Notes under the pieces: model-generated
Told to the model about the DNA's origin: nothing
The model's input: only the letters and a program-made list of their open reading frames with translations
Databases searched by the model: none
DNA from: Thermoplasmata archaeon
GTDB lineage: Archaea > Thermoplasmatota > E2 > DHVEG-1
Direction of reading: 5' to 3'
DNA length: 64,000 nt
NCBI GenBank assembly: GCA_020054495.1
Contig: JAHWGK010000002.1
Span: 16,418 to 80,417 of the forward strand
Program-made: the position numbers and the translations under genes
Part shown: positions 1 to 64,000 of the stretch, in pieces
How the letters are laid out: every line of letters starts with the position of its first letter
Numbering within the stretch: position 1 is the stretch's first letter

Positions 1-222
1 GAGATTGATGAACAAATTCAGAATTATGTTAAACTCCTTCATTCATCAGGACCAAAAGCAGTAGAAGAAGTAAAAAAACTGGTTGATGCATGCGAGAAAA
101 TGGACGTGGAGAATTACAAAGAGTATACTGTAAAAAAGATAGCAGAGCTAAGAGTTTCAAAAGAAGGGCAGGAAGGGATAAATGCATTTCTTGAAAAAAG
201 AAAAACAAAATGGGGCGGGTAA
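1..222 (+). CDS. enoyl-CoA hydratase/isomerase (crotonase) family, C-terminal fragment; possibly methylglutaconyl-CoA hydratase
   Basis: Frame-1 translation ends ...GINAFLEKRKTKWGG*, the typical crotonase C-terminus (AFxEKRKPxW). Sits directly upstream of the acyl-CoA carboxylase genes. Confidence 0.6.
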   Translation, partial: EIDEQIQNYVKLLHSSGPKAVEEVKKLVDACEKMDVENYKEYTVKKIAELRVSKEGQEGINAFLEKRKTKWGG

Positions 223-225
223 TTT

Positions 226-1731
226 TTGTTTAAAAAAATCCTTGTAGCAAATCGTGGGGAAATTGCAGTAAGAATCATTAAAGCTTGCCAAGAGATCGGC
301 ATCAAAACTGTGGCAATTTACTCAAAGGTAGATAAAGCTGCTCCACATGTTCAACTTGCTGATGAAACAATAAATCTTGGAGATCCAACCCCTGTAGAGA
401 GTTACCTTAATATCCCTAAAATCATAAAGATAGCTCAGGACATAGGTGCCGAGGCGATACATCCCGGGTATGGTTTTCTTGCTGAGAATCCAGATTTTGC
501 TCAATCTTGTAATGATGTGAATGTAAAATTCATTGGACCTTCACCTAAAGTTATAAGCTTGATGGGGGATAAAATCGCTGCAAAAAAGACAATGGAAAAA
601 GCAATGGTACCTGTAATACCCGGTTATCATGGTGTTGAACAGGATAATGCCGCTCTTGTCAAAGAAGGAAAGAAAATTGGTTTTCCACTGTTAGTAAAAG
701 CTGCTGCTGGTGGCGGTGGTAAGGGGATGAGACTTGTTCGTTCTGAGAATCTCTTAGAAGAGTCTATTGAGGGTGCAAAGCGTGAATCCAAGTCAGCTTT
801 TGGTGACGACACTGTTTTTCTTGAGAAATATCTCGATAAACCAAGACATATTGAGTTTCAAATTCTTGCTGATGAACATGGAAATGTAATTCATCTTTTT
901 GAAAGGGAATGTTCCATTCAAAGAAGACATCAGAAAATCATTGAAGAAACACCTTCGCCTGTTATGACCCCGCAGCTCAGAGAAAAAATGGGAAACGCTG
1001 CAGTTGCTGCCGCAAAAGCAGTTGGCTATACAAATGCTGGAACTGTTGAATTTATGGTTGACGGTGACCTTAATTTTTATTTCATGGAGATGAATACGCG
1101 TTTGCAGGTCGAGCATCCAATAACTGAGATGACAACTGGTATTGATCTTGTTAAATGGCAACTCAGAATTGCAAGTGGAATGAAACTATCGCTTAAACAA
1201 AAGGATTTAACACAACGTGGTCATGCTATAGAATGCCGCATCTATGCTGAGGACCCATCTAACGGTTTTTTGCCAAGCATTGGAACCCTTGAAAAAGTAG
1301 AAGCTCCAACTGGACCTAATATTAGAGACGACTCTGGAATTTATTCTGGCATGAAAGTAACACCATATTATGATCCTATGCTTGCAAAACTCATAGCATA
1401 CGCTGAAAATAGAGAAGAGAGCATTAACAAGATGATATGGGCACTTTCACATTATGTAGTTATGGGTGTTACTACTAACATTTCATTTCTTAAAACATTA
1501 CTTAAGCATCAGGAATTTATAAAAGGTAATATTACCACTCATTTTATTGACGATTACTTTAAGGATTGGACAGTTACAAAGAAGGGTTTACCAATTGATG
1601 CAATAATAGCATTAGCTGTTTATGATTCCATACATTCAAAAAAACAGGAGATTGTAAGATATAAAGAAACTGATCCTCATTCACCGTGGAAACATGTTGG
1701 ACGGTGGAGAGTTGGAGGGAAGGGGGTATAG
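226..1731 (+). CDS. accC: biotin carboxylase subunit of acyl-CoA carboxylase
   Basis: 501 aa with ATP-grasp biotin carboxylase hallmarks (MFKKILVANRGEIAVRI, GYGFLAEN, KAAAGGGGKGMR, EMNTRLQVEHP). TTG start; ends with tandem in-frame TAG TAG. Confidence 0.9.
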   Translation: MFKKILVANRGEIAVRIIKACQEIGIKTVAIYSKVDKAAPHVQLADETINLGDPTPVESYLNIPKIIKIAQDIGAEAIHPGYGFLAENPDFAQSCNDVNVKFIGPSPKVISLMGDKIAAKKTMEKAMVPVIPGYHGVEQDNAALVKEGKKIGFPLLVKAAAGGGGKGMRLVRSENLLEESIEGAKRESKSAFGDDTVFLEKYLDKPRHIEFQILADEHGNVIHLFERECSIQRRHQKIIEETPSPVMTPQLREKMGNAAVAAAKAVGYTNAGTVEFMVDGDLNFYFMEMNTRLQVEHPITEMTTGIDLVKWQLRIASGMKLSLKQKDLTQRGHAIECRIYAEDPSNGFLPSIGTLEKVEAPTGPNIRDDSGIYSGMKVTPYYDPMLAKLIAYAENREESINKMIWALSHYVVMGVTTNISFLKTLLKHQEFIKGNITTHFIDDYFKDWTVTKKGLPIDAIIALAVYDSIHSKKQEIVRYKETDPHSPWKHVGRWRVGGKGV

Positions 1732-1734
1732 TAG

Positions 1735-2232
1735 TTGTTTATAAACTATGAGCATGAAAATCATGTATACAATGTTTCAATTGAACGTAGTGAAAATCAA
1801 TTTTTCATAACTTATAATAATACTGAGTATAAGGTGGAAGCAGAAGAAATTAAACTAGGGCAATTAAAGATAAAAATTGGTGATAGACTTATCAAATCAG
1901 TTATTACTGAGGGTGGTAAAGAAAAGTTTGTATTTGTCGATGGGGAGGTCTTTAAAGTCAGGCCTATAGAGCTTACCGGAATGAAAAAAACAAAGAAAAA
2001 AGAAGAAGGGGATCTTTGTTCACCAATATCTGGTAAAGTGGTAAATGTGAAGGTGGAAAATGGTGACTCTGTTAAAAAAGGAGATATTCTCATGATAATA
2101 GAGGCTATGAAAATGGAATATTTAATTCGCGCACCGTTTAATGGTAAAGTTGAAAAAGTGAATTTTAAAGAAAAAGATCAAATTGAAATTGGTCAAAAAA
2201 CTGTAGAATTGGCAAAAAGTAAGGAGGGCTAA
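1735..2232 (+). CDS. accB: biotin carboxyl carrier protein (separate BCCP subunit)
   Basis: 165 aa. C-terminal biotinyl domain with EAMKM motif (IIEAMKMEYLIRAPFNGKV). Same frame as accC after TAG TAG TTG. Confidence 0.8.
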   Translation: MFINYEHENHVYNVSIERSENQFFITYNNTEYKVEAEEIKLGQLKIKIGDRLIKSVITEGGKEKFVFVDGEVFKVRPIELTGMKKTKKKEEGDLCSPISGKVVNVKVENGDSVKKGDILMIIEAMKMEYLIRAPFNGKVEKVNFKEKDQIEIGQKTVELAKSKEG

Positions 2233-2235
2233 ACT

Positions 2236-3843
2236 ATGGATATTATTGAAAGTAATATAGATATATCAAGTAAGGATTATAAGGAGAGCTCTAAACATTA
2301 TGAGCTACTTATTAAAGATTTTAAAGAAAAAATTGCTATTGTACAAAAAGGTGGCGGAGAGGAAAAAATTAAACTCCATAAATCAAGGAACAAGATGCTT
2401 GCTCGTGAAAGGATTGATGCATTACTTGATCCAGATACACCGTTTATGGAATTCAACTCCCTTGCTGCATTTGGAATGTATAATGACAAAGCACCATGTG
2501 CTGGTATTGTAACAGGCATTGGTATTATTCATGGTCGTGAGGTAGTAATTGTTGCAAATGATGCAACTGTTAGTGGTGGAACATATTATCCAATGACTGT
2601 TAAGAAACATTTGCGGGCACAAAAGATTGCTATGAAAAATAATCTCCCATGTATATACCTCGTTGATTCTGGAGGTGCTTTTTTGCCAATGCAGGATGAG
2701 GTATTCCCAGACCGCGAACATTTTGGTAGGATTTTTTACAACCAAGCTGTAATGTCATCTATGGGGATCCCTCAGATATCCGCAGTTATGGGTTCATGTA
2801 CAGCCGGTGGAGCATATGTACCTGCAATGTCAGATGAAACAATAATTGTCAAAGGAACAGGAACTATTTTCTTAGGTGGACCTCCGCTTGTTAAAGCAGC
2901 TACTGGTGAGGAGGTAAGCGCTGAGGAGCTAGGTGGTGCAGATGTCCATTGTAAAGAAAGTGGAGTATCAGATCATTATGCCAATGATGATAAGGAAGCA
3001 ATACATCTGACTAGAAATATTGTTGAAAATCTTAATCGGCCAGATAAAACGCATCTTGATGTCCGCAAACCTGAGGAACCAGCATATAACATTAAGGAAA
3101 TATATGGAATTATACCAAAAGATTCTAGGAGACCATTTGATGTTAAAGAAATAATTGCTAGACTTGTTGATGGCTCAAAGTTCCATGAATTTAAAACACT
3201 ATATGGTAAAACAATTGTCTGTGGTTTTGCCAGGATAATGGGATATCCTGTTGGAATATTGGCAAATGATGGAGTATTGTTTTCCGAGTCAGCTCTAAAA
3301 GTTTCACATTTTATCGAAATGTGTTGCCAGCGGAAAATACCACTAATTTTCCTACAAAACATTACTGGTTTTATGGTTGGAAGAAAATACGAGGCAGGCG
3401 GGATTGCAAAGGATGGTGCGAAGATGGTTAGTGCTGTTGCAACCGCAAATGTTCCTAGATTTACAGTTATTATTGGCGGGTCTTTTGGGGCTGGTAATTA
3501 CGGTATGTGTGGTCGAGCATATGGACCACGACAACTATGGATGTGGCCAAACGCTCGTATCTCTGTTATGGGTGGTGAGCAAGCAGCTAATGTTCTTTTG
3601 ACTGTTAAGAAAGATCAACTTTGGAGGAAAGGTAAAGAACTGACAAAGGAAGAAGAAAAAGCTATAACTGAGCCAATACTAAAAAAATATGAAACAGAGG
3701 GAAGCCCATATTATAGCACAGCAAGAATATGGGACGATGGAATCATTGATCCTGTGGATACCAGAATGGTACTTGGACTTGGAATATCTGCATCACTAAA
3801 CGCACCTATACCAGATTGGAAACCAGGCATTTTCCGGATGTAA
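2236..3843 (+). CDS. acyl-CoA carboxylase carboxyltransferase (beta) subunit; propionyl-/methylcrotonyl-CoA carboxylase beta type
   Basis: 535 aa. N-terminal [19 protein letters not shown]; carboxyltransferase N and C domains ([27 protein letters not shown]). Confidence 0.9.
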
Positions 3844-3848
3844 AAAAT

Positions 3849-4499
3849 TTATGTAATTAGTCGATCAAGGGCCTTATATCCTCTAATGACATCTTTTTCA
3901 TCAACAATAAAAGTGATTTCGAAATCAATTGAAATAACTTCAATGATGTTGATGTTCTCCCAGGCAAAATTTCGAATAATTTGAAATAATACTCCTGGAA
4001 TATTAACTAATTTTTTACCAATGCTAAAAGATAAGGATACAAGGTTATCTTCTATGCTAAATATTCTTTCGTTTTGTAAAAAATTACATATTTTGTCTTT
4101 ATAACGTTCATTAGTAATAATATTAACCGAGTTTCTCCCATAGATTATGTGAAGAATATCCCCTTTTTCAAATTTGATGACGTCATATATTCGTTTTAGT
4201 TTATCAAACAAACCTGGAGTCTTTTGAACATTAATGTCAATAACATTTGTTTTTACGTTTACCTCTGAAGAACCAGCATCAAACTTAATTTCTTTAAATT
4301 TAACAATCATTTTTTCGGCATATCTTCGAATTGCTGCTACAATTGCATAATGCGCAACTTCCTTTCTTAATTCTTCTTCAATCTCTGATTTAAGTTGTTT
4401 TGCTACAGAACCATATGAAGCGATTCCTTTTCCTATTGCCTCTTGCAGATATATATTCTCGTCAACAAGTTTATTGACAACATGGGCTATTGTAACCAT
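3849..4499 (-). CDS. ACT-domain-containing regulatory protein (paralog of 15991..16641)
   Basis: 216 aa. C-terminal half resembles ACT/aspartokinase regulatory domains (GVLFQIIRNFAWENINIIEVIS...RGYKAL). About 35-40% identical to the 15991..16641 product. Confidence 0.45.
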   Translation of the reverse strand: MVTIAHVVNKLVDENIYLQEAIGKGIASYGSVAKQLKSEIEEELRKEVAHYAIVAAIRRYAEKMIVKFKEIKFDAGSSEVNVKTNVIDINVQKTPGLFDKLKRIYDVIKFEKGDILHIIYGRNSVNIITNERYKDKICNFLQNERIFSIEDNLVSLSFSIGKKLVNIPGVLFQIIRNFAWENINIIEVISIDFEITFIVDEKDVIRGYKALDRLIT

Positions 4500-4721
4500 A
4501 TTTCCATCACAATTTTATTATAAAACATGTATTATATAAATCTAGTAGATTAATTTTGTATCAAAATAATTTTAAAATACAAACTTTTGTAACAGTTAGT
4601 AATTATTATAACTATATTCCTCTAAAAAGTAAAAATCATAACAATTTGAAAAAATTGTCCAGTGAAATAATAGTTTTATAAATAGTTAGATGATATCAGA
4701 TTTGGTGAGAGGGAAGCAGTC

Positions 4722-5018
4722 ATGAAAGATAGAATCTTAAAAGACATTTTAGACTGGTATGACAGACATGAAGATAAAAATACTGTTTTTATTGAAGATT
4801 TCGTTGATAAAGTGATTGATAGAACAGCAGATGCTCTTTTTGATGAAATTAAAGAAGGGTTTAGAGACGAATTTAAGAAAGGAAATTTAAAACACCCATT
4901 TATAATTTCTAGTGATTACTATCTATATCTCAAATTAAAAGATATTAAAAATAAATTTATTAAAACTAAAAAGCTTGAGATATCTGAAGATGAGATCTCT
5001 ACTGAAAAATTTGAATAA
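4722..5018 (+). CDS. hypothetical acidic protein
   Basis: 98 aa ORF, SD-like gagagggaag upstream. No recognisable domain. Confidence 0.35.
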   Translation: MKDRILKDILDWYDRHEDKNTVFIEDFVDKVIDRTADALFDEIKEGFRDEFKKGNLKHPFIISSDYYLYLKLKDIKNKFIKTKKLEISEDEISTEKFE

Positions 5019-5322
5019 TAAATTTCTGCATGACCAACACTTGAGCACCATGCAACTTTCTTGTCACGGCTTTTAACTGATTTGGGAATTTCTTTGCATT
5101 CATCTTAACCATATGCGCTAGGTTCAACCAGCATTCTCGTTTTACTCCTGAAACTTCTAAAAAAATACTTATAAAAAATAATAGAATAGTTGATCTTCAG
5201 TTTGTAGGTACTATTAGGAATGCTGATCCCATTTACAGCCTTATGAAAAAGGGTTCAGATATTAGCGGTATTGAAAATAGACTGCTTGATGATAATTTTG
5301 TGATTGCACCTAATATCTATAA

Positions 5323-5952
5323 TTATAAACCTGCAGCTGCTATTATAAAGGTGAATCCAAAATACATGAGAACTATTCCAAATATAATCATTAGAGGCTT
5401 ATACCATTTTAATCCCATAACATTTGTTCCTTTTTTTGATAAATAAGCAACTCCAGTTAGCCAAACATAATCCATCCATACATGAAATATGAACATAAAT
5501 ACTACACCAAGCAAAGCAGCAAGCTCAAGAGCTATTACTATTAATTGAGCTCCTACTGTCAACCACCACAAAATAAAATAAGGATTCAAACCTGTAAAAG
5601 CCAAACCAATTAGAAATAAATGTCGATAAACCGACTTTGGTTCTTTTAATTCTTCAGGTTTAAAAATAATTGAGTTTTTTATTTGAATAGCCCCAAATAC
5701 AATAAGCACAATTCCTCCTGTAAATCCAATGGCTATCTTTACCATTGGTTCACTTGCAACTGTAAGTAGCCCAAGTGCAAGTAGCATTATGAGTAAGAAT
5801 TCAACAACAGAATGTGCAATCGAGAATACAAGACCGGTTTTCGCACCATACTTGGTTCCATGTGATATTGTTGCGAAAAACAAAGGACCTGGTGCGAGGG
5901 CACCTGAAGCAGTTAATACTACTATGGTTACAATGAAACCAATTATTTCCAT
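5323..5952 (-). CDS. LysE/RhtB family amino-acid exporter
   Basis: 209 aa, six predicted TM helices. LysE-type N-terminus (ALAPGPLFFATISHG). Confidence 0.7.
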   Translation of the reverse strand: MEIIGFIVTIVVLTASGALAPGPLFFATISHGTKYGAKTGLVFSIAHSVVEFLLIMLLALGLLTVASEPMVKIAIGFTGGIVLIVFGAIQIKNSIIFKPEELKEPKSVYRHLFLIGLAFTGLNPYFILWWLTVGAQLIVIALELAALLGVVFMFIFHVWMDYVWLTGVAYLSKKGTNVMGLKWYKPLMIIFGIVLMYFGFTFIIAAAGL

Positions 5953-6036
5953 TGAAAAAGGAAAACAAGGTTTTTTTATAATAAACTTACTTAGTTACAA
6001 ATTTAATAAAGGAAAATAAAAAAAGAGATGGAAAAC

Positions 6037-7728
6037 TTAAAGTGTCTTTAACCCACTGTCTATGAAAAGTCTCCCTATTACAAAACCATAAAATGTTTCT
6101 TCAAAGGCATATTCACCGACAGTTGCTGTTACTTCAATAACAACTGGTCCAAATCTTAGCACTATAGATCTTGGTTCTGTAGATATTTTTTGTGTAATAC
6201 CTGGACCAAGTTCATCAATTGAGCCATTAGCTGAAACGTTTATCCTGTTTAGTAAGCCACCTTTGACAGTTATATTCCAGCCGATACCAGTAAGTTCTTC
6301 TTCGACAATATTTTTGATTTTTGCTTGTATTTCACCAAAGCTGTATTTTGCAATTCCGAATTCAAGATCAGGTTCTACTGTAGGACTATATGGCTCCATT
6401 AATGGATAATTGTCCTTGTTACCTACACTAGGAATATAATACGGAGTGTCAACTATTCCATTACTATCGTTATCCCATGCGCCTTCACTTGGCTCATCAA
6501 AATCATCCCAGTAGTTACCTTCTCCAAATGTAGAATTCCAACTATTATTTTTATAATCATCATATGCTTGCACGGTGTTATTGAAAAAACTGTTGTGATA
6601 TATGGAACTATCAAAGTTAGAGCCTTCTAACGCAATACCATAAGAACAATTTTCAATTGTATTATATTGAATAGAATTATTATTAGATGCACCAAGATAT
6701 ACACCTGAAAAAAAAGCTCTACATTTATTTCCAAAAATATAGTTATTATCACTATAATAAAGGTAAATTCCAATAGAATTAGTTGATAATGAGTTCATTG
6801 TATCGAATTTACTATTTTGAATTGTGTTATTATTTGAAAAATAAAGCATCACTCCATAATATCCAGTAATATCAACGTTAGAAATCAAAAATGAGGAACA
6901 ATTTACTAGAATAATGAGACCTGCATCACTTGGAATATTAATTCCGATTTCATCTCTGTGCATGTAAATTGGTTTATCATTAACAGTGTTACTTGTATCT
7001 ATATCATTATCAACACTATAACGATCCATTTCAATAGTACAGTTAAATAAATCATTTTCTCTGAAAGTGTTGTTGAAGGACTCTGTTGATAAACAAATAC
7101 CTAAGCCATCTCTTATAGTATTTCCATTTATATTATTATGACGTGAATCAAAAAAACTTAGGCCTATTGCGTCTTTGACGCCGAAAATGAGGTTATTCAA
7201 TATTTTATTATTGTGAGATTTTATTAGTGCAATACCTCTTTGATATCCTGTATGAATGATCTTATTTCCTTCAATGATAACGTTTGATGAAATATTAATT
7301 TCATCTTGTGACTCTATTAAAAAAGTATCCTTATTTTCACTATTATTTCTTAATGTAAACCCAGATACATTTACATATTCACCAACTATCCGGATAACAT
7401 TTCCTGAATTATTACCATCTATAATAGTTGTATCTCTATCTTCACCTATTAGATTGATTAAATCTTTTGTTATATTTACATTTTCATAATAAGTTCCATT
7501 ATAGACATAAATGGTATCACCAGACGAAGCATTGTTTATCCCCTCTTGAATAGTTTTTACATGAGTAGCATTATACCAACTAGGATCAGCATCATCGTCA
7601 ACATAAATTGTATTACCACTTAATCCAACTATAGACTTTTCTCCAAATACAGATGTCATTGTTAAACAAGATAACAATAGCATTCCAATTATTCCAATTG
7701 CAAATATTCTCTTTTTCATATTTATCAC
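6037..7728 (-). CDS. secreted right-handed parallel beta-helix (NosD/pectin-lyase-like) repeat protein
   Basis: 563 aa. N-terminal signal/TM (IFAIGIIGMLLLSCLT), then TIYVDDD...TIQEGINNASSGDTIYVYNGTYYENV and many N-rich beta-helix repeats. Confidence 0.65.
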   Translation of the reverse strand: MINMKKRIFAIGIIGMLLLSCLTMTSVFGEKSIVGLSGNTIYVDDDADPSWYNATHVKTIQEGINNASSGDTIYVYNGTYYENVNITKDLINLIGEDRDTTIIDGNNSGNVIRIVGEYVNVSGFTLRNNSENKDTFLIESQDEINISSNVIIEGNKIIHTGYQRGIALIKSHNNKILNNLIFGVKDAIGLSFFDSRHNNINGNTIRDGLGICLSTESFNNTFRENDLFNCTIEMDRYSVDNDIDTSNTVNDKPIYMHRDEIGINIPSDAGLIILVNCSSFLISNVDITGYYGVMLYFSNNNTIQNSKFDTMNSLSTNSIGIYLYYSDNNYIFGNKCRAFFSGVYLGASNNNSIQYNTIENCSYGIALEGSNFDSSIYHNSFFNNTVQAYDDYKNNSWNSTFGEGNYWDDFDEPSEGAWDNDSNGIVDTPYYIPSVGNKDNYPLMEPYSPTVEPDLEFGIAKYSFGEIQAKIKNIVEEELTGIGWNITVKGGLLNRINVSANGSIDELGPGITQKISTEPRSIVLRFGPVVIEVTATVGEYAFEETFYGFVIGRLFIDSGLKTL

Positions 7729-7952
7729 TTCGTAATCTTTTTTTATTAAAATTAGGCTGATTTAATACTATATAAGCTTTTCATTACAACCATTATCTAA
7801 TCTAAAAAAAGATATCAATTTTGACGAATTCTTTTTTTATTTATTATTAATTTCCAAAAACCTTTCAGCCATTTTTTTCCGAATTAGCAAATGTATTTTA
7901 GACTCTTGCAATATATCCCCTCAACAAAGCAATTAAAATACGGAGGGAAAAC

Positions 7953-9029
7953 ATGATTACAAAAACAATTATGTGTCCTAAATGTAAAAACCAAGTAACA
8001 ATTGAGGGTAAACCTGGAGAAAAAAAAAATATCACTTGCGAAAAATGTAATACAAAAGGTGTTTTTACATTTCCAAGTGATAAACCTATTAAAAAAGCAG
8101 ATGTAGGTCCTGCTGCAATTGAAGTTAATGGTCTTACTAAAATTTATAAAGATCTAAAAGCTGTTGATAACCTTTCATTTAATGTTCGAAAGGGAGAAAT
8201 TTTTGGTCTTCTTGGTCCTAACGGCGCAGGGAAGAGTACAACAATTAAAGCAATCTTAAGCCTAATTCGTACAAATTCAGCTAATATAAAAATTAATGGA
8301 CATGACATTAAAACGGATGGTGTTGAAGCAAGAAGATCTGTTGGATATCTTCCTGAAAGGGTTTCATTTTACAATAATCTTAATCCATTACAAACAATGC
8401 ATTTTTATTGTGAACTATGGGGAGTAGATAAATCTATAGCAAAACCTCTTATAAGAGAAGTTGGACTAGAAGATGCAATAAAAAGGAAAGTGGGGAATTT
8501 TTCAAAAGGTATGGTTCAACTATTGGGTGTAGCTCAAGTAATGATTGGTAAACCCCCTGTATATATCCTTGATGAACCTATGGGAGGTTTAGACGCGAGA
8601 TGGGTTAAGACGATTAGAGAAAAAATAAAATATTTAAATGAACAGGGTGCAACAATTCTTTTTTCATCTCATATTCTTAGTGAGGTAGAGAATCTTTGTG
8701 ATAGAGTTGCAATTATTAACAAAGGAAAATTAATCGCTGAAGATACAGTTCCTAACCTTAACAAATATTTGCAAATCAAACCACGTCTTGAAATATCAAT
8801 TTTAGGATTAAATGGTAAAGTCCCAGAAGAAATAAGGAAAATGAAGGGCGTTGAAAGTGTAAATGCAGAGGGCGATATACTATATGTCACATGTGAATCA
8901 TCGATTAGAATCGAAGTTATTGCAAAATTAAAGGATTTAGGATACAATATTAAGGATATCATAACCATAGAACCTTCTCTTGAGGATGCTTTTATTAAAT
9001 TAATAGATAAGGAGGAGGGGGGCAATTAA
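7953..9029 (+). CDS. ABC transporter ATP-binding protein with N-terminal zinc ribbon
   Basis: 358 aa. N-terminal CPKCKN...CEKCNTKG, Walker A GPNGAGKST, signature LSGG-like (FSKGMVQLL), Walker B ILDEP. Confidence 0.85.
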   Translation: MITKTIMCPKCKNQVTIEGKPGEKKNITCEKCNTKGVFTFPSDKPIKKADVGPAAIEVNGLTKIYKDLKAVDNLSFNVRKGEIFGLLGPNGAGKSTTIKAILSLIRTNSANIKINGHDIKTDGVEARRSVGYLPERVSFYNNLNPLQTMHFYCELWGVDKSIAKPLIREVGLEDAIKRKVGNFSKGMVQLLGVAQVMIGKPPVYILDEPMGGLDARWVKTIREKIKYLNEQGATILFSSHILSEVENLCDRVAIINKGKLIAEDTVPNLNKYLQIKPRLEISILGLNGKVPEEIRKMKGVESVNAEGDILYVTCESSIRIEVIAKLKDLGYNIKDIITIEPSLEDAFIKLIDKEEGGN

Positions 9030-9877
9030 TGGCAATTATAAATCCTAAAACAATTTATACTATAGCAAAAAAAGAATTCATGGACAATATTAGAAGTAAA
9101 TGGATAATATTAATATCAATTATTTTTATAATTTTGACAATTGTTTCTGCATATGTTGCAGGGGGAACAAGCGATGAAGTATTTGGAGGTATGGAAGCCA
9201 CTGTTGTTTCACTCATGAGTATTTATACTCTTATCATTCCATTAATTGCTATTTTGCTTGGATTCTCAACAATTGCCGGAGAAGCTGAAACGGGTTCTCT
9301 ATCAGTAGTTCTTTCATATCCTGTAAAGAGAATAGAAGTTCTAATAGGTAAATTCCTTGGACTTGGTTCTGTATTAGCTGTTACTCCAATGATAGGATTT
9401 GGTATAAGTGGTATAGTTATTGCAGCTGTTATTGGTGCAGAAGAAGGTTTAGCATTTCTCGTATTCATAGCACTAGCAATTGTATTAGGTTTAATATATT
9501 TAAGTTTAATAATTTTCATTTCTGCACTTTGTAGAACTCGTGTGAGAGCTATTGCAGGAGGAGTTGCCTTATTTTTTTGGGCTATGATATATGGGATAAT
9601 TATTATGGCTATCTATGTGGGAACTGGGGGAGATTTAACAAAACTAATGACAGGTCAAGCTACCTACCCTGATTGGCTTTTCGGTTCGATTATTTTTAGC
9701 CCAGGTGATTTAAACCAGATGGCTGTAATGAGAGCGTTTGATCTAAATCAAGCAATGGGAATTAATCTTGAAGCCCCAGATTGGATGAGTATGCCTTTTC
9801 TTATTGTTGTTCAGATGTTATGGATAATTATACCATTGTTCTTAGCATACTACTTCTTTAAGAAGAGAGATATATAA
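9029..9877 (+). CDS. ABC-2 type permease
   Basis: 282 aa polytopic membrane protein. ATGA start/stop overlap with the ATPase gene. Confidence 0.7.
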   Translation: MAIINPKTIYTIAKKEFMDNIRSKWIILISIIFIILTIVSAYVAGGTSDEVFGGMEATVVSLMSIYTLIIPLIAILLGFSTIAGEAETGSLSVVLSYPVKRIEVLIGKFLGLGSVLAVTPMIGFGISGIVIAAVIGAEEGLAFLVFIALAIVLGLIYLSLIIFISALCRTRVRAIAGGVALFFWAMIYGIIIMAIYVGTGGDLTKLMTGQATYPDWLFGSIIFSPGDLNQMAVMRAFDLNQAMGINLEAPDWMSMPFLIVVQMLWIIIPLFLAYYFFKKRDI

Positions 9878-9951
9878 ATAGAACCATAGTAAGTAGCTAC
9901 AATAATTCAACCTTTAACTATTTAAATAAAGAAATATTTACAGTTGTTAAT

Positions 9952-11850
9952 TTGGGGGTGAAAAATATCAAATCACGATTTCATAAATTTAAGATGAGTC
10001 TTTTTTGTAGGATTTCTAATCCATATAGTATTTTGTTTCATGTTGCAGGGATTGTTTGTCTTATTTGGTTTTTAACACGAGTTTTACCAAAACCAGATAG
10101 GATAAATTACCCTTGCCAGCAGGTATCCATGACTGTAGCATCGAGCTATATTATTTTCTGGAGTATATTATGGAGTGCATTGTTTCATGGACTTGCTTTT
10201 TGGGTTAGGCGGGCCAAAACCAAAACTACAGCAATTTTACCAGTTATTTTAGTTAGCTTTGTTTTAATATTCTCTGTTTCAAGTGGAGTCTTTGCAAATT
10301 TCGATAACAATGAGTATTTAGAAGCAAGCAATTGGGAACCAACTCCTAACGAACCTATTGGAACACCACGAGGTGTGAATCCTGGACGTGTTGTTTGGGT
10401 ATGGAACCCAAATGCTACAAGAGATAATTTGATTGGATTTTGGTGGTTGAAGATAAATAATAATCAAAATGTTATTGATGAAATGTTTTCAAATGGATTG
10501 CATGTATTAACTGATGTGGAAAATGATAAGAAGGCATGGGATATTTTATTTAAATATTTTAATCAAGCCCATGGATATGGTGATATTGAATATCAACCTG
10601 GAGAGAAAATTGCAATTAAGTTAAACCTGAACAACTGTTGGGTCCCTTATTATATGGTAGATAACCAGATAGACGCAAATCCCTATGTAGTTAAAACACT
10701 TCTCAAGCAACTTGTCAATATTGTTGGTGTAGCTCAGAAAGACATCACAATTTACGATGCAGCACGTCCAATGCAAAACTGGTTTTATAATCGTGTTTAT
10801 TACGAAAATTATCCAACAATACCATTGGTGCCAGAATTTCCAGATATAAATTATGTTGATTCAACTGGAGGTGCTGTTGGACGGCAAAAAGTTGAAGCAA
10901 GCACAGAAAAAATTTACTTTTCAGATGAATCTGGTCTAATTAGAACACTTCCTACTTGTGTAGCCGATGCAAAATATATCATTAATATGCCTCAGTTGAA
11001 AAAGCATCCTAGGGAGAATGGTGTAACTTTATCAGGGAAAAACATGTTTGGAACCTGGATCGAATCTGTCCCCGAAATCCATCCTTACCATTATGCAGCT
11101 CATATCATTGGTAATCCTACTCCACAGACTGATCTCTTAGCCCACAAGGAAATAGGGGGTAAAACCTTATTGTACATTGGAGATGGAACGTATGGAACCT
11201 TAGAAGATCAGAAAATAATTGAAAAATTTCAGATGTATCCCTTTAATAACGATTGGACCAACAGTCTTTTCTTCTCACAAGATCCCATTGCTATTGATTC
11301 TGTAATGTATGACTTTCTACATTTAGAAGCTATTTCAAGTGAAGGATCACAAAACTATCTTCATCAATCTGCAGATCCACCATCAAATGTCTATGATCCT
11401 GAGAATGACGGTGTCTTTTTATCAGATAGCCTTGGCGTTCATGAACATTGGAATAAATCTGTTGATATTTTTTCAAATGATAGATACTCTGGTCCATCTG
11501 GCAATGGAATTGATTTTATTACTATGGGTAAAGAACATTCTCAACCTAGTGTTCTAATTACTCAGCCGATGAAGAGGCTTTTGTATATTTCAGGGGAACA
11601 GAAATTTCGTATTCCAGTAACTATTGTTATAGGTAATATTGATGTAGAGGCAGTGGTAAATGGTGTATCTAGTGATGTTGAAAGAGTTGAATTTTATATT
11701 GATCAAGGTTTGAAGTATACGGATTTTGAAGAGCCATACATGTGGACATGGCAAGAGGGGTCAATTTTTAGGCATACCTTGAAAGTTGTTGCTTATTATG
11801 ATGAGAGAAGCAGTTTAGAGGACGAAATAGTCGTTTGGAAGTTCGGTTAA
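9952..11850 (+). CDS. membrane-anchored hypothetical protein (possible DUF362-like domain, C-terminal beta-sandwich)
   Basis: 632 aa. Two N-terminal TM helices. Central region with GEKIAIKLNLNN. Domain call is tentative. Confidence 0.45.
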   Translation: MGVKNIKSRFHKFKMSLFCRISNPYSILFHVAGIVCLIWFLTRVLPKPDRINYPCQQVSMTVASSYIIFWSILWSALFHGLAFWVRRAKTKTTAILPVILVSFVLIFSVSSGVFANFDNNEYLEASNWEPTPNEPIGTPRGVNPGRVVWVWNPNATRDNLIGFWWLKINNNQNVIDEMFSNGLHVLTDVENDKKAWDILFKYFNQAHGYGDIEYQPGEKIAIKLNLNNCWVPYYMVDNQIDANPYVVKTLLKQLVNIVGVAQKDITIYDAARPMQNWFYNRVYYENYPTIPLVPEFPDINYVDSTGGAVGRQKVEASTEKIYFSDESGLIRTLPTCVADAKYIINMPQLKKHPRENGVTLSGKNMFGTWIESVPEIHPYHYAAHIIGNPTPQTDLLAHKEIGGKTLLYIGDGTYGTLEDQKIIEKFQMYPFNNDWTNSLFFSQDPIAIDSVMYDFLHLEAISSEGSQNYLHQSADPPSNVYDPENDGVFLSDSLGVHEHWNKSVDIFSNDRYSGPSGNGIDFITMGKEHSQPSVLITQPMKRLLYISGEQKFRIPVTIVIGNIDVEAVVNGVSSDVERVEFYIDQGLKYTDFEEPYMWTWQEGSIFRHTLKVVAYYDERSSLEDEIVVWKFG

Positions 11851-11925
11851 AGCTCTATAAAATACTGCAAATTTTAATATAAGAAACAACTATTATCAAT
11901 TTCTAATTAAGTGGAGGGAAAACCT

Positions 11926-12069
11926 ATGGCTGATGAAAAAAAAGGAAAAACTGAAGAAGCCGCCGAAAAAACTGGAGAATTTGTAGGAAAAGTAGGAAAA
12001 AAAGGGTTTAAAGTTGTAAAAGGATTTGGTAAAGGCGTAATAAAAGGTGCCACCAAGAAAAAGAAGTAA
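11926..12069 (+). CDS. small lysine-rich basic protein (47 aa)
   Basis: ATG preceded by strong SD GGAGGG 7 nt upstream. MADEKKGKTEEAAEKTGEFVGKVGKKGFKVVKGFGKGVIKGATKKKK. Absent from the ORF track because shorter than 60 aa. Confidence 0.35.
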   Translation: MADEKKGKTEEAAEKTGEFVGKVGKKGFKVVKGFGKGVIKGATKKKK

Positions 12070-12127
12070 AGATTTAAGTAATAATTAGCTTTCAAGTATA
12101 TGAAATAAGATGATGTGAGGAGATAAT

Positions 12128-13063
12128 ATGAAAATGAAAATATTTGTTGTCTGTATTATTATAGGCTTACTTGTGTTTGCCTGTGGTTGTATAGAAGAAA
12201 AAGAAGAAGGAACTGGAGCAGAAGTTCCAGTTGAAACAGCACTTGTTACAATTCAAGTTACTGATAAGATAACTGAAACTTTTGATCATGTAAATATTAC
12301 TTTTTCTGAAATTAAAATTCATAAACAAATGGACGACGATAATGCATCTTGGATTACAATTACGCCAACTCCTACAGAGGTTGATCTTATTTCTCTAAAT
12401 CTTAGTAGCATCAATGCTACTCTTGGTGTTGCTGAGATAGAAGCGGGTAACTATTCAAAACTTTGGATCAATGTTACAAAAGCCCATGGTGTTTTAAGTT
12501 CAACAGGTGAAACTGTAAATATAACTGTTCCATCCGGATGGTTGAAGATTCAACAGCTGCATTTGTTTAATTTATCAAAAGGAAATCATACAATTACAAT
12601 TGATATTGATCTAGAAAGCTCAATACATACTTTTCATGGAGGCGAGGAATATAAGTTTATACCAGTTATAAGTAGTATGGAACAGCATCATGAAAACCAG
12701 TTAAAATTCCAGGAGCACAATCATAGTCAAATCAAGAATTTGGTAGGAAATAGAGCTCCAGCAATTGATATTCTTGTAAATGGTACTCTGGTAAAGAAAA
12801 ATGCCTGGGTAAATGCAAATGAGAGCCTTGAATTTAATGCATCTGCTACTCTTGATTTAGATGGTGATGAACTAACTTTCGCCTGGGATTTTGGTGATGG
12901 AAGTGAAATACAAACAGGAGCCATTGCAAATCACAGTTTTTCAGATTTAGAGAACAACTACAAAGTTACATTAACGGTCTCTGATGGAACAGATGAAGCA
13001 ATAGCTGAAATAATAATCAATGCTCATGTAAACGGTTGGGGTAATGGACACGGACAAGGCTAG
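12128..13063 (+). CDS. secreted/lipoprotein with PKD domain
   Basis: 311 aa. Signal peptide plus Cys cluster (FACGCIEE). PKD motif FAWDFGDGSEIQ near the C-terminus. Confidence 0.6.
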   Translation: MKMKIFVVCIIIGLLVFACGCIEEKEEGTGAEVPVETALVTIQVTDKITETFDHVNITFSEIKIHKQMDDDNASWITITPTPTEVDLISLNLSSINATLGVAEIEAGNYSKLWINVTKAHGVLSSTGETVNITVPSGWLKIQQLHLFNLSKGNHTITIDIDLESSIHTFHGGEEYKFIPVISSMEQHHENQLKFQEHNHSQIKNLVGNRAPAIDILVNGTLVKKNAWVNANESLEFNASATLDLDGDELTFAWDFGDGSEIQTGAIANHSFSDLENNYKVTLTVSDGTDEAIAEIIINAHVNGWGNGHGQG

Positions 13064-13110
13064 TTGTCTGTAGAAATTTAAGGATATATAAGGCTTTCAT
13101 CACTGTTAAT

Positions 13111-14535
13111 CTAAATGTTTGTACTGATAGGGTTACTAGTACCTCCGCCTATTGTTAAACTTGGATCACCAAGAAGAGTCCATTCTTGAACGGTTTTTGC
13201 ATCAATAGAGTGAACTCCTCCAGAGGGTGTTTCCCAATCGATTGGGAAGGTGTCCACATAGCGGCTCAATGCATTTTTCCATATCTGACCAAGAATCACT
13301 GTATCATCTGCATATTCCTTAAAGAATTGCACATTAAGCCAATCTGTTCCACCACCGCCAAATTCAACTCCATACCAAGCTAAACCAGTGGCTCCAAGAG
13401 TTGCAATTGAACCACCATTTGGCTTACTGACTAACTGCCAACTCCAGCATTCTTTCAACCATTTTTGAGGACTCCAGGTTTTAATAAAATTAAACGATGC
13501 AACAGAAAATTCACTGTTGTGACATCCACCAACAAGACAGACTGGAAGTTTATGCTGGTTAGATAAAAACAATAAATTATAGCTATAAAGTCTGCCTAAA
13601 GGAGTTTTTTCAGGTATAAAGGTGTAGGTAACCCAGGCACCTGTACTGCCATGACCAGATAAATACCAAAATCCACATCCCTTGTTTACTTCTCTTATTA
13701 TATTCCAACCATTTTTTGTTAATTCACCGTTTGATGCCCAGAGTTTAATAGGAATAAAATCCTCCATAGCATCAACAGCTCGTTGGTTATTTATCTCACC
13801 TTCATAACCTTCGAATTCTTCATATGTATCTCCACCAACAACAACCATTCTTTTAAACCAAGAAGGATCAGCAGGTTGTTTTTCATAATTGATAATCTTA
13901 TTCACCACAATTTCTACTTCTGATTCATCCACACATGCTAATCTACCAAGACAAACATCAGGAGTAAGATTGATAGGTCTGTCTTCAGCTATCTCACCGT
14001 CCCATTCACCATAAATCTCATCACCGTCAGAATCCCAACTGCAAAAATCACCAACATCATCGTAAATATCTGCATAATAAAGTTCACTGATAAACTTTAG
14101 TTCCAGGTTCTTTGAATAATTATCATTATTATAGCAATAACGAACAGGTATTTGCTTAATGCTTCCAACGAAAAGTACATAGGTAATATGCCAGTTTTCT
14201 ATTGCATCTTTAATGAAGTATTTTATTTTCTCTTGATTATCACGGCCTTGCACTTCAAAATACGAGCCGCTATAAATATCGTCAAGTGAAACAAACTTTG
14301 TTATTATTCCAAGATTAGTTTTATGTTCAATAAAAGGCTCAAGACTTGAATTATAGCTTAATGGAGCAATGATAATCATATCATAATTATCAAGAGCTAT
14401 GGATTTTGAATTATCTTGAAAAATTGTAAAAGGTCGACTCAATCGTATATGACCTGCATCTACAACCATTGGTACAATCGATGTTAACAACAATAGTAAT
14501 ACCAAAAATATTATCCTTACTATCTTTTTTTGCAT
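13111..14535 (-). CDS. secreted clan-CD cysteine peptidase, C25 (gingipain)-like
   Basis: Start reassigned to MQKKIVRIIFLVLLLL (signal peptide, SD GGGGG upstream). SGHG and GGCHNSE His/Cys motifs in a caspase-like arrangement. Confidence 0.55.
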   Translation of the reverse strand: MQKKIVRIIFLVLLLLLTSIVPMVVDAGHIRLSRPFTIFQDNSKSIALDNYDMIIIAPLSYNSSLEPFIEHKTNLGIITKFVSLDDIYSGSYFEVQGRDNQEKIKYFIKDAIENWHITYVLFVGSIKQIPVRYCYNNDNYSKNLELKFISELYYADIYDDVGDFCSWDSDGDEIYGEWDGEIAEDRPINLTPDVCLGRLACVDESEVEIVVNKIINYEKQPADPSWFKRMVVVGGDTYEEFEGYEGEINNQRAVDAMEDFIPIKLWASNGELTKNGWNIIREVNKGCGFWYLSGHGSTGAWVTYTFIPEKTPLGRLYSYNLLFLSNQHKLPVCLVGGCHNSEFSVASFNFIKTWSPQKWLKECWSWQLVSKPNGGSIATLGATGLAWYGVEFGGGGTDWLNVQFFKEYADDTVILGQIWKNALSRYVDTFPIDWETPSGGVHSIDAKTVQEWTLLGDPSLTIGGGTSNPISTNI

Positions 14536-14626
14536 AGTTCTTACCCCCGTATGTGTTATAGAAAGAAGTATTATTAATAAATATCTATAAAAATTAAAAT
14601 TACTATTTATTAAAAATCCCTTGCAT

Positions 14627-15748
14627 TCAATGAAACATAACACTTTCAATTTCACTAATGTTTAACAATCCCCGTAGTTCCTCATCTGAAACAGTTCCTT
14701 TTTCTTTTGACTTCACGTAGCGCATTATTCTGGTGATATTATCATTATTAGTAGAAACGCCAATCTGTTGCAGTTTTTGTTTAATCGTTTGTATACTAGC
14801 CATCTTGTCTAAGATAAATTTTCTATTTCTTCCTACAAGCTCGGCAGGAAATACTTCATAATACGAAGGATCATGAAGAACAGCTGCAACATGCAAGCCT
14901 GCATTATGTACAAAAGCATTTTTCCCAACAACAGGAGTATTCGGTGAAATATTTATTCCAGAAAATTCCGATACCTTTTGTGATATTTTTGAAATCATTT
15001 CTAGTTTCCAGTTGTTTTTTACACAATAGAGCGAATGCAACGCAAGACAAAGTTCTGAAAGCGGAGTAATTCCTACTCTTTCGCCTAATCCATTAACTGA
15101 TACATCAATCATTGTCACTCCAGCTTCATAGGCTGCCAATGCATTTGCTGTAGCAAGGCCTAAATCGTTATGACAATGGGCGTTAAATTTTACTTTTATT
15201 TCAGATTGCAAACTTTTTATAAGATCATACATTCTTGTAGGAGTTACTGCTCCAACTGTATCTGCTATACTTATTCTATCCGCACCTGCTTCAACAGCTG
15301 CTCTAGATACTTTAATTAAAGAGGTAAAGTCTGTCCTAATAGCATCTTCAGGAGTATATCTAACTTTTAATCCATAGTCTTTTGCATACTCAATTGTCTC
15401 TGTTATTAGATCAGTAACTTTATTTATATTTGATCTGAATTGTTGTTCGAGTCTACGGTTTGAAACACAGAAAAATATACCAACCCAATCCACATTGCAA
15501 GATCTAGCGACATCTATGTCTTCTTTTATTGCTCTACAATGAGCCAATATTTCTGCATTATACCCCTGATTAGATATCTCTTTGACTCCTCTAAAAATAT
15601 CCTTAGATACCCTTGGGTGACCTGCCTCTATTATATCTACTCCAAACTCATCTAGTAAACTAGCAATTGTGAGCTTTTCTTCTACACTAAAGGTTATACC
15701 CGGAGTTTGTTCACCTTCCCTAAGTGTAGAGTCAAGTATTTCAACCAC
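14627..15748 (-). CDS. homocitrate synthase / 2-isopropylmalate synthase family (short form, no LeuA regulatory domain)
   Basis: 373 aa. ILDSTLREGEQTPG, HCHNDLGLATANALAA. GTG start 15 nt downstream of the lysW stop, in the same frame. Confidence 0.85.
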   Translation of the reverse strand: MVEILDSTLREGEQTPGITFSVEEKLTIASLLDEFGVDIIEAGHPRVSKDIFRGVKEISNQGYNAEILAHCRAIKEDIDVARSCNVDWVGIFFCVSNRRLEQQFRSNINKVTDLITETIEYAKDYGLKVRYTPEDAIRTDFTSLIKVSRAAVEAGADRISIADTVGAVTPTRMYDLIKSLQSEIKVKFNAHCHNDLGLATANALAAYEAGVTMIDVSVNGLGERVGITPLSELCLALHSLYCVKNNWKLEMISKISQKVSEFSGINISPNTPVVGKNAFVHNAGLHVAAVLHDPSYYEVFPAELVGRNRKFILDKMASIQTIKQKLQQIGVSTNNDNITRIMRYVKSKEKGTVSDEELRGLLNISEIESVMFH

Positions 15749-15763
15749 TTGTTCACCTATATT

Positions 15764-15910
15764 TCATTCTTCTGATGGCCCCAAATGCAAACCAACTAGA
15801 TGATCTCCAGTAACTTCCATTTCAGTACCACATCCAGGGCAATCAACTACTGCTCCCTGCTCTGGATTTTGTAGATCTATTCTTGTACTACATTCTGCAC
15901 ATTCAAACAT
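15764..15910 (-). CDS. lysW: LysW-like alpha-aminoadipate/amino-group carrier protein (48 aa)
   Basis: Manual translation: MFECAECSTRIDLQNPEQGAVVDCPGCGTEMEVTGDHLVGLHLGPSEE. Two CxxC pairs and an acidic C-terminus ending in Glu, as in Thermus LysW. Not in the ORF track (below 60 aa). Confidence 0.7.
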   Translation of the reverse strand: MFECAECSTRIDLQNPEQGAVVDCPGCGTEMEVTGDHLVGLHLGPSEE

Positions 15911-15990
15911 AATATTATCGTTAAAATATCAACAATAAGTTATATATATACTTAATGTGATTATAATCACAAAATTCGAGGGTATTTGTA

Positions 15991-16641
15991 ATGGTAACTG
16001 TGAGCCATATTGTCCAAAAATTGGTCAATGAAAGAGTTTTTATTCAAGAATCCATGAACAAAAAAATCATTTCATATGCATCATTAGCAAAACAACTACA
16101 ACCAGAGATAGAAGAAGAATTAGAAAAACCAGTTAAAAATCATGCAATAGAAATGGCTCTCCGCAGATATGCAGACCAACTACAAAAAAAACATAAAACC
16201 ATATCTTTTGATTATTCATCAGATATCATCATGAAAACACAAGTATGTGACATCTCAGTTTTACGTTCACCGATGTTACTTAAAAATTTAAAAAATTTTT
16301 ATAATATTGTACAACTTGAAAAAGGAGATATTCTTAATATTATACTTGGAAGTAACGAGGTAAGCATTGTCACAAACGAACGATATAAACAAAAATTTTG
16401 TGATATGCTAAAAAATGAAATTGTTCTTAATGTTGAAGAAGAACTTGTTTCCTTAACAATGACGCTTTCTAAAAACTTCCTCAACACACCAGGTGTCATA
16501 TTCAACATTATTCGTAACATCGCTTGGGATAATATCAACATTTTTGAAATCGTTTCAACAAATACTGAATTAACATTTATTATTCACAAAAAAGATGCTA
16601 TGAGAGGTTACAAAGCATTAGAAAAACTTATCCCTCAATAG
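15991..16641 (+). CDS. ACT-domain-containing regulatory protein (paralog of 3849..4499)
   Basis: 216 aa. Same architecture and conserved blocks (MVTxxHxVxKLV, NERYK, GYKALxxLI) as the 3849..4499 product. Divergent from lysW-HCS. Confidence 0.45.
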   Translation: MVTVSHIVQKLVNERVFIQESMNKKIISYASLAKQLQPEIEEELEKPVKNHAIEMALRRYADQLQKKHKTISFDYSSDIIMKTQVCDISVLRSPMLLKNLKNFYNIVQLEKGDILNIILGSNEVSIVTNERYKQKFCDMLKNEIVLNVEEELVSLTMTLSKNFLNTPGVIFNIIRNIAWDNINIFEIVSTNTELTFIIHKKDAMRGYKALEKLIPQ

Positions 16642-18073
16642 ATCTAGAGTTCTTCTGAAAATCTTCACCAGTCCAACAGTATAAACATAGTTTGTCTTTT
16701 GGTAAACCTATTGCCTCAACCATATCATCCAATAGTTGATATCTTAATGATGTTACATCTAGATCTTTAGCAATCCAATCAAGCATTTTTTGATATTTCT
16801 TTGATTTAGGATCCGAATATTCAGAAACATCTTCGATATCTTTCCCTTCAAGTGCTTTTATTGCTTTCCTAGCAGCTAATTCATCGACGCTCCTTGCAGA
16901 CAAATTATATATGCACGGAAACATCAATGGTGGACATGCAGGTCGTACATGTACCTCTTTAGCACCAGCATCTTTCAATTTTGTAATTGTAAAATTTTTT
17001 AGTTGCGTTCCTCTAACAATTGAATCTTCACATAAAATGATCCTATTCCCATCAGCAATGTCTTTATTCGCTATTAATTTTAATAAAGCAACTCTATCTC
17101 TTCTATCCTGTGTCAAAGGTGTGTAACTCCTCCCGTAGCCCGGTGTATATTTAAACAAAACCCTTCTAAATGGTTTGCCAGACTTTATAGCGTACCCGAT
17201 AGCATGAGCTGTTCCAGAGTCAGGAACTCCTGAAGCTAAATCTATTTTAACATTATCTCGTTTGGCTAAAAACTTTCCACAATTTTCTCTTACCTTCTCT
17301 ACATTTATACCCTCATATGTAGAAGCTGGAAATCCTGTATAAATCCATAAAAAGGCACATATTTTGTTGGTTTTAGTCCCAGCTTTTTTCTTTCCAATGC
17401 CTTTTTTACTGATAAAGACAATTTCCCCTGGAGAAAGAAATTTTTTAATTTTAAAACCTAAATTTGGAAATGAGCAGGTTTCACTTGTAACTGCAATCTC
17501 ATCTTTTTTTTCACCAATAATCAAGGGGGTTACCCCATATCTATCTCTTACACAATATATTCCATCCTTTGTCAATAAAAGTAAAGATATCGATCCATCA
17601 ATCTTATCGTACATCTTTTCAATACCAGTAATAATGCTATCCTCTTGGTTAATTAAGTAGGCAACAAGTTCTGTTGTGTTGATATCGCCCTGCCCAAGTT
17701 CACTAAAAGAAATCCCCTTTTTGATTAATGTTTTTGACAATGCGTCTTTGTTAGTTACTAGGCCAGCGCAACATATTGCAAAAGGCCCAAATTTACTTTC
17801 AAAACTTAATGGTTGAGGATCTTTATCAGATATCACTCCAATGCCCAAATTACTTTTTATTTTATCAGAGCCTTCGTAAAACTTTGATTTAAACTGTGAA
17901 TTATCGATATCATGGATTTTCTTAACAGGCATTCCATTATTTTCATCGATAAAAGCAATTCCTCCATACTCGGTACCTAAATGACTATGGTAATCGGTTC
18001 CATAGTACAGACTAGAAATACAATTTTTTTTGCTTACAACACCAAATAATCCGCTCATAATTCCCCCAATCAA
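16628..18073 (-). CDS. amidophosphoribosyltransferase (PurF)-like protein with Ser replacing the N-terminal Cys nucleophile
   Basis: 481 aa. Ntn-amidotransferase-like N-domain (MSGLFGVV instead of MCGIVG). C-terminal PRTase domain with PRPP motif IILCEDSIVRGTQ. Confidence 0.65.
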   Translation of the reverse strand: MIGGIMSGLFGVVSKKNCISSLYYGTDYHSHLGTEYGGIAFIDENNGMPVKKIHDIDNSQFKSKFYEGSDKIKSNLGIGVISDKDPQPLSFESKFGPFAICCAGLVTNKDALSKTLIKKGISFSELGQGDINTTELVAYLINQEDSIITGIEKMYDKIDGSISLLLLTKDGIYCVRDRYGVTPLIIGEKKDEIAVTSETCSFPNLGFKIKKFLSPGEIVFISKKGIGKKKAGTKTNKICAFLWIYTGFPASTYEGINVEKVRENCGKFLAKRDNVKIDLASGVPDSGTAHAIGYAIKSGKPFRRVLFKYTPGYGRSYTPLTQDRRDRVALLKLIANKDIADGNRIILCEDSIVRGTQLKNFTITKLKDAGAKEVHVRPACPPLMFPCIYNLSARSVDELAARKAIKALEGKDIEDVSEYSDPKSKKYQKMLDWIAKDLDVTSLRYQLLDDMVEAIGLPKDKLCLYCWTGEDFQKNSRSIEG

Positions 18074-18230
18074 AACGGAATCAGCGATGTGTATTTAATG
18101 ATTATTAAATTAATAAAAGTTTAATTTGCAATTTAGAAATTAAAGACCTATAAGGTTTTGCTCCAATGATTTACTATTTTTTACAAATCATCGCCTTGTT
18201 TAAAACACAGATAGGGACCTTTAATTATGT

Positions 18231-19481
18231 TTAGTAAGGTTCCAACGCAGGATGTCTATCAAATTTAAAAATTGGAAAAATATTCAATTCTTTATGAATG
18301 GATTTTCGGAATCCAAAAATGATTTTTGGCATCCATCGCATGAATGATATTTTAAGCCCGATCCAATCGTCCCAGTAATTACTATCATAACAAATATTTT
18401 TTGACTCTGCAAATTTTTGATATTTCTTTTTATAAGAAAACACAGGTTGATCATGTTTAAAACATTTGATAAAATTATTATGATGAATATAGAAATTAAT
18501 ACCTCCTTCTAGATAACAACCATAGCTACAATTTCTGAATGTATTATTATATGCCTCACTATTATTTCCATGTAGCGAAATCCCACCTCGATGTATATTT
18601 TCAAAAGTATTATTTCTAATGACTAAGTTAGATGAATGGCTAATTATAATTCCAATGCTGGTATTATGTATAGTCATATTTTCTATTATGCAATTATGAC
18701 AATCAAGGATAATTAATTGTCCTGCATCAGGATGAGATATTACAGTATTTTCCTCGTTCAAATGAAGATAGACTGGTTTACCATTTACCAAATTATTCAA
18801 AAAAACACAACTTAAAACATTACAGGGCGTGTCACCAAAAATAATACCTGAATTTTGGCATGAATTGTTCACAATATTATGATCCTTCATACGAATAAAA
18901 TACATACCAAAAACATTAAATTGAAAATCATTACCTTCAACAGTACAATTTATCGGAAAATTCTTAATTTTTAAAAATTTTGAAAGACGATCTCTCCCAA
19001 AAAATAATCCCATAAAATTATTTTTAAAGGTATTATTAGAAATAGTATGGTTATTACTTGAAGCAACAAATAAACCATTTCCTTCAGTTCTAAGATAACC
19101 TGCATTAATTATCTCAAAACAAGAAACTGTACAACCGTCAGCATAAATTTCAATTACATTACCTTTACATCTTCCATCAACAACAGGTTTACCAATATCA
19201 TAACCAGTATCTAGCTCATATGGGATTCCTATCAATGTTAGTTTTTTATTGACTCTAACACGTTCTTTATACGTACCGCTATAAACATTAATTGTATCCC
19301 CGGAATTTGCTTGATTAACAGCACACTGAATAGACTTAAAATCCCCATCACCTTCATTATCAACAATCCAAGTTTGAGGTGGCATAGTTCTATTAGTTTG
19401 TAATTTAACCGCCATTGTAGAAGAAAAACTTGATATCAAGAGTATAGAAATTATCGTCACCACAACTAAAAATTTTTTCAT
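18231..19481 (-). CDS. secreted right-handed beta-helix repeat protein
   Basis: 416 aa. Signal peptide. DGDFKSIQCAVNQANSGDTINVYSGTYKERV, the same N-terminal architecture as 6037..7728. Confidence 0.6.
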   Translation of the reverse strand: MKKFLVVVTIISILLISSFSSTMAVKLQTNRTMPPQTWIVDNEGDGDFKSIQCAVNQANSGDTINVYSGTYKERVRVNKKLTLIGIPYELDTGYDIGKPVVDGRCKGNVIEIYADGCTVSCFEIINAGYLRTEGNGLFVASSNNHTISNNTFKNNFMGLFFGRDRLSKFLKIKNFPINCTVEGNDFQFNVFGMYFIRMKDHNIVNNSCQNSGIIFGDTPCNVLSCVFLNNLVNGKPVYLHLNEENTVISHPDAGQLIILDCHNCIIENMTIHNTSIGIIISHSSNLVIRNNTFENIHRGGISLHGNNSEAYNNTFRNCSYGCYLEGGINFYIHHNNFIKCFKHDQPVFSYKKKYQKFAESKNICYDSNYWDDWIGLKISFMRWMPKIIFGFRKSIHKELNIFPIFKFDRHPALEPY

Positions 19482-19563
19482 AAAAATAAATATATATACA
19501 CTTATTAATAAGATTTATGTAATGCTCTTGTTGTTCATATCCAATTGCTAGATATTGTATGCA

Positions 19564-20295
19564 TTATACCAATTCGGATAAAACTTTTGATGCACTCTCA
19601 TGAATAACTATATCAGCCATATCATCCATTGGAGTTGGATCAATATTTACAATCACCAAAACAGCTTCATTCTTCTTTGCAATTCTTGGCATTGAAGCTG
19701 CAGGATATACTACAAGCGAACTACCTATTACAAAAAACATATCGCAGTTCTTCGCAGCAAGAGCAGCCATATCAAGTGCAACTTGAGGTAAAGGCTCACC
19801 AAAGAGTACAGTACTTGGTTTCAATATAGCCCCACAAGAGCATCTTGGAGGTAACTCTTTTTTTAACCGCCCATAAGCTTCATCCATAGAATAAAATTTA
19901 TCACAGCTCGTACACAAAATTTTTCTAGTATTACCATGAAGTTCAATAACATCTGACTGCCCAGCTACCTGATGTAACCCATCAATGTTTTGAGTGATCA
20001 CACGGTAAAGCTTCCCACGCTTTTCTAGCTCAACCAATGCATAATGACCATCATTAGGCTTAGCTTTCTTAATAACAGGATATCTTTCATCTTTAAAGAA
20101 GTTCCAATAATAGGAGGGCTCCTGAATAAAATAATTTATATCTGCATATATTGATGAATCATACTTTGACCAAAGACTACCAGCACCACGAAAGGTAGAA
20201 ATACCGCTCTCAGCCGAAAAACCTGCTCCTGTAAACGCTACAATTTTATCCGAGGTTGATACAATTTTCTTTAGTTTAGAAATCTTCTCATCCAT
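19564..20295 (-). CDS. cobB: NAD-dependent protein deacylase, Sir2 family (sirtuin)
   Basis: 243 aa. GAGFSAESGISTFRG, QNIDGLH, Zn-binding CTSC...CSCG. Confidence 0.9.
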   Translation of the reverse strand: MDEKISKLKKIVSTSDKIVAFTGAGFSAESGISTFRGAGSLWSKYDSSIYADINYFIQEPSYYWNFFKDERYPVIKKAKPNDGHYALVELEKRGKLYRVITQNIDGLHQVAGQSDVIELHGNTRKILCTSCDKFYSMDEAYGRLKKELPPRCSCGAILKPSTVLFGEPLPQVALDMAALAAKNCDMFFVIGSSLVVYPAASMPRIAKKNEAVLVIVNIDPTPMDDMADIVIHESASKVLSELV

Positions 20296-20298
20296 GTC

Positions 20299-20937
20299 TC
20301 AAGCCTTAACAAAAGCATTATATCTTTTTTCATCACCAATAGTAGTAACAGGACCATGACCAGTATAAACAATGGTATCATCTGGAAGCGTGTAAAGACG
20401 AGTTCGTATTGATTTTGCTAAATCTTCAAATGAACCTTTTCTAAAATCGGTTCTTCCAATACTACCCTGAAAAAGAGTGTCACCACCAAATAGCATACGA
20501 TCATAAAGAAAGCTTACACCACCCGGTGAATGGCCTGGTGTATGAATAACCTCAAGTTCGAATCTTCCAACTTTTATCTTATCGCCATCTTCAATGAACT
20601 TATCCGGTTTTGGAGGTTGCTCAATATTTATTCCCCATCTGTTTGCAGCATTTAGACCATCTTTAAGGAAAAAGAAATCACCCTCATGAGCAAGAAAATC
20701 AGCTTTAAGCTCTCTTCTAAGAGAGGCTACAGCTCCAACATGGTCAAAATGACCATGAGTAGCAAGAATATAATTTATTTTAATATCAAGTTCGTTAACT
20801 TTTTTCAATATAATATTAGCATCATCACCTGGATCGATAGTAGCGCCTTGTTTTACAGCATCATCCCAAATAATATAACAGTTTGAAAATAATGGACCAA
20901 CAATCAATGGTTCTACTTGAAGTTTAAAAGAGGTCAT
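20299..20937 (-). CDS. MBL-fold metallo-hydrolase (glyoxalase II-like)
   Basis: 212 aa. ATHGHFDHVG, HTPGHSPG. Confidence 0.85.
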   Translation of the reverse strand: MTSFKLQVEPLIVGPLFSNCYIIWDDAVKQGATIDPGDDANIILKKVNELDIKINYILATHGHFDHVGAVASLRRELKADFLAHEGDFFFLKDGLNAANRWGINIEQPPKPDKFIEDGDKIKVGRFELEVIHTPGHSPGGVSFLYDRMLFGGDTLFQGSIGRTDFRKGSFEDLAKSIRTRLYTLPDDTIVYTGHGPVTTIGDEKRYNAFVKA

Positions 20938-21273
20938 CTAGTTCATCACCTCTTGCACCAACAGCACATGCCCGAGACTAATCATAGGACCGGGGATATG
21001 GCCAGCACCTATCATACCTGCAAGCCATGGTGTACCATAAAAGGCTGAAATCTGAGGGATACTAATACTAAAAATTAACTCATCAAATTCTTTAGGTGAA
21101 ATTTTATTTTCTTGCAAAAATCTCTGTCCAATTTCTGCAGCAAATTTAATCGAATGAAGGCTTTGGAAACTTCCGTGCCATGCACAAAATGGTGCGCCCC
21201 AATAACCACCATATGGTATATATATATCTCTAAAGACCATAACTTCTCCTGGTCCCAATATGAAATTAACCAT
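20938..21273 (-). CDS. hypothetical protein, weak resemblance to a thiolase N-terminal segment
   Basis: 111 aa ORF abutting the MBL hydrolase. No catalytic Cys motif. Possible gene fragment. Confidence 0.3.
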   Translation of the reverse strand: MVNFILGPGEVMVFRDIYIPYGGYWGAPFCAWHGSFQSLHSIKFAAEIGQRFLQENKISPKEFDELIFSISIPQISAFYGTPWLAGMIGAGHIPGPMISLGHVLLVQEVMN

Positions 21274-21376
21274 ATAAATTTCTATCTCCTTGTATCTGAA
21301 AATTACAATAAATTTATTATAACGAATTTAACATATCTTAACCCCTCAATATAGTTAAGCAGAGGAGGCAAAATAG

Positions 21377-22582
21377 ATGGATTTTAGTTGGACAGATGAG
21401 CAGGAGATTTGGAGGAAAACAGCTAGAGATTTTGCTCAGAAAAAAATAAAACCAAAAGTAAGAGAGATTGATACTAATAAAAAGATACCAGAAGAAATCA
21501 TCAAAGATATGGGAAAGCTTGGATTGCTTGCACCTACCGCATCAACTGAATATGGTGGAGCCGGAGTCGATTGGACCATGGCAGCAATTGCTGCAGAAGA
21601 ACTTGGGCGAGCAGATATTAGTCTTGCAATTCCTGTTCTTTATCTTGTTGAAGCAGCATGGGGCTTTATCTTTAGTCAATATGGAACTGAAGAAGCAAAA
21701 AAGAAATATTTACCAAAAATTACATCAGGAGATGCCTTTTGCGGCATAGCTGTAACAGAACCTGAGGGAGGGTCTGATATAGTTGGAGCTGCTAAAACAA
21801 AAGCAGAAAAAAAAGGTAAAAACTGGTTACTTAATGGCGAGAAGATATTTATCAGCGGTATAACTGAATCAAGTAAATGGGGTGGTATTCATCTTACGCT
21901 CGCACGCACTAATCCATCTAAGGCCCATAAAGGATTTTCTTTTTTTGCATTACCGTTAAAAGATAACCCTAATGTCAAGACAACATTGTTCGAGGACATG
22001 GGACGAATGGGAATCTCAACAGGTGGTTTTACAATGGAAAATGTTGAGATACCTGAGAATCATCTCATTGGTAAATTTAATCGAGGCTTTTACTATGCTA
22101 TGGAAGGTTTCTCAGCTGCTCGTGTTCTTATTGGAGCAACCTGTGTTGGAGCTTCAGAAGCAGCAATGGAACTTGGTATCGAACATATTAAAACAAGAAA
22201 AGCATTTGGACGACCATTAGGAAGCTTTGAAGGAATCCAATTCCCTCTTGCGGAACATCATTGTAATATCGATGCTGTAAAACTCCAAACCTACCGTGCT
22301 GCTTGGACAATGGATAAGATGTACAAGGAAAATAAGGCTACTCATCATGACGTTGCTATTGCAGCTGCTATAGCAAAGCTTCGTGCACCCATCTATGCAT
22401 TTGGTGTAATGAATGAAGTAGCAGATTGGCTAGGCGCTACGGGCTATACAAAAGAATACCCAATAGAGATGGGTATAAGAGGAGTTAGATCATATTCGAT
22501 TGGAGCAGAAGGGACTATGAATATTATGAAAATTATTATTGGAAGAGAACTTTTAGGAAAAGAGTTTTTACCATACAAGTAA
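21377..22582 (+). CDS. acyl-CoA dehydrogenase
   Basis: 401 aa. ACAD N/M/C domains (AVTEPEGGSD, catalytic region YAFGVMNEV). SD GAGGAGG upstream. Confidence 0.9.
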   Translation: MDFSWTDEQEIWRKTARDFAQKKIKPKVREIDTNKKIPEEIIKDMGKLGLLAPTASTEYGGAGVDWTMAAIAAEELGRADISLAIPVLYLVEAAWGFIFSQYGTEEAKKKYLPKITSGDAFCGIAVTEPEGGSDIVGAAKTKAEKKGKNWLLNGEKIFISGITESSKWGGIHLTLARTNPSKAHKGFSFFALPLKDNPNVKTTLFEDMGRMGISTGGFTMENVEIPENHLIGKFNRGFYYAMEGFSAARVLIGATCVGASEAAMELGIEHIKTRKAFGRPLGSFEGIQFPLAEHHCNIDAVKLQTYRAAWTMDKMYKENKATHHDVAIAAAIAKLRAPIYAFGVMNEVADWLGATGYTKEYPIEMGIRGVRSYSIGAEGTMNIMKIIIGRELLGKEFLPYK

Positions 22583-22589
22583 GAATTTT

Positions 22590-23729
22590 TTATAACCCTA
22601 GTCTTTTTGATATAACCATCCTTTGAACCTCTGAAGTTCCCTCACCAATTTCACATAATTTTATATCTCTGAAATATCTTTCAACAGAATATTCACGGGT
22701 ATAGCCATATCCACCAAAAATCTGAATTGCATTTCTTGTCGCTCTCATTGCTATTTCAGCTGCAAATAATTTTGCCATAGATGCTTCTATGCTAAAAGGT
22801 TTACCTTGGTCTTCTAAAAACGCAGCCCGATATACAAGTAAACGAGCAGCATCAACCTCGGTTGCAATATTTGCTATCATCCACTGAATCGCTTGAAATT
22901 TACTAATAGGTCGTCCGAATTGTTGTCTTTGTTTTGCATACTCAACACTATCTTCCAGAGCACCACGTGCAATACCAACTGACATGGCACCAATTGCATT
23001 ACGACCCCTGTCAAGTATGTTCATTGCTCCAATAAATCCTAAATTTTTTTCTCCTAGTAAATTATCCTTAGGAACATGACAATTTTCAAAAATAAGTTCT
23101 GCGGTTCTACTACCTCTAAGACCAAGTTTATTTTCAAGTTGTCCAATTTTAAATCCTTTAGTATCCTTTTCGACAAGAATTGCACTAATTCCTTTTGCCC
23201 CTCTTTCTTTATCTGTTTTAGACATTACTACAACTACATCAGCTATATCCCCAGTAGTAATGAATTGTTTTGTTCCATTTATCACCCATTCGTTACCATT
23301 TAATACAGCTGTTGTTTGAGTAGCTGCTGCATCAGAACCTGCATTTGGTTCTGTTAAAGCCCAGGCAGCAAATCCTTCACCGCTACAGAGTTTTGGTAAA
23401 TATTTCTTTCTTTGTTCTTCGGTTCCATGTTCATAAATATGACCAATACCAAGTGAATTATGTGCTTCAACCGTTAAACCTGTGGAGCCACAAAAACGAG
23501 AAATCTCTTCAAGAGCAATCATATAACTAACTTTATCAATACCCGCTCCACCATACTTTTGTGGAACGGTCATTCCCATTAGACCCATTTGACCCATTTT
23601 TTTATAAAGATCAAATGGGAAATATTCTTCTTGATCAATTTTTGAAGCAATTGGTTTTAACTCTTTTTCACAAAATTCTCTTATAACTTTTTGAAACATT
23701 TGTTGTTCTGAAGTTAGATTGAAATCCAT
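22590..23729 (-). CDS. acyl-CoA dehydrogenase (short/branched-chain, isovaleryl-CoA dehydrogenase-like)
   Basis: 379 aa. ALTEPNAGSDAA, QIFGGYGYTREYSVERYFRDIKLCEIGEGTSEVQ. Confidence 0.9.
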   Translation of the reverse strand: MDFNLTSEQQMFQKVIREFCEKELKPIASKIDQEEYFPFDLYKKMGQMGLMGMTVPQKYGGAGIDKVSYMIALEEISRFCGSTGLTVEAHNSLGIGHIYEHGTEEQRKKYLPKLCSGEGFAAWALTEPNAGSDAAATQTTAVLNGNEWVINGTKQFITTGDIADVVVVMSKTDKERGAKGISAILVEKDTKGFKIGQLENKLGLRGSRTAELIFENCHVPKDNLLGEKNLGFIGAMNILDRGRNAIGAMSVGIARGALEDSVEYAKQRQQFGRPISKFQAIQWMIANIATEVDAARLLVYRAAFLEDQGKPFSIEASMAKLFAAEIAMRATRNAIQIFGGYGYTREYSVERYFRDIKLCEIGEGTSEVQRMVISKRLGL

Positions 23730-23804
23730 TCAAATCACCACATCCGTGATATACTAGCCCTCTAAAAATGTTTAGGTAAAAAAACGTTATTAGCCGAAAA
23801 AAGG

Positions 23805-24902
23805 CTAAAGGAAAATGTTGAAAATATAAGATAGGATTAGTACCTGAGGTATTGTAATAATTGGTATCCAAAGAGCTGCTTTTTTACCAATATTTTGCCA
23901 TATTAAACCAATTTCTGTATAATCAGTAACTACACCTGCCATGAGGAATGTGAAACTGTTTCCAAATGCTCCTGTTTCACTAAATATTTCAAAGGCAAGA
24001 GGTGAGCTTCCTTCTGAACATACTTCGATAATTGTTGCAAGAAATAGTGTTACAAATAAACCTAATAAAGTTGGCCCCATATATCTCACGAAGAAATGTG
24101 ATGGTACATATGCATCTGCAAGTGCTGCAATTGTCATACCCATTAGTATCCACCATAGTATCATTTTTGCTAGAGTCCATGACCCCTTAAATGTTCCCTT
24201 AAATGCATTTTTCAAATTTGTCTTTGTTAGTTTGTATTCTCTTATTCTTCTTTTAGCATCTTGAGTTATTGAGAAATCCTCATGAAGTGGTGTATCTTCT
24301 CCCAGACGACATTTATCACATTCTACCCATCCTCTCTTTTCAAGTTGTAAAAATATTACACCTGTTATAAATGCAATAATTAATGCTGATATTACTATTA
24401 ACGCTGCTTTTATTCCAAAGAATCCAAAAAGTAGTACAGTTATTGGGAGATTTGCCCATGGTGATGCCAGAAAAAATGCCACAATTGCTGATGTACTTGC
24501 TCCCTTTTTGTATAGCTCTATTCCAATTGCTAATATGCCATGACAACATGCAGTCATTAAAAAACCAAACATTATCGCGTAAAGTATTGTTCTTTTTCTA
24601 TGACGAGATAGATATTTTTCTATGTACTCTTTTGGTATGAAATAATCTATTATTCCTCCAATAAAAAATCCTACAATTACTGGTAGCCACATTATTAATA
24701 TGTAAACTTTGAATGAATTGTAAAACGGTTTTAGTACGGGTGTAAAATAGCTGATTATTAAAAATATAATTAAAATTATCCCTGCTATAAACAGCCGTTC
24801 TTTGTACCATTTTTTTGGCTCAGGGCAGCAGGATCCACAACTTGGTTCGGGATTTTTAGGTTTTTTATTAAATTTCACTGTATCACTCTGTAACATGGTC
24901 AT
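23805..24902 (-). CDS. predicted permease (DUF318-type) with Cys-rich N-terminus
   Basis: 365 aa polytopic membrane protein. Overlaps and is co-oriented with the ArsR regulator gene. Confidence 0.55.
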   Translation of the reverse strand: MTMLQSDTVKFNKKPKNPEPSCGSCCPEPKKWYKERLFIAGIILIIFLIISYFTPVLKPFYNSFKVYILIMWLPVIVGFFIGGIIDYFIPKEYIEKYLSRHRKRTILYAIMFGFLMTACCHGILAIGIELYKKGASTSAIVAFFLASPWANLPITVLLFGFFGIKAALIVISALIIAFITGVIFLQLEKRGWVECDKCRLGEDTPLHEDFSITQDAKRRIREYKLTKTNLKNAFKGTFKGSWTLAKMILWWILMGMTIAALADAYVPSHFFVRYMGPTLLGLFVTLFLATIIEVCSEGSSPLAFEIFSETGAFGNSFTFLMAGVVTDYTEIGLIWQNIGKKAALWIPIITIPQVLILSYIFNIFL

Positions 24903-25248
24903 ATGCCATTTTTATTAGTTGAACTACGTAATCATCATCAAGTGAGTAGTATACAGATTTGCCTTCTTTTCTGTATTTCACCAATTTTTTGTCTCTAAGT
25001 ATTCTTAATTGATGTGATACTAATGAAATACTCATATCTACAATTGCTGATAAATCACAAACACAAAGTTCTTCTTTTGACAGTGCGTATAATATTTTTA
25101 GTCTTGTTTTATCTGATGTTGCTTTGAAAGTCTCTGCCATTTCTTGATATGTAGTTTCTTTTTTCATTTGCTTTTTTACTTTATCTACTTTTTTTTTGTT
25201 TATTATCTTTATTTGACACACATCTTCTTTGCTCATATTTAACAACAA
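24883..25248 (-). CDS. ArsR family transcriptional regulator
   Basis: 121 aa. ArsR HTH (ELCVCDLSAIVDMSISLVSHQLRILRDKKLV). Confidence 0.8.
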   Translation of the reverse strand: MLLNMSKEDVCQIKIINKKKVDKVKKQMKKETTYQEMAETFKATSDKTRLKILYALSKEELCVCDLSAIVDMSISLVSHQLRILRDKKLVKYRKEGKSVYYSLDDDYVVQLIKMAYDHVTE

Positions 25249-25332
25249 TATTATTTGAACATTTATTCAAATGTTCAATCAAGTATTAAATTTTTTGGTA
25301 TAATTATTACGTTCTAGCCGCTAAAAATTATT

Positions 25333-25965
25333 TTATTTGAGTATTTTTCCAGTTTCCATATACCATAAATACAAATCAAGTTCAGCTAATGTTAAATCAG
25401 TTTTTTTTGCAAGCGTTCTTAATAAATCTTCGATTTCAAAATATCTCTTTTTCGTAAGAGTTTTTGGTTTTTCTATCAGGCTAAAATCTACGAGGATATC
25501 AACAATATGAAAATCAATTATAGCATAATCGTCAAATCCAATGTTTCTAAGAAAATGACTTGCTTCTTTATAACCAAGACCTTTAACATTGTTTACAATC
25601 CAATCTCTTAAAGCAGTTTTATCATGAAATTGAACAATTTCTTCTAATTTATCTTTACATTCTAAGGATTTTGAAATATAATCTGCTCTAGTATTAGGAA
25701 ATCTATGGCCAAAATTTTTTAGCTTTTTTGAAAGCTCTTCTTCTGAATCTGTTGAAAAACACTCTCCTATTTCATTTTGAATCTTAATGCTTTTTTCAGC
25801 GTTAAAATTTGCTGTCAGTATACAAAAACACATTTCTTTAAAAAGTTCGTCGTTAGATCTTTTATTTATATTTTTAAATTCATTTATTTTTTTATCAATT
25901 GTTTTTTTTACATTGGTTTTTTTAAGTGACTCAACTCTGTAAATTAGTTCTTTCATATGTGTCAA
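25333..25965 (-). CDS. ogg: N-glycosylase/DNA lyase, archaeal Ogg2-type 8-oxoguanine DNA glycosylase
   Basis: 210 aa. HhH-GPD element VKGLGYKEASHFLRNIG followed by catalytic Asp context IIDFHIV. Size matches archaeal Ogg. Confidence 0.7.
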   Translation of the reverse strand: MTHMKELIYRVESLKKTNVKKTIDKKINEFKNINKRSNDELFKEMCFCILTANFNAEKSIKIQNEIGECFSTDSEEELSKKLKNFGHRFPNTRADYISKSLECKDKLEEIVQFHDKTALRDWIVNNVKGLGYKEASHFLRNIGFDDYAIIDFHIVDILVDFSLIEKPKTLTKKRYFEIEDLLRTLAKKTDLTLAELDLYLWYMETGKILK

Positions 25966-26378
25966 CTATGCTATTATATTCGATTTATGATAATGTAATG
26001 TTTAAGTTATTAAAAAAAGATGTGAGGGGTGTCAAAAGTGGAAAGGGATCTAAAAATAAATTTTTGAGGAGAGGAGGAAAGGATGGGATGTTAACAAAGA
26101 CGGGATCTCCTTAGCTTTTGCACCCCTATATTATGTAAGTCTAATTTAGATTGTTTTTTACCACCTCGTTTTTATTATTAAGTAGTTATTTTTACCCCCA
26201 CAACATCTCTAATTAACAATTGTTAATATCGTTATTGGTATTTAAATATTTCGGCGATTTTTACGTTTTTGGTGAAAAAAAAATTAAAAAAAATTTAGTT
26301 TATATCACTAAAAAGTTCTTTTACCTAAATATAATAAACAATCGTTAGTTATAAGTACATAAAATAAGATTAGCAACA

Positions 26379-26714
26379 ATGAAACGTACTACTTGCGAGT
26401 ACATGATGTGGAGTGGGTTGCCCGTAATTAGAAAGGGAATTGCAGAGAGTATGATTAATGATTTTGGATTAAGTCAAAAAGAGGCAGCAGAACAGCTAGG
26501 ACTTACACCCGCTGCAGTATGTCTGTACGTATCAAATAAACGTGGAAAGATTGATATTTCAGATGAAACTGTCTTAAATGAAATAAAGATATCTGCAGGA
26601 AATATAATAGAAAATGAAAATAGCTCTATAATTTCAGAAACATGCAGAATTTGTAAACTTCTTAGATCCACCAGTAAATTTTCTTTATATTGTCCATCAT
26701 GTGATGAAAAGTAA
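26379..26714 (+). CDS. HTH transcriptional regulator with C-terminal CxxC...CxxC zinc ribbon (paralog of 51105..51437)
   Basis: 111 aa. HTH segment GLSQKEAAEQLGLTPAAVCLYVSNKRG. C-terminal CRICKL...CPSC. Confidence 0.5.
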   Translation: MKRTTCEYMMWSGLPVIRKGIAESMINDFGLSQKEAAEQLGLTPAAVCLYVSNKRGKIDISDETVLNEIKISAGNIIENENSSIISETCRICKLLRSTSKFSLYCPSCDEK

Positions 26715-26731
26715 AAACAAGAAATGTTATA

Positions 26732-27646
26732 CTAAATCGATATGCTTTGTTTGTTTATATGAAAGACTTCTATCATGCGATGAGGCCGGTATGACATTTT
26801 TGCCTTTCTTAAGCCAGGTAGATCCATATCTGATTCTCTATTGATAAACGCAAAATCTTTTTGAAGTATTTTTGCTGTTTCTTGATTTATTGCTTTGTAT
26901 ATGCCATCATAATCTGGTGATCCTTTTTCATAATGTACTACTGCAGTGTCAGGGCTTATCTTCTCATGTACAGCTATTGCCTCAATGTTTCCATTTATAC
27001 GCATAGCAATACCTGACAACTTAAGCTCAAAGAAACGAGACATCGAAAAAAGTATTGCCTTTTTTTCATTTTCCAATAGAGGATCCGATTCACAATCTTT
27101 CCGGAGACACCACCTTTTAAGAAACTCTCTTACCTCAGTCATATTTTCCTTTGTAATTTTTTCAACTGTGTAGCCATAGTTTCTTTTGAATTTGTTAAGG
27201 CGATTACGTATCTTACTGTATCCAGATCCAGACAACTCTGCAAGGTCAGATGCAAGATAAACATAATCAAAATAGTTTCTATCTGGAATAAATTCTAACC
27301 CAGAGTAGTTTTTTGAAAGCCAATCTTTTGTTTGTGTATCTATTAGACCAATTGGAGAATCAGAGCCTTCTTTTTTTGCTAGTTGAAGAACTTGCTTTAC
27401 AATATCCTTGTTATATTTTCCTGAGGGCGGTCTAAATTGAATTTGATTTTTAATTTTACTCATTATTATTAAGTTTTTTTCCAGGAAAGCATAATGGTAA
27501 TTACTGTAATCCATCCAGCTAATTATGGTTGTGAAGACGTTGTCGCTGTGAACAGGCGGGTACTTTGCATGATGTTTGTCAAATAGAGGCTTATCTTCTA
27601 TTTTGATGGGTTTAAAATCATCGATTGAAAGAGAGCGTGAAAGCAA
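26732..27646 (-). CDS. DUF2156-like protein (lysyl-phosphatidylglycerol synthase C-terminal-like acyltransferase fold)
   Basis: 304 aa. Similarity pattern to MprF C-terminal/DUF2156 family. Adjacent to a GNAT gene. Confidence 0.5.
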   Translation of the reverse strand: MLSRSLSIDDFKPIKIEDKPLFDKHHAKYPPVHSDNVFTTIISWMDYSNYHYAFLEKNLIIMSKIKNQIQFRPPSGKYNKDIVKQVLQLAKKEGSDSPIGLIDTQTKDWLSKNYSGLEFIPDRNYFDYVYLASDLAELSGSGYSKIRNRLNKFKRNYGYTVEKITKENMTEVREFLKRWCLRKDCESDPLLENEKKAILFSMSRFFELKLSGIAMRINGNIEAIAVHEKISPDTAVVHYEKGSPDYDGIYKAINQETAKILQKDFAFINRESDMDLPGLRKAKMSYRPHRMIEVFHINKQSISI

Positions 27647-27648
27647 TC

Positions 27649-28074
27649 TTATTCCCCCGTTTGATATTTCATTGGGACATAGTTCGTCATATGTTTAAAA
27701 CCAAGAGATAAGTAAAACTTGTCCTGCTCCGGTTCAGCAATGAGGCCGATCCAATGAAGTTTTTTTGATAAACAGTAGTCTAAAAGAGCGTTAGTTAGCT
27801 TTTTACCAACACCATGGCCACGATGTTCAGGTAAAATAACCAGATCCTGTATGTATGCATCAGACACTCCATCAGATATAACACGACCCATACCAATGGC
27901 TTTACCAGTATCTTTTTTAACTACAACTGCAAAAGCAAAACTTCCCTCCATCAAAGGTTTTATTCCAGATGGATCATAGGAATCTTTCCACCAGCCTCCA
28001 GTTTTGTATAATTCAACTATTTCACCCTCAGGCCAATTATTAACAAATTTGATTTCAATATTTTGTTTTTTCAT
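27649..28074 (-). CDS. GNAT family N-acetyltransferase
   Basis: 141 aa. Acetyl-CoA binding motif RGHGVGKKL. Confidence 0.8.
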   Translation of the reverse strand: MKKQNIEIKFVNNWPEGEIVELYKTGGWWKDSYDPSGIKPLMEGSFAFAVVVKKDTGKAIGMGRVISDGVSDAYIQDLVILPEHRGHGVGKKLTNALLDYCLSKKLHWIGLIAEPEQDKFYLSLGFKHMTNYVPMKYQTGE

Positions 28075-28213
28075 ATTATACCAATCTTAAAATCAATTTA
28101 TATCACCCCTTATAAAATTGATGCTATAATAGTATTTTCAAAACTTCTATTTTTATAAGGAAGATATAAAAAACAGAAGTATATACAGAAATTACTGGGA
28201 GTTATTATAGAGT

Positions 28214-28660
28214 ATGAGTGAATCTATTAGTATTCTCGGATCAATGATAAAAGATCATTGTAAAATTAAAAAGTTGATCAATGATTTAGAAGAAAAAACA
28301 AAGCAAGATTTTGATTCTATGAGTAAATCATTTAACAAATTTGAATGGGAACTTGAAAAACATGTTTTTGCAGAGGAAAAAGCAATATTTACTTCATATA
28401 ACCCTGAGGATGTTACTGAAGGATATAAAATGTTACCCGAACTTACAAAACAACATAACTTTATTATTAATACACTTAACAACTGGAGAGAAGACGTTCG
28501 TAAAAAAAGAATGATAAGTGAGGTATATAGTTTTAAAGAGTTTATAACTAGACATAAAGATTTTGAAGAAGAAAAAGTTTATCCAAAACTTGATGAAGTG
28601 TTATCTGAAGAAGAAAAAAGACACATTGTTGCAAAAATCAATGAAATTGTACATAAGTAG
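28214..28660 (+). CDS. hemerythrin-like (HHE cation-binding) domain protein
   Basis: 148 aa with repeated H-x3-EE motifs (HVFAEEKAIF, HKDFEEEKVYP). Confidence 0.6.
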   Translation: MSESISILGSMIKDHCKIKKLINDLEEKTKQDFDSMSKSFNKFEWELEKHVFAEEKAIFTSYNPEDVTEGYKMLPELTKQHNFIINTLNNWREDVRKKRMISEVYSFKEFITRHKDFEEEKVYPKLDEVLSEEEKRHIVAKINEIVHK

Positions 28661-28669
28661 AGGGAGATA

Positions 28670-28855
28670 ATGGAAGAAATCTATGAATGCAAAAACTGTG
28701 GTAAAACCGTAAAAGTAAAAGATGGAAAAGCTCCAGATTGTTGTGGTAAATCCATGAAAAAGATGTCGCTTGATATTTGCATTCAGCCAGCTCATGCAGA
28801 ACATGCAAGACCTATGGAAGATGAAGACGCATGTGATGATGGTCGTGCAGGATAA
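28670..28855 (+). CDS. desulforedoxin-like small metal-binding protein
   Basis: 61 aa. MEEIYECKNCGKTVKVKDGKAPDCCGKSMKKM matches the desulforedoxin CxxC...CC-G-x-x-M pattern. SD GAGGGAGA upstream. Confidence 0.5.
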   Translation: MEEIYECKNCGKTVKVKDGKAPDCCGKSMKKMSLDICIQPAHAEHARPMEDEDACDDGRAG

Positions 28856-28880
28856 AAAATTAAAGGAGGTAAGAAAAGAA

Positions 28881-29012
28881 ATGGAAGAAATTTATATTTG
28901 TTGTGTTTGTGGAGAAGAACACAAAGATGAAAACATACATCATATCGATGTAAAAGGTGAAACTAAGGATATATGTAAAGGATGTGCTACTTCCATAAAA
29001 GGACTTGCATAA
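28881..29012 (+). CDS. small zinc-ribbon/rubredoxin-like protein (43 aa)
   Basis: ATG at 28881 preceded by AAAGGAGGT SD. MEEIYICCVCGEEHKD...CKGCATS. Same MEEIY N-terminus as the preceding gene. Confidence 0.4.
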   Translation: MEEIYICCVCGEEHKDENIHHIDVKGETKDICKGCATSIKGLA

Positions 29013-29017
29013 AAGAA

Positions 29018-29524
29018 TTATTTCATAAATATTTCAAATCTGTCTTTTTTTACTTTACAAATTGGACAAATTTCTGGTGGTTCATCTCTTCCACAGAGAT
29101 ATCCGCATACTTTGCATCTCCAAACAGGTTTAGATAATGATGAAATATTAGTTTCACTTTGTTTTTTATCCATTTTTTCCCGTTCTTCCTTTAAAGGTCT
29201 TCTATCAGGAATTGACTCTAATTCTTTTTTTCCATTAATAACTTCTTTTGAAACATATAATGCACAATAACATGTTCCAAAATCATTCAAATCTGGATCG
29301 CGATAATCACAAGGACATATCATATCTAAATCCTCTTTTTTATTACCCGCTGCAAGTCTACAAGGACACACTTGATACCCATATCTTTTTTCATTTACAA
29401 TAAGGCCTTTAACAATACCTTTAGTAAATTCTAAATCAGAATTTATGTAATATCCTCCAGATTCTGCATCTTTTTTTAGCCTTTGGTATAATTTTTCAAC
29501 TTCATCATCGATTACATTACTCAT
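29018..29524 (-). CDS. ferredoxin:thioredoxin reductase catalytic-subunit-like protein fused to C-terminal rubredoxin domain
   Basis: 168 aa. CPC-x16-CPC-x12-CYC (FTR catalytic chain pattern). C-terminal WRCKVCGY...CPICKV rubredoxin fold. Confidence 0.7.
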
Positions 29525-29802
29525 AAGCCTAAAGCCTCTTTAATCTCATCCTCTTTGTAACCAACAATACATCCTTCATCGTTAATTACCAATGTTGGAA
29601 ATGAGCATCGAGGATTCCATTTTTTAATATCATCCATTACCTTGTCTTTTTCGCTTTCCTCAACTTGATCTACGAAAATATATGAATATTCTACATCCAA
29701 TTTTCTAAGGAAATCTTTGGTTTTTTTACACCATCCACAGGTGCTTAATGCATATAGTAAAATCTTTCCTCTATTTTCTCCCGCAACATGTTCAATTTTC
29801 AT
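29521..29802 (-). CDS. glutaredoxin-like small redox protein
   Basis: 93 aa. Active site CGWC ([16 protein letters not shown]). 4-nt overlap with the FTR-like gene. Confidence 0.75.
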
Positions 29803-29817
29803 CTTATATCACATCTT

Positions 29818-30372
29818 TCAAATATATCTATTTATATATACAAAATCATCTATAGGAATTCTTTCAGGTCTTTCTTTCTCGGCTTTTACCTGCTTCTCTG
29901 AAAGAACTGGGTCAATTTTATCTGAATGCTTACCCACAATTACAAGTGCAATAACATCAATATCCTCTGGAATATCAAGAATTTCTCTAGTTTTCTTTGG
30001 ACTATACCCTGCAATTGGATGAGCAACTAGCCCAAGCTCTGTTGCTCTTAGAATCATTGCTTCAGTAGCCATTCCAATATCAAATCGGTAGTAAATTCTA
30101 TCATGGATTACACAATCATCCTCTTGTTTTCCTATAACAACTATAATCATTGATGCCTTATAAGCCCAGACATTACCTGATGATAAAGCTTCATGCATTT
30201 TCTTAAGCATTTCTGGATCATAAACAAAAATATATCTCCAGGGTTGATTGTTAAAACAGGATGCTGTAATTTGAGTACATTCCGCTAAATCATTAATCAG
30301 ATCTTTTGTAATTTCAACAGGCTCCAAAGAGCGATAAGCTCTTCTTTTTCTAATTGTTTCCTTCACATCCAT
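29818..30372 (-). CDS. nitroreductase family protein
   Basis: Start moved to MDVKETIRKRRAYRSL (canonical nitroreductase N-terminus). The longer ORF would overlap the thioredoxin gene. Confidence 0.75.
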   Translation of the reverse strand: MDVKETIRKRRAYRSLEPVEITKDLINDLAECTQITASCFNNQPWRYIFVYDPEMLKKMHEALSSGNVWAYKASMIIVVIGKQEDDCVIHDRIYYRFDIGMATEAMILRATELGLVAHPIAGYSPKKTREILDIPEDIDVIALVIVGKHSDKIDPVLSEKQVKAEKERPERIPIDDFVYINRYI

Positions 30373-30382
30373 ACAAATGCGC

Positions 30383-30784
30383 CTAGGCATATCCCGTGAT
30401 ACCTGGGTCAACCCATGTTGTGTTTTTAGCACATTGAGGACCATGTTCAAGAGATTCCTCAACTGCTTTTTTCAATAACGATGGATACATTGCACCTGTC
30501 AGTTCATGAACAGGTTTGCCATTACAAAAAAACTTGAATGTTGGTGTACCCATAACTCCATATCTATTGGCAATAGTCAGATTTTCGGCAATATCAACCT
30601 TAGCAAAAATTATTTTTCCTTTATATTCCGATGCATATTCATTAAAATGCGGTTCCATTTGTTGACAAAAAGGACAAGTAGGGCTAGAAAACATTACTGC
30701 AACTGGTTTGTCTCCCTTTTCTACTGTTTTTTCCCAGTTGGAATCATCCAATTCAACAAGATTTTCAGAACTCATAATATTCAC
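30383..30784 (-). CDS. trx: thioredoxin
   Basis: 133 aa. CPFC active site in a Trx fold (VAVMFSSPTCPFCQQM). Confidence 0.8.
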   Translation of the reverse strand: MNIMSSENLVELDDSNWEKTVEKGDKPVAVMFSSPTCPFCQQMEPHFNEYASEYKGKIIFAKVDIAENLTIANRYGVMGTPTFKFFCNGKPVHELTGAMYPSLLKKAVEESLEHGPQCAKNTTWVDPGITGYA

Positions 30785-31255
30785 CTAATCCCCCTCTCTC
30801 AAAAATGTAAGAACTTCATTAATGTCAGGTAATTCTCCTAACTCATAAATTCTTACAAACTCAATTTCTTGATTTTCGTTTATAATAATATTAGCCCTAT
30901 CTGAAAAACCTTCTTCTTCTCTGAATAATCGGTATAGCTTTGCTACTTTTCCATGAGGCCAAAAATCAGAAAGAAATCTAGTATGCTTTATGCCAAGATT
31001 TTCAGCCCAGGCTTTTTTAGAAGGAATAGAATCAACGTTTATTCCAACTGCAACCATATTTAATTCTCCAAATTCCTTCCAATTATCTTCAAGTGATTGC
31101 ATCTGTTTAGCACACACACCAGTCCAAGCAAGGGGGTGGAATGATAGAAGAACCCATTTTCCTTTAAAATCAGATAACTTGAATTCCTTTTCATTCTGAT
31201 CATTCAAACTAAAATCAGGAGCTTTCTCTCCAGCTTCAAAACATTTTTTTTCCAT
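30785..31255 (-). CDS. peroxiredoxin-like (AhpC/TSA/redoxin family)
   Basis: 156 aa. WTGVC peroxidatic Cys context. Abuts the thioredoxin gene. Confidence 0.65.
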   Translation of the reverse strand: MEKKCFEAGEKAPDFSLNDQNEKEFKLSDFKGKWVLLSFHPLAWTGVCAKQMQSLEDNWKEFGELNMVAVGINVDSIPSKKAWAENLGIKHTRFLSDFWPHGKVAKLYRLFREEEGFSDRANIIINENQEIEFVRIYELGELPDINEVLTFLREGD

Positions 31256-31267
31256 ATTTAATGCCTC

Positions 31268-32119
31268 TTAAATCCATTCTTCCTTTAGAATATCTCCTTT
31301 AATTCCTACAACAATTGACTTAACCGGAATTTTTCTTGAAGCATTTTCAACAGCTTTTTTAGCAAGACCTAATAAACCACTGCAACATGGAACCTCCATA
31401 GTCATCACCGTAAGAGTATTGATATTTGCACCATCAATTAACTTAGTCAATTTATCTAAGTAAATTTCTTGATTAGAATCTAATTTTGGACATGCAATAG
31501 AAAGACTTCGACCTTTTAGATAATCTTTATGAAAATCGGCAATGGAATAACCAACACAATCAGCAACAAGTAAAACATCTTTATTCTTGAAATAGGGTGC
31601 ATTTGGGGGTACTAAATGAAGTTGAACTGGCCATTGCCTAAGTTGAGAACTCCGGGTTCCACTTTCTCCATTATCGCTTTTTTTTTCATCTGAAAAGTCT
31701 ATAACTCTTGAGCCAGGACATCCTTGAGGTGGATTAGTACACTTATCATCTGGTTTTTCATCAAGATCTATCTCCATTCCTTTTTCTTTTAAAACCTCTA
31801 AAGCGTCATTGTAATAACCTAATTCGCCATGATCTTTCAAATGCTTAAGATGTGCAATAATCGTGTTTTTACCAGCCTTTATGATATTTTCTCGCATTAC
31901 CTTTTTTTCATCATAAGGTTCCGCGTCTCGTTCCTCAGTACTCATTGCACCTTGTGGGCATTCGCCAACACATGCTCCTAGGCCATCGCAAAAAATATCA
32001 CTAATCAGTCTTGCTTTTCCATCAATTACTTGCAATGCTCCTTCAGGGCAATTTGGAATGCATAATCCACAGCCATTACACTTTTCTTCATCAATTTTAA
32101 TTATTTTTCTTTTTGCCAT
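31268..32119 (-). CDS. 4Fe-4S dicluster domain protein (HCP-associated)
   Basis: 283 aa. CNGCGLCIPNCP and CDGLGACVGECP ferredoxin motifs, plus extra Cys-containing C-domain. Confidence 0.65.
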   Translation of the reverse strand: MAKRKIIKIDEEKCNGCGLCIPNCPEGALQVIDGKARLISDIFCDGLGACVGECPQGAMSTEERDAEPYDEKKVMRENIIKAGKNTIIAHLKHLKDHGELGYYNDALEVLKEKGMEIDLDEKPDDKCTNPPQGCPGSRVIDFSDEKKSDNGESGTRSSQLRQWPVQLHLVPPNAPYFKNKDVLLVADCVGYSIADFHKDYLKGRSLSIACPKLDSNQEIYLDKLTKLIDGANINTLTVMTMEVPCCSGLLGLAKKAVENASRKIPVKSIVVGIKGDILKEEWI

Positions 32120-32129
32120 ACATATCTCC

Positions 32130-33752
32130 CTATGTAACTATTTGTAATACTGGAAGATCATTTTCGACTGTTGAATTTGGTCGTATGTTGAATTTCTCAA
32201 CCAAAACCTTTAACACATTTGGCGAGACAAATGCAGGTAGAGTTGGACCAAGCATAATATTTTTCACACCAAGTGATAAAAGTGTAAGTAATACCAAAAC
32301 TGCTTTTTGTTCATACCAGGCTATATTAAATGAAATCGGCAATTCATTAATACCAACTCCAAATGCTTCTGCAAGTTTTTGTGCTATGGCCACAAGAGAG
32401 TACGAATCATTGCACTGTCCGGCATCAATCACTCTAGGAATACCATCAATATCTCCAAGACCAAGTTTGTTATATCGATATTTAGCACACCCTGCAGTAA
32501 GGATCACTGTATCGTTTGATAGTGCCTTAGCAAAATCAGTATAATATTGTCGATTTTTTCTTCGGCCATCACATCCAGCCATAACTACAAACCGTTTTAT
32601 TTTACCTGATTTCACTGCCTCAACAATTTTATCTGCAAGATTTAATGTTGCTTTGTGGGCAAAACCTATAATTATCTCACCCTCCTCAATTTTTTCCGGA
32701 GGTGAACTCTTTTTTGCATGTTCAATGACCTCAGAGAAATCCTTAGAACCTCCCTCAATTCTATCAGGAATGTATTTCAAACCATCAAAACCGACAACAC
32801 CTGTCATATAAACTCTATCTTTATACGAATCTCTTGGAGGAACCAAACAATTTGTTGTCAGAAGAATAGGTCCATTGAATTTTTCAAACTCTTCTTTTTG
32901 TCTCCACCACGAACTACCATAGTTACCCACAAAATGAGAATATTTTTTAAACGCAGGATAAGCATTTGCAGGAAGCATCTCTCCATGAGTATAAACATCA
33001 ATACCAGTTCCTTCAGTTTGTTTAAGCAGTTCCTCTAAGTCCTTTAAGTCATGACCGCTGATAAGAATGCCTGGATTGCTACGCACTCCAATGTTTACTT
33101 TTGTTATTTCTGGATTGCCATATGCAGAAGTATTTGCATTATCAAGCATTGCCATAGTTTTTACACCCATCTCGCCACATCTCATTACAAGATTTATCAA
33201 TTCATCTATGGGCAATTCTTGTGTAGTGCTAACTAATGCCTCTTCAATAAACTTAAAAATTTCATTGTCTTTTTTTCCAAGTACATAAGCATGATCAGTG
33301 TATGCAGCCATTCCTTTTAATCCATAAGTTAGCAGCCAACGAAGTGACCTAATATCTTCATTTTCTGTGCTTAACACACCGATTGTTTCTGCTTTTTTTA
33401 AGATATCTTCCTCGTCATCATATTGCCAGGTTACAGCATCATGTTGAGAGTCAACTGAGACGTTTTCCTTTATTTTCTCTCGTAATTCTATTGCTTCTTG
33501 AATTTTATCAAAAAAATGGTTTTTATTAAAATTAGCATTTGTAATTGTTGAGAACAAACCAGCCATGATAAATTCATCTGCTTCTTTAGTATTCTTTCCT
33601 TGTTTTCTTGCTTCGATGTTGCAAATAGATATCCCTTTCATTAGATATATTAAAAGATCCTGTAAATTTGCTACATCACCTTGTTTACCGCAAGCACCAG
33701 CATTTGTACAACCTTTATTATTTATTGTTTCTTCGCATTGATAACAAAACAT
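32130..33752 (-). CDS. hcp: hybrid cluster protein / hydroxylamine reductase
   Basis: Start set at MFCYQCEET (canonical HCP N-terminal Cys cluster). The longer ORF overlaps the AhpD gene. Confidence 0.9.
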
Positions 33753-33756
33753 TTCT

Positions 33757-34086
33757 TCACCTCGAAAACTCATCAAGAGCTTTTTTGACTTCAACGATAT
33801 AAATCATAGCTGGGCCACCACCCATGAGTATCGCTACGCCAGCAACCTCTAAGATTTCTTCTTTGGTGGCACCTACTTTAAGGGCTTTTTCTACATGAAT
33901 AGCAATACAATATTTACACCGAGCAGTTATTGCCGTTCCAACTGCAACAAGTTCTTTTGTTTTAGTATCTAGAACTCCTTCTTTGAGAACTGAGCCCATA
34001 AATGCTTTAAAATGCCTCAAAGTTTCCGGTTGTTGTTTTGATAATTCACCCATCATTTCCATTACGCTATCCACGGATTTTTTCAT
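33757..34086 (-). CDS. carboxymuconolactone decarboxylase family / AhpD-like alkylhydroperoxidase
   Basis: 109 aa. CxxCxxxH motif (RCKYCIAIH). Confidence 0.8.
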
Positions 34087-34116
34087 TTAATTCAAATTTA
34101 TCACCTATTTCAAAAT

Positions 34117-34497
34117 TCAACTGGACTTCCACAGCCCATGTACATTACAGTACTCTCTAGCATCTATTGCATCTGCTTTTATTTCAAACTCAGCCTGTGG
34201 TTTGTCACCAGGTTTTAGAAACTTTCTATAAGCAGCACCATCAGCAATTATTTGTATCCATTCAATGTGGTGTTCTTCGATCATTGGGTGATCTTGGTTT
34301 TGACCAACCTTGACAAGAACTCCATTAGAAGTCTTTTCAATATAAGGGACATGTTTTTCAACAGTAGAATCCTCAGTTTTTTCTTCCATAAGTTTCATAG
34401 GTTCTCCACAACATACGAGTTCCCCAACACCAGCATGTAAAACTTCAACAATATTTCCACAAATATTACATTTGTAGATTTCTCTAATTTTTACCAT
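34117..34497 (-). CDS. dfx: desulfoferrodoxin (2Fe superoxide reductase)
   Basis: N-terminal desulforedoxin module ([12 protein letters not shown]...CCGEPM). SOR domain with HVPYIE...H and CNVHGLW. Start at ATG 34497, with GGAGG 8 nt upstream. Confidence 0.85.
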
Positions 34498-34516
34498 AAT
34501 TTCTACCTCCAAAATT

Positions 34517-34900
34517 TCATTTTTTCTTTTTTTTATAGTCTTTTATAGCCTCATGTAATGCATCAGCAGCTAAATTGGAGCAATGCATCTTTTGAGGAGG
34601 AAGGCCATCAAGTTCGTCAGCCACATCATTACGAGTTATTTTAATTGCATCATCAACATGTTGTCCTTTAGCTAGTTCAGTAACCATACTACTTGTAGCA
34701 ATTGCAGACCCACATCCAAAGGTTTTGAACTTGATATCAGTAATAATGTCGTCTTTTACCTTGATGTATATCTCCATTAAATCCCCACAGACTGGGTTTC
34801 CAACTTTTCCATATCCATCTGGGTTCTCTATCACCCCTACATTTTTTGGATTCATAAAATGCTCCATTACTTTCTCACTATATCCTGGAATTTTTATCAC
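34517..34900 (-). CDS. iscU: IscU/NifU-type Fe-S cluster scaffold
   Basis: 127 aa. Three conserved Cys ([15 protein letters not shown]). Confidence 0.85.
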
Positions 34901-34906
34901 CTCTTA

Positions 34907-36061
34907 TTATGTCAACGGTGAAAGTTGTCTCAGTCTTTGAACTGTTTCTTTCACCCCTTTTACAATAACTGGTACTTGTTCTCTTTTATTTGAACGGCCG
35001 AGGGTCATTACCATCGATCCATGAGCCTCTTCATGTTTCAAGCCTATTGCAAGTAGAACATGAGATGGCTCTAATGTTTTATGGGAACAAGCTGAACCAG
35101 TTGCTATTTGAATATTATACATATCCATATTCAACAATATGCTTTCACCTTCTATATAGCTAAAACGAAAACTGGCATGATGCGGAAGTCTCTTTGTAGG
35201 ATGACCTGTTAAATAGGTGTCTTCGATCTTCAATATCTCCTTGATAAGCTCATCTCTAATTTTTTTGAGTCTCTCACTTTCATTTTTCATTTCTTTTTGG
35301 GCAATTCTAGCTGCTTCCCCCATTCCAACTATCGCAAATACATTTTCAGATCCAGACCTTAAACCTCGTTCCTGCCCACCGCCGAGAAGAACTGATTGAA
35401 CCTTAACACCTGGTTTTATATAAAGTGCAGCAGCTCCTCTTGGACCATAAAGGTCATTGGATGATAAAGTCAAAAGATCAATTCCATCCTCCTGCACATC
35501 AATAGGTAAACGCCCTGCAGCAGCTGTTGCATCAACATGCAAATATCGCCCTTTTTCATGAACAATTTTACTAACCTCCTTAATTGGTTCAATTGTACCA
35601 ATCTCATTATTTGCATACATAAGAGAGGTAACTGTCGTGTTTTTTGTTAAAAGGCTTTCAAGTATTTCAAGATTAATGATACCATATGGGTCAACTGGAG
35701 CTACATTAAATGTAAAACCATTTTTCTGAAGTTCTTTCATAGGATTAATAACTGAGATATGATCTATGGCACTAGCAAGAACTTCTTTTCCATCTCTTAT
35801 ATTCCTAAGTGCTGTTCCTCTTAAAGCAAGATTGTTAGATTCAGTCGCACTCCCTGTAAAAATAATTGATTTTTCATTCTCTGCATTGATAAACTCTGCA
35901 ATTTTTTTCCTAGACTCTTCAATAGCGTTTTTTATCTCTAAACCAATTGAATAAAGAGAGGAGGGATTTGCATAATCCTTTATTAGATAAGATTTTGCAA
36001 ATTCAAATACCCGTGGATCAACAGGCATTGATGATGCATGGTCTAAATAAATTCTTTCCAT
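34907..36061 (-). CDS. iscS: cysteine desulfurase (IscS/NifS, class V aminotransferase)
   Basis: Start at MERIYLDHAS with GAGGAAA SD. PLP-Lys region (SSNDLYGPRG) and active-site Cys (SACSHK). Confidence 0.9.
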   Translation of the reverse strand: MERIYLDHASSMPVDPRVFEFAKSYLIKDYANPSSLYSIGLEIKNAIEESRKKIAEFINAENEKSIIFTGSATESNNLALRGTALRNIRDGKEVLASAIDHISVINPMKELQKNGFTFNVAPVDPYGIINLEILESLLTKNTTVTSLMYANNEIGTIEPIKEVSKIVHEKGRYLHVDATAAAGRLPIDVQEDGIDLLTLSSNDLYGPRGAAALYIKPGVKVQSVLLGGGQERGLRSGSENVFAIVGMGEAARIAQKEMKNESERLKKIRDELIKEILKIEDTYLTGHPTKRLPHHASFRFSYIEGESILLNMDMYNIQIATGSACSHKTLEPSHVLLAIGLKHEEAHGSMVMTLGRSNKREQVPVIVKGVKETVQRLRQLSPLT

Positions 36062-36071
36062 ATTTTCCTCT

Positions 36072-36434
36072 TTAAAACCACATAGTTGCACCCGCGTCAA
36101 GAGCGAGATCATTTAAGGTTCCTGCACCAACTATTTTTACCCCAGGTATTAGATTAATTTTTTCCAAGCCAAGCATTTGCTTTGATGCTTCACACACATA
36201 AATCTCAATTCCCATGTCAAGGGTTTTTTTAATCATCTCGGCAACACTAGGGAAATTACCAAGTTTGATTTTTTCAGCTTCGCCAGCCATTAATATTTTC
36301 AGACCAGTGCCAAGATAATAAATCATTGGTTTAATGTCCATCATCTTAGCTGTTTGTGCTAAAACCAAAGGCGAATATTGTTTTTTAGGCGCATCAGTTG
36401 TTTGCACATATAATATAGAATTTTCGTCTTTCAT
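36072..36434 (-). CDS. DsrE/DsrF-like sulfur-relay family protein
   Basis: 120 aa, DsrE/YchN fold pattern (conserved Cys in VCEASKQ). Confidence 0.65.
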   Translation of the reverse strand: MKDENSILYVQTTDAPKKQYSPLVLAQTAKMMDIKPMIYYLGTGLKILMAGEAEKIKLGNFPSVAEMIKKTLDMGIEIYVCEASKQMLGLEKINLIPGVKIVGAGTLNDLALDAGATMWF

Positions 36435-36445
36435 TAAATTTCACC

Positions 36446-36697
36446 TCATTTCATTCTTTTAATATAGAAGGTCAAGATTGTACCTTCTTTTTCAAATTTT
36501 AATATTTCGTGACCTGTTCTTTTAGCCCACCGTTTAATATCCTCTTCAGCGGCAGGATCATCAGCTTCGACTTTTAATACTTGCCCAACTTCAATTTTAT
36601 CAATTTCTTCCTTTGTCATTGCAATGGGCATAGGGCAATAGTATCCAATACAGTCCAATTCAGCATCAGCAACAATGTCTGAACTCAGATTATACAC
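36446..36697 (-). CDS. tusA: TusA-like sulfurtransferase
   Basis: 83 aa with CPxP motif (CIGYYCPMP). Confidence 0.8.
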   Translation of the reverse strand: MYNLSSDIVADAELDCIGYYCPMPIAMTKEEIDKIEVGQVLKVEADDPAAEEDIKRWAKRTGHEILKFEKEGTILTFYIKRMK

Positions 36698-36703
36698 CTC
36701 TCA

Positions 36704-37213
36704 TTAATTCCCCAAATAATCTAATTCAAACCAGTAACCAGTACTATTTATGTGGTGGAATTCTCCCTCAAGAACGTTATAGTGGTTCTTTTCTTGGTTA
36801 ATGATTTCATCAATGATTTCATTAATCTGATCGTCTTTAGAATTTTCTCTTATTTTTGTATAATATTCAATAGCGTCTTTTTCACTATCCATTGCCATTC
36901 GTAAGGCATCAATTTCATTTGTATCGGGGTTTGCTCCTTCCACTGTCTGTAGATCTTTTGGGAATATTGGAATATCAGCATATTTTTTACTAGTATTTGT
37001 AAGATCATACCATTCCGTTTTTCCAATTTTTTCGTCAAATATTTTTTGAAAAATTTCAAGATGCAAAAGTTCATCAGCAGCTAGGCTTTTAAAGACAGAT
37101 TTGCCCATTTCACTTGAGGTCTGAGCCGCTGCTTTTTGATAAAAGGAATAGCCGGCTTTTTCCATTTGAATAGCAGTTTTAATTGCATCTTTCACATTTT
37201 CAATTTCTGTCAT
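36704..37213 (-). CDS. rubrerythrin-family ferritin-like diiron protein (no rubredoxin domain)
   Basis: 169 aa with ExxH pairs (ELLHLEIF, QEKNHYNVLE). Confidence 0.6.
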   Translation of the reverse strand: MTEIENVKDAIKTAIQMEKAGYSFYQKAAAQTSSEMGKSVFKSLAADELLHLEIFQKIFDEKIGKTEWYDLTNTSKKYADIPIFPKDLQTVEGANPDTNEIDALRMAMDSEKDAIEYYTKIRENSKDDQINEIIDEIINQEKNHYNVLEGEFHHINSTGYWFELDYLGN

Positions 37214-37232
37214 TTATCTTCACCATTTTTTT

Positions 37233-37808
37233 TTAGTAATTCTCCATCCAAATTTCGCAATAACTTTGTTTATGTTGACATGCAGGGCATACATCAGGGG
37301 CTTCTTCTCCTTCGTAAACATATCCACAGTTCCGGCATTTCCATTTGATAACTTTGTCTTTTTTGAAAGCTCGATTTTTATTTACATTATCAAGTAGTTT
37401 TCTAAATCTTCTTTCATGATAAGCTTCTACTTTACCTATCTCCCTAAAACTATGAGCAACCATAGGAAATCCTTCATCCTCCGCAGCCTTTGCAAAATCT
37501 GGATAAAGCGTTCCCCATTCCATTTTTTCACCTTCTGCTGCAGCATGTAAGTTTTCAGCAGTCGTTCCTATTACACCTGCGGGGTATCCTGCAATAATTT
37601 CAACATCTCCGCCTTGAAGGTGTTTGAAAAAGACTTCAGCATGCTCCTTTTCATTGTCAGCTGTTTCTTGAAATATTGCTGCAATCTGTTCATATCCTTC
37701 TTTTTTGGCTTTTGAAACAAAAAATGTATATCTGTTTCTAGCCTGTGATTCTCCAGCAAATGCTGCAAGAAGATTTTTTTCAGTTTTTGTTCCTTTGATG
37801 CTTTTCAT
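37233..37808 (-). CDS. rbr: rubrerythrin
   Basis: 191 aa. Ferritin-like diiron domain plus C-terminal rubredoxin CRNCGY...CPACQH. Confidence 0.9.
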   Translation of the reverse strand: MKSIKGTKTEKNLLAAFAGESQARNRYTFFVSKAKKEGYEQIAAIFQETADNEKEHAEVFFKHLQGGDVEIIAGYPAGVIGTTAENLHAAAEGEKMEWGTLYPDFAKAAEDEGFPMVAHSFREIGKVEAYHERRFRKLLDNVNKNRAFKKDKVIKWKCRNCGYVYEGEEAPDVCPACQHKQSYCEIWMENY

Positions 37809-37832
37809 TTTTTTTCCTCCAATTCAATCAAA

Positions 37833-38324
37833 TTAAGGACCCACATGAACCATGGGCCAATACACATCACCTTCTTCAAAACGTTCCATACTTTCTTTTT
37901 CCATTTTAAGAATTTTATAATGGCCAATTTCCATATCTGAAAAATACAACAGAGTATTATGTATCTTATTTCCAGTCTCAAATCGAGTTGCTAGAGATTT
38001 GTAAAATTCACTTGCGGATTGTTCTGCATTCATTGCTTGAGTTAATAATTTACTTAAAGGGGTGTCTTCAGTAAACTCTACTTCAGGTAGTGGAACTGGC
38101 GTTTTCTTAGGCAAAACTAACTCGTTTTCAGGAAAATGATTTGCATAAATTTCCTCAATAAATTTTCTATGCTTATTTTCTTCCTTAGCAAGAAATTCCA
38201 GTTTATCCTTTAATAATCCATTTTTTGTTTTTGTCGCCATTTTTAAATAAAGCTGGTGGCTATCTTCCTCACTCTTTATTGCAGCGAGAAATAAATCTTC
38301 TAGATCATAACTACTTAAATCCAT
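37833..38324 (-). CDS. rubrerythrin-like ferritin-domain protein
   Basis: 163 aa ferritin-like four-helix-bundle pattern (EENKHRKF, EIGHYKIL). Confidence 0.55.
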   Translation of the reverse strand: MDLSSYDLEDLFLAAIKSEEDSHQLYLKMATKTKNGLLKDKLEFLAKEENKHRKFIEEIYANHFPENELVLPKKTPVPLPEVEFTEDTPLSKLLTQAMNAEQSASEFYKSLATRFETGNKIHNTLLYFSDMEIGHYKILKMEKESMERFEEGDVYWPMVHVGP

Positions 38325-38357
38325 TTTATTTCACCTAAATATAGTTATTTTTTCTCC

Positions 38358-38894
38358 TTATTTTATATTCTCAGCATGCAAATCAAGGTGATCAGTTTCT
38401 ATCTCAACTAATTCAGCAAAAAATTCTTTTAACCTTGGTTCTGTTGCCTCATCTCTAAATTTTGCATATGCTTTTATTGCACGATCCTCTCGTTCCCAGC
38501 CTTCTTTTGAATTTTCTTTTGCATTTGCATTACATAATTGTTTCCCTAGTTCAGGCCTAGAGATTTTTAAGAATTTAGAGATAACAGAAGCATGTTCACG
38601 TTCGACTTTCATTAAAGCTTTGAACTTTGCTAAACTGTAATGGTCACTTGCTTTATCTGCAGCATTTTTTGCACAATCATAAAACGCAGCATTATCTAAC
38701 TCAAGTTGCAAGGCAGCCTCAAGATTCTTGCGTGATATATCGCTTAACAATACGTTGAATTCATCTAGATTCCAATCCTTTGCTTCAACGAAAAATCTTT
38801 TTTGCGCACCGCAAAATGGACATTGAGTTGGTGCTTCAGATCCAATGTATGGATCACCACATATTCTACATCTAAATACCTTTATCTTAGCCAT
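38358..38894 (-). CDS. reverse rubrerythrin (N-terminal rubredoxin + C-terminal diiron domain)
   Basis: 178 aa. N-terminal FRCRICGDPY...CPFCGA, followed by ferritin-like domain (EREHASV, IETDHLDLH). Confidence 0.8.
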   Translation of the reverse strand: MAKIKVFRCRICGDPYIGSEAPTQCPFCGAQKRFFVEAKDWNLDEFNVLLSDISRKNLEAALQLELDNAAFYDCAKNAADKASDHYSLAKFKALMKVEREHASVISKFLKISRPELGKQLCNANAKENSKEGWEREDRAIKAYAKFRDEATEPRLKEFFAELVEIETDHLDLHAENIK

Positions 38895-38920
38895 TCAACT
38901 TCCACCATCACAAATTTATT

Positions 38921-39076
38921 CTATTTTATTCGTTTCATTGGCACGCCACAACAATAGGGTGCTGCCTTTGGTTCTTCATCAAATTCTATAATGCTACAAC
39001 TACAATCCTCTGCTGAACATTCGCATTCATATTGTATTGGCTTGTCTGCTTCTTTACAACCACAACTTTTACACAT
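38921..39076 (-). CDS. Cys-rich small protein (51 aa, 11 Cys; desulforedoxin-like CCGVPM motif)
   Basis: Manual translation MCKSCGCKEADKPIQYECECSAEDCSCSIIEFDEEPKAAPYCCGVPMKRIK. GGGAGG SD 9 nt upstream of the ATG. Not in the ORF track. Confidence 0.4.
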   Translation of the reverse strand: MCKSCGCKEADKPIQYECECSAEDCSCSIIEFDEEPKAAPYCCGVPMKRIK

Positions 39077-39109
39077 TTTTCCATACCTCCCTTATATTTA
39101 ACATATTTC

Positions 39110-40171
39110 TCATTTCTTTTTAATTTTTACTAACCTTTTTCCAATTTCTTTAGCTTTTTTTAACTCATTTTGATCGGGAACATAGTTAATATTAATGCTA
39201 TCTAAAGGAAAATCCCAAGATACTTCCTTTAGAATTTTTTCTATTTCACTAACCGCCTGGCCGCCCCAACCATAGGATCCAAAAACTAAACCTATTCGAT
39301 TTTTAGGTTTAAGACCTTTGAGATATGTTAGGAAACCACCCATTGACGGAAGCATTGAATTATTAAACGTAGGAGATCCTATCAGTATATATTTCGAAGT
39401 AATTACATCTGTTATTACATCTGAAATATGGGATGTTTTTAGATCCCTAATAGCAACTGGAATACCTGCTTCTTCGATACCTTCTCGAAGTGAATAAGCT
39501 ATTTTTTCTGTTGAACCCCACATAGAATCGTAAACAATCAATGCTTTATTTTCAGTTTCATATCGGGCCCATTTCGTATATTCTTTGAGGATTTGTGGAA
39601 TCAATGAACGCCATATTATTCCATGGCTTGGTGCAATCATATCGATGTCAAGTCCAGAAATAGCTTCAAGAGCCTTTTCTACTTGACGACCATAAGGCAT
39701 TACGATATTTGCATAATACTTCGCCGCCTCCTCCTTCAAAATCCCCCATTCAATTTCATCATCAAAGCGCCCTGAACTTGCTATATGTTGTCCAAAAGCA
39801 TCATTTGGAAGAAGAAGTTTATCACTGGGAATGTATGTTACCATGGAATCTGGCCAATGAACCATTGGTATTTCAACAAAATGAAGTGTTCTTTTACCTA
39901 TATTGAGTGTATCACCAGATTTTACTACTTTAAAGTTCAAGTCTTTTTTGTAGTGTCTTTTAAGTCCTTTTTCTCCTCTTGTTGAAGTTATAACTGTTGC
40001 ATTTGGACAGAATTCAAGAATTTTTAGTATAGAACCAGAGTGATCCATTTCAACATGGTTTGATATAATATAATCTATCTTTGAAGGATCTGCGATTTCT
40101 TTAATTCTAGTAAGCATTTCATCAAAAAGATAGTGTTTTACTGTATCTACTAATGTTATTTTTTTATCCAT
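39110..40171 (-). CDS. fprA: flavodiiron protein (FprA-type; MBL-like diiron domain + flavodoxin domain)
   Basis: NHVEMDHSG diiron motif, flavodoxin domain (IVYDSMWGSTEKIA). The conserved FDP N-terminus continues in frame upstream to 40288 without ATG/GTG/TTG (see findings). Confidence 0.8.
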   Translation of the reverse strand: MDKKITLVDTVKHYLFDEMLTRIKEIADPSKIDYIISNHVEMDHSGSILKILEFCPNATVITSTRGEKGLKRHYKKDLNFKVVKSGDTLNIGKRTLHFVEIPMVHWPDSMVTYIPSDKLLLPNDAFGQHIASSGRFDDEIEWGILKEEAAKYYANIVMPYGRQVEKALEAISGLDIDMIAPSHGIIWRSLIPQILKEYTKWARYETENKALIVYDSMWGSTEKIAYSLREGIEEAGIPVAIRDLKTSHISDVITDVITSKYILIGSPTFNNSMLPSMGGFLTYLKGLKPKNRIGLVFGSYGWGGQAVSEIEKILKEVSWDFPLDSININYVPDQNELKKAKEIGKRLVKIKKK

Positions 40172-40293
40172 AATTAGGTAAGCATTATACGTTGTACCAC
40201 GGTTTGTTGAGTATCCATGGAAATTACGAATATTCCAGTCAATACCACCGACCCAATAAATATCCTGCTTTATGTCAACCTTATTCAGCTAAA

Positions 40294-40989
40294 TCACTCC
40301 TTTTCAAAATCTTCTTTTCTAGCTCCACAGACCGGACAAACCCAGTCCTCAGGAACATCTTCAAATTTTGTCCCAGGTGCTACTCCATTATCTGGGTCTC
40401 CTTTTTCAGGCTCATATACATAACCACACACTTTGCAAACATATTTGTCCATTTTCTTTTCCTCCTTTTTTCTTGCTCTATCTACTTCGCCACTATAAGT
40501 TGGGGCTGTTTTTGGTGAATATCCTCCTTTTACTTTATGATAAAACTCATAAGTCATTGGTTTTTCTTCAGAAAGTACTTCTGCATCCTCTACATTACCA
40601 ATAAAAATCGTATGTGTGCCAACATCGATTTTATCTATTAATTTCGTTTCTAAGCATGCAAGAGCATAATCTAAAACAAGTGGTACTTTGCTGTTCCCTA
40701 GCTTAAATTCAACGTCCTTAAATTTATCAATATCTCTTCCAGATTTAAACCCAAAATTTCCAATGAAAGTTAATGGTGCTTTTTCTGAAAGAATTGACAC
40801 TGTGAAGCATTTACTTTTTTCTATGTATTCATGTGTTAAATTCTGTTTATTAATACTAACTGCAATTGTCGGTGGTTCAGATGTAATTTGAAATAAAGCA
40901 TTTGCAATCTGCCCATTTATTTTTTCACCTTCTTTTGAACAGACGATGTATAAACCATATGATATTTTATGTAATGTTTTAGGATCCAT
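40294..40989 (-). CDS. hrb: high-molecular-weight rubredoxin (flavin reductase domain + C-terminal rubredoxin), Hrb-like
   Basis: 231 aa. Flavin reductase-like split-barrel N-domain. C-terminal CKVCGY...CPVCGA. Classic partner of FprA. Confidence 0.8.
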
Positions 40990-41413
40990 CCTTGATTTTC
41001 TCCTTGTTCATACATTTTTTACAGATGCCCTTGAAGTATCCGTGCACCTCCTCAACATTATGTCCACATTCCAACATTTTACCTAAATTAGGGCATACAA
41101 CATCTATATCAATAATCCTCCCACATTTTTTACAGAGAAAATGATGATGCATTTCATGTCTAAAATCATATCTATGCTCTAAACCAGATATTGTAATAGA
41201 CTGGATTATACCATGTTTTTCTAGAATTTCTAATGAATTATATACAGTAGTTTTTGATAAAGAAGGATTATTTATTTTTAAATCTTGATATATTTTATCT
41301 GTGGCGGGATGGGTGGAATGTTCATTTAAATATTTTAATATAATTAATCTTTGCGGTGTAACTTTTAGATTCTTTTCTCTTAACATTTTCACATATTTTT
41401 CCAAATAATCCAC
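40979..41413 (-). CDS. Fur family transcriptional regulator (PerR-like)
   Basis: 144 aa. Fur DNA-binding helix ([13 protein letters not shown]), metal sites HEMHHHF, CKKCG...C..C. GTG start. Confidence 0.85.
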
Positions 41414-41421
41414 CTACAATG

Positions 41422-41451
41422 TGTAATAATTACTAATTTGTAATAATTACA
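41422..41451. promoter_or_regulatory. tandem 13-bp palindromes TGTAATAATTACt / TGTAATAATTACA, candidate Fur/PerR operator
   Basis: A perfect A/T-rich palindrome and a near-copy 17 nt apart. They lie 9-40 nt upstream of the Fur-family gene start, between it and a TATA-like TATATATTTAAAG. Confidence 0.35.
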
Positions 41452-41520
41452 ATTTGACATGGAATGCAAATTATATATTTAAAGCTTTCTACCAGCAGTA
41501 TATTAAATCTTAAAAAAAAT

Positions 41521-41730
41521 TTAGCAGGAACTGTGCTCAATAGCTTCATTTGGACATGAACTAACACATGCACAACATTCAATACATTCCCCAAGGTTTT
41601 TACAAACTGCTTTTCCATCCTCAAGTTCAAATATTTCCACTGGACAAGCAGTTACACAGTCTCCAGCACCTGTACATTTCTCATAATCTATAATTATCTT
41701 TATGTCTCCTTCCTTAAATTCTTTTTTCAT
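41521..41730 (-). CDS. 2x[4Fe-4S] ferredoxin
   Basis: 69 aa. CTGAGDCVTACP and CIECCACVSSCP. Confidence 0.8.
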   Translation of the reverse strand: MKKEFKEGDIKIIIDYEKCTGAGDCVTACPVEIFELEDGKAVCKNLGECIECCACVSSCPNEAIEHSSC

Positions 41731-41871
41731 ATATTACTAACCACCCACTAAAGCGAAATATTGTAATTAAATAGGACTATTTTAGTATTTCTTTTAATAA
41801 TTATTATTATCTTTTTTCGAAGCTTTTTTGAATAAACAGGCGTTTCATAAAAAGTTAGGGGATTTTATAAG

Positions 41872-43815
41872 ATGAGTGAGATTGTATGGAGGCCCTCTGA
41901 GGATTATATTGAAAAAGCAAACATAACAAGATTTATGAAAAAACATGATATCAAAGATTATGATGAGTTAATAAAAAGATCAACTGAAGATCTTGAATGG
42001 TTTTGGAATGAAGTTATCAAAGACTTAAATATAGAATGGTACAGACCATATGATAAAGTATTTGATGATTCTAAAGGAATTCAATGGACAAAATGGTTTA
42101 TTGGCGGTAGAATAAATATAGTGCACAATTGTCTTGATAGACATGCAAAATCTGACAAGAAAAACAATATTGCAATTATCTGGGAAGATGAAAACGGAAA
42201 TGTAAGAAAATTAACTTATGTAGAACTTTTTCGAGAAGTTAATAAATTTGCAAATGCATTAAAAGAATTAGGAGTAAAAAAAGGGGACAGAATTGGCATT
42301 TATATGCCAATGGTACCTGAAATTGTAGTCGGTTTTTTGGCAGGGATAAAAATTGGTGCCATAAGTATTCCGATATTTTCTGGTTTTGGAGGACATGCTC
42401 TTGCTTCACGTTTAGATATCGCCGGAGCTAAGATTCTACTTACCGCAGATGGATCTGTCAGAAGAGGTAAGACAGTAGAAATCAAGAAAGAAGCAGATAA
42501 AGCGCTTGATAACGTATCAACTTTGGAACATGTTATAGTCTATAAACGACTTGGGATAGAAATCCCATGGAAAGATAGTAGAGACATATGGTGGGAGGAT
42601 ATTGCCTCTAAAAAATCAGATGAATGCAATACAGAACAAATGAATTCTGAGGATTATGCGATGATAATTTTTTCATCTGGCACAACAGGCAAACCCAAGG
42701 GTACTGTTCACACCCATGGAGGAGCACTTGTCCAGATAGCTAAAGAACTTGGTTACTATTTTGATGTTAAGGACGACGATGTGTTTTTTTGGCTCACCGA
42801 TATCGGTTGGATGATGGGGCCTTGGATGATTATAGGTGTTCAGAATTTTGGTGGAGCCATTGTTATTTTTGAGGGCGCTCCAAACTACCCTAATCCTGAC
42901 AGATTGTGGGAGCTAGTCGAGAGACATAAAATTACTTCATTTGGTATTTCACCGACGGCCATTCGTTTGCTGATGCGATATGGTGACAAATGGGTTAAAA
43001 AACATGATCTTAGTTCGTTGAGATTTTTAGGTTCCACTGGTGAACCCTGGGATCCTGATTCATGGAATTGGTTCTTTGAAAAAGTTGGCAACAAAAAAAT
43101 TCCGATTATAAATATCTCAGGGGGAACAGAAATCGTTGGGTGCTTCTTATCACCACTTCCAATAACAGCTCTTAAGCCTTGTACACTTCGTGGACCCGGC
43201 TTAGGTATGGACATTGATGTTTTTGATGATGATGGAAAACCAATTCGAGGAAAGATGGGGCATCTTGTTGCAAAGAAGCCTGCACCATCAATGACACGTG
43301 GGTTTTGGAATGAGCCTGAAAGATATATTGATACTTATTGGTCTAGATGGCCAAACGTTTGGTATCATGGCGATTGGGCCAAGGTGGATAAAGACGGTTT
43401 TTGGTCTCTACACGGCAGAAGTGACGATACAATAAAAATAGCAGGAAGGCGTACTGGACCTGCTGAAATCGAAGCTGCACTCATTGAACATCCAGCAGTA
43501 TCAGAGGCTGCAACAATTGGTGTACCAGATGAGATAAAAGGGGAAGATATTGTCTGCTTCGTTATGTTAAAACCTGATTATGAGCCTAGCGAAGAGATAA
43601 GAGAAGAACTCAAAGATCAAGTTGTAAAAATAATGGGAAAAACATTAAAACCACGTGATATCAAATTCGTAGGAGATTTGCCAAAAACTAGATCCGCAAA
43701 GATTGTAAGAAGGATTATTAAGGCAGCATTTCTTGGGAGAGAGGTTAGCGATATTTCCTCAGTAGAAAATCCCAATGCAATTGAAGAAATAAAAAAATGC
43801 CATTTGAGTAATTAA
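41872..43815 (+). CDS. acs: acetyl-CoA synthetase (AMP-forming)
   Basis: 647 aa. AMP-binding motif SSGTTGKPKG. Acs-type N-terminus and C-terminal acetylatable Lys region (PKTRSAKIVRR). Confidence 0.9.
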   Translation: MSEIVWRPSEDYIEKANITRFMKKHDIKDYDELIKRSTEDLEWFWNEVIKDLNIEWYRPYDKVFDDSKGIQWTKWFIGGRINIVHNCLDRHAKSDKKNNIAIIWEDENGNVRKLTYVELFREVNKFANALKELGVKKGDRIGIYMPMVPEIVVGFLAGIKIGAISIPIFSGFGGHALASRLDIAGAKILLTADGSVRRGKTVEIKKEADKALDNVSTLEHVIVYKRLGIEIPWKDSRDIWWEDIASKKSDECNTEQMNSEDYAMIIFSSGTTGKPKGTVHTHGGALVQIAKELGYYFDVKDDDVFFWLTDIGWMMGPWMIIGVQNFGGAIVIFEGAPNYPNPDRLWELVERHKITSFGISPTAIRLLMRYGDKWVKKHDLSSLRFLGSTGEPWDPDSWNWFFEKVGNKKIPIINISGGTEIVGCFLSPLPITALKPCTLRGPGLGMDIDVFDDDGKPIRGKMGHLVAKKPAPSMTRGFWNEPERYIDTYWSRWPNVWYHGDWAKVDKDGFWSLHGRSDDTIKIAGRRTGPAEIEAALIEHPAVSEAATIGVPDEIKGEDIVCFVMLKPDYEPSEEIREELKDQVVKIMGKTLKPRDIKFVGDLPKTRSAKIVRRIIKAAFLGREVSDISSVENPNAIEEIKKCHLSN

Positions 43816-43927
43816 GGAGCAATACGTCAATAAACGATAACATTTTTCAACTCGTTTACTATTGCATAATCAAGTGAGGCGGATAGAAAAAAATATTTTT
43901 TCGTCTCATGTCGAAGGATGGTTAGGC

Positions 43928-45178
43928 ATGACAAAAAAAGTTTGTGTAATAGGAGGAGCCACGACACCATTTGATTATGGTCCAACTGGTTTTGAAAGTA
44001 TAGAGGGCGGGGCAGCAGAATGTATAAGGGAGACTAGAGAAGATATTCCAGATTTTTCTATGAGAGATATTGACTTGATGATTTATTCTCATTTTTCCGT
44101 TCATTTTGGACATCAACTCTGCTCTGAATGGATTATCCATGATCATCTAGGTCTTGTTGGAGTTCCACAGTATCGTATCGAAAACGGAGGTAATACCGGT
44201 GGATCGGCATTGTATGCAGCAGCTCTTGCGGTTATGTCTGGTCATCATGATGTCGTTGGTGTTTGCGGATGGGAGACTATGGATTCCGTGTCACAATCTC
44301 AAGGTAGTGAGTTCATTGCACTTGCATCTGATATTAGATATGAACTCCTAGTTGGAGGAATTTATCCAATTTACTATGCTGCAATGGCCAACAAATGGAT
44401 GAAAGATAATAAAGTGACTGAAGCAGATGTTGCAACAATTGGTGCAAAAAACAGAAATAACGCTATGGATAATGCTAAGGCTCAATGGTATAGAAATGAA
44501 CATAAATATATTACTGTGGATGATGTGATGAATTCTCGCCTTATATCATATCCAATTAAGAAGTATGATTGCTGCCTAATGTCACGTGGAGTTGCTTTTC
44601 TTCTTATTTGTTCAGAGGAGTATGCCAAAAAGGTTAATCCTGACGGATATGTCACAATTGATGGTATTGGACTTTCTAGTTGCACTATTCGTGCTGGGGA
44701 TAGATTGAATTTTCCAGGTTGGACAGAACGTTATGGTAAAAACTATCCAGGGATGACTGAATTTGGTGCATGTCGGAGTTCCGCAGATCAAGCGTATAAA
44801 ATGGCAGGAATTGAAAATCCATTAAAAGATATAGATTTTGGTGAGATTCATGATGCATTTTCCACATCAGAGGCGCAGATCTATAAAGCATTGTATCTCG
44901 CTGATGAAAATAACATTGCTCAGTTTCTTCGTGATGAAAGTACACACATGCATGGACAAATACCTATGAATCCCGGTGGGGGATTAATGGGCTATGGCCA
45001 TCCTGTCGGTGCAACTGGTCTTATGAGTGCGATTGAATGTTTCTACCAATTATCAGATTTAATTCCAAAGAAACACCTTAGTAAAAAAACTGAGGTGCCT
45101 GATGCCGAATGTGGTATAGTTAATAGTCACGCTGGAACTGGGACAAGTATTTCTAACTTTATCATGCGGAGGAGTTAA
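43928..45178 (+). CDS. thiolase (archaeal acetyl-CoA C-acetyltransferase type)
   Basis: Start at MTKKVCVIGGATTPF. Thiolase catalytic Cys/His regions. Followed by a DUF35 partner gene, as in archaea. Confidence 0.8.
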   Translation: MTKKVCVIGGATTPFDYGPTGFESIEGGAAECIRETREDIPDFSMRDIDLMIYSHFSVHFGHQLCSEWIIHDHLGLVGVPQYRIENGGNTGGSALYAAALAVMSGHHDVVGVCGWETMDSVSQSQGSEFIALASDIRYELLVGGIYPIYYAAMANKWMKDNKVTEADVATIGAKNRNNAMDNAKAQWYRNEHKYITVDDVMNSRLISYPIKKYDCCLMSRGVAFLLICSEEYAKKVNPDGYVTIDGIGLSSCTIRAGDRLNFPGWTERYGKNYPGMTEFGACRSSADQAYKMAGIENPLKDIDFGEIHDAFSTSEAQIYKALYLADENNIAQFLRDESTHMHGQIPMNPGGGLMGYGHPVGATGLMSAIECFYQLSDLIPKKHLSKKTEVPDAECGIVNSHAGTGTSISNFIMRRS

Positions 45179-45180
45179 TA

Positions 45181-45846
45181 ATGGGCGAGGTGACAATTAT
45201 GAAAAAAAGGAAAAAATTTGCTGAAGAACCGAATTTCACAGAAAAAAAATCTTATAGACCTGAGGGTGTAAAAGAAACAGGCCTTGCTTTTATCGGCCAT
45301 GAAATATCTGAAGATGGAAATGTAATGAATCAATTCCTACATTACGATCAACTATATACTATCAGACATGGGGAGAATAGCAAATTCTTCAAAGGACTTC
45401 TTGAAGGAAAGATTCTGGGTACAAGATGCCCCAAATGCGGTGATATCTGGGTACCTGTCCGTACTCATTGTTGGAATCTCAACTGCAATCTTGAAAAAAC
45501 CGAGTGGTTAGAAATGCCACTAACAGCCAAAGTACATACATGGACTATTGCAGGATGGAGCGGTAGATCATCACTCAAACGATTGCCTATTGTACTCGTC
45601 TATGCAGTCATAGGTAATAGCAATGTAGCTATTGCAAATGAGCTTCATGATATTGAACCTTGGAATGTTGAATTTGGTATGCCTCTAAAGATCGTATTTA
45701 AACCAGAAGAGGAGAGAATCGGTGCTGTCACTGATTTTCACTTTAAACCTGCTGATGGTTGGGAACCATCACCTTGGAATAAAGAAAAGGAACGCATCCA
45801 AAAACTTGTTGAACCTGTTTATGAATGGGTTAAAACATTAAAATAA
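45181..45846 (+). CDS. DUF35 OB-fold/zinc-ribbon protein (thiolase-associated)
   Basis: 221 aa. Rubredoxin-like zinc ribbon CPKCGDIWVPVRTHC..C followed by OB fold. Start overlaps the thiolase stop. Confidence 0.65.
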   Translation: MGEVTIMKKRKKFAEEPNFTEKKSYRPEGVKETGLAFIGHEISEDGNVMNQFLHYDQLYTIRHGENSKFFKGLLEGKILGTRCPKCGDIWVPVRTHCWNLNCNLEKTEWLEMPLTAKVHTWTIAGWSGRSSLKRLPIVLVYAVIGNSNVAIANELHDIEPWNVEFGMPLKIVFKPEEERIGAVTDFHFKPADGWEPSPWNKEKERIQKLVEPVYEWVKTLK

Positions 45847-45890
45847 AGTTGAATAAGGTTTAAACATACATCATTATTTACTTTGTTTAA

Positions 45891-46901
45891 ATGGATTATG
45901 TTTCAGGGGAAATTTTAACTGAGAATGGATTTAAAAGTGGTTACATCGCTTTTGAAAAAGGTAAAATTGCTCAAACTGGAAGTGGTAATTCTCCAAAAAA
46001 GCCAATTTATAAAGGATTAATTGTACCAACTTTTGTTAATGCTCACACTCACATTGGCGATTCTTTTATTAGAGAGAAAAATATTGATTTGCCTAAAAAC
46101 ATTGAAGAATTAGTAGCACCACCTAATGGTCTAAAACATAAGTTATTGCAAGAAGCATCTGATGAAAATATAATTGAAGGAATGGAAAAATCTATAAATA
46201 TTATGATAAAAAGTGGAACAAAATATTTTTATGATTTTAGAGAAAATGGAATTTTAGGAATTAGTCAACTGAAAGCTGCGTTACGTTTATTGAATATAAA
46301 TTCATTCATTCTTTCAAGACCTAACACTTTAAATTATAACAAAAATGAAGTCAATATTTTATTAAAAAATTCAGATGGTATCGCGATAAGCAGTATTTCT
46401 GATTGGGATTATTCAGAACTCCAAAAGATCGCAAGAGATGCAAGAGGAAAAAATAAGATATTTGCTCTTCATGCCAGTGAAAGAGTTAGAGAAAATATTG
46501 ATAATATTTTAGACTTGAAACCAAATTTTTTAGTTCATATGATTAAAGCATCAGAGTCAGATTTTATTAGAGCCAAGGAAAACAAGATTCCAATTATTAT
46601 CTGCCCGAGAGCTAACTCCTTTTATGGTTTAAAGCCAAATTTTAAATTATTAAAAAAAGTTGGAGTTAATCTATTATTTGGAACAGATAATGCAATGTTG
46701 AATTCACCAGTCATTTTAGATGAAATAAATTTTGTTAAATCAATATCAAAAGATTTTTCAACTTTTGAACTTTTATATATGATAACATTTGGGGCAAGGA
46801 AAGCTTTAAATCTAGATTGGGACATTCTTGGTCCCAATTCTAAGGCTGACTTTGCAGTATTGGAAAAAAAATCATTAAAGCCTTTATATATTTCAACTTG
46901 A
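45891..46901 (+). CDS. amidohydrolase-family metal-dependent hydrolase
   Basis: 336 aa. HxH motif FVNAHTHIGDS, downstream His/Asp ligands (LHASE, GTDN). Confidence 0.65.
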   Translation: MDYVSGEILTENGFKSGYIAFEKGKIAQTGSGNSPKKPIYKGLIVPTFVNAHTHIGDSFIREKNIDLPKNIEELVAPPNGLKHKLLQEASDENIIEGMEKSINIMIKSGTKYFYDFRENGILGISQLKAALRLLNINSFILSRPNTLNYNKNEVNILLKNSDGIAISSISDWDYSELQKIARDARGKNKIFALHASERVRENIDNILDLKPNFLVHMIKASESDFIRAKENKIPIIICPRANSFYGLKPNFKLLKKVGVNLLFGTDNAMLNSPVILDEINFVKSISKDFSTFELLYMITFGARKALNLDWDILGPNSKADFAVLEKKSLKPLYIST

Positions 46902-46913
46902 TAAATAAGAGGG

Positions 46914-47759
46914 ATGAATGTGAAAGTAGAAGAGGTGATGTCAGAGAATTTAATTATAGGATACGTCCCAGGTACAGTTAGAGACGCGTTAGCGATACTT
47001 GCAAAGAATAATGTTTCAGGTATGCCTATTTTAAAAAAAGATACAAAAGTGGTTGTAGGGATTTTAACTAGAACTGATATTTTCAGAAATCCTGAGGAAG
47101 ATCAAATAGCATTGATTATGAGTGAAGATTATCAGTATGTTGAAAAAGAAAAAGATGTTAAATATGCAGCTAAGCTATTGTATGAGCATAGAATACATGG
47201 TTTACCAGTAATTAATAACCGAAAAAATCTTATTGGCATCATAAGTCCAACAGACATATTACGCAGTGTACATAAGAATATAACTGAAAACATTGAAAAG
47301 CATTTCACTAATTTAGTTGTTCCAATTTATCAAGATACTCCAATCAATATTGTAATGGAAATTATCAGTGTTACACATGAACATGCACTTCCTGTTTTGA
47401 ATGACGAACGGAAGTTAATCGGGATTGTAACTGATGGAGATTTGTTTAAACTTACTCATATCCGCGAAAGCGTTTCTCAAACAAACCTTGGAATGGGTGG
47501 AGATGAGGACGCTTGGACTTGGGAAGGAATACGAGATACAGTAAGATTACATTATTCAACATCAGAAGTTTCCTTACCACAAGTTGCTGTTAAAGAGGTT
47601 ATGATTACTGATGTGAAAAAAGCATACACAAATACACCTGTAAATGATATTGCAGATATAATGCTTAATAACAATATTAGTCACATACCTGTTGTTGACT
47701 CTAATGATAGACTAATTGGCATGGCTACGGACATTGATTTAATGGCCTGCATGTTTTAA
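46914..47759 (+). CDS. CBS-domain protein (four CBS modules)
   Basis: 281 aa. Repeated CBS patterns (GMPIL, GLPVIN, LPVLN, IPVVD). Confidence 0.8.
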   Translation: MNVKVEEVMSENLIIGYVPGTVRDALAILAKNNVSGMPILKKDTKVVVGILTRTDIFRNPEEDQIALIMSEDYQYVEKEKDVKYAAKLLYEHRIHGLPVINNRKNLIGIISPTDILRSVHKNITENIEKHFTNLVVPIYQDTPINIVMEIISVTHEHALPVLNDERKLIGIVTDGDLFKLTHIRESVSQTNLGMGGDEDAWTWEGIRDTVRLHYSTSEVSLPQVAVKEVMITDVKKAYTNTPVNDIADIMLNNNISHIPVVDSNDRLIGMATDIDLMACMF

Positions 47760-47810
47760 ATCCTATAATCTTATTCTATTTTTAATTTCAAGATTTGGAG
47801 ACTTTCGTTT

Positions 47811-49460
47811 ATGCCTCAAGATATTTATGATAAAATCATGATGCTTGCAAAAAGAAGAGGTTTCATCTATCCCTCCTTTGAAATCTATGGCGGTGTTGCT
47901 GGTTTTTATGATTACGGCCCACTAGGATCTCAACTTAAACTGAATATCGAAAACCTTTGGCGTAAATTCTACCTGCTTAAAGACAACTGTATCGAAATTA
48001 TTACTCCAACTATAACATTACATGAAGTTTTGAAAGCTTCTGGGCATGTTGACGAGTTTACTGATTTTACTGTGGATTGTAAAAAATGTAAACAATCCTA
48101 TAAAGTTGAGGATGTTATAGATGATGATATCGGTATTGAAGCGGCGTTAAAGGAAAATAAAGTGAAATGCCCGAATTGTGGTACTAATCTAAAAGATGCT
48201 TATCCTGTTAATCTTATGTTTTCCACTAAAATTGGAATCGGAAGTGCCAGGGATGCTTTTCTTAGACCCGAGACCGCTCAGGGTATATTTACGGATTTTC
48301 ATCTTCTTTATAGATATGCCCGCGAGAAGTTACCCTTTGGAGTTGTACAGATTGGTGAAGGATATAGAAACGAGGTATCACCTCGCCAAGGTATCATTAG
48401 ACTCAGAGAATTTTCAATGGCCGAAGCAGAGATCTTTTTTGATCCGAAAGATAAAACACATCCTAATTTTGGAAGCATTAAGAATAAAGAACTATATCTT
48501 TTTGATAATGAAAAAGAAATTAAACTTTCAATTGAAAAAGCTGTCAAAACCAAGGTGATTAACAACCAGGCACTTGCATATTATATGTATCTCACACAGG
48601 ATTTTCTAATGACTGCAGGAATTGATCCTAAAAAATTTAGATTTAGGAAACATGCACCAGATGAACTAGCTCATTATGCCACAGAGTGCTGGGATGCAGA
48701 AATATTCAGTGAGAGATTTGGCTGGATAGAATGTGTTGGTATCGCAGATAGATCTGCATATGATTTACGTTCACATATCGATTCATCAGGAACAGATATG
48801 TATGCTTTAAGGAAATATGATAACCCAAAGACTGTTGAAGTAAAAAAGATCGTTCCAAATATGGGCAAATTAGGGCCACTTTTTAAAGGAGAAGTTGGAA
48901 TGATCAAAACATTACTTGAAAACATGGAAGTAAAAGATACAAAAAAGATTTCTGTTAACCTTGATGGTAAGACTATAAAGATACCTAATGAGTGCTATAA
49001 AATAACAGAAACTAAAGAAAAGGTAGCTGGTGAGAAGTTTGTACCTCATGTAATCGAACCATCTTATGGAATTGACAGAATTTTGTATTGTTTAATTGAG
49101 CATAACTATCATGAAGGTAAGAAAAAAGAAGAAGAATATAGAATGCTCAAATTTAATCCAATAATTGCTCCAATAAAAATTGGGGTTCTTCCGCTTATTA
49201 GTGACGAAAGACTTATTAAAATCGCAAATGAAATTGATAGAAATCTTAGAGATGCTGGTATAACAACATATTATGATGAAAGTGGGTCAATAGGTCGACG
49301 TTATGCCAGAATGGATGAAGTAGGAACGCCGTTTTGTATTACAATTGATCATGATACATTAAAGAATAATACTGTGACTATTAGGAATCGTGATACTACA
49401 AAGCAGATTAGAATAAAAATAGATGAAATTACGAGTTATCTAGCATCTAAAGTAAATTAG
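47811..49460 (+). CDS. glyS: glycine--tRNA ligase, archaeal/eukaryotic alpha2 type
   Basis: 549 aa. N-terminal MLAKRRGFIYPSFEIYGGVAGFYDYGPLG. Class II motifs. Internal zinc-finger insertion CKKC...CPNCG. Confidence 0.9.
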   Translation: MPQDIYDKIMMLAKRRGFIYPSFEIYGGVAGFYDYGPLGSQLKLNIENLWRKFYLLKDNCIEIITPTITLHEVLKASGHVDEFTDFTVDCKKCKQSYKVEDVIDDDIGIEAALKENKVKCPNCGTNLKDAYPVNLMFSTKIGIGSARDAFLRPETAQGIFTDFHLLYRYAREKLPFGVVQIGEGYRNEVSPRQGIIRLREFSMAEAEIFFDPKDKTHPNFGSIKNKELYLFDNEKEIKLSIEKAVKTKVINNQALAYYMYLTQDFLMTAGIDPKKFRFRKHAPDELAHYATECWDAEIFSERFGWIECVGIADRSAYDLRSHIDSSGTDMYALRKYDNPKTVEVKKIVPNMGKLGPLFKGEVGMIKTLLENMEVKDTKKISVNLDGKTIKIPNECYKITETKEKVAGEKFVPHVIEPSYGIDRILYCLIEHNYHEGKKKEEEYRMLKFNPIIAPIKIGVLPLISDERLIKIANEIDRNLRDAGITTYYDESGSIGRRYARMDEVGTPFCITIDHDTLKNNTVTIRNRDTTKQIRIKIDEITSYLASKVN

Positions 49461-49469
49461 AATTGCCTA

Positions 49470-49582
49470 AAATCTGCTATCCCAATCGATGCAGAGCATC
49501 GGGGCATTACGCAGATTTTCGAGACGGCAATTCTTCGTTGATAGATTCTCAGTCATCATCGGAGCAGAGCTCCGGGGTATTA
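49470..49582. other. structured RNA-like element: 9-bp outer stem enclosing a hairpin, plus a second covarying hairpin
   Basis: AAAATCTGC(49470-78)/GCAGATTTT(49511-19) flank CGATGC-AGA-GCATCG. The second copy CGGAGC-AGA-GCTCCG at 49556-70 has compensatory changes. Each is followed by GGGGYATTA. Locally GC-rich. Confidence 0.3.
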
Positions 49583-49589
49583 AACCCAT

Positions 49590-50822
49590 TTAGGAATAAA
49601 ATAACAATCTTTCCAGCAATGGAAATCTTTCAAGCAACGGGAAACGCTCTAACAACCCTGATAAAAGATTGTGGGTAACAATTTTATTTCTAGGCATATT
49701 CACCTCGAGTGTCCCCCATTCGCTTTCATTACCATATCGATCTGTAGCTTTAGCTCTAATTATATAATTACCCTCTTCATCCCAACTATGATCAAGAATT
49801 ATTTCCTCACCAGACTCATAGGGACCTACAACTACTTCTCCAGTGTCATCACTCCAGTTAATGCAGTAGTATAAAATATCAAAATCAGGATCTGCCGCAA
49901 CAAATGTATATGAATACACTTCTCCTGCAGTGCCATCTGTTTCACCAGTAATCGTTGGTTTGTCTGGTGCTCTATTTGGAACTGTTGGATACCCTGCTGC
50001 ATCCCAACCAGTAATTCCACCTGGCATGTTATAAATCGTTCCATTAAACTCATTATCAATAAGGATATTAGTTGCAATAATACTTCGAGCCCCTGAATGA
50101 CAGGTAAGAATAATTTCCATACCTTCATATAATTCTAAAAATTCTTGTAATTTAATCTCATCTTGCAGATCATTAAGGCAATGGTGTTTTGGATTTTCTG
50201 GAGAAGGTGTGTCAATATGCCAATCAATCCACTCTCCATCAGTTCTTACATCAATCGGAATTTGAATACCATTAGCAGTATCAGTTAAAAGATCCCATGC
50301 TTCTTCAACTGTAATGTTTGTATGACCGCCACTCATAGTAGGAAGCCCTGCATCTACCCAGGCAGACATTCCACCTAGCATGTTATAAATCGTTCCATTA
50401 AACTCATTATCAATAAGGATATTAGTTGCAATAAAACTTCGACCCCCTAAACCACAATAAAGAACAATTTCCATACCATCGTATAATGTCATAAATTGTT
50501 GTAACATGGTTTTATTCTGCAACAAGTTAAGACAAAAATGCCGTGGATTCTCTGGAATTGGAGTGTCTATACGAACAACAGCCCATTCTTGATTTGTTCT
50601 AACATCAATAGGAATTTGAATACCGTTACCAGTGTCAGATAATAGATCCCGTGCCTCTTCAACTGTTAAATTGGTATAATCATCATTTAATTTCTCAAAT
50701 AATAAATCACATTCTGATTTATATTGAACGTTTGTTGCGTTTACAGCCGATCCAAATATTAGCCCAAGCATTAAAACTGTAATATTTAGAACCAAGCATT
50801 TTTTTATAATATTTTTTTTCAT
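49590..50822 (-). CDS. secreted tandem-rhodanese sulfurtransferase-like protein with C-terminal beta-sandwich and LLERFP x3 tail
   Basis: 410 aa. Signal peptide. Two rhodanese domains with active-site Cys loops (YCGLGGRS, TCHSGARS). PKD/Ig-like region. Terminal LLERFPLLERFPLLERLL. Confidence 0.7.
   Translation of the reverse strand: MKKNIIKKCLVLNITVLMLGLIFGSAVNATNVQYKSECDLLFEKLNDDYTNLTVEEARDLLSDTGNGIQIPIDVRTNQEWAVVRIDTPIPENPRHFCLNLLQNKTMLQQFMTLYDGMEIVLYCGLGGRSFIATNILIDNEFNGTIYNMLGGMSAWVDAGLPTMSGGHTNITVEEAWDLLTDTANGIQIPIDVRTDGEWIDWHIDTPSPENPKHHCLNDLQDEIKLQEFLELYEGMEIILTCHSGARSIIATNILIDNEFNGTIYNMPGGITGWDAAGYPTVPNRAPDKPTITGETDGTAGEVYSYTFVAADPDFDILYYCINWSDDTGEVVVGPYESGEEIILDHSWDEEGNYIIRAKATDRYGNESEWGTLEVNMPRNKIVTHNLLSGLLERFPLLERFPLLERLLFYS
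50015..50484. repeat. intragenic tandem duplication (period 354 nt) within the rhodanese gene
   Basis: About 110-nt blocks at 50015-50125 and 50369-50479. A 60-nt core (gcatgttataaatcgttccattaaactcattatcaataaggatattagttgcaataa) is 100% identical. Confidence 0.7.
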
Positions 50823-51104
50823 GTTATTACCTCCCCATATTTCTATTAACCTATTTTTTTTAATTTTTACTTACCACGTGGTAAATATATTAATATTATA
50901 ATCCTATATAAATTTTTCCTACTAATAATATTCAATTTTTTAAGCCAAAAGCATCAAATTTTTCCTTAGAAAAAACTGATTTAGTTATTTAATATGATTT
51001 CTCTTTTTCAGATACATATTTAGATATTTACTCGCTCCTAATACAATTGACAATTATTAAATATAGATATATATTCCATATTATTCGTTAATGGTTACTT
51101 GTGA

Positions 51105-51437
51105 TTGAATATGAAAACACCGTGTGAGATAATTGTGTGGAATATTGTACCTGTAATCAAGAAGGAAATAGCAAAGAGTTTAATTAACGAATTTAGATTT
51201 AATCAAAAGATAACGGCAGAAAAATTAGGTACTACTGAAGCAGCAGTTTCTAGATATATATCTGGAAAAAGAGGTGCATTGGAGATTACTGATAAGGATA
51301 TTTTGAATGAAATTAGTAAATCTGCTAGAAGAATAGCTAATAAAAATAGTTCTGTTTTAATAATGGAAATCTGTAGAATTTGTCGACTTTTCAGGAGTAA
51401 AGAAATTATTGATGGAATTGATTATGAATGTGATTAA
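51105..51437 (+). CDS. HTH transcriptional regulator with C-terminal CxxC zinc ribbon (paralog of 26379..26714)
   Basis: 110 aa. GTTEAAVSRYISGKRG HTH. CRICRLF...C. Same architecture as 26379..26714. Confidence 0.5.
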   Translation: MNMKTPCEIIVWNIVPVIKKEIAKSLINEFRFNQKITAEKLGTTEAAVSRYISGKRGALEITDKDILNEISKSARRIANKNSSVLIMEICRICRLFRSKEIIDGIDYECD

Positions 51438-51599
51438 AATAAAACTTATTTAACCCAAGTTAAACTTGGTATTTGCCCAATTTACTTATACCTATTTCAT
51501 CCCCCCCAACTTTCTTAGATCATTGTGGACGCCTACGTATGTTTTGTTAATACATATACCGATATCATCCCAACAATGAAAGCAATTGTCTACAAGAGG

Positions 51600-51794
51600 C
51601 TAATTTATTTTATGAATAGTTACTGTTCCATCGTTTAGAACAATCCATCGCAACTTATCACCATTTTCTAAATCTAAAATTTCAACAACCTCAGAAGGCA
51701 CTGTTATCCTTCTTCTTGAGCCACGAATTGTAATTGCTGCCTCCTTAATACATCTAACATCATCCAGTTCAATCTTTATGAAAGCCACCAACAA
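51600..51794 (-). CDS. AbrB/SpoVT-type swapped-hairpin DNA-binding protein
   Basis: 64 aa. RITVPSEVVEILDLENGDKL. Last gene of the pst operon direction. Confidence 0.55.
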   Translation of the reverse strand: MLVAFIKIELDDVRCIKEAAITIRGSRRRITVPSEVVEILDLENGDKLRWIVLNDGTVTIHKIN

Positions 51795-51953
51795 AGAAAG
51801 GGAAATCGATTACAAATATTTTGTTATTTCTACAATACAGTTTGGTAATTAATCAGTAATGAATTGTAAACTCAACTATACGGCATGCTGATTAGATAGT
51901 AAACAGTCAGTTATCACCATCAACTGTAATAAAATTTGAACAAATCGGGCTTT

Positions 51954-52727
51954 TTAACTTATGTCTCCATCAATATACGCTTTTGTTTTAGGATCTTTAG
52001 GATTGTTAAAAACCTCGTCTGCTGGTCCTTGTTCAACAACCTTGCCAAAGTATAGGAAAACCACATGATCGGCAAGTCTTTTCGCTTGACGTAGTGTATG
52101 CGTCACGAGTACCACAGTATACTCCTTTTTTAATTTTAAGAGAAGTTTTTCAATCTGCTGCGCAGCAATCGGATCTAGGGCAGACGTTGGTTCATCACAT
52201 AATACTACTTCTGGTTCTACCGCTATAGCCCTTGCCAAACACAGACGTTGTTGTTGCCCTACTGAAAGTCGTGATGCAGGATCATGAAGTCTATCCTTTA
52301 CTTCATTCCATAGGCCTGCTTCTTGTAAGTAATGTTTAACGGCACTATCTAACTCCTTTGCATTTTTCTTACCATGAATTCTCAATCCATATGCAACGTT
52401 ATTATAAATTGACATTGGCAAAGGATATGGTTTTTGTGAAAGTAATCCCATTTTTTTTCTCATATCTGGAACATCTACCCTAGAATCAAAAATATTTTCA
52501 CCATCAACAAGTATTTCCCCTGAAGTTTTGATGTTATCCCTTAGATCTAGCAACCTATTAAACGATTTTAACAAGGTTGTCTTCCCACAGCCAGAGGGAC
52601 CAATAATAGCAGTAAGTTGTTTTGTTGGGATTTCTATATTAACATTTTTTAGAACATAATTATTATCATAGTATACATTAAGGTTTTTGGTTTCTATATG
52701 TATATGTATATCTGATTTTTTAATCAT
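51954..52727 (-). CDS. pstB: phosphate ABC transporter ATP-binding protein
   Basis: 257 aa. Walker A GPSGCGKTT, signature LSVGQQQRL, Walker B VLCDEPTSALD. Confidence 0.9.
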   Translation of the reverse strand: MIKKSDIHIHIETKNLNVYYDNNYVLKNVNIEIPTKQLTAIIGPSGCGKTTLLKSFNRLLDLRDNIKTSGEILVDGENIFDSRVDVPDMRKKMGLLSQKPYPLPMSIYNNVAYGLRIHGKKNAKELDSAVKHYLQEAGLWNEVKDRLHDPASRLSVGQQQRLCLARAIAVEPEVVLCDEPTSALDPIAAQQIEKLLLKLKKEYTVVLVTHTLRQAKRLADHVVFLYFGKVVEQGPADEVFNNPKDPKTKAYIDGDIS

Positions 52728-52740
52728 AGTTAATCCTCTT

Positions 52741-53598
52741 TTATCTTATTACAAATTTTGTATATCTTTTTGACAATGCCCTAGATACTATACTAATTGA
52801 AAGAACAATTACCACCAGTATAAACGCTGCAGCATACGCCCTCTGTCGAACCAATGGATAAGGTGAAGCATATAGATGATAAATCATCGTAGGGAGAGCA
52901 GCCGTTGAATCAAAAAGCGATCCAGGAATACGATCTGAAAAACCAGCGGTGAACAAAATAGAGGCAGCATCACCAATTCCTCTACCAAGCCCCAAGAGAA
53001 CTCCAGCAATAATTCCTGGGAGTGCCTGTCTCCGTACAACCTTCACTGCGGTCTCAAATTTCGTTGATCCCAACGAATATGCCCCTTCTTTAAGCTCAAT
53101 AGAGACCATCTTAATTGATTCATCCATATATCTTGTAATTATAGGGATTTCAAGTAAGGTTAATGCTATAATTCCAGCAAGCAATGATGTTCCAATTCCT
53201 ATAAATACCATAATCATGAGACAAAAAATCCCATATACTATTGATGGTATGCCCCATAGGATATCAAGAGACAATCGAATAAATGCAGATATCCTAGGAT
53301 GAGTAAATTCTCTTTGGAGATATAATGCAATTCCTAACCCTATTAAACACGCTAGAGCCGTAGCAGGCAACGCAAGAAACAAAGAGCCAAGTATAGCATT
53401 TAATATTCCACCACCCCGTCCTAAATAATATCCTCCACCTGATGTCTGAGTAAACATTTCTATAGTAAGTGACGAGCCGCCGTTAAAAACGACCAGTCCA
53501 ATAATGATTACCAAGCTACCCATTACTATAAAAACAGAGGCGAGCATAAGTATTTTAAAAATCTTTTCCTCAAGAATACGTCTATTCAATAACTCCAC
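52741..53598 (-). CDS. pstA: phosphate ABC transporter permease PstA
   Basis: 285 aa polytopic. Overlaps pstC by 13 nt. Confidence 0.85.
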   Translation of the reverse strand: MELLNRRILEEKIFKILMLASVFIVMGSLVIIIGLVVFNGGSSLTIEMFTQTSGGGYYLGRGGGILNAILGSLFLALPATALACLIGLGIALYLQREFTHPRISAFIRLSLDILWGIPSIVYGIFCLMIMVFIGIGTSLLAGIIALTLLEIPIITRYMDESIKMVSIELKEGAYSLGSTKFETAVKVVRRQALPGIIAGVLLGLGRGIGDAASILFTAGFSDRIPGSLFDSTAALPTMIYHLYASPYPLVRQRAYAAAFILVVIVLSISIVSRALSKRYTKFVIR

Positions 53599-54479
53599 CT
53601 CCTCTTAGCTCTTCTAAGAACAACTACTGCTAAGACATTAAACAACAATACTACGACAAACAGAATCAATGCTACCAACATAAGCGCCGACTCATAAAGA
53701 GGCACTGACATCATTTCACCATATGCAGAGGCTATCAATGAAGCTAGTGTCTGCCCAGGATGCAACAAAGAAGAGGGTATCCTAGGAATTCCGCCAACCA
53801 CCATGTTCACAGCTATTGTCTCACCAAAAGCCCTCCCAAAACCAAGCAATACTGCAGAAATAATACTAGGTGCAGAAGCGCGAAAGATAACTTTTTTTAC
53901 AGTTTCCCATTTCGTCGCTCCTACAGACAACGATGCCTCCTTCAGCTCAATAGGTATAGCACTAAATGATTCTACACACAATGAGATAATTATAGGAAAA
54001 ACCATTATCGCCAAGGTTACAGATGCTGTAAGTATACACAGACCCGTACTTTCTATACCAAACCATGGTGCTATCACGTCCTTGACCAGTGGCACCAGAA
54101 AAAGAAATGCGCACAACCCGTAGACAACAGAAGGAACACCGGCAAGTACATCAAGAAAAGGTCTGATCACCCGCCTAATTTTTCCAGGGGCATACTCAGC
54201 AATATAAACTGCACTGAGCAAAGAAATTGGTATCGCAATAATGAGGGAAATCCCAGTTACTAATATGGTTCCAATAATGATTGGATAAAGACCAAACTCA
54301 CCCTTTTCAGGATTCCATAATGAAGAAAATAATAATTCGGCGATAGACTGAGTTTCCAAAATGAATATAGACTTATACAATAGAATTAAGAATATCGCGA
54401 AAAATAAAAGAGAAGCAAATATCGTAACCGTAAACATCAGTTTTGTGCCAATGAAATCACGCAACTTTCTCTTATTCAT
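53586..54479 (-). CDS. pstC: phosphate ABC transporter permease PstC
   Basis: 297 aa polytopic, same fold pattern as PstA. Confidence 0.85.
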   Translation of the reverse strand: MNKRKLRDFIGTKLMFTVTIFASLLFFAIFLILLYKSIFILETQSIAELLFSSLWNPEKGEFGLYPIIIGTILVTGISLIIAIPISLLSAVYIAEYAPGKIRRVIRPFLDVLAGVPSVVYGLCAFLFLVPLVKDVIAPWFGIESTGLCILTASVTLAIMVFPIIISLCVESFSAIPIELKEASLSVGATKWETVKKVIFRASAPSIISAVLLGFGRAFGETIAVNMVVGGIPRIPSSLLHPGQTLASLIASAYGEMMSVPLYESALMLVALILFVVVLLFNVLAVVVLRRAKRRWSY

Positions 54480-54530
54480 GATGAATTCTTTTCCCTCAAA
54501 TATTGGAATATAAGGATAACCGGAATTTTC

Positions 54531-55554
54531 CTAGGTAGTCTCTGGTCTTTCTCCTTGTTCTAGATACTCCATCTGTTCACCAATCATATCTTCGGATAAC
54601 TGGATATAACCATTATCAGGGACATATTGCTGCCCATCTGTTAAAATCCAGTAAACAAACTCCTTTGCCACCCCGGTGAAGCTGTTTTTTGTCACTAAAT
54701 GTAGAGCTCTTGCTGGTGGAGATGGATATACATTACTAGCTATTGCATTCACAATATTGGTTCTGTTATCATAAAAATTCTCGTTCTCATCTAGTATACC
54801 ATTCTCATCCAAATCTATAGGAACAGGCTTTATCCCATTAAATGGTTTTTTTGTCTCTGGATCATATACAAAGTTAATGTTATTATACCCTATGCCACGT
54901 TTATCTCCTTGTACGGTTGCAGCAAGATTCGGATCTCCATTTATAGCTGAATCCGCTGCATTTGTCAGATCATCTTGTGTATACTCTCCAAGGTATTTTG
55001 CCCATGTTTTAGCAGCACCACATGCATCAGATCGAGTATATACCCTAATTTTATCTGTCACAGCAGGATTATCAACTAGTTCTCCCCATGTTTTGATGTT
55101 TCGTGTAATGAATATGTCTACAAACTGCTGTTTTGTAATACCTCTTGTAAGGATGGTATTAGCTACAGGATTATCTGTATTAATCGTTGCAAGCACAGCG
55201 TCTTTTGCAACAGAAACCCAAAATATTCCCTGATCTATTTCCGACTGATATATGTCTCTTGAGACCATGCCTATATCCACAATTCCCTGGATAGCATCTG
55301 ACATCCCCTTGCCGGCACCACCGGCAGATACATCAATTTTAACCTCTGGATGAATTTTTCCATATTCCTCAGTCCATATACCCATCATTGGATAAAGGGC
55401 AAACGCACCTGATACTTTTATTGTGTTTTTCTGTTCGCCTATGCAGCCACATGTGCTAACAACTCCGAGCATAACAATGATTAGAACCGCGCCTATTTTC
55501 ATTATTTCATTCCGTGTTTGCTTCTCTTTTGTATATTTCTTCATTTCAATCATA
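54531..55554 (-). CDS. pstS: phosphate-binding protein PstS (lipoprotein-like)
   Basis: Start moved to MIEMKKY (GGAGG 7 nt upstream). Signal/TM plus Cys lipobox-like STCGC. PBP domain (SAGGAGKGMSDA). Confidence 0.8.
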
Positions 55555-55835
55555 TAAAAACCTCCTTCTGTTCCATATTTATTCCCGAAATACTCGCTAG
55601 GAATAATGCAAATCGTGTTGAACAAGACATTGTCATAAGACATTATTATGTAATAACCCATATTTAAAACTATTGGTAATTTTCATATATCAAACCAAAT
55701 TAATCCAAGTTTAATGGTTTTAATCCAATTTATCCAGGTTCTGTTGGAATGACAGGTTGGAAAAATCTGCTAAGTATGATTTATAATGAATTGCTATATT
55801 CCATCGATTTTTATGACTCTCTTCATCTTGTGGAA

Positions 55836-56597
55836 CTAGGAGCATTGTTTACATAGTGTTTTAAATTTACACCAATCACACAACCTTGAAGGATTTGCAG
55901 GGAACTTTTCAGCGTTCTCGATAACATCTATTAATTCAATAGTGTCCTGTTTTAATTCTTCAAGCCCATCATCTGTTCTAGTGGCATCAATCTCCTTGTT
56001 GAATTTTAGGAAATGTCAAATCAAACGAACATCTTTGATATCTGGATATCTCTGTTTTATGCCAATTGAATAGAGTGCCAACTGTCTATCATTTTCAATA
56101 GTTTCTAAAGAAGGCAACCGTGAGCATGTCTTATAATCGTGTATCTCATAACAACCATCCTCTATCTCTGTAAGTCTATCAATATAACCACATAGTTTGT
56201 ACTCACCAGATTCATCTAGATTTATGAGAATACGTTCTTCAAGCGCAATAGTTCTTCCCTGATCAAATGGTTTATACATTTTGTAGTAGTTAGTGATACA
56301 TCTTTCAGCTATCAACAGATAGTCTTTAGGACGATATTTCTCCTTTACAATCACAATCAAGTCATTCCAGTTTTTAGTCCATCGAATATGTAAAAAAACA
56401 AGCAAATCTTCCAAAGTATTTTCTTTTTGATATTGAATATCACGATATAATTTTTTCAAGGTTTCATGGACTCTTTTACCAAGAAATAGTTCAATGCTTT
56501 CTCTTGTTTCTGTTTTTACCTTGTCAGTATATTGGAGTTTATATTTTTGTGGACATTGTTCATAGCAGCTTAAACGGGAATGAGAACAAATTGTCAT
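55836..56597 (-). pseudogene. Cas4/RecB-like PD-(D/E)XK nuclease interrupted by in-frame TGA (56016-56018)
   Basis: The 193-aa ORF carries N-terminal Cys (YEQCPQKY), catalytic D...EIHDYKT and QLALY. The same frame after the TGA encodes 59 aa ending with the Fe-S motif CDWCKFKTLC. Confidence 0.55.
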
Positions 56598-56770
56598 AAA
56601 ATATCACATCTTGCGACTGCAAAATTATTTTTGAAAACGTTCTTCAGCAACTCAATAAATGTAAGTTGCTTTAGTTCAGAAAAAGAAAGAAAAAAGGGTT
56701 TAAATTGCGGTTTAATAACCACCTTAAGAATAAAAAAAAAGAATGGTTTAACCTGATACTTTTTATGATA

Positions 56771-57472
56771 TTATTCAGTAATTTCAAATGTATAATGCTC
56801 TGTTTCGAGTGTGCCTAGCCAGATTTTAGGGAATTCTGAAGTTAGTGAAGGGATTGGTAGAAATGATTTATATGCTGCGTAAATTCCATAAGCTCCAGGA
56901 ATGAAGTCGTAAGGTACGGGTACTTGAGAAGAAACATCTGTTGCAGAGTTTAGAATACCAAATAATCCACATTTTATATCTATTTCAATTGAGCTAGAAT
57001 CTTCTGGATATAATGTCAATAATTGCACATTATTAGGATCAACTGGGCCTATGAATTGAATTTCAAATCCATCTGGTGTACGAATGAAGAAATCAATAGT
57101 CCCAACTTTAAAATTCATTTCACTAACATAAATGATTTCATAATCAATATTAGTCAAAGTTGCTCGTACGAAAATTGGCTCCTCTAGCTTATATTCTTCT
57201 TTGCCGGAGATATCAAACAATAATTTGGGAGGTGCTGTGTCAGAATCTGGTTTTGGTGGTTCTACAGATTGAAAATTATCAAAGAATTTAGCTAAAATTG
57301 GGAATGTATTACAGATTTTACTAATAAAATCAAAAATCTTACTTTGAAATACAGTTTTTATTCCAATCACTTTCGTTTCATCAACTGAATTTTGAGCCAT
57401 AGCAACTGTAGAAATTGAGGCGCAAAAAAGTAAAGTTACTAGCATAATTGTTACAAATTTTTTATATTTCAT
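56771..57472 (-). CDS. secreted hypothetical protein
   Basis: 233 aa with N-terminal signal peptide (LVTLLFCASISTVAMA). No recognisable domain. Confidence 0.45.
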   Translation of the reverse strand: MKYKKFVTIMLVTLLFCASISTVAMAQNSVDETKVIGIKTVFQSKIFDFISKICNTFPILAKFFDNFQSVEPPKPDSDTAPPKLLFDISGKEEYKLEEPIFVRATLTNIDYEIIYVSEMNFKVGTIDFFIRTPDGFEIQFIGPVDPNNVQLLTLYPEDSSSIEIDIKCGLFGILNSATDVSSQVPVPYDFIPGAYGIYAAYKSFLPIPSLTSEFPKIWLGTLETEHYTFEITE

Positions 57473-57567
57473 ATTTTTACCTCTGTCTTTATTTATATTT
57501 TTATTTTAACATTTATATATATTTATGATTATTTATAAAACTTTCGTTTATTAATAGACAAAAAAAT

Positions 57568-58887
57568 TTAGTAAAAAACAAGCGTATCATCAATGATTTC
57601 AAGTGCTTTATCAATTTCCTCAGAAGAAATAATCAATGGTGGACGGAATCTAATTGTATTTGCTCCACATCCAATAACGATTAAACCATTTGCATATAAT
57701 TTGTCTTTCAGCTCATTCCTCTTTTTGGCGTTTGGTAGATCAAACGCACACATAAGACCTAGTCCTCGAACATTAGATATTTTATCTTGATGCTTTTGAG
57801 CAAGTTTTTCAAGACCTTCTAAAAGACGTTTTCCCTGCAATTCTGCATTTTTTATTAGATTCTCTTCTTTTATCACTTCAAGATATTTTTGGCAGCGAAC
57901 CATATCAACAAGATTTCCACCCCAGGTAGAGTTGAGTCTACTTGAAATATTAAAAACATTTTCTTTGATTTCATCTACCCGATTACTAACCATAATCCCG
58001 CATACTTGTGTTTTTTTTCCAAAGGCAAGTATATCAGGCGTAAAACCAAAATGTTCGTGAGCCCACATCTTACCAGTCAGTCCAACACCAGTTTGTATTT
58101 CATCTAATATGAACATCATTTCATGTTTGTCACAAAGTCTTCTCAGCTCTAAGAAAAATTCTTTTCTAAAATGATTATCTCCACCCTCACCCTGAATAGG
58201 TTCAATAATAAGAGCGGCAATATCATTTGGATTTTCTGAAATAGCGGTTTCTATTTCAGATACTGCCTGTTTTTCAAGTTCTTTTACTTTTTCTAGGTTT
58301 TCTTTGTTTAAAGGATATGTAATCTTTGGATTTATGATACGTGGCCAATTAAATTTTGTAAAATATTTAGTCTTATCAGTATTAAACGTATTTGTCATTG
58401 AAAGTGTATAACCTGTTCTACCATGGAATGCTTCGTTAAAATGTATGACTTTTGTGCCAAGTTTTTCACTGTCTTCTTTTTCAATGTTTTTTCTCACCTT
58501 CCAGTCAAATGCAGTTTTCAATCCGTTCTCAACTGCTAGTGCACCACCACTGATAAAAAAAAGATGTTTGAAATAATTTGGCACTGCATGTTTTGCAAAA
58601 CTATTAACAAATTCTGACATTTCTGTAGTATATATATCAGAGTTGGTTGGCTTGTTTACTGCAACTTCTCCAATTTTTTTTATAAACTCTGGAGTGGTAA
58701 GTTTAGGATGATTACAACCTAGGGGGGCTGAAGCAAAAAAGGAGAAACAATCAATCATATATCTCCCAGTTCTTGAATCATAGATTTGGCATCCCTTGCT
58801 TTTTTTTAAATCTAAAACAAGGTCAAAACCATCTGCAAGTATATATTTGGCGAGTGTTTTATGTACATTTGTTGGCTCAATTGTCAT
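57568..58887 (-). CDS. lat: L-lysine epsilon-aminotransferase (class III PLP aminotransferase)
   Basis: 439 aa. Close block-by-block match to characterised LAT (DLVLDL, FFISGGALAVENGLKTAFDWK, EPIQGEGGD, PDILAFGKKTQVCG, NSTWGGNL, GLMCAF, IRFRPPL). Confidence 0.85.
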   Translation of the reverse strand: MTIEPTNVHKTLAKYILADGFDLVLDLKKSKGCQIYDSRTGRYMIDCFSFFASAPLGCNHPKLTTPEFIKKIGEVAVNKPTNSDIYTTEMSEFVNSFAKHAVPNYFKHLFFISGGALAVENGLKTAFDWKVRKNIEKEDSEKLGTKVIHFNEAFHGRTGYTLSMTNTFNTDKTKYFTKFNWPRIINPKITYPLNKENLEKVKELEKQAVSEIETAISENPNDIAALIIEPIQGEGGDNHFRKEFFLELRRLCDKHEMMFILDEIQTGVGLTGKMWAHEHFGFTPDILAFGKKTQVCGIMVSNRVDEIKENVFNISSRLNSTWGGNLVDMVRCQKYLEVIKEENLIKNAELQGKRLLEGLEKLAQKHQDKISNVRGLGLMCAFDLPNAKKRNELKDKLYANGLIVIGCGANTIRFRPPLIISSEEIDKALEIIDDTLVFY

Positions 58888-59067
58888 TATATCTTTATTC
58901 CCCCTTAAAATTGTTTTTTTACTTGTTAGAGCGCTATATCTCGTGCTTATAAAACGGTATCGGTAGTTTTTAAGAAATAATTAAAATTAGATTGAGAGAG
59001 GGGGAGGTGGAGGTAGAAAAGGGAGGATTTAGATGAGCTGATTACCCCTCTCTCACAGTATGGCGCT

Positions 59068-61017
59068 CTATTTTAAGTCCACACTGTTGATTTCACTAAG
59101 ATCCTCCAAATCGTTCATTTTAACCATGTTATCAGAAATCGTGTAGAGAACATCACCAATGTATAATGAACGAATTACATCAAATGAAGATGAACCCCAA
59201 TACCACCGATATTCATCTAAGAATTCGTCATCATCCATGTGAGTTATTTGACCTCTAAATTCAAAGCCGTTTTCTAAAGATAACCTATAAACAAATGCAC
59301 CTTGGAATGTAAACTTACCATAAGTACTTCCAGTATAGCCGTTGTTTTGCTCTTTGATTTCATCACTGATTTCATAAAGACTAATAGGTAGAACTAGTAA
59401 TTCTCGTTCTCTGTCAAAGAGAAAAGCTTTATGCTCATAAAGGACAGGACTATCTGTTCCTCGGTCACCAATTGTAATCTTTGCTACTTCTTTTGGATTA
59501 TTAAAGTCACTAACATCAAATAATGCAATTTTAAGACCTTGGTACCAAGCAAAATTACCAGAACTTGATTCCACTGTGTCTTTTCCAATGCCAATAATAT
59601 GGTTTTCATCAAAGGGGTGTAGGTAATCAGAGTAACCTGGAATCTTTAGTATACCAAGAATTTTTGGATTATACGGGTCAGATAAATCAAGTGTAAAGAA
59701 TGGATCAACTTTTTTGAAAGTTACAAGATATGCTTTATTACCCATAAATCGGGCAGAGTGCATCCTTTCACCAGGGGCAATATTTTCAATCTCAGATGTA
59801 CGATTCATATCCTCATCTAGTATATACAGGTTAGTAGTAGAATCATACCATTTCTGAGTTGCAATTCTAAAAAATCCGTTATGTTCATCCATAGAAAATT
59901 GATTTAAAGTATCTCCGGGAACTTTTCCTTTGGCTATGTAATCAATATTTCCATTTTCAATTGAAATCTTGTGTATTATTGTTGCTTCCTCATAGTGATA
60001 ATCATCTCCCCATAAAGAGCAATAATAGCTATATTCTTGACATGCTAAGAAAATATTGTTATTTGATACATACATATTTTGCGAATTACCAAGTAGGAAG
60101 CTTTTTTGATCTACTTCATCTCCATAAATATCAATTGAAATAATGTGGGTCATTGAGTCAATTTTTTCAGAGTTGTTTACATAATAAATATCCTCAATAG
60201 GAATACATCTCGTATAATCATTAATCGTTATCTCAGGTATGTTAATTGTAATATTATCCTCAAGTTTATAATATATATTACTAGTATACTCGGTAGTAAT
60301 GATATAGATATAATTACCTATCATTCTTGCATTAAAAAATGATCCATCAGCCTCAATGTCTCTAATAAGCTCTGGAACTTCTCTATCAGATATATCATAA
60401 ATATTAATAACAGTAGTTGAAATTCCCCACCAATATGGACAATATCCATAGATAGTTTTACAATCTACATGTTCATGGGAATCTCTTTGAGAATTACCAA
60501 AAGCAATCAAACGATCCTTGTTTATGAAAAAGTTTTGAACATTGACATCATCTTCAAAATTGATAATTGATAAAACTGTTGCCGATTCTGCCGGGTAGGC
60601 TTTTATTATGTAAATCTTAGAATCTACTAAAATATACAGATACGCTCCATCTGTTTTTACTAAATCTGGCTCATCAACACCTTCAACTTGTATATTTGTT
60701 TTAGAGTAATCAACAATTTTTCCATTCCCAAAACTATCAGACATGAATCCATTTCTTCCGTTATTTGATTGCGATATCAATATTTTTGGAGCAAAATCGC
60801 TCTCTTCATAGCCCCAACTATTATATTTATAGGTATTACTTCCTAAAAAATCGATAAATTCATCATATGAATCAAAAGTGTTTAACCCAGCATATGTTCT
60901 ATACCAACCTGAACCGCCTATTACCACAGGTTGTACATTAATAGCACAGGCAAAGCTTACAATGATAATAACTCCTGCAAGCATCATTCCGCTTATTTTC
61001 AAATTTTTACTTTTCAT
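59068..61017 (-). CDS. secreted beta-propeller domain protein (PF09826-like)
   Basis: 649 aa. Signal peptide. YSKTNIQVEGVDEPDLVKTDGAYLYIL motif typical of the archaeal/bacterial beta-propeller family. Confidence 0.55.
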   Translation of the reverse strand: MKSKNLKISGMMLAGVIIIVSFACAINVQPVVIGGSGWYRTYAGLNTFDSYDEFIDFLGSNTYKYNSWGYEESDFAPKILISQSNNGRNGFMSDSFGNGKIVDYSKTNIQVEGVDEPDLVKTDGAYLYILVDSKIYIIKAYPAESATVLSIINFEDDVNVQNFFINKDRLIAFGNSQRDSHEHVDCKTIYGYCPYWWGISTTVINIYDISDREVPELIRDIEADGSFFNARMIGNYIYIITTEYTSNIYYKLEDNITINIPEITINDYTRCIPIEDIYYVNNSEKIDSMTHIISIDIYGDEVDQKSFLLGNSQNMYVSNNNIFLACQEYSYYCSLWGDDYHYEEATIIHKISIENGNIDYIAKGKVPGDTLNQFSMDEHNGFFRIATQKWYDSTTNLYILDEDMNRTSEIENIAPGERMHSARFMGNKAYLVTFKKVDPFFTLDLSDPYNPKILGILKIPGYSDYLHPFDENHIIGIGKDTVESSSGNFAWYQGLKIALFDVSDFNNPKEVAKITIGDRGTDSPVLYEHKAFLFDRERELLVLPISLYEISDEIKEQNNGYTGSTYGKFTFQGAFVYRLSLENGFEFRGQITHMDDDEFLDEYRWYWGSSSFDVIRSLYIGDVLYTISDNMVKMNDLEDLSEINSVDLK

Positions 61018-61162
61018 ATTATCACATCGATTCTAATTTTATCAAGAATTATGTCTTCCATGGTTTATATATAATCGGAAAATGTTCGGAAAAAACCAAA
61101 CAACCACTCCTTAAAAAACAAGAAAATAAAGAAAGAAAAGACAAATAAAAAAAAGATAAGAA

Positions 61163-62485
61163 TTATAAAATTTCTATTTTTTCATCAAACTTAATACCTA
61201 TATCTTCTAATTCATCTAGAATTGGATTATAGATTCCAGGAGTTACAGGAATGTGAACACCAGTTAAGCAAATTTCTCCATTAAGAATCATTTTTACAGC
61301 CATTGCTGCGGGTAGTGAAACTGTTCGTGCAATGGAAGAGTCATCATCAGGTATGCCATAATCAAGTAACGTTGAGGTGATGTACTCCTTTTTAGATGGA
61401 TATTCTGCTATGAACTCATGATGCATAACTATCATATCTCTTTCATTTTTATCAAGAGACATCTTACTTAACGTCAAAACGTTAAGATAATCTAACGGAT
61501 TATCGCGATCTTTAGGTAGTTCTTTATCGCTAAAGAGACCTAACCATTCAAGTCTTTTTATAACTGTTGAATATGTTTCTATATCAAGGAATTTTGCTGT
61601 TGCTTTTACAATATCATCTTTTTGACCAGCACCAACAAGATGCCTAGTTAAATCACCATATGTTTTACCAGAGAAATTCTTTATAGGTTCTTCACCTAGC
61701 CAACCAAGAGCAACTATTTTCCGCATGGTTTCACACCAACCTGTCATCCTAAAGGTTCCCCGATAAACAGTGTGTGCATCTTTCAAATCATAGATGTTTT
61801 TGTAAGGGGTAGAATTTCTATTTGGGTAGTTCTCAAATGATCCAATTCCTGGAACATCTTGCATCGTATAATTCTCAAATAATTGTTCACCAGGATATGA
61901 TACCTTTTTTCCGTCTTGTAGCCACTCTGAAGCATTTTTTGAAGCTAAAAGAACTCCACGGGGTGCCCATGAAAACTTGTAGCCAAATGGATTGTTGTTT
62001 GCTTCGTGTGATGGCAGAGCGCCAGTTGTAGATTTGAAACTTACAATCTTCCCACCATTGTTTTTAACTTTATGAATAATTTTCATTGCAGACATGTGAT
62101 CAATACCGGGGTCAAGACCACACTCATTGAGAATAAGAATATCAGCATCCTTTGCTTTTTTGTCTAGTTCATTCATCTCATTGCTTACATATGAGGTTGT
62201 AACCAGGTGTTTTTTATGTTTGATACAAAGTTTTGCAACCTTTACATGGAAAGGATATGGAAGAAAACTTACAGAAAGATCTGATTCGGAAATTAATTTT
62301 TCTAATAAATTGTCATCAGTGACATTAAGCGGAATTGCTGTTCCATCAGGGTGACCATTAAGTATCTTCTCTACTTTACTAACTGTTCTACTTGCCATTG
62401 TTACAAAACAATCTGGTTGATCTAAAAGATACCTCACAAGCGGTCTTGAAACCATTCCTGCCCCGAGAACCAATATTTTTTTCAT
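61163..62485 (-). CDS. saccharopine dehydrogenase (NADP+, glutamate-forming) / saccharopine reductase; homolog of AASS SDH domain and fungal LYS9
   Basis: Start at MKKILVLGAGMVS (GGGAG SD). GLDPGIDHM, GYPNRNSTPY and TGVHIP blocks align with the human AASS C-terminal half. Confidence 0.85.
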   Translation of the reverse strand: MKKILVLGAGMVSRPLVRYLLDQPDCFVTMASRTVSKVEKILNGHPDGTAIPLNVTDDNLLEKLISESDLSVSFLPYPFHVKVAKLCIKHKKHLVTTSYVSNEMNELDKKAKDADILILNECGLDPGIDHMSAMKIIHKVKNNGGKIVSFKSTTGALPSHEANNNPFGYKFSWAPRGVLLASKNASEWLQDGKKVSYPGEQLFENYTMQDVPGIGSFENYPNRNSTPYKNIYDLKDAHTVYRGTFRMTGWCETMRKIVALGWLGEEPIKNFSGKTYGDLTRHLVGAGQKDDIVKATAKFLDIETYSTVIKRLEWLGLFSDKELPKDRDNPLDYLNVLTLSKMSLDKNERDMIVMHHEFIAEYPSKKEYITSTLLDYGIPDDDSSIARTVSLPAAMAVKMILNGEICLTGVHIPVTPGIYNPILDELEDIGIKFDEKIEIL

Positions 62486-62539
62486 AAGTATACTCCCTTC
62501 TGAATAATATAAAACGTTCATGCAGCGAAAAGAATTCAC

Positions 62540-63838
62540 TTATAAATATTTGTTGATATAGCTGTAATTTGGTGTCAGTTCACCACGATGTAATACCACA
62601 GCATTTTTTATCTCAGGTGGTAACTCTAATCTATCAAAATCCACGTTATAGCTGGCCTTAACAATGGCAGGAACAAAACTAAATAGAGAATCACTAAAAA
62701 CCTGTGAAGATTCTTTTGGCACTTCACATGGAAGATTATCTACAGCCATAACAACCACACCGCTGCCCGCATATCCCTCTTTAATTTCGCCACTTAAGTG
62801 ATTATAAACAAAAATAGGATTATCAGGGGGAGTAGCTTTTTCAGTGAATTCAATTGCACCGTTAATATCAACACTAATATCACCAACAATCTGGAGTTTG
62901 GAACGATCGTTGTAGTTTTCCTTCATAAACTCCTTGGAAATAAGACGAGGGTACTGTTTATTCCAATAAATGCAATTCATAAGAATAGATAAACGAGGAA
63001 GATATCGATGAAAAACAGAACGATACAAATGAGGATGATTATAATACTCCTGTAGCTTAAAATTTTTTCCACTAGAAATAGGTTCCACCATATCTTCTTC
63101 TTTAAAAACTACTTTATAGATAACTCTATCTGAAAAGTTCTTATGAATAGCTTCAAGTTGCTTAGGAGTAATCTCTTTTATAGGTAAAATATCAAGAATT
63201 TCTTGGCCACCCTGTGATACATTTCCATAACCTGCAAATCCTACAACTAAAGGAGTTAATGAATCAGGAAGTCCCTCTTGTTCAATTCTATTTCCAACTT
63301 CTTTTAAGTGAATCTTTGTTTTATTAAGATCTTGGTAATAAATCGTTTGTTTTATTTTACTAAATGGTGTGTTTATTCCTTTCCATTTCATCCTTTGTCC
63401 AAATGCCCAAAGTGTATCAATCATTCCTGCAAGACCCGCGAATCTCCCAAAAAAAACTAAACGACGACCTTTTTCATCAGTAATCTTTTCATAGTCAATT
63501 AAATTACATTTAAGTTCCATCATTTTTTTTAACATGGGCATATTATAGCTCTGACCCTTGATTGTATGAGAAAAAAACACATATGTTTTACCAGGTTCAA
63601 AGAAATTAGTTGGAACCTCTTTTACAGCAAAAACAACAGAAGATTTTGATAAATCTTCATCTATATAAGCTCCGGCAGATTCGTATTCTTTATTAGCAAA
63701 TACTCTGATTTGTGATGGTTGAATTATTGTTTTAACACCATGTCTTTCTTTCAATTCCTTTATATGTTCGGGTGTTAATGGAACGCGTCTTTCCCACCTG
63801 TTTTTATCTTCTCTACGGATGCCTAGTATAAACTCCAT
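62540..63838 (-). CDS. lysine-ketoglutarate reductase / saccharopine dehydrogenase (lysine-forming); homolog of AASS LKR domain and fungal LYS1
   Basis: 432 aa. IRREDKNRWERRVPLTPEHIKEL, FFSHTIKGQ, LIDYEKI, GFAGYGNVSQG align with the human AASS N-terminal domain. Confidence 0.85.
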   Translation of the reverse strand: MEFILGIRREDKNRWERRVPLTPEHIKELKERHGVKTIIQPSQIRVFANKEYESAGAYIDEDLSKSSVVFAVKEVPTNFFEPGKTYVFFSHTIKGQSYNMPMLKKMMELKCNLIDYEKITDEKGRRLVFFGRFAGLAGMIDTLWAFGQRMKWKGINTPFSKIKQTIYYQDLNKTKIHLKEVGNRIEQEGLPDSLTPLVVGFAGYGNVSQGGQEILDILPIKEITPKQLEAIHKNFSDRVIYKVVFKEEDMVEPISSGKNFKLQEYYNHPHLYRSVFHRYLPRLSILMNCIYWNKQYPRLISKEFMKENYNDRSKLQIVGDISVDINGAIEFTEKATPPDNPIFVYNHLSGEIKEGYAGSGVVVMAVDNLPCEVPKESSQVFSDSLFSFVPAIVKASYNVDFDRLELPPEIKNAVVLHRGELTPNYSYINKYL

Positions 63839-63922
63839 TAGTAATTCCCCAGAAAAACCTCATCTTTTACGATTTTAAAAAGGTTATGAGAGGTTTTGAA
63901 GATTTGATGTGGAACAAAAACA

Positions 63923-64000
63923 TTATTTAAATCTTAAAATTGCGCCCACATGCCCAAGGTCTGCGATTTCTTCGTCATCAGTAAATTCAATCTCCGCATC
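63923..64000 (-). CDS. hypothetical protein, C-terminal fragment (window edge)
   Basis: Minus-strand frame reads ...DAEIEFTDDEEIADLGHVGAILRFK* and runs off the window. Confidence 0.25.
   Translation of the reverse strand, partial: DAEIEFTDDEEIADLGHVGAILRFK

Follow-up and report, generated by a model that had tools for sequence, protein, structure and literature searches.

How does an archaeon come to carry two adjacent genes that resemble the halves of a eukaryotic enzyme of lysine metabolism, and in which direction would their products work? The genes lie on the minus strand of a 64-kb stretch of archaeal DNA, referred to here as the window. An earlier note had matched them to the lysine-ketoglutarate reductase (LKR) and saccharopine dehydrogenase (SDH) halves of the bifunctional aminoadipate-semialdehyde synthase (AASS), and had grouped them with further lysine-related genes of the window. 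The relevant features are the following.

62540 to 63838, minus strand: lkr, predicted AASS-type lysine-ketoglutarate reductase / saccharopine dehydrogenase (L-lysine side), 432 aa, by homology and Pfam
62486 to 62539, minus strand: lkr/sdh spacer of 54 nt, read directly; it contains GAAGGGAG, which resembles a Shine-Dalgarno site, 8 nt ahead of the sdh start codon
61163 to 62485, minus strand: sdh, predicted saccharopine dehydrogenase (L-glutamate / aminoadipate-semialdehyde side), 440 aa, by homology and Pfam
59068 to 61017, minus strand: secreted beta-propeller protein (PF09826), Pfam Beta_propel E 4e-163
57568 to 58887, minus strand: lat, predicted L-lysine 6-transaminase (LAT; PLP, class III), 439 aa, TIGR03251 LAT_fam
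15764 to 15910, minus strand: lysW, amino-group carrier of the prokaryotic aminoadipate lysine-biosynthesis pathway, PF21344 Zn_ribbon_LysW
14627 to 15748, minus strand: homocitrate synthase, directly downstream of lysW, TIGR02146 LysS_fung_arch
5323 to 5952: LysE-family protein

Identity of the encoded enzymes

Both reading frames of the pair are intact, and their homology to the two halves of AASS is upheld. Residues 4-429 of the lkr product align with residues 25-463 of human AASS, its lysine-oxoglutarate reductase domain (PDB 8dda, E 1e-76), whereas the fungal LYS1 structures match at the N-terminus only (residues 7-148, ~142 residues, E ~3e-15). The alignment extends into the C-terminal segment of the LKR domain, residues 451-470, that the human enzyme requires for activity (PMC9490328). 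The acid-base Lys/His pair of LKR is present (K73/H91, corresponding to yeast K77/H96 and human K93/H111); by alignment, R18, K73, E74, H91, K94, E117 and R126 correspond to R18, K77, E78, H96, K99, E122 and R131 of yeast LYS1, and R18, K73, H91, K94, Q96 and R126 to human R39, K93, H111, K114, Q116 and R146. They comprise every catalytic or substrate-binding residue named for these two enzymes, and among 46 prokaryotic homologues each position either never varies or is conserved to 90% or more. The product also passes both Pfam AlaDh_PNT_N and AlaDh_PNT_C, and a TATA-like TTTTAAAA lies ~40 nt 5' of the lkr ATG. The full-length match to AASS, set against the N-terminal match to LYS1, identifies 62540-63838 as the predicted gene of a full-length lysine-ketoglutarate reductase of the AASS and not the LYS1 subtype.

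For the partner gene the start codon is almost certainly the ATG at 62485, which gives a predicted 440-aa product beginning MKKILVLGAG. Public gene calls contain exactly this product; the mechanical ORF start (GTG, 62539) adds 18 residues found in no homologue or public gene call. With this start the two genes are 54 nt apart rather than abutting, as had been stated. The ORF 61163-62539 aligns end to end with LYS9 of M. grisea (E 1.7e-94) and yeast (3.6e-90) and with the human AASS SDH domain (1e-82), and residues 2-437 of the 440-aa product give 2.4e-94 (LYS9, 1e5l), 3.9e-89 (LYS9, 2axq) and 1.9e-82 (human AASS-SDH). The bit score is slightly higher for LYS9 (320) than for human AASS-SDH (281), and Pfam Sacchrp_dh_NADP (78.5 bits) and Sacchrp_dh_C (253.5 bits) both exceed their cutoffs. 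The previously proposed kinship with fungal LYS1 and LYS9 thus survives for sdh, which aligns with LYS9 over its full length, but no fungal-type LYS1 end accompanies it, since lkr belongs to the AASS/LKR subtype. A block earlier given as GYPNRNST reads NYPNRNST; its Arg corresponds to human R703 and the second Arg of YRGTFR to human R726 (human blocks YPNRDST and LRGTLR), both of which bind saccharopine carboxylates (PMC13174811). By these alignments, 61163-62485 is predicted to encode a saccharopine dehydrogenase with the conserved saccharopine-binding arginines.

The pair might also handle something else, such as a different opine-type imine or a precursor of polyamines, in the manner of carboxynorspermidine dehydrogenase or homospermidine synthase: both Pfam families contain members acting on different substrates, and neither product was captured by an NCBIfam equivalog model. 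We regard this as very unlikely. Among solved structures the best matches are all to true LKR and SDH enzymes (E 1e-76 to 1e-94, full length) and not to alanine dehydrogenase or generic-fold proteins, a risk that had been flagged beforehand; the generic fold member PH1688 matches at 1e-10 only. The residues binding the three saccharopine carboxylates are all conserved, and the conserved pairing of LKR with SDH, for which saccharopine is the sole common intermediate, argues for saccharopine.

The remaining gene assignments of the earlier note also proved sound. The lat product scores 664.1 bits on TIGR03251 against an equivalog cutoff of 520.8, over residues 5-436 of 439, which marks 57568-58887, 2.3 kb downstream of sdh, as the predicted gene of a bona fide L-lysine 6-transaminase. 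The homocitrate synthase reaches 434.1 bits on TIGR02146 (cutoff 413.55) and matches Pfam HMGL-like and HCS_D2, while the lysW product reaches 42.7 bits on PF21344 (cutoff 27) and has the CxxC...CxxC arrangement and an acidic C-terminus, ...GPSEE. The LysE-family gene is likewise present. To speak of one locus was an overstatement, however, because lysW and the homocitrate synthase gene lie ~45 kb and the LysE-family gene ~55 kb from lkr and sdh. The lysW and homocitrate synthase genes are a separate unit and not part of the lkr-sdh locus. No lysX/Z/Y/J/K, homoaconitase or homoisocitrate dehydrogenase genes were found in the window; for related Thermoprofundales MAGs, a supplementary table gives annotations of lysJ and LYSN (2-aminoadipate transaminase) (PMC6461988).

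Host, distribution and descent of the gene pair

The glycyl-tRNA synthetase (GlyRS) of the window shows 77% identity to its counterpart in Thermoplasmatales archaeon CP070712.1 and 69% to the one in the Thermoprofundales/MBG-D MAG SM1-50, and local gene order agrees. The host is, as supposed, an archaeon, namely a sediment member of the Thermoplasmatota close to Thermoprofundales/MBG-D, and not of the Asgard-like lineage that had been suggested. Thermoprofundales are described as degraders of peptides and amino acids (PMC6461988), and the text of that main genomic paper mentions neither lysine nor saccharopine. The window also encodes a C25 gingipain-like peptidase, two acyl-CoA dehydrogenases and one thiolase, and in relatives an amino-acid permease and genes for histidine utilisation occur no more than 10 kb away.

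LKR-SDH is widespread: a relative is present in at least 598 species genomes. Among the 80 best species-genome loci, which span Thermoplasmatota and many anaerobic bacterial phyla, SDH follows LKR directly and in the same orientation in 73, and five of the seven exceptions stop at a contig edge. The module is also found in freshwater, bioreactor and subsurface lineages. Most bacteria have it without LAT; in some it adjoins a catabolic omega-aminotransferase, either an ornithine aminotransferase (passing TIGR01885) or a GabT-like protein. In many others it sits among housekeeping genes, such as hrcA-grpE-dnaK-dnaJ or cysS, surroundings that give no catabolic signal and in this respect count against a catabolic reading. 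By sequence and gene order, the pair described here is the archaeal copy of this widespread prokaryotic two-gene lkr-sdh module.

We placed the LKR and SDH sequences in rough neighbour-joining trees (a distance method, with midpoint rooting and without support values). In both, the archaeal sequences form one clade inside a large radiation of anaerobic bacteria, and the midpoint root separates them from eukaryotic bifunctional AASS and fungal LYS9; neither tree has an archaeal branch with or next to eukaryotic AASS. In the SDH tree LYS9 groups with the eukaryotic SDH domains, and the prokaryotic SDHs have no specific kinship to it. The phylogenetic check proposed earlier hence supports a non-eukaryote placement and not a eukaryote-like origin, and the label "eukaryote-type" does not fit: LKR-SDH is most likely something this archaeon has in common with many anaerobic bacteria, and not a eukaryote-like feature. 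An Asgard or archaeal ancestry of the eukaryotic saccharopine pathway likewise finds no support in these trees, the archaeal clade lying within bacteria and the host being a member of the Thermoplasmatota. Identity to relatives runs in parallel for LKR and GlyRS (67 versus 77% to CP070712.1; 61 versus 69% to SM1-50), which is consistent with vertical descent inside the archaeal clade. A horizontal origin is probable, an ancestor of the clade having taken up the module from bacteria and passed it on by vertical descent.

Linkage to LAT sets this clade apart. In 12 related Thermoplasmatota loci SDH is followed, at a distance of 0.1-9 kb, by a LAT orthologue (68-79% identity), LKR-SDH-LAT is contiguous in three archaeal loci (L009, L013, L014), and LAT is kept beside LKR-SDH throughout the archaeal clade, a linkage that holds over 59-79% protein identity. 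The conserved LKR-SDH-LAT cluster is a feature peculiar to this archaeal clade. Three enzymes for one net reaction, conserved in their linkage, seem redundant, an observation that sits uneasily with catabolism. The intervening beta-propeller gene breaks up the cluster and probably has no part in the pathway; nine related archaeal loci have a homologue of it, either between SDH and LAT or upstream of LKR, and none was seen downstream of SDH where LKR-SDH-LAT is contiguous.

Direction and role of the LKR-SDH-LAT cluster

We lean, with moderate confidence, towards catabolism of lysine to aminoadipate semialdehyde through two parallel routes in a peptide fermenter; the substrate, flux direction and downstream steps of the lkr-sdh-LAT trio are what we infer here. 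LKR would condense L-lysine with 2-oxoglutarate and reduce the imine to saccharopine, and SDH would oxidise saccharopine on the other side of the nitrogen to glutamate and 2-aminoadipate 6-semialdehyde, which would be in equilibrium with piperideine-6-carboxylate. LAT would take the same substrates to the same products in one PLP-dependent step. The trio would move the epsilon-amino group of lysine to 2-oxoglutarate and pass the carbon skeleton to 2-aminoadipate, 2-oxoadipate and acyl-CoA metabolism, while lysine synthesis would run apart, through the LysW-type aminoadipate pathway. This catabolic reading draws on the AASS subtype of the LKR, on the catabolic aminotransferase neighbours in bacteria, on the peptide-degrader context and on the separate LysW biosynthesis genes. 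The AASS-subtype LKRs that have been characterised, from animals, plants and Ruegeria pomeroyi, act in catabolism (PMC9490328; PMC4334477).

The cofactor signatures bear on direction. The sdh motif A31-S-R-T34 corresponds to the fungal NADP-type ACRT, a sequence signature of the NADP/LYS9 class and not of the AASS NAD class, and human D512, an NADH adenosine contact, aligns with R33. The Arg-Thr of the LYS9-type motif presumably touches the 2'-phosphate, as in the M. grisea structure. A-[ST]-R-T occurs in 62 of 65 prokaryotic SDH partners, and R-T is missing in 33 of 34 eukaryotic bifunctional proteins. The PDB name of the LYS9 enzyme is "Saccharopine dehydrogenase [NADP(+), L-glutamate-forming]". 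The match of the motif to an NADPH-dependent fungal saccharopine reductase, which works in the biosynthetic direction, and the missing Asp of NAD-dependent catabolic AASS tell against catabolism. In lkr, Y204, K246 and E247 stand at the human NADPH contacts T224, S266 and R267, columns that also vary among eukaryotic bifunctional proteins. Glu occupies the position of R267, the 2'-phosphate residue, in all 76 prokaryotic LKRs compared, and 67 of these have K/R at the canonical post-beta2 position, compatible with NADPH.

One alternative is a reversed, fungal-like direction, in which SDH would reduce semialdehyde plus glutamate with NADPH to saccharopine and LKR would release lysine and 2-oxoglutarate, supplying a lysine-forming or salvage end to semialdehyde from another source. 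Besides the LYS9-like motif, the Arg at human D512 and the higher LYS9 score of sdh, the invariant Glu of the LKRs could mean NAD, as in LYS1, and no semialdehyde dehydrogenase was found near the pair. We nevertheless consider this direction unlikely. The first enzyme is not of LYS1 type, its post-beta2 K/R is compatible with NADPH, and the prokaryotic SDHs are not specific kin of LYS9. A source of free semialdehyde is also lacking, since no LYS2-type (large adenylating) aminoadipate reductase appeared among the window genes scanned and the semialdehyde of the LysW pathway stays carrier-bound; the adjoining LAT forms semialdehyde from lysine, so that synthesis from its product would be circular. 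The LysW entry is, moreover, already present in the genome, and lysJ is annotated in relatives.

The identical substrates and products of the LAT route and the SDH-LKR route also allow a closed loop, with LAT running forward and SDH and LKR returning the product through saccharopine. If the two dehydrogenases differed in cofactor, the trio would act as a soluble shuttle moving hydride between NADPH and NADH, lysine being the catalytic carrier. The conserved and partly contiguous linkage, the NADP signature of sdh and the departure of lkr from the human NADPH site would fit, and yet we think it quite improbable: the idea is purely inferential, no such cycle is described in the literature searched, most bacteria have no LAT beside the pair, and cyclisation of the semialdehyde to piperideine-6-carboxylate works against the return reaction. 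LKR may also use NADPH, in which case the loop would be futile. Taken together, a closed lysine/saccharopine/semialdehyde loop or a reversed LYS9/LYS1-like branch, with the NADP-type SDH working reductively, seems doubtful to us; if true, it would give an anaerobic archaeon a soluble NADPH/NADH hydride shuttle or a lysine-regenerating salvage.

Within the catabolic direction, the fate of the products may be queried. No aminoadipate-semialdehyde dehydrogenase of the ALDH family was found in the window or within ~8 kb around the pair in any archaeal locus, nor is one a recurrent neighbour of bacterial LKR-SDH, a lack that weighs against the catabolic reading. Catabolism might also serve to make a product and not to gain energy. 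The lack of degradative genes downstream near the cluster would fit the build-up of such an early product, piperideine-6-carboxylate being turned into pipecolate, or 2-aminoadipate being formed, as compatible solutes in saline sediment. Lysine catabolism in Ruegeria pomeroyi is salt-responsive, with aminoadipate as an osmolyte product (PMC4334477), pipecolate is an osmotic-stress protectant in several bacteria (PMC6397837), and some relatives are marine or hypersaline, judged by isolate names (GSL, Guaymas). Against this, neither a P6C/P5C reductase nor an AASA dehydrogenase was found in the window, and LKR-SDH also occurs in the freshwater, bioreactor and subsurface lineages noted above; we think it improbable that solutes are the purpose.

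Comparison with known systems

Our results assign a concrete lysine-handling module to Thermoprofundales/MBG-D-like archaea, which are among the most abundant sediment archaea and are taken to live by degrading protein. The "animal/plant" saccharopine pathway is, in this form, a common two-gene module of uncultivated anaerobic prokaryotes, which matters for interpreting KEGG-style "AASS" annotations in metagenomes. The tempting link to eukaryogenesis is unsupported and has been removed; two smaller points of interest are that almost every prokaryotic SDH partner has the NADP-type signature and that LAT is so closely linked.

A close parallel in organisation is the lkr-sdh system of Silicibacter/Ruegeria pomeroyi (Serrano et al. 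2012 FEBS Lett 586:905; Neshich et al. 2013 ISME J 7:2400), which, as far as its description goes, has separate neighbouring monofunctional LKR and SDH genes and an AASS-type LKR. Both organisms have a second route from lysine to the semialdehyde, through lysine dehydrogenase in Ruegeria pomeroyi (PMC4334477) and LAT in the archaeon, and with this precedent two routes are less unusual than had been claimed. The archaeon differs in being an anaerobic host, in the linkage of LAT to the pair and in having no aasadh gene nearby. With eukaryotic AASS (8dda, 8e8u, 5l78) the pair shares homology over the full length of both halves (~38-47% identity), and the alignment takes in the catalytic Lys/His, the arginines that bind saccharopine and the helix region at the C-terminus of LKR. 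Unlike AASS, it consists of two unfused genes, has R-T in sdh in place of the NAD-binding Asp512 and Y204/K246/E247 in place of the human LKR contacts, and falls outside the separate eukaryotic clade.

Among the fungal enzymes, LYS9 (saccharopine reductase, NADP) is ~39-41% identical to sdh and has the A-C/S-R-T motif in common with it. LYS1 (saccharopine dehydrogenase, NAD, lysine-forming) shares its catalytic residues with lkr, which is of the longer AASS subtype and aligns with LYS1 over its N-terminal ~140 residues only. In beta-lactam clusters, LAT is accompanied by piperideine-6-carboxylate dehydrogenase. The archaeal lat resembles the LATs of actinomycetes, Flavobacterium and mycobacteria (TIGR03251) end to end, above the equivalog cutoff, but unlike those it clusters with lkr-sdh.

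Identity of the lysine genes

Four consecutive ORFs, all on the minus strand, make up the cluster region in the ORF map of the window:

62540-63838, minus strand: lkr, AASS-type lysine-ketoglutarate reductase (LKR), 432 aa; passes Pfam AlaDh_PNT_N and AlaDh_PNT_C
61163-62539, minus strand: sdh as a mechanical ORF, saccharopine dehydrogenase (SDH), 458 aa; passes Sacchrp_dh_NADP and Sacchrp_dh_C
59068-61017, minus strand: secreted beta-propeller protein, 649 aa; PF09826
57568-58887, minus strand: lat, L-lysine 6-transaminase (LAT), 439 aa; passes the curated equivalog model at 664 bits (cutoff 520.8)

The recognition of LKR and SDH in the earlier note is confirmed at full length, as is the presence of LAT beside them. 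LKR residues 4-429 align with the lysine-oxoglutarate reductase domain of human AASS (PDB 8dda/8e8u, E ~1e-76), while fungal LYS1 covers only the N-terminal 142 residues (E ~3e-15). SDH aligns end to end with LYS9 of M. grisea (2.4e-94) and yeast (3.9e-89) and with the SDH domain of human AASS (1.9e-82). Against these strong matches, alanine dehydrogenase reaches just 2e-5 with LKR in the solved-structure comparison and PH1688, a generic fold member, 1e-10 with SDH; the best matches are therefore neither alanine dehydrogenases nor generic members of the fold, and the assignment stands.

Two details required correction. The GTG start of the sdh ORF adds 18 residues found in no homologue, whereas GAAGGGAG stands 5' of an ATG at 62485, homologues begin with M-K-K-[IV]-L-V-L-G-A-G, and the public gene calls contain the identical 440-aa product. 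We therefore place the sdh start at this ATG, and 54 nt lie between the two genes, previously described as abutting. The SDH block read earlier as GYPNRNST is NYPNRNST.

The active sites are preserved in both proteins. LKR R18, K73, E74, H91, K94, E117 and R126 have their yeast LYS1 counterparts in R18, K77, E78, H96, K99, E122 and R131, and each is either invariant or conserved to at least 90% across 46 prokaryotic homologues. The same set aligns with the residues identified by cryo-EM of human AASS, namely catalytic K93 and H111 and saccharopine-binding R39, R146, Q116 and K114 (PMC13174811). Two arginines of SDH, the one in YPNRNST and the second in YRGTFR, are equivalent to human R703 and R726, by which two saccharopine carboxylates are bound (PMC13174811). 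The conserved pairing of LKR with SDH, whose sole common metabolite is saccharopine, supports the predicted chemistry, and we consider it very improbable that the two proteins act on a different substrate.

Human Asp512, which contacts the NADH adenosine in AASS-SDH (PMC13174811), aligns with SDH R33, within A-S-R-T; the equivalent motif of fungal NADP-dependent LYS9 is A-C-R-T. Of 65 prokaryotic SDH partners, 62 have A-[ST]-R-T, which is missing from 33 of 34 eukaryotic bifunctional proteins; the prokaryotic SDH is therefore probably NADP-linked. In LKR, Y204/K246/E247 are the counterparts of human T224/S266/R267, which contact the 2'-phosphate (PMC13174811). Across 76 prokaryotic LKR sequences the Glu and G-Y-G do not vary, and 67 of them have K/R. 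The K/R at the canonical post-beta2 position would argue for NADPH and the Glu for NAD; we abandoned the conserved Glu as an NAD signature because K/R fills that position and the same columns vary among NADPH-using eukaryotic enzymes. In a comparison of the LKR and SDH cofactor motifs for covariation, the three loci with an Asp-type SDH retain the usual LKR motif. In these loci (L049 and L063 from Saccharicenans, L067 from Bacteroidetes) the NAD-type SDH motifs ADIE, ADLD and GDVS accompany an unchanged LKR K-E, which looks like a natural cofactor switch; these SDHs could be used for testing the cofactor signature.

Distribution, origin and host

A search of 1.84 billion cluster representatives returned 696 clusters matching LKR at E<=1e-30, the closest being monofunctional proteins of ~430 aa, with identities reaching 53%; next, at ~38-47%, come bifunctional proteins 880-1250 aa long. 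A pattern scan for LKR over one genome per GTDB species confirmed at least 598 relatives. The best 80 of these, which were analysed, comprise Thermoplasmatota at 51-66% identity and then varied, mostly uncultivated anaerobic bacteria at 50-58% (Anaerolineae, Cloacimonadota, Zixibacteria, Marinimicrobia, Bipolaricaulota, Aminicenantes, Ignavibacteria/Melioribacteraceae and Bacteroidales). An SDH homologue lies directly downstream on the same strand in 73 of these best 80 loci, and five of the seven exceptions end with the contig. Recurring in this way across many phyla, lkr-sdh is a widespread, self-contained prokaryotic module. In a plasmid collection, tblastn gave only two distant (~30%) matches, from Persicobacter.

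The neighbour-joining trees (432 columns for LKR, 440 for SDH), built by a distance method without support values and therefore indicative only, agree in placing the Thermoprofundales-like sequences as a single clade nested in the bacterial radiation. The sequences of two other Thermoplasmatota loci (L021 and L083) branch elsewhere among bacteria, and the other half of the trees is made up of eukaryotic bifunctional proteins, fungal LYS9 included. No specific link between archaea and eukaryotes was found in either tree. The "eukaryote-type" label of the earlier note is thus not sustained. Identity between archaea and bacteria (up to 58%) nearly equals that inside the archaeal clade (59-66%), which suggests transfer of lkr-sdh between domains. 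Among members of the clade, LKR identity follows that of GlyRS, suggesting vertical descent after acquisition.

The host had been described as Asgard-like. A protein identical to the LKR of the window is present on a 112-kb NCBI contig and in Logan assemblies. The nearest named homologues come from "Thermoplasmatales archaeon" MAGs, the GlyRS of the window shares 77% identity with its counterpart in Thermoplasmatales archaeon CP070712.1 and 69% with the one in SM1-50, and the LAT/GlyRS/CBS/amidohydrolase neighbourhood of these genomes is recognisable at 45891-49460. SM1-50, like SG8-52-4, is a MAG of Thermoprofundales (MBG-D) (PMC6461988). By GlyRS identity and gene order the host is placed in Thermoplasmatota, related to Thermoprofundales and not to Asgard archaea; the anaerobe oxidative-stress gene block of the window and its C25 gingipain-like peptidase fit such a host.

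The oxidative-stress block is dense (29018-41413). Four rubrerythrin-type proteins belong to it, along with a peroxiredoxin, a nitroreductase and an FTR-like protein that has a rubredoxin domain. It also encodes a flavodiiron-like protein at 39110-40171, a fusion of flavin reductase with rubredoxin at 40294-40989 and a hybrid-cluster protein at 32130-33794 that has a ferredoxin partner. At 26732-28074, a stand-alone LPG_synthase_C protein (MprF aminoacyl-tRNA-dependent transferase domain, E 2.5e-50) is encoded directly downstream of a GNAT acetyltransferase, a pairing unusual for an archaeon. Scans for tRNA and Rfam families found no RNA genes in the window.

Linkage to LAT and neighbouring genes

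In 12 loci of related archaea, SDH is followed downstream by a LAT orthologue of 68-79% identity. The two are directly adjacent (~100-200 nt) in L009, L013 and L014, 0.7 kb apart in L011 and 2.4-7.4 kb apart elsewhere, with the gap mostly occupied by secreted beta-propeller or PKD-type genes; the window conforms, with a single beta-propeller gene between sdh and lat. The lkr-sdh-lat cluster is likely the ancestral state of the clade. None of the bacterial loci among the best 80 has LAT beside the pair, bacterial neighbours being housekeeping genes for the most part. In a few, another omega-aminotransferase adjoins it: an ornithine aminotransferase passing TIGR01885 in Cloacimonadota and one Chloroflexota MAG, and a GabT-like enzyme in a Bipolaricaulota MAG. 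We conclude that the linkage of LAT is clade-specific, while lkr-sdh itself is an archaeal representative of a prokaryotic module already known. The papers searched, PMC6461988 among them, do not discuss this linkage. Clustering of 952 neighbouring ORFs from 82 loci revealed no aldehyde dehydrogenase or other recurrent partner.

The PF09826 beta-propeller gene of the window is also found by lkr-sdh(-lat) in the related Thermoplasmatota loci L004, L006, L007, L008, L009, L010, L012, L013 and L015, between sdh and lat or just 5' of lkr, at times in two copies. An ornithine aminotransferase or a GabT-like class-III aminotransferase adjoins the pair in L019 and L070 (Cloacimonadota), L074 (Chloroflexota), L039 (Bipolaricaulota) and L021, an echo of the LAT linkage in the archaeal clade. 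In this clade, PD-(D/E)XK/Cas4-like nuclease genes are found to either side of the cluster (56016-56597 in the window; 4715-5212 in L001 and 7944-8477 in L003, two further lkr loci); no CRISPR array was seen in the window.

The earlier note had joined three further genes to the same locus:

14627-15748: homocitrate synthase (HCS); TIGR02146, 434 > 413.55
15764-15910: LysW; PF21344, 42.7 > 27
5323-5952: LysE-family gene

All three exist, and HCS and LysW adjoin each other, but this pair lies ~45 kb from lkr-sdh and the LysE-family gene ~55 kb away, so that a single locus does not hold. The remaining LysW-pathway genes are absent from the window. The lysW-HCS pair is directly upstream of the C25 peptidase gene (13111-15910 together), whose mechanical ORF shares 29 nt with the 3' end of HCS.

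Lysine catabolism as the probable role, and its rivals

We lean towards lysine catabolism as the role of lkr-sdh-lat. It is favoured by the AASS type of LKR; by the linkage to LAT here and to other catabolic aminotransferases elsewhere; by the histidine-utilisation genes found close by in relatives, together with a permease; by the peptide-fermenting lifestyle of the Thermoprofundales group (PMC6461988); and by a separate LysW-type biosynthetic entry in the window, related MAGs having annotated lysJ and LYSN genes (PMC6461988). Opposed to it are the NADP-type SDH, the lack of a semialdehyde dehydrogenase nearby and the linkage of three genes that seem redundant for a single net reaction. Because of these, other readings keep some probability. 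In falling order they are a reversed LYS9/LYS1-like flow, which we regard as unlikely, the formation of pipecolate or aminoadipate as solutes, which seems improbable, and a lysine-carrier redox loop, which we doubt strongly.

Two regions of the window (21377-23729 and 41872-45846) encode two divergent acyl-CoA dehydrogenases, an AMP-forming acyl/acetyl-CoA synthetase and an archaeal thiolase with its OB-fold (ChsH2-like) partner, which might carry out downstream acyl-CoA steps. The best NCBIfam matches of the dehydrogenases, acryloyl-CoA reductase and non-decarboxylating glutaryl-CoA dehydrogenase, are both below cutoff.

Two routes from lysine to the semialdehyde, thought unusual in the earlier note, have a precedent in Ruegeria pomeroyi, which possesses the saccharopine route plus a lysine dehydrogenase (PMC4334477). 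The routes run in parallel there too, the second being lysine dehydrogenase where the window has LAT. Silicibacter/Ruegeria pomeroyi is also reported to carry adjoining lkr and sdh genes and to have LKR activity (Serrano 2012 and Neshich 2013, as cited in other papers), and shares with the window the arrangement of the two as neighbouring genes.
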